Part shown: in pieces, positions 1 through 64,000 of the stretch
How the letters are laid out: the number at the start of each line of letters is the position of its first letter
Numbering within the stretch: the first letter of the stretch is position 1
DNA from: Geosiphon pyriformis uo1
Taxonomy: Eukaryota; Fungi; Glomeromycota
Assembly (NCBI GenBank): GCA_016748015.1
Contig: JAAOMT010000009.1
Span: 1,613,924-1,677,923 of the forward strand
Length of the DNA stretch: 64,000 nucleotides
Reading direction: 5' to 3'
The notes under the pieces: generated by a model
What the model was told of the DNA's origin: nothing
The model's input: only the letters and a program-made list of their open reading frames with translations
Databases searched by the model: none
Program-made: the position numbers and the translations under genes

Positions 1-631
1 TAGCTTTAAAAACAATACCTGAATTATCCATTACTGTTACTGAAAAACACATTAATTATACCCAAACAGAAGTAGTTACAAATTTAGCCCCAAATGCACA
101 AAAATATTACCCGTATAAAAAGAACACAAGAAGTTATTCTGGAATTCACCTGCCAGAACTTTTAAAGCTTGCTTTAAGAGAAAACTTAATGCTCACTCCT
201 ATTAGTATTCTACCAAATGCTACTATTCAACAAAAACTTCAATTGTGTCTTAATGAAGAAAACTACAACTATACTTCAATATATAGATATTTCTACATTG
301 GAAAAACACTTTACAAACAAAAATAGGAGCTTACAGCAGCAAATTTCACAAAAGAAGCTATTCGGAAACAACTCCACAACAAATTCAAGACAACAACTGG
401 ACCTACAAACAGTCATTATAAACTAAGAGCTGCTCTTTGACTTTATGACCTATTTCACACCTGTGAAAACGTCCTACAAAACCCAATTTTACAACCTTTG
501 AAGATTTAATACATTGAAAAATTCACAAAACTGAAATTTCAACAATTTTCAGACCAAATTTTTTCAATAATTTTGGATTACTATCTGAAAATTACAGACA
601 GTATTTGGACTTCAATGGAGCTTAGTCTTGA
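1..631 (+). pseudogene. ORF3 (3' accessory ORF) remnant of element X
   Basis: The frame through 282/426 reads YRYFYIGK...TGPTNSHYKLRAAL*LYDLFHTCENVLQN...KFTKLKFQQF, which aligns by eye to ORF3 of A and B. Confidence 0.65.
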
Positions 632-847
632 GAAGAAGGTTATGTTACCAGACAAAATTAGAGATATTGCTTAACATAAAATTATCTTTATAATTCTTAT
701 CATTAATAAGCATTTCAAATTATCACTTATTACATTAACAAAATATCCGAAATTATCATTTAATTAATAATTCAATTTGTACATAACACAAATGTAATCT
801 AATTGCAATGATCAATCATGCAATACACTGAACTAGATAACATTCAA

Positions 848-963
848 AAAGTTTGCCGAAATTTGTAGAAATTTGCCGAAATAATTGATAGTTTACCGAA
901 ATATTTAATAGTTCACAGAAATAACTTGTAGTTTGCCGAAATGTATCTCTAGTTCAGTGAAAT
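848..963 (+). repeat. U3 tandem array of the X LTR, about 20-21 bp unit (tagtttgccgaaat...) x about 6
   Basis: Visible repeats of gtttgccgaaat / gtttaccgaaat / gttcacagaaat upstream of the TATA box. Confidence 0.8.
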
Positions 964-1525
964 TAAAGAAAATAGCAAAGTTCAAGTTCATAGAATAGTG
1001 TTATGACAAGTTGTATAAAAGAAAAACTTCTCTCTTCGAGAAAATGTATCTTACTTTAGATTTATCACTTAGAATCATTCTTACATACACAAAAAAAAAT
1101 AAAATATCAAATAATTCGAAAAACCAATTTCTTTAAATATTGTACTTGAAAAATTTCCAAAAACCCAACTAACGTTTTGAAATTGATTAGCTACCAATTT
1201 CAGTAAACTGTTAGTAACTCCAGGCCTGGATAAAAAACGTTTCCCTTGACAGAATTCTATTTCTTTTACATTTTCTTTATTTTTCTTTTCTTTTTCTATT
1301 ACAATCATTAGGGTAGCCTACAGACAAGATTCCTGTAGAAGAGTTGACTTTCATAGCAAAATAACTACACATTTTTAGTAAGCTTCCAGATGAGTAATTC
1401 CTGAGAAAAAGTTGATATTTACTACAACGTAACTATACAAAGTAACTGGCACGGTATTACTCATAGAAATATAAAAAATATATTAGCATAATTATTAGCC
1501 AATCAGAAGTAAATGTAGTAAAATG

Positions 1526-1660
1526 TGGAATTCCAGGATTCCTCTCAGGAATTGCAAGATTCCAGGAATTTCAGGATTCCCAACAAGGAATTGCAAAATT
1601 CCAGAATTCTAGGATTCCTCTCAAAGAAATTGCAGGATTCCAGGAATTCCAGGATTCCTG
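1526..1660 (+). repeat. U3 tandem array of the A LTR (caggaattcc/caggattcc units)
   Basis: Visible repeats. About 55 bp shorter in the 3' LTR (10831-10910). Confidence 0.85.
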
Positions 1661-2209
1661 TCGTGAAGAATCGAGAAATTGAGGAATCTCAATTATGTAT
1701 ATATAGCAGTAGTATTAGAAACAGAAAAGACAGAATTGATACCACAGAATTCTTAGCCTAGAAATGCAATCATCAAATAAATAATTATTTTATATCTCCA
1801 TCCAATTCCCCATTATCAACCCTTTATGTTGATAGTAATTGATACTTGACCATGCTAAAACAATAGCTCTTGATCACAGCTATTGATGGGATACTAATCT
1901 GCAAATTGCCTTGGCTTATTTCTTTGCTTTTTTTATTTACTTTTATTTCTTTTTTTCTTTATTTTATTTTGATTTGTTGTTATATACTAATTGAGAAACA
2001 ATTAAGCGCTGAGTTATTGATGTCAAGGATGGCCTGGTAAAAGACCCAGAAATACGGGTAGAATTTTATATATTATTGGATAGCTTACCAAAAAGGCATG
2101 ACTGCCAGACTAAATCCGGCCATCACGCTAAGAAAGAAATTGGGAAAACTCTTGGAAAATATTTCTACTATCGACACTATTGAATCTCTGTCCATTATAC
2201 AAAAGACTC

Positions 2210-2283
2210 AACCAAAACCTTCAGATCCACAACAAAACCTTCAGATCAACCAAAACCTTCAGATCAACCAAAACCTTCAGATA
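2210..2283 (+). repeat. 18-bp tandem repeat (aaccaaaaccttcagatc) x4 in U5 of A
   Basis: Visible here and at 11461-11534. Apparently single-copy in the LTR of C. Confidence 0.85.
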
Positions 2284-2380
2284 TCATACCTTTCGCACAT
2301 CATTCACAAAAGTAGCTTTTGAGCACCAAGTTATAGGTTTGTTATTTAATTCAACAGCAGAAATAATCACCTGTAACATT

Positions 2381-2397
2381 TGGTGCTCCCTGTGAGG
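2381..2397 (+). promoter_or_regulatory. Primer-binding site of A, tRNA-Ile(UAU)-type
   Basis: TGGTGCTCCCTGTGAGG, 2 nt after the LTR. It matches 15/17 the complement of the 3' end of eukaryotic tRNA-Ile(UAU) as I recall it (TGGTGCTCCAGGTGAGG). Confidence 0.8.
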
Positions 2398-2440
2398 TAT
2401 AATTCTACAGAGAACCAGCACTGACAACACCAAACCAAAA

Positions 2441-5400
2441 GTGGCAGAATCAGAAATTATAGGAGCAAACCATTTAGGATTCGCAAAATCTTTATTTCAA
2501 CACTATTGTCAATACTTGGGATTAAACCACAATCATATATCCGCCAAATCAGCCTTCAATTTCTACGTCAACAAAAAGATTTCCTCTTTATTAGGAACAC
2601 CAGTAAACACTGAATCAACAAGAGAAACTTTCTATAAGAAATTAATTCAAAACACCAACTTACTAACAAACCATAATTTTGTATCTATCATCACTGAGAT
2701 CAACAAAAAAATTGAACACCACACTCAACAAAAATATCCAATTACATATGCTAGTAAAGGCAAGAGAAAATTACAAACACCAGTAGTAACATTCCGAAAA
2801 ATACAGCCACTTGCTTGGAAGAAAAATAGAGTTGAATCTCCAAGTAACTCATCATACCACTATACACCTGGAAGTGCCATCGACATATCATCAACTGACA
2901 TGTTTCCATCAACTGTGACATCAGCATTTGGACGATTCCCATTCCAAAGTAGACAAAAAAAAACAGAATTGTTAAGACCATATGGTGAATACTTTGAGGG
3001 ATTTAATTTGCAATTATCAACCTCATCAGGACTTCGATCACCACTGCCTCCACCAGATTTTGGAATCTCTGATCCATAGGAAGCAGCAGAATCAGAAAAG
3101 GAGGAAAAAGAATCAGAGGATCAAGAATTCACTTACTTACACCCGATTCCTGAAAACCCGGAAGTTGAAACCCCAAACATTCAAATTCAGCAACAGTTAG
3201 AAAATCCAGAAATCGAAACTCCGAATATTCGAACGCTGCCAAATCCAAGAAATCAAAACCCTGAATTAATTAATCAGCAAAACTTACCTCCAGTAATCAT
3301 CATTAATCAACTGCCGATTAATCTCATAGCTGAACCCATACAGCAACCACTTCAACTACCACCCCAACAACTACTTCAACAGCCACCACAACCACCTAAC
3401 TTAGACCCAATGGCCTATGCACCCATTGCAAAACTTGACAACTTTACTGGCGAAAAGAATGATGGTCAAATATGGCTTAATGATGTAGAAAAGGCCATCA
3501 CAGCCAATGGATGGAATGATGCTCAAGCAATGCAAGCCATTCCCTACTTTCTCAAGGACACCGCCAATTCATGGTATTAGAGCTTGGTTAATAAACCACA
3601 AGATTTTAATGCCTTCAAAGCGGAATTCCTAAGATACTTCAGCAACAACAATAGCATCAATTACCTAGTCAATACATTCACCACCATGAAACAAGAAGAA
3701 ACTGAAGCAGTCACCACTTACCTGGGATGCTTCCATCAAAACTTGCGCCAAATTCAAGCAATTGACGACGACTATTTCACAGCACCACAGGTACTTAACC
3801 AGTTTATCCATGGCCTACGCAGCAGCATCTTGCAACATGTATGTCTATTGCATCCTGGCACACTTTAAGATGCAGTCACATGTGCCAGAGATTTTGAATC
3901 TGCTGAATCAGAAGTTAACCATGCCCAAGCCGTTAATCTAGTAATGAATGGATCATCTAAATTGGATTCTAAATTGGAGAAGTTTAGTGAATCAATTAAT
4001 AAGAGATTGGAAGGATACTTAGCTGACAATCACGTCATTTATCAGCCTCCATAATGACGCAATAACCAAGAAAATTCCAATCATGGCCAAAATCAACCGC
4101 GTCTATCTTCATCAACTAATCAACAGTGGCAACAGGAAATGCGTATCTGTCACTATTGTGGTAACCAAAAACATATCCAAATTGACTGTCGCCAGTGTTT
4201 AAATAACTAATGATTGGGAAATCAATATCAAAACCCCAATTGCTGGTTCCAAACTCCAAATCATTATCCAAATCAGAGTCAAGACCTATATTGGAATAAT
4301 TACCTGCCAATGACGCAGCAACCAATCTATCAACCGCCAGTATATCAACCTCTGATTTATCAGCCGCAGCCACAAGTAATATATCAACTGCAGCCACAAA
4401 TCATCTATCAATCCCAACCAATTCAAACACTGCCCCAGAACCCAGCTCAAATGACATCAGGCAACTCTTGATCCAGAGTCATTCAAAACTGGAGATCAGC
4501 AATGGTTGTTCACCAACCAATTCTCCGTTTGTTAGACCTATCATCAAGATCACGCACCTGGAATTTGGATATCAGTTGCATCCAAAACCCAAATTCCCAA
4601 CATTATTTAAGTCTTCTGGTTACCCCAGAAAACGCCACATCCAACAACACAGAATCCAATCAGCACGTACCTACCAACACAATTTCACTGGCAACCATCT
4701 CTAGCGATGAATTCCTAGCAGCCATCTTTCCTTTTGAACTCAAAGAAAACACACTAATACCATTATTCAATGGAGCCACCTTCGAAGAGAAACCCATAAC
4801 AGTAATGTACACAAATGCCAGAGTTGATGGTCACTCCATCAAACTCATCTTAGATAGTGAATCAGCTGGCAGCATAATCACATGACAACTTATGGATCAA
4901 TTAGGTCACCAAGTTAATCAAGCTGCCAGTGCCAGAATCATCACAGCTGATAGAACAACCAAAACTCCAATCGGTAAAATCGACGAGTTTCCTCATCAAA
5001 GTTCTAGTAATAAAAACCACTTAATACCAAGCTTTCATTGGTAATGACTGGCTATTCAAAGTCAATGCAACATTAGACTGGAACACCCAGGAACTCCAGC
5101 TAATGTATTAGGGCCAACACATACATGTTCCGGCCACATGTGACCACTTCAAAATGCCTCCAAAAGAGAAACTATTGATCGAACTGGAGGAGAAGAAAAA
5201 AAAGCCTATCTGGGAAGCCTACCAAGTATCATGGGCTGACGAAGAGCACAACAAGCTGCCGCCAATACTCTCCTGGGATGACAACAATAAGAAAAAAGGG
5301 AAACAAAAGGAAGAACTTACCTGAGAAACCGATGACCTGACATGGACTGACAACGACGAGAGCAAACTGACGTCAAGCTGGAAATGGGAAGAAGACAAAG

Positions 5401-8400
5401 AAAATAAAGGGAAAGGAAAAGAAAAAGAGACCACCCAAACCACTACCACTTATAACACCTACACTATTCCACAACGATCTACCTATCGTCGACCTAAGCT
5501 TATATACATCGATTGTGGCAAGAAATTGTCGTTAATGGGTGCATGCTGTGGCGATGATGAGGAATACCACACTGCAACAAAATTCTACTGTCGTCTATGC
5601 TTACTTGAATGCTTCAGATGACTAAAGAGGCAAGGAAAATAGGATAACCAATCTTGTCTCGCTTGTGGGAAGACCCTGCTAGATAAAGGAATGTGGAATG
5701 ACATCCCAGGACATGGAGAAACGTGCAATATGTCATGTCAATACACGATTCTAATAAGTAACTGGGTAAGGAAAAAAACCCCAATAGAAGCAGCCTGGAG
5801 AAGAGCCGTGCAGCGACTGGAGAGTTGTCCACATGATGATGACAAAATTTGGCAAATGGCACTTGCAAAAATCAAAAGAGTGACGCCAGAAGAGATAAAA
5901 ACAATCAAAGACAACCCCCCAGAATCTTTAGAGCTTGACTGGGATGCAGAACCCATCATAAACCTTCTGGATCTGGAACAATTCCACAAACACTACCAAG
6001 AATTAGCACCCACAAGAGAAGAACAAGAACAATGATTAGAGCAGTTAAACATCCAACTATGTCAACACTGCCTAATTTCTTGTGATTTCCAGTATTGTGA
6101 TGAGTGTGATCTCATTTACAATCCACCACCACGCATGATCTACTCAATCCCTGAAGAAGAAGAACCAATTAGCAGCTGCATATTAGAATCAGAATCGCCG
6201 ATCAATTGTGATTCAAACTCTGATGATAACGACAATAACAACGGTTCAAGCTCTGTTCAAATTGGCAATAACGACGAAAACAATTCAGACCCAGATTCAA
6301 AACCCAATGTAAACTATGAACAATACATTGCATTACCAGATCTCTCCAAGGAACAAGAGTTGAAATAGTATAGTGACAATAGGGAAGGTATTATGCCAGA
6401 ACGTGCACACGATATGGATACAGGGTTTGATTTGAGATATTCAGAAAAAGATGCCATCAAATTAGAACTGCATTCACGCACCTGCATTGATCTGAAAATA
6501 GCACTAGAGATTCTGACAACAACAATGGTTCAATTAGCATCTAGGAGTAGCTTAGCAAAAAAAGGGATCAATATAAGAGGAGGAATAATTGACACAGAAT
6601 ATGTAGAAAATATTATTGCCATGCTACAAAATGACTCAGAAAAGGCCTATATAATAGAGCCCAACAAAAAGATAGCACAGACAATATTCCTGCCTCTGAT
6701 TAGAGTAGCTCAGTTAGTGCCAGTGGAAAAAGGGAGGAATTGGGAATAACAGCAAGGGGAATACAAGGATTTGGATCAACAGGTAGAATAGAAGTACCAG
6801 TTAATATGGCAGAAGAAGAAATTGTTGGCCAAGGAGAAATTATCTCAACTGGTCAAGCTATTTCCATTCCACCATATAGCCAGTACATGTTAGCAATAGA
6901 AAAGAAGGAAAAGGAGCAAGAACAGATTTTTGAAGTGGAAGCAACCCTTTGTGAATCAGGAGAGATTGGGTTGATCAATCTCTATATACTAGCCAAAAGC
7001 TATAGCAGCATAAAAATTCCCATCTACAATAACACTGGCAATGTCATCAACATACCAGAAGGAATCATCATTGGATATCTAACCACAGAAATAGAAGACC
7101 AACCACCAAAACCCATTCCAGACTTTCCATAACTTTGTGGATATGTTAACATCACATCACAAACAATCTATGGACGAGACGAATGTTATTTGCTCCAACC
7201 AGAACAATTGGAACAAATGAACATGGGAAACTTAGATCTACTCCAATGTATGCAGCTTAAGATGTTACTCAACAATTTCAATAACATCTTTGCCAGCAAA
7301 AATGAGTTTGGCCGAACTGATATCATCCAGCATCAGATCAAGACTGGAAATGCAATGCCAATCAAACAAAGAGCATACAGAGTGCTACCAGCCAGCCACG
7401 AGATTATTTGTCAAGAGATAAACAGAATGCTTAACAACGGGCTAATTCAACCATCAATGAGCCCATGGTTGTCACCAGTGGTACTTGTCCATAAGAAAAA
7501 TGGAAAAATTCGGTTTTGTGTAGACTACAGGAAACTCAATGATGTAACTCGTGAAGACAGTTATTCAACTCCATGAATACAAGAATTATTTGATGCTTTC
7601 AGTGGGAACAAATGGTTCTCCACATTAGATTTGGACAGTGGTTACTGGCAAGTAGCCATGAATCCAGCTGACAAAGAGAAGACAGCATTTACTACTAGAG
7701 AAGGGAATTTTGAATTTGAAGTAATGCCATTCAGCTTAACCAATGCCCCAGCAACTTTCCAATGGCTAATGGAAATTGTTTATACTGGCTTATTGTGGAA
7801 ATCAGTAGTTGTATACTTGGATGACACCAATGTATTCTCAAAGACGTTTGATGATCATCTTCATCATCTTCAACAAGTGTTCGAAAGACTAAAAAGAGCA
7901 GGACTAAAGTTAAATGCAACAAAGTGCTTTTTTGACAAGACAGAACTCAAATTCTTGAAACACATAGTTAGCAAAGACAGCATCAAAACGGATCCAGAGA
8001 AAATAGAGATAGTAAAAAACTTTCCAGTGCTGACCAATATAACAGAACTGAAATCATTCTTGGGATTCGCCAATTACTATCGTCGTTTTATCAAGAACTT
8101 TTCCAAGATAGCACAGCCACTTAATCAACTGCAAAACAAAAATGCAAAATATGAATGGACAGAAAGTCAACAAGAATCTTTTGATATTCTGAGAAAAAAG
8201 CTCATCCAAACTCCAGTACTGATCTATCCAGATTACAGCAAATCATTCATCATCACCACTGATGCATCCGGCCAAGCATTGGGAGCAGTATTATCTCAGA
8301 GAAGACTGGATGGCAGAGAACATCTAGTAGCATATGCCAGCAGAGGTTTAACACCAGCCAAAAAGAACTATGAAACACCAGAACAAGAACACTTAGCAAT

Positions 8401-8617
8401 ATACTGGGCTGTCATGAAATAGAAAGAATACTTGAGCCAGAAGTTTGAAGTATACACAGATCACAAGGGATTAACATCACTCCAAAAACAAGAATTTGGA
8501 GATGGAAGACAGTCAAAATGGAAAATGGCACTCGCACCATACAATTATACTATACATTACAAAAAGGGAAAAGACAACAAAAATGCTGACGGTTTATTGC
8601 GAATAAGACAAATCTAA
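2441..8617 (+). pseudogene. gag-pol: A ORF1: Gag (N-extension, CA, CCHC)-protease-Cys-rich-dUTPase-dUTPase-like-RT-RNase H polyprotein, multiple stops
   Basis: CHYCGNQKHIQIDC knuckle at about 4147-4190. Protease LILDS(G)SAGS at about 4845. RT motifs IRFCVDYRKLN, SGYWQV, MPF.LTNAP, YLDD. RNase H TTDASG..LGAVL, EHLAIYWA, YTDH, NADGL. Confidence 0.93.
6393..6784 (+). pseudogene. dut: dUTPase domain of A (all five motifs, trimeric type)
   Basis: (A)GFDL, SRSSLAKKG, GGIID.(G)Y.(G), KIAQ.IF and RGIQGFGSTG, with a frameshift near 6740. Confidence 0.92.
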
Positions 8618-8680
8618 GAACATTTCAACCCAAAAATATAATAAAACCAGAACAATACCAACAAAAAATACAACAAAAAG

Positions 8681-10063
8681 ATGAACATACAAAAATATCA
8701 ACAATTGCAACATTATCTAAACACTCAACAGTTCAAGGAGAATTTATCTTATACGGAACGAAGAAGTATTAAACAACAATCAAAATATTTTATCACTCAC
8801 CAAAATATACTTTATTGGAAAAATAGAAGGAATCTAGATTAACCAATCAGAGTAATTATGGAGCCAGAAAAAGAAACAATATTATTCAATATGCACTCAA
8901 ATCCAACAGTAAGACATTTTCACAAAAAAGCAACCATAGAAAAGACTAGAAAAAGATACTATTGGCCATCAATGTACCCAGACATCATTCAATATGTTCA
9001 AAATAATGATGCTTGTCAACAAAGAGGAGGAACAAAACCCAGTGAACCATTAAGACCAATCAAAGTGGAACAATCATTTGACCATATGAGAATTGATTTA
9101 GTTGGACTATTAACAATCACCAGCAGAGGAAACAGATACATAGCAGTAGCTATAGACTATCTTACTAAATGGCCAGAGGCAAAAACAATTCAAAGAGCGG
9201 ATGCAGAATCTGTTGCCGAATTCGTTCATCAGGATTTGATTTGTCGACATGGATGTCCAAAAGAATTATTATCAGACCAAGGAACTTATTTTGTGAACAG
9301 AACATTAACAGAATTAAGCCAAAGATTCGGAATCAAGAGACCATTATCATCACCATACTATCCACAAACCAATGGATTAGTAGAAAGATTCAACAGAACA
9401 TTGTGTGAAGCAATAGCCAAGCTCGGCCAAGAAAACCAGAACGATTGGGATTTGTTCATACCATCAGTACTATTTGCTTATTGGACAATGAAACAGGATA
9501 CTATACAAGCAACACCATTTGAATTAGTATATGGGAGAACAGCAACATTACCAGTAGAAAGAAAAATTAATACATATCCAGCTAAACCAATAACAGAAGA
9601 AAATTTTCAAGAAACATTGCTAAAAAAAACATATGACTTAATAGAAACATTGGAAAACAAATGAAGAAGAGCAGCTGATAATATCCAAAAGTCACAAGAA
9701 ACACAAAAAAAAAGACACAATAGTTAACTACCAAACAAACCAGTTGAATTCAAGATCAGAGACAAAGTATTATTACATTGTACCAAAGTGGAAAAACAAT
9801 AGAGTGGAAAATTTGACCCCAAATGGGACAAACCATTTCACATAGAAGAAATTCTAGGAAATGAAGCTTACAAATTAAGATTGGATAACAAAATTTTAAC
9901 CAAAGCAGCACATAGAGATCGACTAAAACCATATTATAACATCACACTACCATCTACTAATAATATTCCACAATTAGGAGTACAGAGAATACTAGTCCAA
10001 CCAGATAAGATTCCACGAGATCTGGAACCAATCATTACTATCAACAACAACACATTAAATTGA
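8681..10063 (+). pseudogene. int: A ORF2: integrase as a separate ATG-initiated ORF (HHCC, DDE, GPF/Y motif, no chromodomain)
   Basis: ATG at 8681 follows in-frame stops at 8615, 8639 and 8642. Motifs MHSNPT..HF, IDLVG, SDQG, PQTNGLVERFN, KWD.PF. Confidence 0.9.
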
Positions 10064-10087
10064 TCCATCAAAAGAATATATAAAGAC

Positions 10088-10747
10088 ATGGTAGACACAA
10101 CAGAAAATATCAGAAAAATGGAAATTACAGACAACATTTACTTAATAGCACAACAACTCTTTCAATTAATCCAACACCAGGAAATGGAGATTACAATCAA
10201 TCAACAAACCATTCGATATCAAGATACTAGAAAGACATTTCAACTCAGAACACAGAAGAAAACTGAAAATACTGTGGACAAAATCATGGCAAAAATAAAA
10301 TTAGCAATAAAAGAATTGACAAAGGAGTCACTATATCAAGAGTTGACTAAAGAAACTTGGAATTGGTAGATACAACAATTTCCACAAAACTATTGTTATT
10401 TTTACTTGGGACAACACATAAATATCCAGAATCTATATACGGATAAAACAAAGCGATTATTCAACAAAAAAATACTACAACAATTAGAACATTTTGTGGG
10501 AAAGAACAACTTATCCACACAAGCCCGAGCCATATATTGAATACACACAACATTTCAAGATAAACCAGAAATATTGCTCAATAAAGCAATGGATCTGGTT
10601 ACCAGTAATTAATTGGGAAAAATCACCAATGCTCAATTTGAAAAATTATAGACCCAAATAACACAAGTAATTCTCGAAAACAAAATCCAAGAAATACTTC
10701 AAGAGAGGGAATCACATGAGTTAAATTTCGACAGAGCTCAATATTAA
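10088..10747 (+). pseudogene. A ORF3: about 219-codon accessory protein of unknown function
   Basis: One frame from ATG 10088 to TAA 10747, with four internal stops each explicable by transition mutations. Homologues are at the same position in B and X. Confidence 0.75.
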
Positions 10748-10760
10748 AAGGAGAGAATAA
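10746..10760 (+). promoter_or_regulatory. Polypurine tract of A
   Basis: AAAAGGAGAGAATAA abuts the TG of the 3' LTR. Confidence 0.9.
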
Positions 10761-11629
10761 TGTTACTTATAGAAATATAAGAAATATATTAGCATAATTA
10801 TTAGCCAATCAGAAGTAAGTGTAGTAAAATGTGGAATTCCAGGATTCCTCTCAGGAATTGCAGAATTCCAGGAATTTCAGGATTCCCAACAAGGAATTTC
10901 AGGATTCCTGTCATGAAGAATCGAGGAATTGAGGAATCTCAATTATGTATATATAGCAGTAGTGTTAGAAACAGAAAAAACAGAATTGATACCACAAAAT
11001 CCTTAGCCTAAAAACGCAATCATCAAATAAATAATTATTTTATATCTCTATCCAATTCCCCATTATTAATTCTTCATGTTGATAGTAATTGATACTTGAC
11101 CACGCTAAAACAATAGCTTTTAAATTATGGCTATTGACGAAATACTAATCTGCAAATCACCTTGGCTTATTTCTTTGCTTTTTTTATTTACTTTTATTTC
11201 TTTTTTTCTTTATTTTATTTTGATTTGTTGTTATATACTAATTAAGAAACAATTAAGCACTGAGTTATTGATGTCAAGGATAGTCTGATAAAAGACCCAG
11301 AAATACAGGTAGGATTTTATATATTATTGGATAGCTTATTAGAAGAGCACAACTGCCAGACTAAATCCAGCCACCATGCTGAGAAAAAAATTGGGAAAAC
11401 TTTTGGAAAATATCTCTACTATCGACACTATTGAATCTCTGTTTATTATACAAAAGACTCAACCAAAACCTTCAGATCCACAACAAAACCTTCAGATCAA
11501 CCAAAACTTTCAGATCAACCAAAACCTTCAGATATCATACCTTTCGCACATCATCCACGAAAGTAGCTTTTGAGCACCAAGTTATGGGTTTGTTATTTAA
11601 TTCAACAGCAGAAATAATTACCTGTAACA
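10761..11629 (+). repeat. 3' LTR of A (869 bp)
   Basis: TGTTAC...TGTAACA, a direct repeat of 1455-2378. Confidence 0.95.
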
Positions 11630-11793
11630 ACAGAATTGGCCATTCCACTTATAAGTCCAGCAGTTCAAATTATAGGAGATAATTTGAAAATAAATTCAGT
11701 TATTAAAGGTTCAAACACTTCCTATAATCGTGAATTAACAGCATTACAACAAACATACAAGAGCTAAGAAGAGACCAAAAACCTCTGGTAACA

Positions 11794-12765
11794 GTAGTAA
11801 TGTTTGGTGTTCTACTTTAGCCTTTCAAGTTTGTATGTTTTTTGCAGTGTTAGTGTTATCAGTCTCTGAAAATCTATTTTTATACGTAAATTTACCTGTT
11901 GAGTTCTTTGGTTATAAGACACAGAGTTTATCTTTTGTTAATTGCAACTTTTCCATCAATGTGAATGTTCTCCTCTGAGCTAACAAGTGCAGTCATTAGA
12001 GTTCGGCATTGTCTTTTCATCTTTCTGGTAAGCTAACAAAATAATGTTAATATCCAAAACTGTAGGGGGAGCTTCCCTCTTTTACCAGACTATTACGAAG
12101 TCTATTCCAAAACAGTCAATTTTCTAATTTTGTCACTTCACCAAAAATAAAAAAAATGAAAATGAAAAGAAAATAAGAGAAAATAAAAAGAAAAAAAAAA
12201 TTTAGTTTTTGTCAATCACCATGATCAAGAGCAATTGGTCCAAGTTGTTAAGGTTCGAAACATTTATGCTAATGGCATCTGTTCTAGAATAGAAGTAATA
12301 AACAATGATTCAATTAAAACATAAAAGTTTAGAGAACATAGGTTTGTGATTTTGGAATATTTGATTTATTTTGGAATGTGTGTATAGACTAAAATATGAG
12401 AGAGTAAAGGAAAATTGATTCTTGTCTAGCTATCTGTTCTCTTTCTAACTTCTACAACTACTCATTTTTATACATTCTTTTGGTTTTACAGGATTGCTTT
12501 CAATTATTACATTATTACTAGCTATTGCTTTGTTATTTCTGTTATTGCTTCATTATTCTATGTTATTGCTAATTATCTTATGTTATAACGTGTTATCTGG
12601 TATTATTATATGCTATTCTGTGTTATCCTACATTATAATGTGTTATCCTGCATTATAATGCATTATTCTACATTATTGCATATTATCTTGTGTTATGTCA
12701 CGTTTTGTTCACATTTTGGTTACATTTTTCTCATAACTTGGATCAGTTTTTCTACTTAGATAACA
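11794..12765 (-). repeat. 3' LTR of B (interrupted by X near its U5 end)
   Basis: Direct repeat of 20848-21806. U3 tandem array at about 12500-12700. Confidence 0.92.
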
Positions 12766-12778
12766 TTATCTCTCTCTT

Positions 12779-13513
12779 TTAAAATTGAGCTTCTGTGAAA
12801 CTGTATGTATCTGTTATTATGACTTCGTTCATGTAATGTTTGATAGTTGTCTCGAGTATTGCTTTTTGTAGGTCTTTGAACTGTTGATTGGTTATTCATC
12901 CTATGTTGTTAACTATTATGGTTTTCATAGAATCATTTAGTAGTACATTTGGACAATGTTGGAAGACAGCATATAGTTGGTATGCTGCTTTGTAATGTAG
13001 GATTAAGTTGTTTCTTCCTACAAATTTTTTTATCTGTTGCATTGCTTCTTTGTTGAATGTTCTCTGGCTGAGGTTTTTATATGATGTTTTCAAGTCAAGC
13101 TGCTCTCTAATTTTGTAGAACCAATAGGCTGGCAGAAGTCTTTCTTTCCATTCCTGGGTGTTGTCTAATGTCCACTCCCCTGTTTTGGGAAGTTCAGTCT
13201 CACGAGATAAAGATTCTTTAATTTCTTCTATCTTGGGGGCCAAGTATCTTCTTTTGTAACCTTTTTTTTGTTCCTTCTCTCTTTCTTCTCCACCTTCTGC
13301 CTGAAAGCAATTTTTTCTTTAACATTGCTTTTTGGGCAGTGTGTAGGGAAAGAAATGTTTAGTTCTAGTTGAACTCTCGTCCTTCTTTCTCCTGCTCTTA
13401 TCTTTGTATTATATCTTTTTTTTATCAATTGTTATTTCTATTTAAGCAGAAGACTATTGAATTGCATCAAACAGTTGTTTCGAAAGTTGTAAAATTTGAT
13501 CTGAAAGGTCTAT
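12779..13513 (-). pseudogene. B ORF3 (homologue of A ORF3)
   Basis: (M>I)DLSDQILQLSKQLFDAIQ...EITI; YWFYKI...FVGRNNL..YKAAYQLYAVFQHCPNVLLN...IG*ITNQQF...FTEAQF*. Confidence 0.75.
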
Positions 13514-13597
13514 GTTAAAAAGGTTCTATTGATTCTTGCTGTTTTTCTAGATGTTATATATACTTGAATTTTCCAATTAAATACTCATGTATCACTG

Positions 13598-14965
13598 TTA
13601 TGTTTCGATGATAATAATTGGTTCCAGATCTCATGATATATTTTTTGGTTTGATTAATAAAATTTGTGTTCTTAATTAAGATACTGATGACAATGACTGC
13701 TGTTTTGCATGATAAATTTTTAATTGGTTTCTATGAGCTACTTTCTTTAGAATCTTGTCTTTCAATCATAATTTGTAAGCTCCATTTCCTAAAGCTTCTT
13801 GTATGTGGAATAGACTGTCCCACTTTGGGTCAAACTTTTCACTTCACTATTTCTCAGCTTTTGTATGATGTAACAGTACTTGGTCTCCAATCTTGAATTT
13901 TATTAGTTGTTCAAGCAAGCAATTGTTATGTCTTTTCTTTTGCCATTTTTGAATGTTACTAATGTTATCAGCTACTGTTCTTTAGTTGTTTTCTAATGTT
14001 TCCATTAGCTAGTACATTCTTTGGTGTAAGATAGCTTCAAAATTCTCTTCAGTAATTGTTTCTGTTGAGTAGGACAATATTTCTTGTTTGATAGGTAACA
14101 TGGTTTTTCTTCTATAAACTAGTTTGAATGGTATAAATTGTGTCGTATTTTGCTTTAGTGTTTGATATGCAAAGAGTACTGAAGATATGAATAAGTCCCA
14201 TTTTTGTTCATTTTCTTGACTTATTTTAGCTAGTGCTTCACACAGGGTTTGGTTAAACTGTTCTACCAGTCCGTTTATTTGTGGGTAGTATGGTGATAAT
14301 AAAGAATGTTTTATATTAAACCATTGGCTTAATTCTATTAATGTATTGTTGACAAAATGCGTTCCTTGATTAGATAACAATTCTTTCGGACATTCATGTC
14401 TACAAATTAGGTCTTGATGTATAAACTCGGCAACTGTTTTGGCATCGGCCACTTGAATTGCTCTGGCTTCTGGCCATTTTGTAAGATAGTCAATGGCTAC
14501 AGCAATATACTGATTTTCTTTGGATGTAATTGAGAAAGGACCAACCAAGTTGATTTCAATTCTATCAAATGAATTTCCAACTGGAATGGGTCAAAGTAGT
14601 TCTGTTGATTTTGCTTCTTCTCTCCTTTGGCATAAATTACAATTAAGAACGTATTTGAAAATATCCTTATACATCATTGGCCAATAGTATAGGTTGCTTG
14701 TTCTTCTCAGAGTAGCATCTTTGTTGAAGTGTTCTGCTATTGGATTTGAGTGCATGCTATATAATATGGTTTCTTTTTCACTGTTTTTTATCAATCATTG
14801 TGGGGTGAGATGATTTCATTGTTCTTGACAGTAGAGTTGGTTATTTTGAATAAAGTAGTTTTTTGCTTGTTTCCATATAGTATTCTGTTTCTGTTGAGAT
14901 AAGATCTCCTTGAAATGTAGTGTCAATAGGTACTGATGTATTTGTTGATAGGTGGTTGTGTCCAT
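13598..14965 (-). pseudogene. int: B ORF2: integrase, separate ORF
   Basis: ATG (MDTTTYQQI) lies 10 nt after the RNase H TGA, in another frame. HHCC and DDE motifs are in track ORFs 14591-14794 and 14009-14548. Confidence 0.88.
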
Positions 14966-14975
14966 GGGTCTGAGG

Positions 14976-17900
14976 TCAGATTTGTGGCATTCTCGATAAA
15001 CTGTCAGCATTGGTGTTCTTGGATCCTTCTTTGTAGTGGACTTTGAGTGGGAATTGTTGCAAATAAGTGCTTCATCATGCATATTTTCTTTCCAGCTGTG
15101 GATTATTGAGTAATTAGATGAATTTCTTATGATCAGTATAAAAGTTGAATGGTTAACTGAGATAATATTTCCAAGTCTGTACAGCCCAATAAATGGTAAA
15201 ACATTCCAAGTCTGTTGTACTATATACTTTTTCTGCTGGACTTGTGCTATAACTAGCATATGTAATTGGATGTTCTCTTTTGTCTAGTCCTATTTGAGAT
15301 AAAATGGCTCCTAGTACATTTTTTGAGGCATCTGTAGCAATGATAAAACATTTGGTAAAATTAGAGTAGATCAATATTGAAGAGATGATCAACTGCTACT
15401 TGAGATAGATGAATGCTTTCTGCTGGTCTTTTTTCCATAAGTATAGTACATATTTGGATAACAAGTAATGGAGAAGTTTTGCAATGGTGGAAAATCTCTT
15501 AATAAATTTTTAATAGTATCCTGCTAATCCCAAAAATTCTCATAATTCTCGTAAGTTGATTGGGGCTGGAAAGTCTTTGACTTTTTGGATTTTGTCTGGA
15601 TTGGGCTTAACTCCATCTTTTTCAATCATGTGCCCTAAGAATTTTAGTTCGGTTTTTCTGAAGAAGTATTTGTCAGGATTGAGTTTTAATCTGGCATTTT
15701 AAAGGCACTCGAACATTTGTTGAAGGTAGAACAAATGGTCGTCAAATGTTTTTGAAAACACGTTGGTGTTGTCTAGATAAACTACAACTAATTTCCAAAG
15801 GATTCCTTTGTATACTACATCCATGAAGTGTTGAAAAGTGGCAGGAGCATTACGGAGTCTAAAAGGCATCACATTAAATTCGAAATTACTGTCTTGAGTG
15901 GTAAATGCTGTTTTTCTTTTGTCTTTGGAGTCTATTTTAACCTGCCAATAACCACTGGCTAAATCTAATAACAAGAACCATTTCTTTTTCTCTAGATTGT
16001 CCAGAATTTCCTGGATGAGGGGAATGGGATAACTATCTCCTCACGTAACACTGTTTAGTTTCCTGTAGTCCATGCAGAATTGCACTTTTCTATTTTTCTT
16101 GGTGATCAAGACTACTGGAGAGGACCACAGGCTTAATAATTCTTTAATTAAGCCATTATCAAGCATTCATTGCACTTCTTGCTTAATTAAGTTATCACCA
16201 GATAGAAGTACTCAGTAGGTTCATTGCTTAATAGGTTGAGCATTTCTCATGTCAATTTGGTGTTTCACAATGTCAGTATGTCTGAACTCATTTTCACTGG
16301 CAAAGACATTGGCATACTGTTTTAGAAGAACTTTGAATTACATTTGTTGCAGGATACTTAAGTTTCCTAAATTCAATTTATTGATCTCCTCTGGTGTAAA
16401 CAGATAACTTTCCTTTGGCAAATTCTATACTTGGGATGTAATGTCACAGAATAAGAACAATTATGCAAAATCTGGAATAGACTGGGGTTTCTTGGAATTC
16501 TGAATATCTGTGGATATAGAACTGATGAGAGTTCCCTCAGAAATTTCTATAACATCTTCAGTCAGATTGTAAATGGGGATTTTGAAGTGTTTATGAGCCT
16601 TTGTTGGGAGATATAAGTTAGTGACATCCACTAGGGAACAGATTTCAGGGTCAGCTTCAAATATTAGGGCTTGGCCTTGAATCTTCCAATTCACTTTAAG
16701 AATATATTGTCAATAGAAAGGAATGAAAATGACAGTGTTGGTGTAGATAAGTTTTACCTGGTCATTGTCTTCTTCCGCAAGATTGACTGCTATATTTCCT
16801 CTTCCACTTGATCCAAATCTACTGATTCCTCAGGCAGTGAGACCTAATTCTGCTTGGGTTGTGACCAGAATTAGTTGGGGTAATTTGACTAAGGGCAGAA
16901 AGAGAGCTTGGGCAATTTTTTCATGGGATTCTATTTTGTAAGGCTTATTTGAATTGTTCTGTAGCATCACAATGATATTTCCAGTATATCTGGCATTGAT
17001 GATTTCTCCTTTTACATCAATTCTTTTCTTTGCGAGGCTAGATCTAGATGCTACTTATATCATAGTACTAACTGAAATTTTTAATGCTATTTTGAGATCT
17101 ATGCTTACTAGGAAATGTAGGGCTATAACTAGAGATGATTGTCCAGGGTGCCTTAAATCAAAACCAGCATTAGTGTCATGTGTTTTTTCAGGGCAGATTT
17201 TTTTTTCATTGTCACTGTACTATCTTAATTCTAATTCTTTAGAGAGGTCAAGATAAGTGAAATACTGCTCTGTTTCTGTAGTCTCATTTGGCTCTTGAAA
17301 TGGCCTGTCCTCAATTATTAATTTGGTTTCTTCTTCGAGTTCTGGTAGTTCATCAATAAGATATAATGTTCTCAGCAGTAGATTAAGCATGAGATCACAT
17401 TTGTTGCAGTACTAGAAATGGCAAGGGATTAAGCAATGATCACATAATTTTGTGTTTAGGTCAGCTAGTCTTTGTTCCTGTTCTTTTTGGGTCAGGGCCA
17501 ATTCTTGGTATCAATCCTGAAATGCATCCAGGTTATTTGTGAAGAAATCTTTGATAATGTAATTGGGTCCATCATATTTGGATACAAATGGATTTTCTTT
17601 GATTTTTTGTATTTCGCTGAGTGTGGCACCTTCAGCTTTAGCACTTGCTATTCTCCATATTTCATGTTCATTATGCAGGTAACCATCCAATCGATTAAGT
17701 GCTTATCTCCAGGTGTCCTCAATCAGAGTTCTCTTTCATACTCAATCATTGATCAAGATGGTATATTGACACACTTCATCACATGTCCCTTTTCTGCCAG
17801 GTACATCATTTCAGAGCCCTTTATCTAGTAGGCTTTTGCCACAGGCAAGACATGACATATTGTCCCATTTGCCTTGTTGTTTTGGTCATCTAAATTTTTT

Positions 17901-20758
17901 CAACACACAGGGTCTACAATAATATTTGGTGGTAGTTGGCCATTTTTTATTATCTCTGATACATGCACCCATCAAAGATAGCTTCTTTCCACAATTAATA
18001 CAGATTAGCTTTAGAGGTTGATAAAATAGGTTTCTTTGATCGCTAATTGGGTAGCCTTATAATGAAGATTCTTTTTTAACTCTTTCTTTTCCCTTTTTTT
18101 TTAGGTTGGTGGTGGGGGTAACTCTGTTCGGAGATCATCTGCCCAGGAAACTTGATAAATTTCTATGATTGGCAGTGGTATTGTGTCCTCAAATTCGATC
18201 AATGGTTGTTCTCTGTCTTGAGTTTTGAAATGTCCACACATAGCAGGAACTCGGACATGCTGCCTATTGAACATGATTTGGAGCTCTTGGGTGTTCCAAT
18301 CACAAGTAGTGTTGGCTTTTAATAACCAATCATTTCCTACAAGGGCTTGATATTAAGTTGCTTCCATAATGAACACTTTGGTAAGGATTTGAATTCCATT
18401 GATTTCAAAAGGAAAGTTGTCAATTTCCTCTATTAGAGTTTTTGTGTTTCCATTCACGGTGATTATTCTAGTGGTGACAGCATGATTCACTCAGTGACCT
18501 AATTGATTCATGAGTTGTTTTGTAATTATACTACCAGCTGATCCACTGTTGAGTATTAGCTTAATGTCTAAATTTTCAATTCTAGCTTTAGCATACATGG
18601 CTGTTATGAGTTTATCCTGGTTAATGGCAGCTTTACTGAATAGGCTAGTGGTATACAGATTATCCACATCAAAGGAGAAGATAGTGGTAAGAGTGGTGTT
18701 TTCTGTAATAATAGTGGGTGGAATAGTATGGGGGGTTTGGTTTTGACTTAAAGGGTTGAGAAGTTCTTCTACATCCTTTTTTTCTAAAAGTGTAGGGCTA
18801 TCAAAATCTTGGGTTTCATTGAAACCAAGATAGGAGACTTGATTTGGGTATTCAGATGGTACTGGTTGAGACAGGACATAATCATGATTGATGGATTGCA
18901 CTAGTCCACTATTAGTTTGCATCTGATTATTACTGGGGTTCCTCCATTTTTGGTTGTAATCAATTGCATGAGGTTTGAGTTGGTTATAAATGGGGTTTTG
19001 GTACTGAGAGGCTGCTTAAGCCAATGGCTGTAATGGCTGATAATAGTTCAAAGGCAGTTGTTGATTATACATGAATGGTTGTAAGTATTGGGGCAGTGAA
19101 TATTGGAATGGGTATTGTGGTCCCGTAGCCTGAGGATATCTTGGTTGTTAATATTAATTTCCTCAGTTCTGGTCTACTAATTTCTGTCAGCAATTCTGAG
19201 CAATATGTCCAGGTTTTTAACAGTAGTAACAGTTGTGAGGATCAGATCTCCAAGGTTGTTGCTGTTGCTGATGGTTCTGGTGCTGTGGGTATCTGCTGCT
19301 GTTGTTATTTTCTCTCTGTTGTGGTGGTTGGTAGATTTCTGTGGTTCCGGCTAAGAATTCCTCAATTTTTTGAGTTAATTTCTTACTTAATTGGGTGATC
19401 TTTGCGTCAATATTAGAGGCTCCATTGATGGCCAAGTTGACGGCTTGAGTATGGTTCGCTTCTTGTTCTGCAGACTCAAAATCATGGGCAAGAGTGACTG
19501 CTTCTTGTAGGTTTGTTGGATGGCGAGATCTCACTGATTGTAAGATACTACTTCTTAACCCCTTAACAAATTGATTAAGAATTTGTCTGAGGGTGTAATA
19601 GTCCCTCTTGATTGCCTGAACCTGTCAAAAAATTTGATTAAACCATCCAAGATAAGTGGTCATAGCTTTATGGTTTTTTTGTTTTACTATGCTGAACTGA
19701 TTTTATAATCTGATGAGTGTATTAGGGTCACAAAAATATTGTAGAAAAGCAAGCTTAAAAGCAGCAAAGTTGGTTGGTTTTTTTGTCAGACTTTGGTACC
19801 ACAAGTTTGCAGTTCCTGTTAGGAAAAATGGCAGTGCTTAAATAGCTCTATTATCATCCCAATTGTTGGCAGTAATTGCTTTCTTGGCTTTTGCAATCCA
19901 TAAGTACATGTTGTCTTCTTCACCAGAGAATTTTTCCAACTTGGCAATATCTCTGTAAGCCATAATTTGGTTGATGGGTAGAGGGCTCGAGAAGATTGGT
20001 GTCCGTGTTTTAGAGAGTTTTTCTGGTGCAAGTTCTGGTTGTTTTCTTTTGTCATTAGAACCAATAGGTTGTAAAATAGCTGTTTCTTCCATAAAGAGGT
20101 TTGCAGTTTCTGCTAAGATTTGTTCTATTAGTGGTTTCCAAGTTGACATATTCCTGTCTGTTTTACTAATTGTGGGGATCAGATTTCCAAACAACAATCT
20201 ATATTCTCCTAAAGATTTGGTTCAACTGTAATGATCCCAAGAGTGTAGATTTCCAGAAGTTTGTGGTGTTTCTGACTGGGTTTCCAGGGGTGGGTTGAAT
20301 ACAATTCTACTTTGGGGTGTCTGATGGTATAATGGAGTTGTTGGAAAAAGGAACCTTGGTTTCTTGTTAACTGTGGATTGAGTTTGTTCCCTTCTGGTTG
20401 TTGAATTGGATCCCAACTCATTTTTTTCTAAGTCTAATTCCTCTGGTTGGTTTACTTGAAGAAAACGTTTTTCCATGTAATGTTTAATGTCTGTATCGAC
20501 TATACAAAGGGTTTCAGTGATGGTTCATGTTGTGGTGTTTGTCGAGTATCCTAATAATTTGTGGTGGATCTGTTTACCAAGCTTTCTTGTATCTGTTGAT
20601 TGGCCTAACAAACAGTCGATTTTTGTATTGATGTAGTTGCAAAAATTACCTTCTGCATTAATGGTTTTAGCTAGTATTCCTAAGTCTTCTTGTAAGTATT
20701 AAAATAATGCTTTTTCATACAGGGAATAGTCCTTTCTTATTGTTCTAATAGTCACCAC
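14976..20758 (-). pseudogene. gag-pol: B ORF1: Gag-PR-Cys-rich-dUTPase-RT-RNase H
   Basis: Track ORFs show Gag (AKLEKFSGEED..W, RSRHPTNLQEA), PR (LILNSGSAGS), RT (LDLASGYWQV, YLDN) and RH (IATDAS). dUTPase AGFDL...ASRSSL...RGI.(G)FGSSG at about 16800-17200. Confidence 0.92.
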
Positions 20759-20801
20759 TTTTGTGAATATCTGGGGTGCTCTGTCTCTGTGGATTTTATA
20801 A

Positions 20802-20818
20802 CCTCATAAGGAGCACCA
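20802..20818 (-). promoter_or_regulatory. PBS of B (tRNA-Ile(UAU)-type)
   Basis: Reverse complement is TGGTGCTCCTTATGAGG, 2 nt from the LTR. Confidence 0.8.
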
Positions 20819-20820
20819 AA

Positions 20821-21806
20821 TGTTACAGGTAGAATTTAGTGTTTATGGTGATAATGTTTGGTACTCTACTTTAGTCTTTCAAGTTTGTATGTTTTTTGCA
20901 GTGTTAGTGTTATCAGTCTCTAAAAGTCTATTCCTGTACATGAATTTATCTGTTGAGTTCTTTGGTTATAAGGCACAGAGTTTATCTTTCATCAATTGCA
21001 ACTTTTCTGTTGATGTGAACATTCTCCTCTGAGCTAATAAGCACAGTCATTAGGGTTCAGCATTGTCTTTTCACCTTTCTGGTAAGCTAACAAGATAATA
21101 TTAATATCCAAAACTGTAGGGGGAGCTTCCTTCTTTTATCAGACTATCACAAAGTCTATTCCAAGACAGTTAATTTTTCAATGTTGCCACTCCACCAAAA
21201 ATAAAAAAAAGAAAACAAAAAGAAAATAAGAAAAAATGAAAAGAAAAAAAAAATTAGTTCTTGTCAATTGCCATGATCAAGAGCAATTGGTCCAAGTTGT
21301 TAAGGTTCGAAATGTTTATGCTAATGGCATCTGTCCTAGAATAGAAGTAATAAACAATGATTCAATTGAAACATAGAAGTTGGGAGAACATAGATTTGTG
21401 ATTTTGAAATATTTGATTTATTTTGGAATGTGTGTATAGACTAAAATATGAAAGAGTAAAGGAAAATTGATTCTTGTCTAGCTATTTGTTCTCTTTCTAA
21501 CTTCTATGACTACTTGTTTTTATATATTCTAGAATTGCTTTCAATTGTTATGTTATTACTAGCTATTGCTTTGTTATTTCTGTTATTGCTTCATTATTCT
21601 ATGTTATTGCTAGTTATCTTATATTATAACACATTATCTGGCATTATTACATGCTATTCTGTGTTATTCTATGTTATAACGTGTTATCCTGTATTATAAT
21701 GTATTATTCCATGTTATTGCATATTATCCTGTATTATGTCACATTTTGTTTATGTTTTGGTCACGTTTTTCTCATAACTTGGATCAGTTTTTCTATTCAG
21801 GTAACA
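20821..21806 (-). repeat. 5' LTR of B (986 bp)
   Basis: TGTTAC...TGTAACA termini on the minus strand. Confidence 0.93.
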
Positions 21807-24800
21807 ATGGCCACAGTTTTGTTATTGTTAATCAAGATATTATTGGTTAAAAAAAATTCACTGGCAATATTTAATATATACTAAGTGGCAGCTTGATTAT
21901 TCTTAATTCAAATAGTATTATCAACAAAAGCATCAGCCACAAAAAATGAAATCATTTCTCTTAGCTCTCTACTTTTTCTGTTTTAGTTACAAAATCTGGT
22001 ATTAATTCAGTATTTACACAGATGTTTTTATTTTTTAACTTTACACAAAAGAGGGTCATAAAAAATTCTTTAAAGAAAAAAAAGAACATCTTACTTTAAT
22101 TGATTTTATTATTATTACAGGTGATTATTTGAGGTCTCAAATTAAATAACAAACCCATAATTTGGTGCTAATAGCTAATACAATTATTAAGATTTAAAGA
22201 TTTTGGGTTGGAGTTTTTTATATAATAAACAGAAATTTAATGGTGTGCAATTTTTTTGTAATGAGTTTCCCAATTTTTTTCTTTAGCTTGGTGGCTAGTT
22301 TATTCTGGCAGTCATGCCCTTCTGGTAAGCTATCTAATTCTCATTCTGTACTCTTTTATTCGGGTCTTTTACCAGACTATCTGTAATATTAATAACTTAG
22401 TGTTTAATTTTTCAATCAATTAGTAAACAACAAAAGAAATAAAATATAAAAAAAATTAAAGAAATAAAATGTAAGCCAAAGTGATAAAGTTAGTATCCTG
22501 TCAATAGCTGTAATTAAAAGCTATTGTTTTAGCATGATCAAATATTCAATACTATCAATATGGAGTGTTAATAGTGAGAAAAGTGATTAAATAATAAATA
22601 ATTATTTATTAATATTGATAATTCTAATAGAGATGTGATAATAGGGAGATCTTTGTAATTATTCTGTCTTTTCTGCTTCTAATGCTTTTGTTATATATAC
22701 ATAATTTAAATTCTACAAGATTACTCATATTTCCAAGTAATATGCTATAATTTCTTGAGCAATGTGCCCTAATTTTCTAATATTGCTCCATATTGCTGAG
22801 CAATATGCCATAATTTCTGATATTGCTTCATATTATTAAGCAATGTGCTCACATACTAACTACTACTCTCTTATTAGTCTATCTGTTTTCCAATTTATTT
22901 TCTCTTATACATTTTTTTTAATAAGTAACATTATGTATCCTATAACTATTCATAAGGCCAAAATTTATTATAGTTCTATTTAATCTATCTTTATAAATAC
23001 TACCAAAAAAACCAATAAATCTTTTACACATCTTAATTTATCACAAACTTGCTCTTAAATAATGTCAACCAACTGAGTCATACATCTTATACATGTCTTG
23101 TAAAACCAATTAAATCTCTCTATTTTTTTTCAAGATATTTTTAATTACCAATTCAATAGCAAAAATAAGAAATTATGTCAAAATGCTTCTCAAAACTAAA
23201 AAGTTGTCTTTATAAAGAACATTAAATTTACTACAAGTGAAAGAGATCTGATCCAAAAGAATTTTGAAAAAAATTTTCTGAGCAGTTTTAATCAATGCAA
23301 TAAGACATATATTTGTTCGAATTTTATCTTATTCATAAGACTTAAATATTATTAAAACTTATACTTTCTTCTACAGAATTGGAATAGTATCCAAAGTTGA
23401 ACACAAATTCAAAAGACTCAAAAGACACTTGAGAACATTATTACCACAATGTTTCTACAATTTATTAGAGATGTCACTCAAACCAGCAGTCTTTCTATTT
23501 AATGGATTTTTAATTACTTAAATCAATTTCTCAAAATTAATAATGTTCATAATATTTAAAAAGCATTATTTTTTACATGACATAAAAAAGCATACTAACA
23601 AGCCCAAAGCTCAGACAGAACTTCAAAAATTATTTGCTTTCTGGTCCAACTCTTTATAACTGCATCAACCTTAGATTTAACATTAGTAGATTCTAACACC
23701 ATCTTATTATTAACTATTAAATAGTTCAGCACAATCTTACAAAATGGTTTATCTAGAATACTTCTAATAATGGTGCCTTTATTTAAGCAAAAATTTTTCA
23801 TTTTTTTATTGATAACATGTCTTATAACAGTAGTTTTAGTAGTTTTGATTTATGTATTTTGAATTTGTGGTAATCTTTTTTAAACTTAAAAAAACAACCA
23901 AAAATATTCATAAATTTGGCATTTTTTTGAATTATGTTTAATACTTTAAGAGTTTTATTTTTATCAACAACCAATCAAGCATGAAGAAAAAAGTCAGTTT
24001 AAGACATATTATTAAACTTAAAAAATTTTACAACTTTGACAACCAGCAATTTTAATTTGAAAAACTTAGATAACTGTTTGTTAAAAACAACTTTGGTTTC
24101 ACTATACCAATATTTAGAAAATATTTTCTTAGCTAAATTTGCTATCATCTCTCTTAGCAAATTCTACATAACATTCAAATTTTTGTTAATTTCTGTCTTC
24201 AAAAATCTATTTATTATTGCTAAAAATTTGGCAGAAGAATACTCTTTAAAATAAATCTATTTGGTATTATCTATATTAATGATTTTAAATTTCCAACAAT
24301 TTTTGTTATCTTGTTTGCATATGCAGTTTAAATAAGTATTCAAAAAATCTTTTAAACTAATTAAAACTATAATAGTCTTGTAATCTGTATTAAAGAAGTC
24401 AAAAACAGGATCAATACTATGGTTAGCAATTACAAAAGATAAACTATTATTAATAAAAATATAATCTATGAATTTTTTAATCTTTTTTGTATTGCTTTAA
24501 GTAGAAGTCTTAACCAACAAATATCTGTCAAACAAGTTAACCAAACTTAAGTTTAAATAAAATCTGAATCTTGCACTTTTCTTAAACTTATCTTCATTAA
24601 AGTTTTTACTCAAGATAACAAAAAAAGATTCATTTATGGTCTTAACAATTAATGAGTTAATCTTATTAGCCTAAACCAACTAAGTTACCAGTACAGCACT
24701 AGCATATAATTCCAAAATCAAAATAGAAAGCTTATTTTTAAAAAACAATTTAACAAACAAAAGCTGGCCAGCCATCTTAGAAACTTTGTATATATGCTTT

Positions 24801-25220
24801 GCCAAAGCAACATTCATAATAATCACAACATTAATATTCAAGTAACTAGAGTTTAAACCAAAAGTAAACACATAAACATTATTAAATTTATTAGCAATTC
24901 ATAAACAAACTCAATTTTGTTTTAATCATAATAGAAATTAAATTTTTCATATCTTTGTGCCAATAAATAATATCTTTTTGCTTGGCAGAGTTGTTTATAT
25001 CTTTAAAATTGCATATAGCTATTTTTTAAATAAGATTGGTTATTGGAAAAAATGAGCATCAAAACTCAAACCAGTATTGTTTACTTTGGCTATTAGATCC
25101 ATGATTATGTTCAACAAATTGTTCATATTTTTTTCCAATTTTAAAACAATTAAGCTCTAAAACCACTGCTTTTGCAATAGTTTTACCACTAATGATCATA
25201 CTTAAATTTTTACTTATTAC
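21807..25220 (-). mobile_element. LINE copy a (end of ORF1, APE endonuclease, N-terminal RT), target of B and of a solo LTR
   Basis: 21807-21950 aligns with 29120-29270 of LINE b. RIFYDPLLCKVK at about 22040-22070. EN fragment 24680-24871. Confidence 0.85.
22113..22930 (-). repeat. Solo LTR related to family A (818 bp)
   Basis: T(A)TTACAGG...GTAACA termini, perfect TTAT/TTAT TSD. U5/R blocks are shared with A and C, but the U3 repeats differ. Confidence 0.9.
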
Positions 25221-26745
25221 CTATAATTTTTATAATATTATATTTTGTTTATTATAATTTTTATATTATATAAAGATAAATTTTTTATTTAATTTGTGTT
25301 GTTTTTAAGTTTTATTTATAATTTTTTGATTTTATAAATATTATTAAAATATTTAAAAATTAATAGCTTAAAATTAATTTAATGTTTTAATTAAACCAAT
25401 TAAATATTTTTAAAAACTAAATAATTAAAATAAATAATTAATAAATTAACCTATTTTTTTGCTAAATCGACTTATCTACAATATATAATATTAATATATA
25501 TTAAATTTTAATATTTATTTATTAGTAATTCTAATAAAAAATAACTTTTTTTTTATAAAATTAAATATAAATTATATATTTAATTTTTTATTATGTTTTA
25601 AGTAATTTATAGTGTTTTATAATTAAAAAACACTTGGCTGTAAACAGATTTAAATATTATGGTCTTGTTTTTTACAAATTTTATATATATATACTTGAAT
25701 TTAAGAAAAAAATTTTTTAATAATTTTAAATTAAGATAAATTTTATTAAATAATTAATTTTTGATAAACAATATTTTGTTGAAAGCAATTTAAAATACCT
25801 AAAAAACATTCTTAAGTTAATTAATTAAAAAGATTTTTAATTACAAAAAATATGATTAAAATCTGAATTAATTGAATTTATTTTTTGAAAATGTGTTTGT
25901 TTATTACAAATAGTCTTTAAAATTACATATTGTTTAAGATTTTTTTGTTATAATATTGTTAAAATTGTTTTTGGTGTAATATTTACATTTAATATTTGTA
26001 AAACTAATACTTTTTGTTTAAATCTAAATTATTGAATAACAGAATATTTAACAATATTATTAGATAATTTATAATTATATTTAATATTGCAAATTATTAA
26101 ATATCAATATTTATTAGCTTTAAGTAATTATTTATATATAATAAAAAAACAGTTGTTAATTAAATTACTGTTTTTTATTGTTAATTTTTTAATACAAGTC
26201 TTTTAGAAACATTATATTTATTTTTTTAATTACATTTAAAAATAATACAAGTATTATTAATAACAAAGCATTGTTTTGTAATTACATATTTTTAAAAATA
26301 TATAAAGATATTAAAACTTTGTATTATTATTTTATAAGAGTTAAATAATATTTCTGAAGATAATAATATTATATAAATATAATTTATAATCTTATAAAAA
26401 GATGTAATTACTTATAAAATTAAAAAAAAAACTTATTAAATTTATTCTAAAACTCTTTAATTATAAATTTATTAATATGTTTTATATATAATTAAATATA
26501 AAACTATAATATAAATAATATTACATGTTATAAATAAGTTAATTTAACAAAAAAAGTGAATTGATTTAACAATTTTTTTAAAATATAAGTGTTAATTTAT
26601 TATTTATTTTTATAAAAAACTTATTAAAAAAATTATATAACAAAATTTTTTTAAGCTAAAATTACTTTTTATATACACAATTAAATTATTGTAAATTTAT
26701 TAAAAATATTTATTTTATATAATATATTTAATTATATATAATTTT
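25220..26745. mobile_element. Probable eroded long-TIR DNA transposon relic
   Basis: 25436-25489 is an inverted copy of 26521-26574, mostly differing by transitions. Weaker symmetry extends outward. Confidence 0.4.
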
Positions 26746-29700
26746 TTTTTATTGTTTAATAAGTAAGGCTTAAATACTATCTAGTATAATACATCAAATA
26801 ATTAATCTAAACTAGATGTGAATTATGCTCTTTTTATACATGACCAGCCATTCGAGCCAATTAGAACAATACTAAGCATCTATACAAACCAAAATCATAT
26901 TTTCAATGCCTAAAAAAAATGAACATGACTTATAGAAACCAAAACAAACACCAAATACTTTAGCAATACCAAACAACCTAACCATACTAGCAGAAAACTC
27001 CAAAGACAACTCAAAGACTGAGATAAAAGCTAAGCCATTAAGTAGAATCAGCTCATTTTTTTCCATATAAACACAATGCTTTGTGCAGATCAATCAAACT
27101 TCATTTCTAAAAGTAAAACAGAAAGCATGAACAAAATTTAAAATCTTTAAACTTGCAACTTTGGAATTATGAAAGACTGAAATAGTCTTTTGAAGCCAAC
27201 TATTAAAGAAAAACTTTTACACACAGCAATATTAGAAGCACAAGATGAAAATAGCTAAGATATACAAGAAGAAGAATAAAAAAAACCAGAAAGTAATCTT
27301 TAAGCATCTGTATAGACATCCAACAAATAGTAATGAATAGATATATTGGCTTTACAAGAAAAAATATGATTTAAGACTTTAACATTATCATAATATAAAC
27401 AAATTACACTAGAGTAGTATTTGTTATATAGATGCTTCTGAACAGCAACTGGCAGCCAATAGTAAAGAGCTTTCATAAAATAAGTGTGAGCATAAGCAGT
27501 AGGTCTATTAATAAAACTAGCAGCCATGTACAAGTTAGGATGTTACACCAAAAAAAAGCTAAGCCAATTAATATTCAAAAGCAAACTACTTATTAGAACT
27601 TTAAAACCAGAACCAACTTCTCAATATACATAATAAACAGACCAAAATATATTATAAACAAAATATCTAGAGTTACCAAAAACAACACTACCACTAACCA
27701 TAATATAATAATTCTTCAAACAGAAGGGAAAATACTAATTAAAGAAAGAAGCAGTGTTGACAAGTACATTAGCATGCTTATTGCCCATAATACCCAAGTG
27801 ACTTTTTATTTTGTGCCAGCTAATCTTCAAATCTTTACTACAAACAATGTTTACAATGTGCTAACATTCTACCCAATACTAATTATGAAAATCCAAATAC
27901 ACCAAACTTAATTCTAATCTGCACACATTCAAAGCAGTCTAACTGTTAATAAACAAATGAATTATACTAAAAAAAAACACACATTTAAGAGCCAACACAA
28001 TAACCTACAACTCCACCAAAGTAGAGAACATCAAACCAGAAACTTCAACACCAAATCCAAATTTATGTTACCAAAAAAAACTACAGCACCAGCTTTTTTG
28101 TTAACTGTTTCTAAGTTCTTTAGAGATCTATTCATATAGACAGACAGATTATCAGCATTAATACAAGACAATTAAATATGAATTAGCTCAAACTTATCAA
28201 ACTCAAGAATATTAGAAGATCTAACAATACCCAAAAAAGAAAAGCATATGGGAGAAAAAGTTACATCATTGAGAAATGTAACAAAAAGTCTAAATCACTT
28301 AGGAATAGGGCCATAAAAGTCCAATTTTTTCTACTGTTTGAAGATATTCTAATTAAAAACAGCACCAAAATAATTACAAAGCTGATCCATAAAAGCAATA
28401 CCATACTGCCAAAGTAAAAAGAGAAGTCTAGAAAATCTGAACTTACCAAGAACCATTAACATGGACATTTCATTCTAAAGATAAAAAGAATTGTTCATAG
28501 AGCCATATAAAGACAAATTACACTTAAGAAAAATATGGATTATGTTTGCCAAAAAATTATTAGAAGAACTAATCTTAATATAAACTGGAAAACTCAAAGA
28601 ATGAAGTAGATGCCAACACAAAACTTGTAGATCATAAGACCTATGAGAGAACAAATAATCCAAAATTCTATCAAAATTTGCAAAATTTACAAAAAATGCC
28701 AAATTTTCCTTAGACTGAACCTGTTCAAAAGTTTTCAAACCATACAAAAAAAGATGATAAATTGCATTATTAAGGAAATTAAGAAACAGACCAGATTTCA
28801 GCTTCAAGTCTTTATGAATTAAAGCATCCCATTTATTATATACACTAATAAAAACAAAGCTAAATTGTATTTTGTAGCTAATAATAGAATAGAAAACTGC
28901 CAACACCAAGTACAAGAATTGCTTATTAGAAATGATCTTTCTCAGAACAAGATTGGCAAAAAACTGGACATCAGAGTGAACTTTGACTAAGCTAGACTTT
29001 AAAAAATTCTTAATAAATAAAAAAATACCCAGATAGTAATAAAACTCCTTTTTTTTGGCAATAAAAATAGACAAACCATTGATTGACAAAGAAAGGCTTA
29101 CAATTCTGCAATTGATAGGTATGGCCACTGTTTTGTCATTATTAATAGAAATGTTATTAATCTGAAAAAATTCACTGGCAACATTAAAAATGTATTAAAT
29201 AGTATTTTGACTGTTATTAACCCAAATTGTATTGTCAACAAAAGCACCAGCAGCAAAAAAAGAAGACAGTCCAGCCCAAGATTTTGCACAACCATTCTTA
29301 AAAACAAAATAAGAATTCAATCTATATCTGTACACACTCTCTTGTCTTTTAACCTTATACAGAAGAAAGTTATAAAATATGTACCAAAGAAGAGATGAAA
29401 AAATCTTCTCTTAATCTAAACTATTATGTACACAATATCTACTTGTTAATCTGAAATTAATTATAACTTTGTTGATGCAATTATTGTAAATACTACCAAA
29501 GAATTGAATAAACTTGCTACACATTTTTACTCTAATTAAGCTTTTCCTAAGATGCTTCTAACTAACAAAATTGTATGGTTTTTGTATGTTTTACAAAACC
29601 AGCCAGAGTTCACAATTTTTCTCTAAAGCATTCTTAATCATTAAACTAATAGCAAAAATAGGAGACTGTGTTATTATACTTTTTAGAACAGAAATATTAT

Positions 29701-32700
29701 CCTCATAAAAAACATCAAAAGTGCTGCATACTAACGAGATCTTATTAGAGAGAATCTTGGAAAGGACTTTGCAAGCTGTTTTAATTAAAGCAATAGGACA
29801 AGTATTTATAAGAACAAGTATTTATAAAGACACCCTTCCATTCATATGGTTTAGAAATTATTGAGACCCAGAATTTAAAAATATTAAAAACATATCTAAA
29901 ACTAAATTGTTACAATGTTTCTAAAGCTTATTTGAAATACCAAAAAAACCAGCAGTTTTGCCATTGAGCAAATTGGAAACTATACTAAACAATTCATCAA
30001 AACTAACTGAACATATTACATTTGAGAAAACATCATCAAAAACATACTTTAATAACTAATATTAACAAAACCAGTCATCAGAAACATTAACAACCACTTT
30101 ATGTTTCCTAGTTCAGTTTTCTATAATTACATTCATTTTGGCCTTGACCAGATCAAATTCCAGAATCAATTTATTATTAGCAATTAGATGATTCAGCACT
30201 ACTTTGCAAAAAAAATGTTCTAATACATTCCAAATAATATGACTCTTGTCTATTACAAAACTTTTCATCCTTTTATTAATAGCAAATCTAATTTTTGCCT
30301 TCTTGGTCCTTAGAGAATCAACAAGTTTACTAACACAATATAACTTTCTTACTCTAAAAAGAAAAGTATGCACACAATCAAAACTAACACCAGAATTCAA
30401 TAGAGTTTAAATAATTAAAGCTTTATTTTTATCTAAAGAAGACCAGTGACCTATTAAAGAAGCAAATTCACTACCAATATCTGTATGCAAAAACCTAACA
30501 ATTTTTAATACTAAAATCTCCAGTCTGTAAAACTTAAAAGACTCCTTAGTGAAAACACCATCAAAGTTTTTGAACCACTTTTTCTTAAATATCTTATTAG
30601 TTAAAAGAACCAATATCTTTTGAACAATATCCCACATAGCATCCAAATTGAGAATTTCTTGAATGCAACAAATTTATTAAAAAATAGCAATACATTAGTA
30701 ACTGTAGCCACCTTAAACATGTCTCATCTTGAATTATTAATACCCTTAATATTAAACTTCCAATATTTCTGATTTGTTTGCTTGCATAGAAAGTTTAGTT
30801 GTATATTCAATAAGCCACCCAAACTTACAGAAACAGAAACAGTCTGATGATTAGTGTTGAAAAAATTTCCAACATCCAAAACTTGACAATCCATTACTAT
30901 ATTGATCAAATTTGAAAAAACAAATATGTAGTCAATTGTTTTTATAACACTTTTAGAATTCTTCTATGTTAATACACTTGTTACCAAGCTCTCAACCAAA
31001 GAATTGACCAATTCCAAATTGAAGCATCTTTTTAAAACTTGTGTACTTATGAGAATTATCTTTATTAAAATCACCACCCAAAATAACAAAGAAAGATTTA
31101 TTTACAGCCTTAGCAATTAAAGAGTTAATTTCACCAGTTTAAAAAAAACAAACTTCCAGAGATGTTCTAACATAAAGTTTCAAAATTGAAACAGAAAATT
31201 TATTTTTAAAAAGTAATTTGATAGAGATAAGCTGGCTAAATACTTCAAAAACTTTATATATATGTCTTGTCAGAGATTTATTCATGATTATTACAACACC
31301 TGAACCCAAATAACCAGAGTTCAAATCAGAACTAAATACATGAATGCTATCAAATTTGTTTATAATTTATGGCTAAGCTTTTTTTTTTAGTTTTATTTCT
31401 GTGAAAATTAAAATCAAATTGTTTATATTTCTGTGTTAATGAATAATATTATCTTGTTTTGCAGAATTATTTATATTCTGAACATTGCATGTAGCAATTT
31501 TCTAGATTAGACTGTTTATTAAAGAAAAAATTTGAGAAGTCTACTACCAGCCAAAACCAAACCATCAAAATGTATTGACAGATTCAGCACCAAAGCAAAG
31601 AGCTTTTTCAACATGTCTTCTAGTTTAACAACTTCTGAAGAAGCAGATGAACCCAAAATTATAGTAGTCTTGTTACAAGTAATCTTACTTAAGCCTTCTC
31701 CTATTACTACATTTCCCATTTGATCTTGTAATAGGAGAATTATCAGCAGTTAATATCCAGGATTAGGTTGAAAAACTACTAGCATAAATAAGTTCAGCCT
31801 TTTAGCCAACTTACCTATTTGTTCTGTAAGGCTGACAAGACCACATTCCAAAGCTGCAAACTTATTATCAATGTTTTTTGTAACCAAAGGAGTAAGCTTC
31901 ATCTTTAAAGAGGAGCCAGAATTCAACAAACTATTATGTACAAAGAAAAAGAGAAAAGAAAACTCACCAACAACCTTTGTCCAAGAAACATCACCAAAAA
32001 AAACAAAGCAGCTGATTAGTGCCAAATGTTTGGCATAAATAAAGACCAGCCTGCTTTTATCTTTATTTGACAATATTTTATGAAAAGAGCCACTAGAAAA
32101 ATCTTCTCATTAACTAAACAATCCAATAGCATATAATCTGACTTTTTATACTTAGTACATTTAGCAGAATTCAGACAAAACCAGCACAAATTGACATCTC
32201 TCAAAACTGGCATAGTTTTCATAATAGCATTCAATAATTTAGCTAAATCAAAACAAATAACAGCACACTTGGCCCAGACATATATGACTGAATGATAATT
32301 AATAACACATGTTTTTTTACTTACAGATCCAATGAAATCTTATATGTTATAAGCATTTGTTTTCATTAGTAAAGTATAAAACAGTGTCTTATAATAATCT
32401 TTTGTATCTCATGTTTCTTTGTCCAAATCTGATCTAACAACATGTACAGCATTTTTCTCAATTAAGATAGACTACTTGATTATGATCAAATCAGCCTGAT
32501 CTAATTAGTCAAATTCCACTACAGTTTTTTGTTACAGCCCTATTAATTGTATTTTAATTGACCTAATTACTCCAAATTCAGATAATGCAGTATGTACTGT
32601 CTTAGCCAATATTCCAATTGGAATTTTTTTAAGCACCACAGTCTAATCTAAATGTCTAATAGATTTCTTAAGATTAGTGTTTACAAAAATATTCACAGCT

Positions 32701-33460
32701 CTTGCCTTTTCCATAGTCTGTGCTAAACTCGATTCAGATATAAAAGAGGCATAGACAATCTCAGCAAATTTTAAGAAAATAAAAGTTTTCCCAAAACCAT
32801 TAACTTTTGAAAACAATTTTCTAACCACTCTAAGCTTTTCTTAAGATGACTTTCCAGTAATTTTGTCTAGACTAATATTCAAAGCAAAAAATTTTCTGAC
32901 AGACACATTAACCAGATTTTTCAAAGATGGGAGAAAAACCAATAAAACATCCAAAAGAACATCATTCTTATTATTACTATTCAAGAAGTTAATCTTTTCT
33001 AAAAGCATACTCAAAGCTTTTTTGGTTACCAATTTTAGTCTTTTTGGCATTTGGCTAAAATTTTCTCTTTTAAACAAATTATTCTTACCATAATTTATAC
33101 TGGTTTTTTTTACCAAAAACTTTTCTTTCATGTTAACACTATTAGAATCAGTTGTATTACCAGTCTCAAAGTCCTAAAAACCTTCAATAACCTTTTCTGT
33201 AAAAACCACTTTACTAGTAGCACTCTTTTTCAAAACATTTTTTTTCTTTTTTTTCTAGAAATCACATTTTTGTTATTAGCACCAGAACCAATAATCTTGA
33301 CAAATTTTCTTATTACAGCAATACTACAGTTAACAGTGGTCTTGTAATCAAGCAAAAATGGTTTGAATTTATTAAATAAAATGGTAAAAAACTTTTTTTT
33401 TAAAAAACTATTTGACTTTTTTTTGGAAATTTTGGATGAAGAAAAAAAAAAAATTTTTTT
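26742..33460 (-). mobile_element. LINE copy b, near full length (ORF1 with CCHC and coiled coil; ORF2 APE-RT-RNase H-Zn finger), degenerate
   Basis: ORF1 about 33370-31516. ORF2 about 31519-26872, with IATCNV (EN), AFVD(D)TIW (RT, about 29230), RNase H at about 27750-28150 and C..Y...NHIFSC at about 27380. A-tail at 26742-26750. Confidence 0.9.
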
Positions 33461-33479
33461 TTTTATATAATTAAAATAA

Positions 33480-34080
33480 TAAAAAACAAAAATTTTATAA
33501 AAATCTTTTTTTTTGTATATTCAAAATTTTTCATAGAGAAAGTTTTTTGAAAAAAGTTTTTTTTTCTGTTTTTTTTATATTTTAATATTTAGTTTAATTA
33601 TTTTCAATTTTTTTTTTGACAATATTATTGCTAATAATATTAGCAGTTTTGATATAAAAAAAATTTGATACTAATTTAGCTATAACAAAGCTAATAGTTT
33701 AAAAAAATTGGTTATTAGTATAAGTAAAGACTTGAATATTAACAATATAATAGAAATAAATAATATAAACATAAAACAAAAATACTTGATTAAAAAAACC
33801 AGCTTTTTTATTAATAATAAAGATAATTTAAGTTTTAAAAACATTGACATAACATTTAAAAAACCCAAAAAAATGTTAATAAAATAAATTTTTGAAAAGT
33901 CTTTTGGCAAAATTAATTTTAATAATAATAATAATAAATAATAATAACAATAATAATAATGTTTTAGGTGGCTTTTTTTCTTTTTTTTTCTTTTTTTATT
34001 AAAGCTTTTAATTAATATTTTAATTTACAAATCTTTTAATTTGTATATAAATTTCTTGATAGTATTACAAAAAATTTTTA
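33480..34080 (+). mobile_element. LINE ORF1 5' fragment (copy d), head-to-head with LINE b, AT-eroded
   Basis: NIKQKYLIKKTSF...KSFGKINF parallels MKEKFLVKKTSI...LLEKINF of LINE b. Confidence 0.55.
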
Positions 34081-34370
34081 CAGTTTTTAATACAAAAATT
34101 ACAATACATATTATGAAAATTATTATTAAAATTATGTAAAAAAAACTTATATTATCATGTTTAATTAACAAAATTAGTTAATAAATAAAAAATAAAAGAT
34201 TAATAATTAGCTTAATAATAACAAAAAAATATAACACAATTCAGTTGTTTCACTAAATTAAATACAAAAAAATCTTGCCAAATTAAAAAACATTAATAAA
34301 AATTAAAAATTGATACATATAATCTAATCTAATAATAACAGATTTTATTATGATTTAAAATTTTTACAAG

Positions 34371-36480
34371 TTTTTATTTTTTATTTTTTTTATTAACAGT
34401 TTAATGAGTGCAGTCCAATTGCTATCTAGTATACAGAATCAAAACTATGAATCCCAACTAGATGCAATTCACGCATTTACTACATATGACTAATCACTCA
34501 GACTAATCAAAGTAACACTACACACTTATAAGAACAGTAGCCAAATCATTCGAACCAGAAAAAAACAAATAAGGCTTATAAAAACCAAAACTGACCCCAA
34601 AAGAATTATCAGTACCAATCAACCTAACCGTACTGTCTAATAAACCCTGTGCTGAGCCACAAGATGTCACAGACAATACACCTAAGTTACTGACCAAATT
34701 ATTTTTCTTCATATCAACTCTAAACTGGAATCTAAACCCCTACAACTCAGAACAATGCTGTATTTCTATGTCCTGTACAAAATCAATAAGAATTCGGACA
34801 GCCTCTTTGCAATTCTCAAATATCTGCACAGTTTCCTCAAACCATTCTATAAGTACAAAGCCTTTGCAAAGAAGAGCATATAAGCCAATATTATACACAC
34901 ATAAGAGAAGAGATTTTATGACCACTAAAGGCACTGGGAGATGAAAGCCAGCCAAAGACCTCCAAACTGCTACTCATTCGAACAAAATCTTATTATGGGA
35001 GACAGCTTCCTTGCTACAAGTGAACACATGATCTGAGAATTTGACTTCACCACAATACAAGCACAAAATGCCAGGATATTTCTTGTTATAAAGCCTCTTC
35101 CTAACTGCAATGGGCAATCTGCTGTACACAGTTTTCATAAAGTAGGAACACAAACTAGCTAAAGCTCTACTTATCAATCCAGATAGCATGCCCAGATCCA
35201 GATGCCAAATGGCCACAGTCCTAATCCAATCAATATTATGTACTAAAAAATCACACAGAATCTTAGAACTGGGACCAATTTTCTAATGTGCACAATTTAC
35301 AGATCTAAAAACATTACAGACAAAGTGTCAAATATTATCAGATATCAGCATGCTATTGGCCATCATAAAACATTTACATACATTAGTTGGCAGCAGCAAG
35401 GAGGAGTGGGCAGAAATGCCTGCTAACACATCTACACAATTGTTACTCACCATACTAGAGTGACCTTTGACCTTCAACCAAACCACAGAAATGTTCTTTT
35501 GACTAACCAAATTTGCAATGTGTCTCTTTTCCATTCAGCAGCAATTACAAAAATCAGGAACACCTATTTTCAATTCTGAAACACATGCATCTAAGGTGGC
35601 TTAACTGTTCAAACATACCTCTACTGAATAAGAAGAAGGAACACACTCTAGTGTTAAAGCAACAGCCTGTAATTCGGCCATTGTTAAAGATAAAAGACCC
35701 ATTACCTTAACCTCTATGCCCAATCTGATTTCAGGAAAGAATGTTGCAGCACCTCCAGCCACATCAATAGAACCAAGCTCTTTCAAAGATCCATCCATAA
35801 AGACAGATATAGAACTTGACCAGACTTTTAGCAGTCTATTCTTAACATTAGAAAATTAACTTGAGATCAAAACATTGTTGACATCCACCATAAGATCATT
35901 ACTAAAAGATGCTGACAAAGGAATCACATTATATAAGAATCTTGAAACCAAGACAAAACAAGAAGGCACAGATCCCTTGGGATCTAGTCTTTTCCAATGC
36001 CAGAATGTTTGCCAGTCCAAGATTCTACTATGTTTATCCAAAAGTCTGTTACAGAAAGTCACACTGAATCTCTTTAATGAAACAACCTGATTATAATACA
36101 AAGAAGACCCTAAGACACCAAATACTGGAATCTGCCAGAATTAAGAAAAGCACTAGGCAAATTGTTCACCAACAAAATGTTATTGTTTAGAAAGATATGC
36201 ATTATCCCCACCTGAAAATTGTTGAATGAGCTAACCTATAATCTCATCAGATACTGTAAAGGATTCAGAGAGGCCCAGCCCAGAACTTGCAAATCCAGAA
36301 ACTGGTGTTCAAAAAGCTGACCAACAACTCCAGAAGTATTAGAAAAATTGATAACAGAAGTAGACTTTATCTTAGCTTAAATCTGCTCAAATGTCTTTAG
36401 ATCATATAATGAGGGATAATACAGCACCTTATTTGGAAAATCTTAGAACAAACCAGTCTTTGACTTGAAATCCTTCCTGA
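34371..36480 (-). mobile_element. LINE copy c, 5'-truncated (post-RT region, RNase H, Zn finger, 3' UTR, A-rich tail)
   Basis: MDGSL...GAATFF...AELQAVALTLE, KVKGHS..VSN..VD (RNase H), CLYCGEVKFSDHVFTC. Confidence 0.9.
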
Positions 36481-36489
36481 GTTTTTATT

Positions 36490-39400
36490 TGTGCAGTCTA
36501 ATATTTTAAATCTGTAATTATTATTTAAAAATAGTTATTAAGAAATATAATTAATTAATTTATATTTAGTATTAATAATATATAATTATAATTTTAAATT
36601 TAGCTATTTAAATCTGATTATTTAAAATATTAACTCTTGAAAAAATAACATACTAAGTAAGTTTACAACTAAATTAATTAATTTAATATATATAAATAAT
36701 TAATGTACCTAAAACAATTTTAATATAATATATAGATTTTATATAATTTAACTATATATACAGTTTTTCTGTAAGCTAAAAAAAATATTAATTTTATATT
36801 AAACCAATTTTTTTTTATAACTTTATATTAAGTAGTCAATTATTTTTTCTATATATATTTTTTTCTTTTTTTTAAGCTTTAAATATTTTTTATTAATATT
36901 TAAAATATGTTATATATTTACTATTATTCTTTTAAATTTTTATTATTTTCTGTTTTTTAAACACATATTATTAATATTTTATATTATGTTTTATTTACTA
37001 AATAAGCTATTAGTTTTATTATCTGATTTTGTTTTTATTATAATATTAATTAAATAATAAAAAGTATTATATTATTAAAAATATAGTCTTAATAATAATA
37101 TTTTTAATTAAATATTTTAGTTATATTTTTTTTATAAGTTTTTTTATGATTTTTTTATTTTTGCTTTTAAAACTACATTTTTAAACACTATATTTTTTTA
37201 ATAATTTATTAAAAAAATTCTGGATTAAAAAGTTTTAATTTTTGGCTAATTGTGTTTTTTGTGTCTTAAATATAATTTTAATTATTTTTTCTTATAAAAC
37301 TTATATTAAACTGGTTTTTGTTCAAAAATAAATAGTAATTACAACACTTTTTTTTACTTTAACAATTTGTTTATTACTTTTTTTATTCTTTTAAAACTGA
37401 AATAATTTATATAATTATGTATATACTATAATTAATAACCATATATATGATTATATATATTACTAGAAAAAAGCATTATTATTGTTAAAAAAAATTTTAA
37501 ATCTGTGTTTTTTTTTTAGTAATAATGTTTAATTTGTTATTAATTCTGAATAAAATATAAACATTTTCAATTATAATACTGTTTAGTTAACAATAATTAA
37601 CACAAAAGTGAATTTTTCTATTTTTTTTTTAATAAAAACTACTAATAAAGTTTATAAACTTATTAATAGTTAAATAAGCTTATTATTAAACATTTATTGG
37701 ATTTTTTTTAAAAATATTAGTAACTAATAAGTAAAACTTAATTAACTTGTTGTTATCTTAATTTAATATCTTTAATATATATTTAATGTTAAATTAAGTC
37801 AATTTTTCTTAAATTATTGTTGTTTTTTGTAAATATATTAACATATTTTATAATAAATTATTTAAGTTGTTTTTGTTATTATAGTTTTAATTGTTTTATG
37901 TTAATTTGAAATAATTTTTTAACAATAACATAATAGTTTTTAATAGTAAAGATTAAATTAAACTTTAAAAATAAATATCTGATTATTTTTGTAAAATTAA
38001 AAACTTTCTATAATAATTCTTGCTAAAAAATATTATTATAAATAATTTCAATTTTAATTAATTAACATATAATAGAATAATTATTGAAGTTGTAAAAAAT
38101 AACATTAAATTTTTTAATTTTTTGTAGTCAATAAATATTTGAAATTAATATTTTATGTTTTTTGCAAAATTTTTTGTTTAATTTAAATATTTGTTAAATA
38201 ATAATAGATGTCAGATAAGTATATGTTTTTTAAATTTTTTCAAAACATAAAAAAGTAATTGTTTTTAATAATCTAAAAATCTGGTAAGATTTATTTTGTA
38301 TATTAAAAATTATATTTACTTAAACTATAAATTATTTAATTAATTTAAATTCTTGAATTTTTTTTTACTTTTGCCAAGTTTGTCTTGATTTTAAACTAAT
38401 TGTAAATCCAAAATATTAATTAAAAATAAATAGATAGTTTAAGCAACTTTTTTAACATGTTTAATTTTGAATAGCTTTTTAATTTTTTTTAAAACATTAT
38501 TGTAATTTCTTTAATATATTTTGCATTAATGATTTTTTTGCCTATTAATAATAATTAAAAGCAATTTGTATTATTGTTTTTAATAAAATTTAAAACCAAT
38601 TTTTAAATTAATTTTTGTTACCAATTTTGGTTACAAAACCAAAGTATCTTTTTTTGAATATTGTAAATCATATTCAATATTAATTTTATAAGTTTTTTTA
38701 TTTGATTTTTTGTCTATTGTTGTTAAAATATTTAAGTTATAAGACAAATTGGTTTTTAATAAATAAATTAGCATTGTTAAAACTTTTTTTTGTGGTTTTT
38801 ATTTACTAAATTTAATTTCATTTTGGTTATTTTTAATTGGTAATAATATAATAAAAACATAACATTTAAAATATTATTAATTATTACAAAACATAATATA
38901 TTCTTTGTAAAGTTGAATATTTATCTGTTTTAATTATTAAATCTGAGTTTTTTTTAAGAAATAAACATAACTTAAAATTAAATAATATAATTCTATTTTA
39001 TTTTTATAATTAAATTTAACTAATTTTATTATATATTCAATATATTTAGCTTTTTTTATTTGTCAAATATTCTGAAATTTTTTGTTAATAAAAACTATTG
39101 CTAATTTATAGATTATTTTAGTATTATAAAAATAATAATATAATTTGTTAAAAATATTGTTGTATATTATTGTAAAAAATGTTTTTTATTTTATTTTTTT
39201 GGAAATAAAAAGAGTATATTGGCAGATTTGATCACAAATTTTTTTTATTAATATATTAATTTAATTGTATTTTTTTAGTATTAATTTTTTACATATAAAA
39301 CAAAAAATATTATTCTATTTTTTATTTTATTTTGGTCTGCCAAATTGTTTTTAATAATAAATTTTATAATAATAGTATGTATAAGTTTTATATTTTTTTT

Positions 39401-40254
39401 ATATATGCAGATTTTTATTGATAAAAGCTTTTTATTATAGTTTTTACATTTAAGTAAAATATAAATTGGCTATTTTTTTGGTTGTGGTTTTGAATAAAAA
39501 ACATATTAGTTGTTAAATTGTTTATTTATTGAGACTAATTTAAATTATTGATTAAAATTTTCAAATTATAATATTGTTGTTTATAGTTTAAGAGTTTTAA
39601 TAATTTTTGCTTTTTTTTTAATCCAATTAGATTAAAAGTTAAATATTATGTAAGTTTTGGTAATCAGTTTTTTTTTCTTCTTAAATTCGAAAACTAAGAC
39701 TTTTTCTGATTATTTGTTAAAAGTATTACAAGTAGCAAATACTTTAATGTGTTGTTCTTAATAAAAAATTTGCAATTTTTGTGTTTTTTAATATAAATTT
39801 GTATTGGTTTTAAGAAACCAATTATTTTTGATAAGTATTTAATATTAAAATATATTTATAATAAAAACTTTAATTAAAATAATAATTCTGTTAATTGTGA
39901 AGAGAAAATTGTTAATTTTTCTTATTAGTGGCTTTTTTATATTATTAACAGTAACAATTATAATTTGAGCAAATTAGTTAACATTTTACTAGAGTTTTTA
40001 TATTAATTAATAAGTAATAATATTTTTAACAAATTTATTATTTAAAATTAATTAAATAAATTTTTTTTTAACTTAAGTTTTAATGTATATAATAATAATT
40101 GTTTTTTGTTTGGAAACAGTTGTATTATTAAATAGAAATAAGAATTTATTGACTTTAAATTTAAATAAAAATATATTTAAAATATTAGTATTTTTGGTTA
40201 TTTTTATTAGTAAAATTGTAATATTATTGTAAAAAATATTTTGCTATTATATTA
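36490..40254 (-). mobile_element. Relic G: extremely AT-eroded Ty3/Gypsy element (PR, Cys-rich, dUTPase and RT remnants)
   Basis: Minus-strand ghost translations: LIKNNWFLKTNTNL (PR end, about 39800), EYDLQYSKKDTLVL...IINAKY...KVA*TIYL...LGKS..IQEF (dUTPase, 38340-38700), KKNRKIHFCVNYC*LN (RT, about 37600). The part left of about 37480 is uncertain. Confidence 0.7.
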
Positions 40255-40797
40255 AAATTTGGCAATGGATTCTGCATCTGCTCTTTGAATTGCTTTCGCC
40301 TCTGGCCATTTAATGAAATAGTCCATGGCTACTGCTATATATCTGTTTCTTCTGCTGGTAATTGTTAATGATCTGACTAAATCAATTCCAATCCGGTCGA
40401 ATGGTTGTTCCACTTTGATTGGTCTTAATGGTTTACTGGGTCTTGTTCCTCCTTTTCACTGACAAGCATCACAATTTTGAACATATTGGATGATGTTTGG
40501 ATGCATTGATGGCCAATAGTATCTTTTTCTGGTTCTTTCTATGGTTGCTTCTTTGTGAAAGTGTTCAGCTGTTGGATTTGAGTGCATGTTGAATAATATT
40601 GTCTCTTTCTTTAACTCTGTAATTACTCTGGTTGGCTGATCTGGATTCCTCTTATTTTTCTGATAAAGTATATTTTGGTGAGTAATAAAATATTTTAATT
40701 GTTGTTTGATCCTCTTTTGTTCTATTTGAGATAAATTCTCCTTGAACTGTTGAGTGTTTATATAATGTTAAAGTTGTTGATATTTTTGTATGTTCAT
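40255..40797 (-). pseudogene. int: C integrase ORF, N-terminal part
   Basis: ATG (MNIQKYQ) follows the same stop-containing spacer as in A. Confidence 0.85.
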
Positions 40798-40857
40798 TTT
40801 TTGTTATTTTTTGTTGGTATTGTTCTGGTTTTATTATATTTTTGGGTTGAAATGTTC

Positions 40858-43800
40858 TTAAATTTGTCTTATTTGTGACAAACCATCAGTATTTTCATTG
40901 TCTTTTCCTTTTTTGTAATGTATAGTATAATTGTATAGTGCAAGTGCCATTTTCTATCTTAACTGTCTTCTATCTCTAAATTCTTGTTTTTGGAGTAATG
41001 TTAATCCCTTGTAATCTGTATATACCTCAAACTTCTGGCTCAAGTATTTTTTTCATTTCATGACAGCCCAGTATATTGCTAAGTGTTCTTGTTCCAGTGT
41101 TCTATAGTTCTTTTCAGCTGGCATTAAACCTCTGCTGGCATATGCTACTGGATGTTTTCTGCTATCTGGTCCTCTCTAAAATAATACTGCTCCCAATGCT
41201 TGGCCGGATGCATCAGTGGTGATAATGAATGGTTTGCTGTGATCTGGATAAATCAGTACTGAAGCTTGAATGAGCTTTCTTTTTAAAATGTCAAAAGCTT
41301 CTTGTTAACTTTCTGCCCATTCATATTTGGTATTCTTGGTTTGCAGTTGGTTGAGTGGCTGTGCTATTTTGGAAAAGTTCTTGATAAAACATCAATAGTA
41401 GCTGGTGAATCCCAAGAATGATTTCAGTTCTGTCATATTGGTCAGCACTGGAAAGTTCTTTACTATCTCTATTTTCTCTGGATCTGTTTTGATGCCGTCT
41501 TTGCTGACTATGTGCCCTAAGAATTTTAATTCTGTCTTACCAAAGAAGCACTTTGTTGCATTTAACTTTAGCTCTGCTCTTCTTAGTCTTTCGAACACTT
41601 GTTGGAGATAATGAAGATAATCATCAAATGTTTTTGAGAATACATTGGTGTTGTCCAAGTATACAATTACTGATTTTCACAATAAGCCAGTATAGATGAT
41701 TTCTATTAGCTGTTAGAAAGTGGCTGGTGCGTTGGTTAAACCAAATGGCATTACTTCAAATTCAAAATTCCCTTTTCTTGTGGTGAATGCCATCTTCTCT
41801 TTGTTGGCTGAATTCATGGCTACTTGCCAGTAACCACTATCTAAGTCCAACGTTGAAAACCATTTGTTTCCACCAAAAGCATCGAATAATTCCTATATCT
41901 GTAAAGTTGGATAGCTGTCTTCACGAGTTACACTATTGAGTTTTCTGTAGTCCACACAAAATTGGATTTTTCTATTCTTCTTATGGACAAGTACCACTAA
42001 TGATGACCATGGGCTCATTGATGGCTGAATTAGCCCATTGTCAAGCATTCGGTTTATCTCTTGACGAATAATCTTGTGGCTGACTGGTGGCACTCTGTAT
42101 GCTTTTTGTTTAATTGGCATTGCATCTCCAGTCTTGATCTGGTGCTGGATAATGTCAGTTTGGCCAAACTCATTTTCGCTAGCAAAGATGTTATTGAACT
42201 GGTTGAGCAACATCCTGAGTTGCATACGTTGGAGTGGATCTAAGTTTCCCATGTTTATTTGTTCCAATTGTTCTGGTTGGAGCAAATAACATTCACTTCA
42301 TCTGTATATTGTTTGTGATGTGATATTGACATATCCACAAAGTTGTAGAAAGTCTGGAATGAGATTTGGTGGTTGATCTTCCATTTTAGTGTTTAAGTAT
42401 CCAATAATGGTTCCAGCTGGTATTTCTATGACATTTCCTGTATTATTGTAGATGGAAATTTTGATGTGGCTGTAATCTTTGGCTGGTATGTAGAGATTGA
42501 TAAGTCCAACTTCTTCTGATTCACAAAGACTGGCTTCTGCTTCAAAAATTTGTGCTTGGTCTTTTTCCTTCCTTTCTATTGCTAGCATGTACTGGTTATA
42601 TAGTGAAATGGAAATAGCTTGACCAGTTGAGATAATTTCTCCTTGGCCAACAATTTCTTCCTCCGCTATATTAACTGATATATCTATTCTACCCATTGAT
42701 CTGAATCCCTGTATTCCTCTCGCTGTTATTTCTAATTCCTCCCTCTTTTCCACTGATACTAACTGAGCTACTCTAACCAGAGGCAGGAATATTGCCTGTG
42801 CTATTTTTTTGCTGGGCTCTATTACATAAGTCTTTTCTGAGTCATTTTGTAGCATAGCAATGATATTTTCTATATATCCTGTGTCAATTATTCCTCCTCT
42901 TATATTAATCTTTTTTTTTACTAAACTACTCTTAGATGCTAATTAAACCATTGTTGTTGCCAGAATTTCTAGTGCTACTTTCAGATCAATGCAGGTGCGT
43001 GTATGTGGTTTCAATTTGATGACTTCTGTTCCCGGATATCTCAGATCAAATCCTGCATCAGTATCGTGCACACATTCTGGCATAATACCTTTCCCATTGT
43101 CACTATACCATTTCAACTCTTGTTCCTTGGAGAGATCTGATAGTGCAATGTATTGTTTATAGTTTAAATCAGAGTTTGAATCTGAGTTTGGATCGTCTTT
43201 GTTGTCATTGCCATTTTGAATGGAGCTGGAACTAGTGTTTTTGTCATCATTATCAAAGTCTGAATCACAATTGATCAGCAATTCTGATTCCGATGCACAG
43301 CTGCTGATTGGTTTTTCTTCTTCAGGGATTGTATAGATCATGCATGGTGGTGGATTGTAAATGAGATTACAATCATCACAATATTCAAAGTTACTGGGAA
43401 TTAAACAATGGCAACACAGTCTTGTATTTAACTGTGCTAGCCATTGTTCTTGCTCTTCTCTAGTGGGTGCCAAGTTTTGGTAGTGTTCATGAAACTCTTC
43501 TGGTTCCAGAAAATTTATGACTGGCTCAGCATCCCAGTCAAGCTCAATGGGTTCTGGTGGGTTGTTTTTAATTGTTCTGATTTCTTTTGGCAACGCGCCT
43601 TCAATTTTGGTGATTGCCATCTACCATAATTCATTGTTGTTGTGGGGACAACTGTCCAATCACTGTACAGCTCTTCTCCAGGTGGCTTCTATAGGTGTTT
43701 TTTTCTTGACCCAGTTGCTAATGAGGATCGTGTATTGGCAGAACACGTCGTACATTCCTCCTCTCCCCAGAATGTCATTCCACATTCCTTCATTGAGGAG

Positions 43801-46800
43801 AGTTTCTCTACAGGCTATACATGGTGTATTATCCCATTTTCTCATTCATTTTGGTCTTCCAAAACATTTGACATGGCATGTGCGGCAATAAAACTTGATT
43901 GCTGTCTGATATTTTTCATTGTTACCACAGCATGCATTTATTGATGACAATTTTTTGCCGCAATCAATGCATATCAGTTTGGGTCAGCAATAGGTTGATG
44001 ATTGTTGTTAACCATAAGTGTATGGGATATAAGTGTTGTTGGCTTGAGTGTTTTCTTCCTCCCTCTCTTTCCCTTTTCCTTTTTTTTTTTTCCACTCCCA
44101 ACTCGATGGTTCTTCTTGTTCATTGTCAGTCCAAGTCAGATTGTCGGTTTCCCAGGTAAGTTTATTTGTTTGCTTTCCTTTCCTGTTGTCGTCCCAAGAG
44201 AGTATTGAGGGCAGCTCATTGTGCTCTTCATTAGCCCACGATATTTGGTAGGCTTCCCAGGTAGGTTTTTGTTTTTTTTCCTCAAAGTCGATTAGTGGTG
44301 CCATGGTATTGGTAGCTTTGAAGTGGCTACACGTAGCTGGTACTCGTGTGTATTGTCTGTTCTGACTGAGTTGGAGCTCTTGTGTATTCCAGTTCAGAGT
44401 GGCATTTGTCTTGGACAGCCAGTTATTACCAACTAGAGCTTGGTATTGGATGGCTTCCATAACAAGTACTTTGATTGGTACTATGATGCCGTTAATTTCG
44501 ATTGGTAAGTCATTGATTTTACCGATTGGAGTCTTGGTTGCTCCATCAGCTGTGATAATTCTGGTGCTAGCAGTTCGATCAACTCGGTAACCTAATTGAT
44601 CCATGAATTGTTGTGTAATGATGCTGTCTGCTGAACCACTGTCAAGAATTAGTTTGATGTGATGGCCATCAATTTTCACATCAGTGTACATGGCAGTAAT
44701 GGGCTTTTTTTCCAGTGCAGCTCTACTAAATAATGGCATGGTTAATGGTTTCTCAAGTTTGAATGGAAAAATGGTGTCCAGTAATTCGTTATTGGTGACT
44801 GTTGCTGGCGGAATATTGCTGGTATGTGTTTGTTGTTTCTGGGTGGGTTTCTGGTTGCTGGGTGAGGCGTCTTCTGGGGTAACTAAAAGACTTAAATAGT
44901 TCTGGGAATTCAGGTTTTGGGGATTCCTGGCGCCTGAATTCCATTGATGAGATCCTGTTTGACTGAAAGAGCTGAGAATTGGCTGATGAACTACCATTGA
45001 CAATCTCCAGTTTTGCTGTGTAATTCTCAGTCTTTGGACTCTGCTGGCTGGTAAGTTTTGTGGCGGGGTTGGAATTGTTTGGGGTTAATAGATTGTTGGC
45101 AGTTGTGGTTGATACATTATCTGTGGCTGTGGCTGATAAATTGGGGCCATTGGTTGATAAATTAGAGCTTGATATACTGGTGGCTGATAAATTGATTGCT
45201 GCATTATTGGCAGGTAAGTAGTTTGATATTGTGTTGAGTTTGATTAATAATTCAGAGTGGAGAACCAGTGATTGGGGTTTCAATATTGATTTTTCGATTA
45301 TTGGTTATTTAAATGCTGGCAACAGTCAATTTGGATATGTTCTTGTTTACCACAATAGTGGCAGATACATGTTTCCTGTTGCCACTGTTAATTGGTCGAT
45401 GAAGATGGACGTGGTTGATTTTGGGCATGATTAGAGTTTTCTTGATTATTGCATTGTTGTGGAGGCTGATAAATAGCGTGATTGTTAGCTAAGTATCTTT
45501 TCAATCTCTTATTAATTGATTTACTAAACTTCTCTAATTTGGAATCCAATTCAGATGATCTGTTCATTACTAGATTAACGGCTTGGGCATAGTTAGTCTC
45601 TGACTCAGCGGATTCAAAATTTCTGGCACGTGTGACTGCATCCTGAAGGGTGCCTGGATGCAATGGACATACATGTTGCAAAATGCTGCTGCACAGGCCA
45701 TGGATAAACTGGTTGAGTATCTGTGGAGCTGTGAAATAGTTGGTGTTAATTGCTTGAATTTGGTGCAGGTTTTGATGAAAGCATCCCAAGTAAGTGGTGA
45801 CCGCTTCAGTTTCTCCTTGTTTCATGGTGGTGAATATATTGACTAGACAATTGATGCTGTTATTGTTGCTAAAGTATCTTAGGAATTCCGCTTTGAAGGC
45901 ATTAAAATTTTGTGGTTTATTAACCAAGCTTTGATACCATGAATTGGCAGTATTCTTGAGAAAGTAGGAAATGGCTTATATTGTTCGGGCGTCATTCCAT
46001 CCATTGGCTGCGATGGCTTTTTCTACATCATTCAGTCATACTTGAGTGTCATTCTCTTCACCAGTAAAGTTGTCAAGTTTTGCGATTAGTGCGTAGACCA
46101 TTGGATCTAAGTTAGATGGTTGTGGTGGCTGTTGAAGCAGTTGTTGTTGTACTGGTTGTTAGGGTGGTAGTTGAAGAGGCTGTTATATGGATTTGGTTAT
46201 GGGATTAATCAGCAGTTGATCAATGATAATTACTGGAGGTAAGTTTTGCTGATTAATTAATTTGGGGTTTGGATTGTTCTGCCTTTGATGATTTGGAGTT
46301 TCAATTTCTGAATTTTCTAGATTTAGATTTTGCTGAGTTTGAAAATTCGGGGTTTCAACTTCTGGGTTTTCAGTGATTGGGTGCTGGTAAGTGAATTCTT
46401 GATCCTCTGATTTTTCTTCCTCTTTTTCTGATTCTGCTGCTTCTCATGAATCAGAGATTCTGAAATCAGATGGAGGCGGTGGTGATTGAAATCCTGATGG
46501 GTTGATGATTGTGAATTAAATCCTTCAAAGTATTTGCCATATGGTCTTAATAATTCTGTTTTCCTTTGTTTACTTTGGAATGGGAATCGTCCAAATGCTG
46601 ATGTCGCAGTTGATGGGAATGTGTTTGTTGATGATATGTTAATGGTGTTTCTATGTGTATAGTGGTAAGATGGGTTGCTTAGAGATTCAATTCTGTTTTT
46701 TTTCCAAGTAGATGGCTGTATTTTTCTGGGTGTTACTGCTGGTGTTTGTAGTTTTCCCTTGCCTTTACTAGTGTATGTAATTAGATATCTTTGTTGAGTG

Positions 46801-47081
46801 TAGTGTTCAATTTCTTTGTTGATCTCAGTAATGATGGATGCGAAATTATGATTTGTTGGCAGGTTGGTGTTTTGAATTAACTCCCTATAGAAAGTTTCTC
46901 TTGCTGATTCAGTATTCACTGGTGTTCTTAATAAAGAAGAAATCTTTTTGTTAACGTAAAAGTTGAAGGCTGATTCAGTGGATATATGATTGTGGTTTAA
47001 TCCTAAGTATTAACAATAGTGTTGAAATAAGGATTTTGCAAATCCTAAATGGTTTGCTCCTATATTTTCTGATTCTGCCAC
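40858..47081 (-). pseudogene. gag-pol: C ORF1: Gag-PR-Cys-rich-dUTPase-RT-RNase H
   Basis: Track ORFs 45388-45927 (CA), 44008-45003 (PR LILDSGS), 42943-43620 (DTDAGFDL) and 41893-42285 (RT). Confidence 0.93.
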
Positions 47082-47143
47082 TTTTGGATGATGTTTGTTG
47101 GTGCTGGTTCTCTGTAGAATTATACCTCACAGAGAGCACCAAA

Positions 47144-48020
47144 TGTTACAGGTGATTATTTCTGCTGTTGAATTAAATAACAAACCTGTAACTTGGTGCT
47201 CAAAAGCTACTTCTGTGGATGAGTTTCTGCAAGTGTAATATCTGAAGGTTTTGATGAAGTTCTTTGTATAATAGACAGAGATTCAATAGTGTCGATAGTA
47301 GATGTATCTTTCCAAGAGTTTTCCCAATTTTTTTCTCAGCATGGTGGCCGAATTTAGTCTGGTAGTCATGCCCTTCTGGTAAGCTATCTGATAATATATA
47401 AAATTCTACTCTTATTTCTGGATCTTTTACCAGACTATTCTTAACGTTAATAACTTAGTGCTTAATTTTTTAATCAATTAGTATACAACAACAAAATCAA
47501 AACAGAAAATAAAATAAAAAAAATAAAATAAAAAAAATAGAGAAAATAAGCCAAGGCAATTTGGTACATTAGTATCTCATCAATAGCTGTGATCAAAAGC
47601 TATTGTTCCAGTGTGGTTAAGTATCAATTATTATCAACATGAAGTGTTGATAGTGGAGAGTAGATTGAGATATGGAATAATTATTTATTTGATGATTGAG
47701 AACTGGAATGTTACTTAAATTAAATCTAAACTGAGAGGTCTTTTTTTTTTTAGCTTTTAATCCTACTGCTATATATACATAATTGAGATTCCTCAATTCC
47801 TCAATTCTTTACAACAGGAATTCTGGAATTCCTAGAATCCTGCAATTTTTTTGAAAGGAATTCTGGAATTCTGGAATCTTGCGATTTCTCATCGGAGAAT
47901 TCTGAAATTTCTGGAATCCTGCAATTCCTAAGAGGAATCCTGGAATTCCCCATTTACTACGCCTACTTCTGATTGGCTACTAATCATGCTAATATATTTC
48001 CTATATTTCTATAAGTAACA
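47144..48020 (-). repeat. 5' LTR of C (877 bp)
   Basis: Inverted homologue of the A LTRs, with TGTTAC...TGTAACA termini. Confidence 0.93.
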
Positions 48021-51000
48021 ACAATATTCTAATACCAAGTTATTAATACTTAAAGAAAGTGTTTTATGGGTTTTTTTTTTCTTAAGCTTTTTTTGGAACT
48101 GTTTTATCTTTTCAAAAGCAATTATTTGTGCTTTTACCAAGGAGTCAAGAATAGTACCAAGTTTTCTTTGCAAAATGTCTTTGTAATTTTCTATTGTGAT
48201 CTCTTTAAAGAGAATTGTCTTAATATTAGTTTCTATTAGTAGTGTTGTCATATATTTATAAAGCAAATAAAAAAGTTTATAATTTGTTATGTTATGATTT
48301 ACAGTTCTATAAGCAAATAAGACTGAAGGCAGTACTTTGTTTTATAAATTTGTTTCTTTACTGGTTTTGGTTAGAGTTTTACATAGTATTCTGTTAAAAC
48401 GTTTTACTAGACTATTTGTTTGAGGGTGATAAGAAGAGAAGAGTTTATGACATATTTCTATTTTTCTACAAAGTTTTTTAACCAGTGTACTAAAAAAAGC
48501 TCTTTTTTTATCAGATAAAAGTTTTTTGGGGCAGCCATGATAGCAAATGATATCTTCATAAATGAAATTGTCTATTGAGACTGCTGTTTGGTCAGGAGTG
48601 GCTTTTGCTTCTACCTACTTTGTAAGATAGTTGGTAGCTGTAATAATATATCTGTTGTTATCAAAAGTTATTGTTAAAAGTCCAACAACATCTATACCAA
48701 TTCTGTCAAATAGTTGACCAACAAAAATTGGATGAATATCTTTTTTGTGATTAGATTTGTCTTTTCTTTGGCAGATGTCATAGGTTTTAATGTATTCAGC
48801 AATGTTCTTTCCCAAGATAAGCCAATAATAGTGAGCTAAAGTTTTCTGAATTATCTTTGTTTTTCTAAAGTGTCTAGCTAATGGGTCAGTGTACATGTTG
48901 TATATTACAATTTCTCTTTTTTCAAATTTGATGACTCTTTGGAGATGGTCAGGATTTTTTCTGTTTCTTTTATATAATTGCTTCTGGTAGATTATATTAA
49001 TTTGATTGTTTGTGTAAATGTTCTCTTTGCTGTTAAGTGTATTCTGGTGGGTATTGTCTTTTACCCAAAAATTCTATTAAGGCAAAGTAGTTGTCCAAGT
49101 CTATTATTATGTTTGTTTGTGAAGAAGTTACTAATAATTAAGTTGATTTGGTTTGAGAGGTTGTACTATCACTAGATGATAAGTCTAGAGAAAGCATTAG
49201 TGTTTTGATAATTTGCTCCTTTGTGGTATTGAATATCATAGTCAAATTCATCCAAGTAGAGTATCCAGCAAGTTATTCATTTGTGTTCCAGTTTTTTTAT
49301 TGCACAGCCAAACCAAGACTTGATGATTTGTTACCACTAAGAATTTTGCACCAAAAAGATATTGATCCCAGTAACTAGTAGTCCAAACTACTGCTAAACA
49401 TTCTTGTTTAGTTACTGAGTAGTTCTTTTCTGCTGGTATGAGAGATCTACTGGCATATGCTATGGCATGTTCTCTGTCATTTTCATCTTTCTGTGAAAGA
49501 ACAGTACCAAGTCCATAGTTAGATGTATCAGTGTAAAGAATAAAAGGTTGGTTCAGATTAAGTTGCTTGAGAATTGGTTCAGTAACAAGTTTTTTCTTCA
49601 GAATTTTAAAAGTTTTTTGTTAATAAGTGTCTCAGTAATAATTGACATTTTTCCTGAGTAGCTGATTGAAAGAAAAAATGATTTTGAAGAAATCCTTAAT
49701 AAATTTGCAATAGTAAGAGACCAAACCAAGAAAAAAGTGTAATTCAGAAACATTCATTGGTTGTCTAATGTTTTAAACTTTTTCAACTTTAGCTGGATCA
49801 GGGAAAATTCTATCTTTTGTAATAAGATGACCAAAAAACTGGATGGATTGGTGTTCAAAAAAAGATTTGATTGAATTGATCTTAAGGCCAGCATTTCTGA
49901 ACAGATCAAAAATTTTCTGCAAATGTTCAAGATGTTTATCTCAGGTTTTTGAGTAGACCATTATGTCATCTAAGTAAATTAGAACAAAGTTTTCTTTTAC
50001 TGATTCAAATACTTTGTCTATTAGGTATTGGAAAGTGGAAGGGGCATTAATAAGACCAAAAAACATGACTATGAATTCATAAGTGCTATACTTGGTAATG
50101 AAAGCAGTTTTTTTTCTGCTTTCTGGATCCATCTCTACTTGTCAAAATCCAATAGTTAAGTCAATAGTTGAGAAAAAAGCAGCACTATTGAATTTATTTA
50201 GCATTGCATCAATTTTGGGGAGTGGGTATATGTCTCTTATAGTGATGGCATTTAGTTGGTGGTAGTCAACACAGAAGCATAGAGTTCTACTTTTCTTGGA
50301 TATCATTACAACTGGAAAAGCCCATTTACTCTTGGTTTTTTGTATAAATCCAAGATTTTTCATCTGGTTTATCTCTTTCTTGATAAACTCATCATTGCAT
50401 TAATTGGATTAATAAGGCTTCAAATAGATAGGATGAGTTTTTTTTGTGGTGATGGTATATTGTATTACATAGATTCGTCTAGAGGTATTACTTTCTTTTA
50501 AGATAACTGGGCTATTTCTAGCCAACAGATTTTCAATGTCCACTTTTTTTTCTTCAGAGGAAGGTTTTCTTTGTTCAACAACTAGTGATTGGATTTCAGA
50601 TGATTCACTCTTAAAAGACTTCTGTACTTCTTTAAGTTTTTTTCTGGATATCAAACTAATTGGCTTCCAATCTTTGTAATAGATTAGGCAGAACTTGTAT
50701 TCATTACTAGGGGAATACAAAGGTTTATTGTACCAGCACTTGGCACAAAAATCATGCCACCAATAACTGTATTTTGCTTTCTTGTCAGGTTTTCTATCAA
50801 AGATTCTTCTGAGGATATTATAGTAGGGCCAGCAGATCAGCTTGCCATTTACTATGATTCCTTCTTTGTCAGCTTTAACATTGTCTAGTAACTTGCCATT
50901 ACTAGTAAAAATGGTATAAGCAAGTTCAGCAGTTTCTTTTTGTTTTTTTTGATCTTTTTCTTCATCACTCTTATCATTATCTGATTTATCTGATTGTTTT

Positions 51001-54000
51001 TCTTCTTGTTTTTGTGTAGGTACTGAAGGAGTTGTTCAATGGTGACACTTAACCACAATGGGTTTCTCACCACATCTGATGTCAGTTCACAGAGTTCATA
51101 ATCAAGCAAGGCTTTTGCTTTCTTGAGCCATTTATTGCCAACTATTATAGTGTATTTTTTTGCTTCAGATACTTCCATGTTAGTTTCAATGCTGATGCTA
51201 TTGATTCAGACAGGAACAGCTTTGGCTATGCCCAGACTTTTCTTCTTATTACCATGTACATTAGTCATTGGTCTTGTAGAGAGTTCATTAATCTTTCTGC
51301 CAATTGCTTCTAAAAAGTGTTTGGCAATAATACTAACAAATAATCCACTGTCCAAGATTAGATCAATGAAGTAACCAGCCACTTGGGCTTTACAAATGAG
51401 AGGAATAATATTGCTGTTGTTAGCAAGTCCAGCTTGGCATGGGTGTTTGTTGGTTTTTGGTGTCTTTTTCTTAGAAATTAAGATTTGTGAAGATTTTTTC
51501 TGAATTGGAGATGGGTTATTAACTGGTCAAAGATAATGTGAGCAGGCATTTCCATGAGATCTTTGACAACAGAATAGAGACCAAATTTTTGTACTATTTC
51601 TGGAGGTTCTAACTTTGGAGAATTCTTGAAAACTTTGGTCTTTGGTGACTCAATGTTATTAGCAGTTGATGTGGAGGCTTTCTTTGAATCTATAATAAAA
51701 TCAACTTTGGTTTTTTTCTTTTTTCTTGTTGATTCAGAAGTGTTAATTGCTAGTTCATCTATGTCATAATCATCATTAGTTAAGTTAAAAGCATAAAAAG
51801 GGTTTTCTTCTGATTGGCTTGCATTCTTACCCTTTGGAGGTGCTCCTACCAATTTAAAGGCTGATAAACAGTGGCTTCAACTAAAGAATCTTTTCCAAAG
51901 AAATTGATGTTGACATAATTGGATCTTTGGTTGGAAACATTGTTGTTGATAGTTCTGTTGTTTTGATTGTTATTGTTTCTGGGAGCTGGAGGAGGCAGAA
52001 GAGGATTGTTGCAATCTCTGGAAAAATGTTCAATTAATCCACAGTGATAATACACAGGTGAGCCACAATTTTGTTGTCTTTGATAAGAGGGTTGCTGGAG
52101 TTAATTAAAATGGAGTTCAAATCTGGGTTTTTGAGTTTGTTGATTTTCTCTGACTGTTTGAGCTAAGAGTTCTAATAACCAGGCAAGATTGGCTGTAAGT
52201 CTATCTATTAATTGTTTATTAGAATCTGGAGTTTGAGCAGTGAAAAAAGTGGCAGCCATTTGAGGAACAGAGGCCATAACAGGAGCAGGAGCAAAAACTA
52301 GAAGTGTGGATCCCAAGTGCATTAATTCATTGGACTAGTTTAATAGCCATATCTATTGTGAGATTGTCTTTTAGAGCCAGAAGGGGCCAAAAAGCATAGG
52401 ACAGATCTGTTCTCAATCTTTTTGTAAAGGAATAAATTTTTTGTTCTTCTGTCCAGTTTCTTCCAGAGTCTATCTGCTTGATTAACTTTCTGATTGCTTT
52501 TGCATATTTGGTTACAGCTTTACCAAGACTTTGGGTTCTTCTTTCTAATTCCATGCACCATTTAAATATCAAGATAGAAGTTTTAAATTTTATTTCAAAT
52601 CCAGTAGTAAAAGAGGTATTGTCTTCTTTAGCATTTGCCAGTGCCCATTTAATGATTCTTTGTTGAGCATTGGCATTGGTTTTTTGTGAGAACCAAGTAG
52701 CAGAAAAGCCTTGAAAGTAGCCACCAATAATTTGGAACTTATATTTATTATCATATTGGTTGGCTGTAATAGCTCTTTCAAAGTCGTCCAATCATTTAAT
52801 TAGATCTTATACATCACCTCTAAACAAGAGTAATAGAGTGTTGTTTTTTCTTTCCAAAGCAGTTTGTATGTCTTGGAGGGCAATCAGAATGTTCTGTTGC
52901 ATAGGATTATTAACCATTGGTTTAGGAGTTACTGTTTGAGTAGAATAGTCTGATTTACTTGAAAAGAGATCAAAAACAGAAGCAGTTTAATAGCTTTTTT
53001 TTTTGTTTCAAGAAAAGTTTCAGTTGATTGATGGGCAGTAATCTAAGTATAGATTTGATGATTCAGATATTCGAAATCAGAAGGCTGTTGTTTAAAGATT
53101 GTGGAATATAAAAGCTAATTAATGCTGTTGTTTCTTTCTTTAAAGTTGTCTTCAAAATAAGTTTGATCAAAGTAATAAGTTGTATAGGCTGTGTAGGTTT
53201 CAGCTGAATACTCATTCAAAAACCAGTTTCAAAAGTTTTGGAATTGTTTGCTGGATTGTTCTTCAATGGAAAAGCAAATCAAACAGGAGGACAAAGGATT
53301 GAGTTCAATAAAGTCTAGATCATTTTTGTTGTATGCTTCAAAGTGTTCTTCTGATTGTTGTGACAGATATGAATAATCACTCATACAATAGGAAATAGAG
53401 TGGATTTTGACAACCTCACAAGGAGCACCACTTTTATGTTACAGGTTGAAGTAATAAGCTAATAGATAGCAAGAGAGAACAGGATTGTAGAGTAATGAAA
53501 TGAATCAAGAGAATTCAACTTCAAAGAGCAAATTGAATAAGTATGGATTCAATGTGCAAAATTAGTCTCATAAAATATCTCAGTTACTATACTTTTCAAA
53601 GATAACTGGAGAATCTGAAGATAGAAAAATAGTCTGTACTGTCAACAAATGATCACACACTGGTATAATTCTATGCCTCATGTTAGCACTCTTAAAATTC
53701 AATATCAGGTATCAAATATACTTTTCAGTCATATTTTATTCAATAATCTTCAAATGCTACAATTACACATTTTAAGAAAAAAGTAGGAAATAACCAACAA
53801 ATAGTCTTTTATTTCAAGATGTTCAGATACTTGAAGGTAGGAAAAGGAAAATTAGCAATAAGAGAAAGATTGAGATGAAAGTTGTTATTTTATTTATTTG
53901 ATTTTCTTGATTTTTATATGTTTTTCTACAGCTAAGAGATTCATTGCTTATATAGTTATCAAAAGTGGTTAATAATCAGGTTAACGACTAGGTCAATGAT

Positions 54001-54162
54001 CAAGTCAATAATTAGGTCAATGATCAGGTCAACAGTCAGGTTAATAATTAAATTATTGATCAGGTCAATGATCACTTTCTAAAAATAGAGTGGCTAATTT
54101 ATATGACATTAGTGACTAATACATGTAATAATTAATAAGAAGTATAAGTTTTAACCATAACA
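48021..54162 (-). mobile_element. LTR retrotransposon D (different Gag, no dUTPase seen), interrupted by C in integrase
   Basis: LTR 53437-54162 and PBS 53414-53430 (TGGTGCTCCTTGTGAGG). ORF1 53384(ATG)-49172 has a CCHC remnant (YYHCGLIEHFSRDC), LILDSG, FCVDYHQLN and YLDD. Integrase about 49104-48021. Confidence 0.92.
53977..54073. repeat. 12-bp tandem array (caggtcaatgat) x about 8 in U3 of the D LTR
   Basis: Directly visible. Confidence 0.85.
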
Positions 54163-57147
54163 ATATTGTCAACTGTTGTTTTACAATTGTTTTCTAATGT
54201 TTCTATAAGCTAATATGTTCTTTGGTATAAAATAGCTTTAAAATTTTTTTTGGTAATTGTTTTTGTTAGAAAAAAAGACATTTCTCATTTAATAGATAAA
54301 ATAGCTTTTTTTGTGTAGACTAGTTTAAATGATGTAAACTGAATAATATTTTGCTTCAGTATTTGATATGCAAATAATACAGAGAGTATAAATAAGTTTT
54401 ATTTTTGTGTATTTTTGTAACTTATTTTGGCTAATGCTTTACATAATGTTTGGTTAAATTGTTTTACTAATTCATTTATTTGTGGGTAATATGATAATAA
54501 TAATAGTTACTTTATTCTAAATTATTGACTTAGTTTGGTTAACATACTATTGACAAAATAAGTTTTTTGGTTGAATAATAATTTTTTCAAGCATTTATGT
54601 TGGCAAATCAAATCTTGATGCATAAATTCGGTTACTGTTTTAGTGTTGGCCACTAAAATAGCTTTGACTTTAGGCCATTTGATAAAATAATCTACAGCTA
54701 TAGTAATATAACAATTTTTTTTGAATGTAATTAAAAGAAGACCAACTAAATTAATTCCAATACTATCAAATAAATTTTCAACTAGAATAAATCAAAGTAG
54801 TTTTGTGATTTTGATTTTTTTTTTTTATTGACATAAGTTACAATTGATGATGTATTCAAAAATATTTTTATATATTATTGGTTAATAGTATAGATTTATT
54901 GTTTTTTCAGAGTAATGTCTTTGTTAAAGTGTTTTATAGTTAGATCAGAATATATACTATACAAAACAGTTTTTTTTTCATTGTTTTTTATAACTTATTA
55001 TAAAGTAGTATGGTTTTGGTACTCTTAATAATATAGTTGGTTATTTTGAATAAAATAATTGCAAGCTTGTTTCTATATAACACTTTGTTTTTGTTGAGAT
55101 AATTTTTTCTTAAACTGTAGTGTTAATAAATACTGATGTAATTGCTGATAAATAATTGTATTTATAGGTCCAAAATCTGATTTGTGTTATTCTTGACAAA
55201 CTGTTAACATTGGTATTTTTGGCTTTTTCTTTATAATGTATTTTGTATGAGAATTGTTACAAATAAATATTCTATTGTGCATATTTTTCTTTCAGTTGTG
55301 GCTTGCTAAGTAACCAAATAAGTCTTTTGTAATCTATATATAGGTCAAATAATTGGCAAAAATAATGTCTCCAATTTTATACTGCTTAGTAAATAACAAA
55401 ACATTTCAAATCTGTTATACTGTATATTTTCTTTGTAGCACTAATACTACAACTGGTGTAAACAATTAAGTATTTCCAATTATCCAGTCTGATTTGTGAC
55501 AGAATAGCTTTTAATGCATTCTTTGAAGCATTTATAATAATAATAAAGTGTTTATTAAAGTTTGAATAAATTAATATTAGTGCTTTTATTAAGCATTGTT
55601 TAAAATAATTAAAAGCTTTTTGTTGTTTTTTTCTCTATAAGTATAGAACATATTTTAACAACAGATAATGGAATGGTTTTGTAATGTCTAAAAAATTTTT
55701 AACAAATCTATAATAGTATTTAATCAGTCTTAAAAATCTTTTTAGTTCTTATAGATTGGTTGAGGCTAGAAAGTTCTTGACTTTTTTTATCTTGTTTGGA
55801 TCTGGTTTTACTCTATCTTTTCTTATTATATGTTTCAAAAATTTTAGTTTGGTTTTTTCAAAGAAGTATTTATCTAAGTTAAGCTTTAATCTAGCACTTT
55901 ATAGGCAATTAAAAACTTGTTGAAGATAAAGCAGATAGTTATTAAATGTTTCTGAAAATATATTGATATTGTTTAAGTATACTACTATTGATTTTTAGAG
56001 AATTTTTTTATATATACTATTCATAAGATATTAAAAGGTAGCTGGGATGTTGCAAAATTCAAAGAACATTACATTGAATTTAAAGTTTTTGTTTTATGTA
56101 GTAAATGTTATTTTTTTTTGTTCTTAGAGTCTATTTTAACTTGCTAATATCCAATAGCTAAGTCTAAAAAAGAGAACAATTTCTTATTTCTTAAATTATT
56201 CAGGATTTCCTAAATAAGAGAAATCAGGTAGTTATCTTTTTAAGTAATGTTATTAAGCTTTTGGTAGTCTATATAAAACTGTATTTTTCCATTTTTTTGG
56301 TGACTAATATTACTGAAAAAGACCAAAGACTTAATGATTCTTTGATTAACTTATTGTTTAATTAGATTGTTATTCACTGAAGTTGGTAGGTCTGTTGTTT
56401 GATAAGTCTGGCATCTTCTGTGTTGAATCTGGTGTTTTATAATATTAGTATATCTGAATTTATTTTTACTGGCAAAAATATCAGCATATTAATTCAAGAA
56501 AACTTTAAGTTATATCTGTTATAGTGTATTTAATTTAATTTGGCAATTTTTTTTAGTATGAACAGATAGTTTTTTGTTGGCAGATTTTATACTTATAAAA
56601 TAATATCACAAAATAAAAACAATTGGGCAAAGTCTGAAATAGATTAAAGTTTTTTAGAATTTTGAATATTCAAAAAAATAAAGCCAGTAAATATTCTTTT
56701 AAGAATTTTGATAACTTTTTTCATAAAATTGTGGATAGAAATCTTAAAGTGTTTATAAATTTTAGCAGATATATATAAATTAACAACATTAATTAGAAAA
56801 CAAATTTCTGGGCTGGCTTCAAATAATAAAGCTTAATCCTAAATTTTCTGATCTATTTTTAAAATGTACTGTTAATACAAGAGAATGAAAATAATTATGT
56901 TAGTATAAATAAATTTTATTTGATTACTGTTATTTTCTACAAAATTAATTAGTACATTTTCTTTTTCACTTGATCTGAACTCTTTAATTTTTTAAGCAAT
57001 AAGACCTAATTTCTTATACATACTAACTGAAATTAATTGTAATATTTTTATAAAAAGCAAAAAAATAGTTTGAATGATTTTTTCTTGTAATTTAATTATA
57101 TAGGTTTTATTGTAATTGTTTTATAATATTATAATAATGTTTTTTGT

Positions 57148-57988
57148 TGTTACAGGAGTGTTTTTTTGGTATATTTTAATTGTTGATATCTCATTTTAAT
57201 TGCAATCAATTTCTCATGAGTTCCTCAATTTTATGTGTTGGATATTAATGATAATGTACTGAAGATTTTCTTTTGATGTTGTGATGTAAGTCTTCTTTTT
57301 AATTCTAGTTGTCTTTGTATGTTGTGTACTTCTTCCCAGAGGCTAATTTAAAATTTACTTACTGTTTGAGATCTTCTCTGAGGCTATCTTTGCAATTGCC
57401 TGATGTGTTTTTCTAATTTAGAAACATGAAATATTAATGGTCTTTTCACGATTTTCTTAAGTATATAATAAAGCTTTTTCAATTTAATTAGTAACCATGT
57501 GAATAATCTTGATCAGAAATTATTTTTTTAAAGGGTTTAGAGATAAAATGATAGTTTTATCCACTAAAAAGGGTATGTGAATTCTATTGTTAATCTCGTA
57601 ATTGTGATGTTTATTCAATTTATTATTTTTATTAATTCTTTTTTTGAATAAGATTTTATTTAGATATTTGTTGCTTCGAGTTGAAGCTGTTCTATTTTTT
57701 ATCATTAAAAACTATTGTATATATATATAATTATTGTTTTACAAAATAATGTCTTGTAATACTCTATTTCTGTTATTTCTAAATAGTGTTTGCTGCTTTT
57801 GCATGATAGTGCTTGCTGCTATTGTAAAATAGTACTTGCTGCTATTGCATAATAGTGCTTGCTGCTATTGTAAAATAGTGTTTGTTGTTATTTGTAAATT
57901 ATTTCTTTTTATAAATTGTTGCTGTGCTATTTCATGATTAGCTAATTTATATTATTTATAATTCCTATTAAATTCTTGAACTGTAACA
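57148..57988 (-). repeat. Solo LTR of a further family (841 bp) inserted in the dUTPase of E
   Basis: TGTTACAG...CTGTAACA termini, TSD TTGT/CTGT, 23-bp unit x5 at 57783-57898, TATA at about 57720. Confidence 0.88.
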
Positions 57989-60900
57989 CTGTATATCCTG
58001 AATCAATAATTTCTTTTTTTACATTGATTTTTTTTTGCAAGATTAAACCAAGATACAACTTGAATCATAGAATTAATAAAAATTTCTAAAGCTATTTTTA
58101 TATCTATTTTTACAAAGGAATAAAATACTATAATTATGAAAAATTGTCCAAAGTATCTTAAATTGAATTCAGCATTATTTTCATATGCTTTTTTGGAGCA
58201 TATTTTTTTGTTGTTATCACTATACTATTTTAATTCTAACTCTTTAGAGAGGTCAGAATAAACAAAATACTATTTATTTTAGTAGTTTTACTTGGCTTTT
58301 GAAATGACAAGCTCTTAACTGTGAGCTTATATTTTTTCTTAGATTCTAGTAGTTTGAAAATAAATTATAGTGTTCTTAAAAATAAATTAAACAAAAAATT
58401 ATATTTATTACAATATTAAAAATGACAAGAGATTAAATAATAATTGTACAGTTTTGTATTAAAATTGGCTAGTTTTTGTTCCTGTTTTTTTCAGATAAAA
58501 GCAAGTTCTTAATACTAGTCTTAAAAGGCCTTGGAATCATTAGTGAATAGATTATTTATTTTTTCAATAGTTACCAAAGCATTTTTTATAATATGTATTT
58601 TTTTAATTATAGTATTTTTTTATTTTGCTATAGTCATGTTCTAAATTTTTTCTTTATTGTAAAGATATAAATTCAAGTAATTTATTGTTTAATTAAAGAC
58701 TGCAACAAATGGAGTTCTTTTTTGGGTTTAGTTATTAATTAGTATAGTGTACTAGCAGAATTTGTTATATGTTTTTTCTTTATTAGGGACATTATTCCAT
58801 AATTTTTTATCTAATAAAATTTTGCTATATGCAAAGCATGATATATTGTTCTATCTGTTTTGTTGTTTTGGTTGTCCAAATTGTTTCAATATACAAGATT
58901 AGCAATAATATTTGGTAGTGGTAGATCATATTTTATTGTTTTCAACACAGGCATTTATATAAAATAACTTCTTTTCACAATCAACATAAATTAATTTTAG
59001 GAGTTAATAAAGTTAATTTCTTTAATTCAGGATTAGATAGATTGATAATAATTTCTAAGATTCTTTGTTAGCTCTTTTTTTATCTTTTTTTTTATGTAAA
59101 AAGTGGTAGTAGCTCTGTTCAAAAGTTGTTAGTCCAAAAAACTTGATAGGTTTTCAAGATTAGTTGGAGAGTAAATTTTTTAAATTCAATTAAAAATTGT
59201 TCTAAAACTGTTGTTTTGAAGTGACAGATACTTTAGTATGTTGTCTGTTAAAGATAATTTGAAGTTTCTAAGTGTTCCAATCAAGTATAATGTAGGCTTT
59301 AGTTAATTAGTTGTTTTCTATAAGAACTTAGTATTGAGTGGCTTTTATAATAAGTATTTTTATTAGAATTTAAATACTATTAGTTTCAAAGAAAAAATTG
59401 TTAATCTTCTATATTGGTGTTTTGATATTCTTATTTATAATAATTATTTTAGTGGTGGCTACACAATTTACTTGGTAACTTAGTTAATTTATAAGTTGTT
59501 TTATAATTATGCTGTCTGCAGATTTACTGTTAAATATTAATTTAATGTTTATTTGTTTTACTTTGGTGTTAGTATATATTGCTATAATTGGCTTGTTTTG
59601 ATTAATGGCAGCTTTACTAAAAAAATCAGCCATGTTTAAACTATTAATATCAAATAAAAAGATAGTGACCAGAGTATTATCTTCAGTAATTGTGGCAAAG
59701 AAAATTGTTTTAATAGTTTAATTAATGTTTTTTAAAAGAGAATTGATAATCCTGATTACATTTTTCTCTTCCAAAAATATAGCATTATCAAAATTTAGGA
59801 TTTTTGTAAAACCAAGATATAAGATCTGGTTTGAATATTCTGTTGGTATTGCTCAGAGTTGTATGTTGTTACAATTTACTAGTTTAAATAATCTACTAAT
59901 AGATTGTATCTGATTTCTGCTATTGTTTTGCCATTCTTGATTATAATTAATGGCTTAGAATTTAGGATTATTATATACTAGAACTTGGTACTAAGGTGTT
60001 GTCTGTACTATTGCTTGTAAAGGCTAATAATAAGTCAAAATAATTAAAGTGAGTATTATAATTGTAAGTATTGTGACAAAAATATTGGAATCTTATGGTT
60101 TGGAAATAATTTAGTTGTGGTTAATATTAATTTTCTTAGTTTTAATTAGTTAGTTTTTTTCTTTATTTTCTTGCAATGTGTTTGGATTTTTAACAATAGT
60201 AATAATTAAAAAAATCTAATTTCCAGAGTTGTTGTTGTTACTAATTTTGTTGTTGTTAATGATTATTAAAGTCATCTCTATATTGTGATAGTTAATAGAT
60301 TTCAAATTTTTTTGCTAAAAATTTTTCAATTTTTTGAGTCAATTTTTTACTTAGTTAGATAAGCTTGGCTTCAATATTTGATGTTTTGTTTATGATTAAA
60401 TTGATGGCTTGAATATAATTGGCCTCTTGCTTTATTGATTCAAAGTTATAAACAAGTATTATAATCTTTTGTAAGTTATCAAAATAACAGAGTCTGATGT
60501 ATCAAAAAATACTACTTCTTAGTTCTTTAATAAATTGGTTGAAAGTTTATTTTAATGTATAATAGTCACTTTTAATTGTCTGAATTTGGTAAAAAATTTG
60601 ATTAAATTGCTCAAGATAAATGGTTATTGCTTTGTAATTCTTGTTTTATTATACTAAACTGATTTTATAACCTAATGAATGTATTGAAATCACAAAAATA
60701 TTGTAGAAAAGCAAGTTTGAAAACAGCAAAATCAGTTGGTTTTTTCTTAAAACTTTGGTATCATAAGTCTGTAGTTCTTGTTAAAAAGAATGATAAGGCT
60801 TGAATTGTTTTAGTTTTGTCCTAATTATTGGTTTTGATTGCTTTTTTGGCTTCTGCAATCTAATTATACATATTTTTTTTTACCAAAAAATTTTTTCAAT

Positions 60901-62199
60901 CTGGTAATGTTTTTATAAGTCATGATTTAAATAATAAGAGTTGGTTTAATTGTTAATAAAAAAAATATTAATAAAGATATGACTAGTTGTTTTGTTGAGT
61001 TTATGGCTGGTTGTTTCTTTTTATTAATATAACCAATAGATTGTAGAATAACTGTTTTATCTGAAAATATAATAGTTGACTCATTTAAAAGTAATATTAA
61101 TAATTGTGCCCAAAAAGAAGTGCTTCTGCTGAATTTATTGGCTGTTGGAATAAGATTTCTAAATAACAATTTATATTTTCTTAGGAATTTGGTCTAGAAA
61201 TTTTGGTTATAGTTCTAAGAGTACAGAATTTTGAAAGTTTTTGAAGTTTTTGTTTGTGTTTTAGTAAGTTAATTGAATAAGATTCTACTTTTTGATGTTT
61301 GGTAATATAAAAAAGTAGTTAGTAAGAGAAGTCTTAATTTCTTGTTGATTATAAATCAAATACTTTTTTGTATGGCTGGTATATTCTTATTTTCAGAGTT
61401 AGATTTTTTAAAATTAGGTCTCAATGGTTGTTTTTTTTTACTTGAAAGTATTATTTGTTAGTGTATTTCAGGATTTTCTGATTAATTATTAGAAAGATTT
61501 TAACTATTGTTTATATAATAATTGAAATTAAATATATTAATAATTTTTGATGAATTTGTTTTCTGAGTTTTTTTGTATCTGTTGTTTGGCCTAGTAAATA
61601 GTCAATTTTAGTGTGTATGTAATAATAAAAATCACTTTCTGTAGTAATAATTTCTAGTAGTATTTCTAAGTCTTTCTTAAAATGTTAAAATAATACTCTT
61701 CTATACAGTAAGTAATTTTTTTCTATAGTTCTAATAGTTATTATTTTGGTGAATTTTTAAAGTACTTTGTCTTTATAAATTTTATAATCTTACAGAAAAC
61801 ACCAAATGTTACAAGTAAACTTGGTAGAATATTGTAATAATGTTTAGTACTCTAAATTTAGATAAAAAGAGCTTGAAAATTTTATTTTTTATAAGCACAT
61901 AAAGTGTATTAGTGTTATCAGTTTTTGAAGATTTGTTATAAATGTGGTTTTACTCATAGAGTTCTTTGGTTATAAGACACAGAGATATAGTTTTGTAATA
62001 TTACAACTTGTATATATGAATTTCTTCTTCAAACTAGTTAAGTACAATCACTAAGATCTAATAGTGTCTTTTTATTTTTCTGGTAAGCTAACAAAATAAT
62101 GTTAATATTCAATCCTAGGGAAAGCTTTTCTTTTTTACCAGGCTATTATAAAGTTTATTCTCAAACAGTTAATTTTACAATGTTGTTGTTTCACAAGAG

Positions 62200-62265
62200 A
62201 ATAAAAAAATAAAATAAATAAAATAAAATAAAATAAAATAAAAAATAAAATAAAATAAAAATAAA
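62200..62265. repeat. (AAAAT)n microsatellite expanded in the E LTR
   Basis: Directly visible. Corresponds to the A-rich tract of the B LTRs. Confidence 0.8.
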
Positions 62266-64000
62266 AGAAAGAAATTAGTATTGTCAATTACTGTAATCAA
62301 GAGTAATTGGTTCAAGTTATTATTATTTAAGACAATTTTATGCTAAAAGCATTTGGCCAAAAATGAAGATAAAAAATGATTAATTCAGTTTAGACACAGA
62401 ATTTAGTGAATTATATATAAGTAAGTTTTTTTTATTTCGAATATTTTTTTTATTTTAGAGTCATATAAATATATAAGTAAGGTGAATCTAATAGTTATGA
62501 GTAAAAAAAATGTATTTTTTATTTATTTTTGTTTTCTGTTTGTACTTTTTTTTTTGCTAAAACTACTTATTTTTATACAGATTTTTTGTTTTACAAAATT
62601 ATTTTTAATTGTTTATTATTACTAGTTATTGCTTGCTATTTCTGTTGTTGTTTTGTTTTTTTACACTATAATTAGTTATTCTATGCTATAGTTAGTTATT
62701 TATGTTATTGTGTATTATCTTAAGTTATAACACATTATTTTGTATTATTTTGTGTTATCACATTTTTTCTAAGTTATCATGTTTTTAATCACGTTTTTTC
62801 AATATTTTTTGAATTGGGTTTTTTACTCAAATAATACTGTTTAATTTTTCTAAAAAGTTTGCTGAACTTTTCAAAATAAATTATAACAGATTTAATTAGT
62901 TTTTGTTTAATATTTCAAAAGTAATTTTGAAAAGTAATTAAAATATTGTTGTTAGTAAACTGTTTAAAAAAACAGTTTTGAAAATATTTTAATTACCAAA
63001 AGTTATTGTTAAATTTTCAAATTATTTAGCTATAATTCTTTGTAGAAAGTAGAAAATTGTTTTCAATATTTTTATTGTATTTTATCTATTGGTATTTTCT
63101 GTTTTAGTAACTTTGTTAAATTATTCTTAAAAACTGGTTTTGGTATTTTTTTCTGAAAATTCAGAGATTTTTGCAATATAAATAGTAATTATTTTTTTAT
63201 TTTTTTATTGTTATCTATAATTTTCTATTTATTTATTTATTTTTCAATAAATTTAAAAATGTTTTTTTTATTGGTTAGTGTTTTTAAATATTTATTCTGG
63301 TTTTCTGTTAAATAATTAAAAAAATTAGTGCTTATGTAAATTAATTTTGGCTGTTAAATAAAACTTTTTGTAAAGTTTTTTGGTTTTAAAAAACAATTAA
63401 ATAGTAAATTAAGTATTTGTACTTATGCTATAATGCAAATTATTTATAGTTATCAAACAATTTATATAATTTTAAATTGTATCTAGTCTTCTAATTTTAA
63501 TAATATTAAAAAACTAAACTGTAAATATAATAGATTAAGTTTTTTTTTCATATTTACAGTTTAATTTTTTGAATTATATTATATTGTTATGGTTAAAATT
63601 CATATTTTTTATTAGTTATTACATATATTAACCACTAATATTATATAATTAGCCACCTTATTTTTAAATAGTAATTATTAATCTGGTTGTTGACTACTTT
63701 CAATAGTTATATAAATAATAGATTTCTTAGTTGTAGAAAAGCATATAAAAATCAAAGAAAGAAAAAAAAATAACAACTTTATCTCAATTTTTCTCTTCTT
63801 GCTAATTTTTTTTCCTTTATTTTTAAGTATCTAAACATCTTGGAATAAAAAATTACTTGTTGGCATTTATCTACTCTTTTTCTGATTCATAAAATTGTAG
63901 CATTTGAAAATTATTGAATAAAATATAACTAAAGAGCACATTTAATATCTGATATTAAATTCTAAGAGCATCAATATAAGGCATAAAATTATATCTGTGT

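Follow-up and report, generated by a model that had tools for sequence, protein, structure and literature searches.

Additional open reading frames that lie on the sense strand between pol and the 3' LTR (aORF-3S) are a known class, and those reviewed, from plants and insects, are mostly env-like, some of them with transmembrane segments; the integrase, in the usual layout, lies inside pol (PMC7264820). Fungal Gypsy elements with a dUTPase between protease and RT have also been described, with an additional ORF of unknown function named in a figure legend, and the passages describing them contain neither a separate integrase nor a protein like the one reported below, the likeness being drawn from the description only (PMC2864245). 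As for proteins that may serve as models of how such a gene could work, foamy-virus Tas, itself made from an internal promoter, acts on the LTR and on this internal promoter (PMC8670036, PMC4929722, PMC13220597); the VANC anti-silencing proteins of the Arabidopsis VANDAL elements are element-encoded, exposed to methylation pressure and directed at repeats which are family-specific and vary from one related element to another (PMC5735166); and caulimovirus TAV/P6 is described as a polycistronic translation factor of a reverse-transcribing element (PMC5734791, PMC5902531).

The window, i.e. the whole stretch of 64 kb analysed here, comes from the fungus Geosiphon pyriformis, in whose genome LTR elements are reported to make up 41.2% (PMC11952901). 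It has a CpG observed/expected ratio of 0.21 and is densely filled with Ty3/Gypsy elements, three of which (A, B and X) carry, between integrase and polypurine tract (PPT), the gene called ORF3 below:

about 1455-11629, + strand: element A, with dUTPase, RT, RNase H and integrase matches
1455-2378, + strand: 5' LTR of A, with a PBS-like sequence after it
6369-8617, + strand: dUTPase, RT and RNase H of A (Pfam PF00692, PF00078, PF17919)
10088-10747, + strand: ORF3 of A, one frame, with an ATG at 10088, a second ATG at 10118 and a stop ending at 10747
10761-11629, + strand: 3' LTR of A
11798-21806, minus strand: element B
11798-12765, minus strand: 3' LTR of B, which holds a repeat array of its own (the 5' LTR lies at about 20829-21806)
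12779-13513, minus strand: ORF3 of B, 244 codons
window start, + strand: element X, the third element, 3' end only
3-674, + strand: ORF3 of X, cut on its 5' side by the window edge, running through the PPT and ending inside the 3' LTR
643-1454, + strand: 3' LTR region of X, as far as the point where A is inserted

The first-pass annotation had described the three elements as having different LTRs and a homologous protein at the env position. The LTRs are indeed different, with no mutual blastn match of 150 nt or more, and the homology is borne out by profile comparisons (probabilities of 99.5 for A-B, 94.3 for A-X and 93.1 for B-X) and by BLASTP (E values of 4e-21, 1e-4 and 3e-7, respectively), the proteins matching over most of their length even though synonymous sites are saturated. 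It is also frame-specific: the coding frame pair was the best of 36 in every comparison, with scores (229, 98 and 95) reached by none of 1000 shuffles. A profile search of the window found no fourth copy. What the annotation had not mentioned is that stops interrupt every one of the three copies: A has four in-frame stops and 87% identity to the intact protein P0004, B has lost its start codon, holds five stops and is 72% identical to the intact P0122, and X, with a frame starting at 3 and stopping at 672-674, contains three stops. At three of the four stops in A, another base is found in 88-99% of the contig depth (run X1); the fourth is absent among the 40 listed of 317 rows. Ungapped, near-full-length ORF3s account for 40 of 90 database proteins for the X subfamily X1, 14 of 20 for the X subfamily X2, 2 of 115 for A and 1 of 10 for B.

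Concerning the age of the gene, the proposal of an old accessory gene under selection stands, on two grounds: the protein is similar over its full length at saturated synonymous sites, and an intact copy occupies the same slot on an unrelated metagenome contig (L001). Between A and B, synonymous differences in RT and integrase are saturated (pS 0.75-0.80), and ORF3 can still be aligned over 194 codons with 32% identity. Codon-shuffled partners gave a mean alignment of 54 codons and, in 200 trials, a best score of 62 vs. the 229 observed; since synonymous sites are saturated, it is this excess of alignment length and score that argues for selection on the protein. The dN/dS comparison which had been suggested for this purpose turned out to be uninformative: by NG86, dN is 0.60-0.85 and dS near 2 or undefined, and although second codon positions are more alike than third ones, codon-shuffled partners produce the same pattern (0.45/0.59/0.38), so that the codon-position and NG86 signal was rejected as evidence of selection. 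ORF3 diverges faster than the enzymes of the element, its identities being 25-35%, as against 45-57% in the C-terminal part of the integrase and 49-65% in RT/RNase H and the integrase core.

The 115 matches (of 359 candidates) to ORF3 of A and the best 120 of 225 matches to a B+X profile are all G. pyriformis hypothetical proteins, one Geosiphon entry of 147 aa being 100% identical to ORF3 of B across 55% of the query length. When 1.84 billion representatives were searched with a profile, 126 matched, and 28 of the 95 new ids from this search are less than 55% identical to four references. Twenty of these profile matches were looked up: 17 are from Geosiphon, two further families included, three are unnamed metagenomic proteins, and no named gene from any other species is among them. 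A second search, with these metagenomic proteins as queries, gave 12 matches among 2034 candidates, seven of them without a name. In a tree of 15 ORF3 proteins, which carries long-branch warnings, A and B group with the two further Geosiphon families, and X and the metagenomic proteins stand apart from them. A profile scan of metagenome contigs found no relatives; in viral contigs, a degenerate motif scan returned four stretches, none of them ORF3-like once translated, and an integrase scan found no relatives.

The DNA behind one metagenomic relative is contig L001 (3713 nt; CpG ratio 0.21), with an RT-RNase H 49-52% identical to those of A and B. RT-RNase H ends in a stop and is followed by an integrase whose ATG lies 24 nt on, an AT-rich spacer of 316 nt and an ORF3 of 230 aa (P0284), which is unbroken, lies in a frame different from that of the integrase and extends through the PPT into an end that resembles an LTR.

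The position of the integrase is common to this contig and to the window elements:

8681-10063, + strand: integrase of A, encoded by a cistron of its own past the RNase H stop at 8615-8617
13598-14965, minus strand: integrase of B, likewise in its own cistron and shifted by one base from the RNase H frame
8615-8681, 14965-14978, about 40531-40593, about 49170 and, in L001, 772-799: RNase H-integrase junctions

In each of the five elements whose RNase H end was found (A, B, a sister copy of A called C, the element at 48000-51900 and L001), a stop closes RNase H, and in four of them an integrase ATG follows 10-63 nt past the stop, in the same or in a different frame. A one-base deletion in the spacer of A, present in about 42% of the contig depth, indicates that the frame of the integrase relative to RNase H is free. 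The usual Gypsy layout is violated in this respect. The domain order (RT, RNase H and integrase in A, with a protease match in C) is that of Ty3/Gypsy LTR retrotransposons, as are the LTRs, which come in pairs and are accompanied by PBS-like and PPT sequences; an integrase outside pol was taken as a departure from a usual feature and not as excluding membership. The split integrase of the first-pass annotation is real, though by itself it does not point to a role of ORF3 in packaging. Integrase and ORF3 genes are neighbours in A, B, the X-family predictions and L001, with a gap of 24-84 nt in A and B vs. 316 nt in L001, and many database ORF3s start with a Met of their own. This lineage is thus built of three cistrons, ORF3 being a separate third gene with its own ATG, and the last two cistrons would then need subgenomic RNAs or reinitiation.

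At its 3' end, ORF3 meets a conserved stretch of DNA:

10726-10760, + strand: conserved DNA motif and PPT of A, corresponding to about 610-642 in X and 12766-12800 in B

A C-terminal F-x-x-A-Q-x followed by a stop at the PPT had been proposed for all three elements. A and B do read in this way, but X and L001 use another frame: in X, the protein does not end at 631, its frame crossing the PPT into the LTR and stopping at 672-674. Such an LTR-entering tail is present in 69 of 110 X-family database proteins, in which ORF3 has 235-239 aa. Since A, B, X and L001 resemble one another in the sequence directly 5' of the PPT and read it in differing frames, the motif is likely to be a cis-acting DNA element rather than a protein motif. 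Basic charge, too, fails as a family trait, with pI values from 5.2 to 9.9 and a negative net charge in three of the four metagenomic members. In 23 intact X proteins, E-to-K is the commonest change (103 of 572), an excess which fits G-to-A decay. As a whole, the earlier observation holds for the homologous ORF3, and not for the end of X, the shared C-terminal motif or the general basic charge.

Short repeats are clustered in every LTR, preceding a TATA-like box, and are not the same from family to family:

10832-10940, + strand: A-specific repeat cluster, ahead of the TATA-like box (about 1526-1690 in the 5' LTR)
852-942, + strand: X-specific repeats, in the 3' LTR region of X

The 6-mers selected are present in their own LTR in seven to eight (A), five (X) and four (L001) copies and in other LTRs in none or one; the B 6-mer also has three copies in the X LTR. 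A 9-mer of A has 12 near-matches, every one of them in the LTRs of A; the internal 8.3 kb is free of them. When the motif was chosen freely, the count was reached by none of 300 shuffles for the 3' LTR of A, its 5' LTR and C, by 3 for X, by 8 for B and by 84 for L001: the enrichment is strong in A and C, modest in X and B, and absent in L001. Family-specific repeated cis motifs, as in VANC or Tas systems, are present, with a strength that varies by family. In L001, a 7-mer picked from the LTR occurs three times there and twice in the spacer, 170-200 nt upstream of ORF3, vs. none in 2139 coding bases, and none of 1000 spacer shuffles gave two copies. A and B, with spacers of 24-84 nt, have no copy of their own repeat upstream of ORF3, so this arrangement is seen in one of three testable elements. 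Transitions make up 59 of 59 and 92 of 94 differences within the LTR pairs (1455-2378 vs. 10761-11629; 11798-12765 vs. 20852-21806), as expected under cytosine-deamination pressure, which makes LTR divergence a poor clock here; transposon CG methylation has been reported in the related Rhizophagus (10.1101/2021.03.30.436303). As a separate observation, the five copies of the X 6-mer account for 5 of the 11 CpGs in the X LTR region (748-942), in a window otherwise strongly CpG-depleted.

An AlphaFold2 model of P0284 (32 sequences) is mostly helical with a mean pLDDT of 80.5, and 84-96 by ten-residue block for residues 61-200; an N-terminal helix and hairpin are joined by a loose linker to a helical core. 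The positions that are conserved concentrate in helices 100-119 and 126-160, and a conserved Gly and Asn lie in the turn connecting two helices in this confident model, where a helix-turn-helix-like pair is predicted at residues 126-160. Basic residues occupy core positions 131, 143, 151, 155 and 182 in at least six of nine family representatives. The gene had been called non-env and free of transmembrane segments, and both descriptions agree with a highest 19-residue hydropathy of 1.33 in all ten intact members; the product is predicted to be soluble.

Sequence searches of Pfam and PDB with ORF3 gave no match past the curated threshold, as did PHROGs, with a best E value of 0.0012 for a family of unknown function. 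A first model (pLDDT 59.7) had no significant match in PDB, BFVD or the wide VIA set, and a second had none in BFVD, the wide VIA set or a Foldseek shortlist (best Z 4.7 among 48,161 chains), the N-terminal helix-hairpin module entering these searches as part of the whole model. Two leads did not pass shuffle controls. Three ParB/KorB DNA-binding domains were among the top 50 structural matches (Z 3.3-3.6), but the profile comparison with the ParB/KorB HTH (PF17762) stayed at chance level (probability 0.1; score reached by 20 of 100 shuffles); DUF1016_N (PF17761) matched one of eight proteins at a Pfam E value of 0.12, a score reached by 4 of 60 shuffles. In the ESM Atlas, the nearest neighbour of P0284 is a cluster given as a 190-aa hypothetical protein, with 98 members, all eukaryotic and mostly Mucoromycota (score 0.94, 176 of 256 features). 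The recognition value of the query, 2186, falls short of the 2300 set by the tool, and no usable match came from P0004, which leaves this cluster a weak lead.

Anti-silencing, nucleic-acid binding and integrase or RNA packaging were the functions initially named for ORF3, and among these the family-specific LTR repeats make us lean towards DNA binding. The reading preferred here, tentatively and as a possibility rather than a probability, is that ORF3 serves its own element as a sequence-specific activator of the LTR or as an anti-silencing protein: it would be made from a subgenomic RNA, in L001 perhaps from an internal promoter, enter the nucleus, bind the short LTR repeats of its own family and thereby activate the element or protect it from methylation. 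The separate cistron, the faster divergence of ORF3 than of the enzymes, the family-specific repeats, the 7-mer shared by LTR and pre-ORF3 spacer in L001, the LTR transitions and the predicted helix pair with its basic positions all agree with this. Against it stand the lack of a significant match to a DNA-binding fold (best Z 4.7, profiles at chance), the negative charge of three of four metagenomic members, the upstream repeat in one of three testable elements, the uneven repeat enrichment and the three B 6-mers in the X LTR. Moreover, LTR repeats are commonly bound by host factors, which would explain a shared motif without ORF3. VANC proteins are encoded by DNA transposons; no family match to them was found, and the LTR repeats are candidate targets of ORF3. 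Tas, which the LTR repeat upstream of ORF3 in L001 brings to mind, is retroviral, and no sequence or fold link to it was found. Under another reading, unlikely in our estimation, ORF3 would act on RNA or translation in the manner of TAV, promoting reinitiation at the integrase cistron or shielding RNA from decay or silencing. TAV activates reinitiation and suppresses silencing (PMC5734791), and the stop before the integrase in five of five elements with an ATG 10-63 nt on in four, the free frame deduced from the spacer deletion in A, and the gap of only 24-84 nt before ORF3 in A and B would suit such a factor. Yet TAV/P6 is a plant-virus protein without a sequence match to ORF3, nor did Pfam or PDB sequences match any protein of this kind; splicing or internal promoters could substitute for reinitiation after a long ORF, and the family-specific LTR repeats would be left unexplained.

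An integrase outside Gag-Pol would need another route into particles, and ORF3, its neighbour in A, B, the X-family predictions and L001, might be its partner in particle or nuclear delivery or in target choice; this comes after the RNA/translation reading in probability. ORF3 evolves much faster than the integrase surface to which it would have to bind. Placed next, and judged improbable, is the capture of a member of a wider Mucoromycota hypothetical-protein family, with a role set there and no tie to the LTR repeats. Predicted proteins of Glomeromycota have a common helical domain of similar spacing, and the Atlas cluster points the same way, but the recognition value of the query lies below the mark, P0004 had no usable match, and the 20 profile matches looked up (17 Geosiphon, three unnamed) included no other species' named gene. 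That ORF3 is instead the C-terminal domain of the integrase, reached by read-through or masked by mutated stops, is very improbable: the two share a frame in A, with one stop between them, and in B, and stops arise readily in these copies, but the 316-nt spacer and different frame of L001 contradict it for the family as a whole, the B linker holds 4 extra stops in 28 codons vs. 10 in 455 in the integrase, and many database ORF3s have their own Met. The location from integrase to PPT is that of env, and an env-like membrane or movement protein is the least probable reading of all, given the maximum hydropathy of 1.33 in ten of ten members and the absence of a family match in the searches above.

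Compared with the described systems, ORF3 resembles aORF-3S in being a sense ORF between integrase and 3' LTR, common to many copies and several families and without a known function, and differs from the reviewed ones in being fungal, devoid of a transmembrane segment, placed after a separate integrase and able to overlap the LTR (PMC7264820). Extra ORFs in this slot and fungal Gypsy elements with a dUTPase are thus already known; of the ORF3 family and of a Gypsy layout with a free integrase and a third gene, no account was found in the literature searched, outside of which lay most subscription journals, Repbase and supplements. Lokiretroviruses, considered as a precedent for a separate integrase, are ruled out by the description in PMC7947760. 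A broader reading, which we regard as doubtful, is that this lineage reached the layout of complex retroviruses independently, with gag-pol minus integrase, a free integrase and an ORF3 activator or anti-silencer of new fold co-evolving with the LTR repeats; if so, a self-amplifying regulator would have helped LTR elements to fill about 41% of this fungal genome. Several hundred G. pyriformis "hypothetical proteins" (at least 235) are pieces of ORF3, and their recognition corrects the annotation. Intact copies of a candidate regulator and its candidate target repeats would allow a direct test of retrotransposon escape from methylation in early-diverging fungi, and the free integrase gene raises a separate testable question, that of its translation and packaging route.

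Several other features of the window deserve mention. In A, the protease-RT interval (about 5200-7130) is a long stretch, Cys-rich in parts, without a Pfam match at 5643-6368; the dUTPase at 6369-6749 is followed by another frame without a match at 6704-7132. At 11630-11797, the 3' LTR of B, which lacks about 25 nt, meets a short stretch starting like another LTR. A 3'-truncated A-family copy (40256-48020) lies next to the integrase of another Gypsy element, a more distant one (48000-51900), and neither has an ORF3 left in the window. Finally, inverted repeats at 53657-53984 and 63678-64000, 76-77% alike and about 10 kb apart, surround a truncated B-like copy (54162-62808) and are possibly the ends of another transposon.
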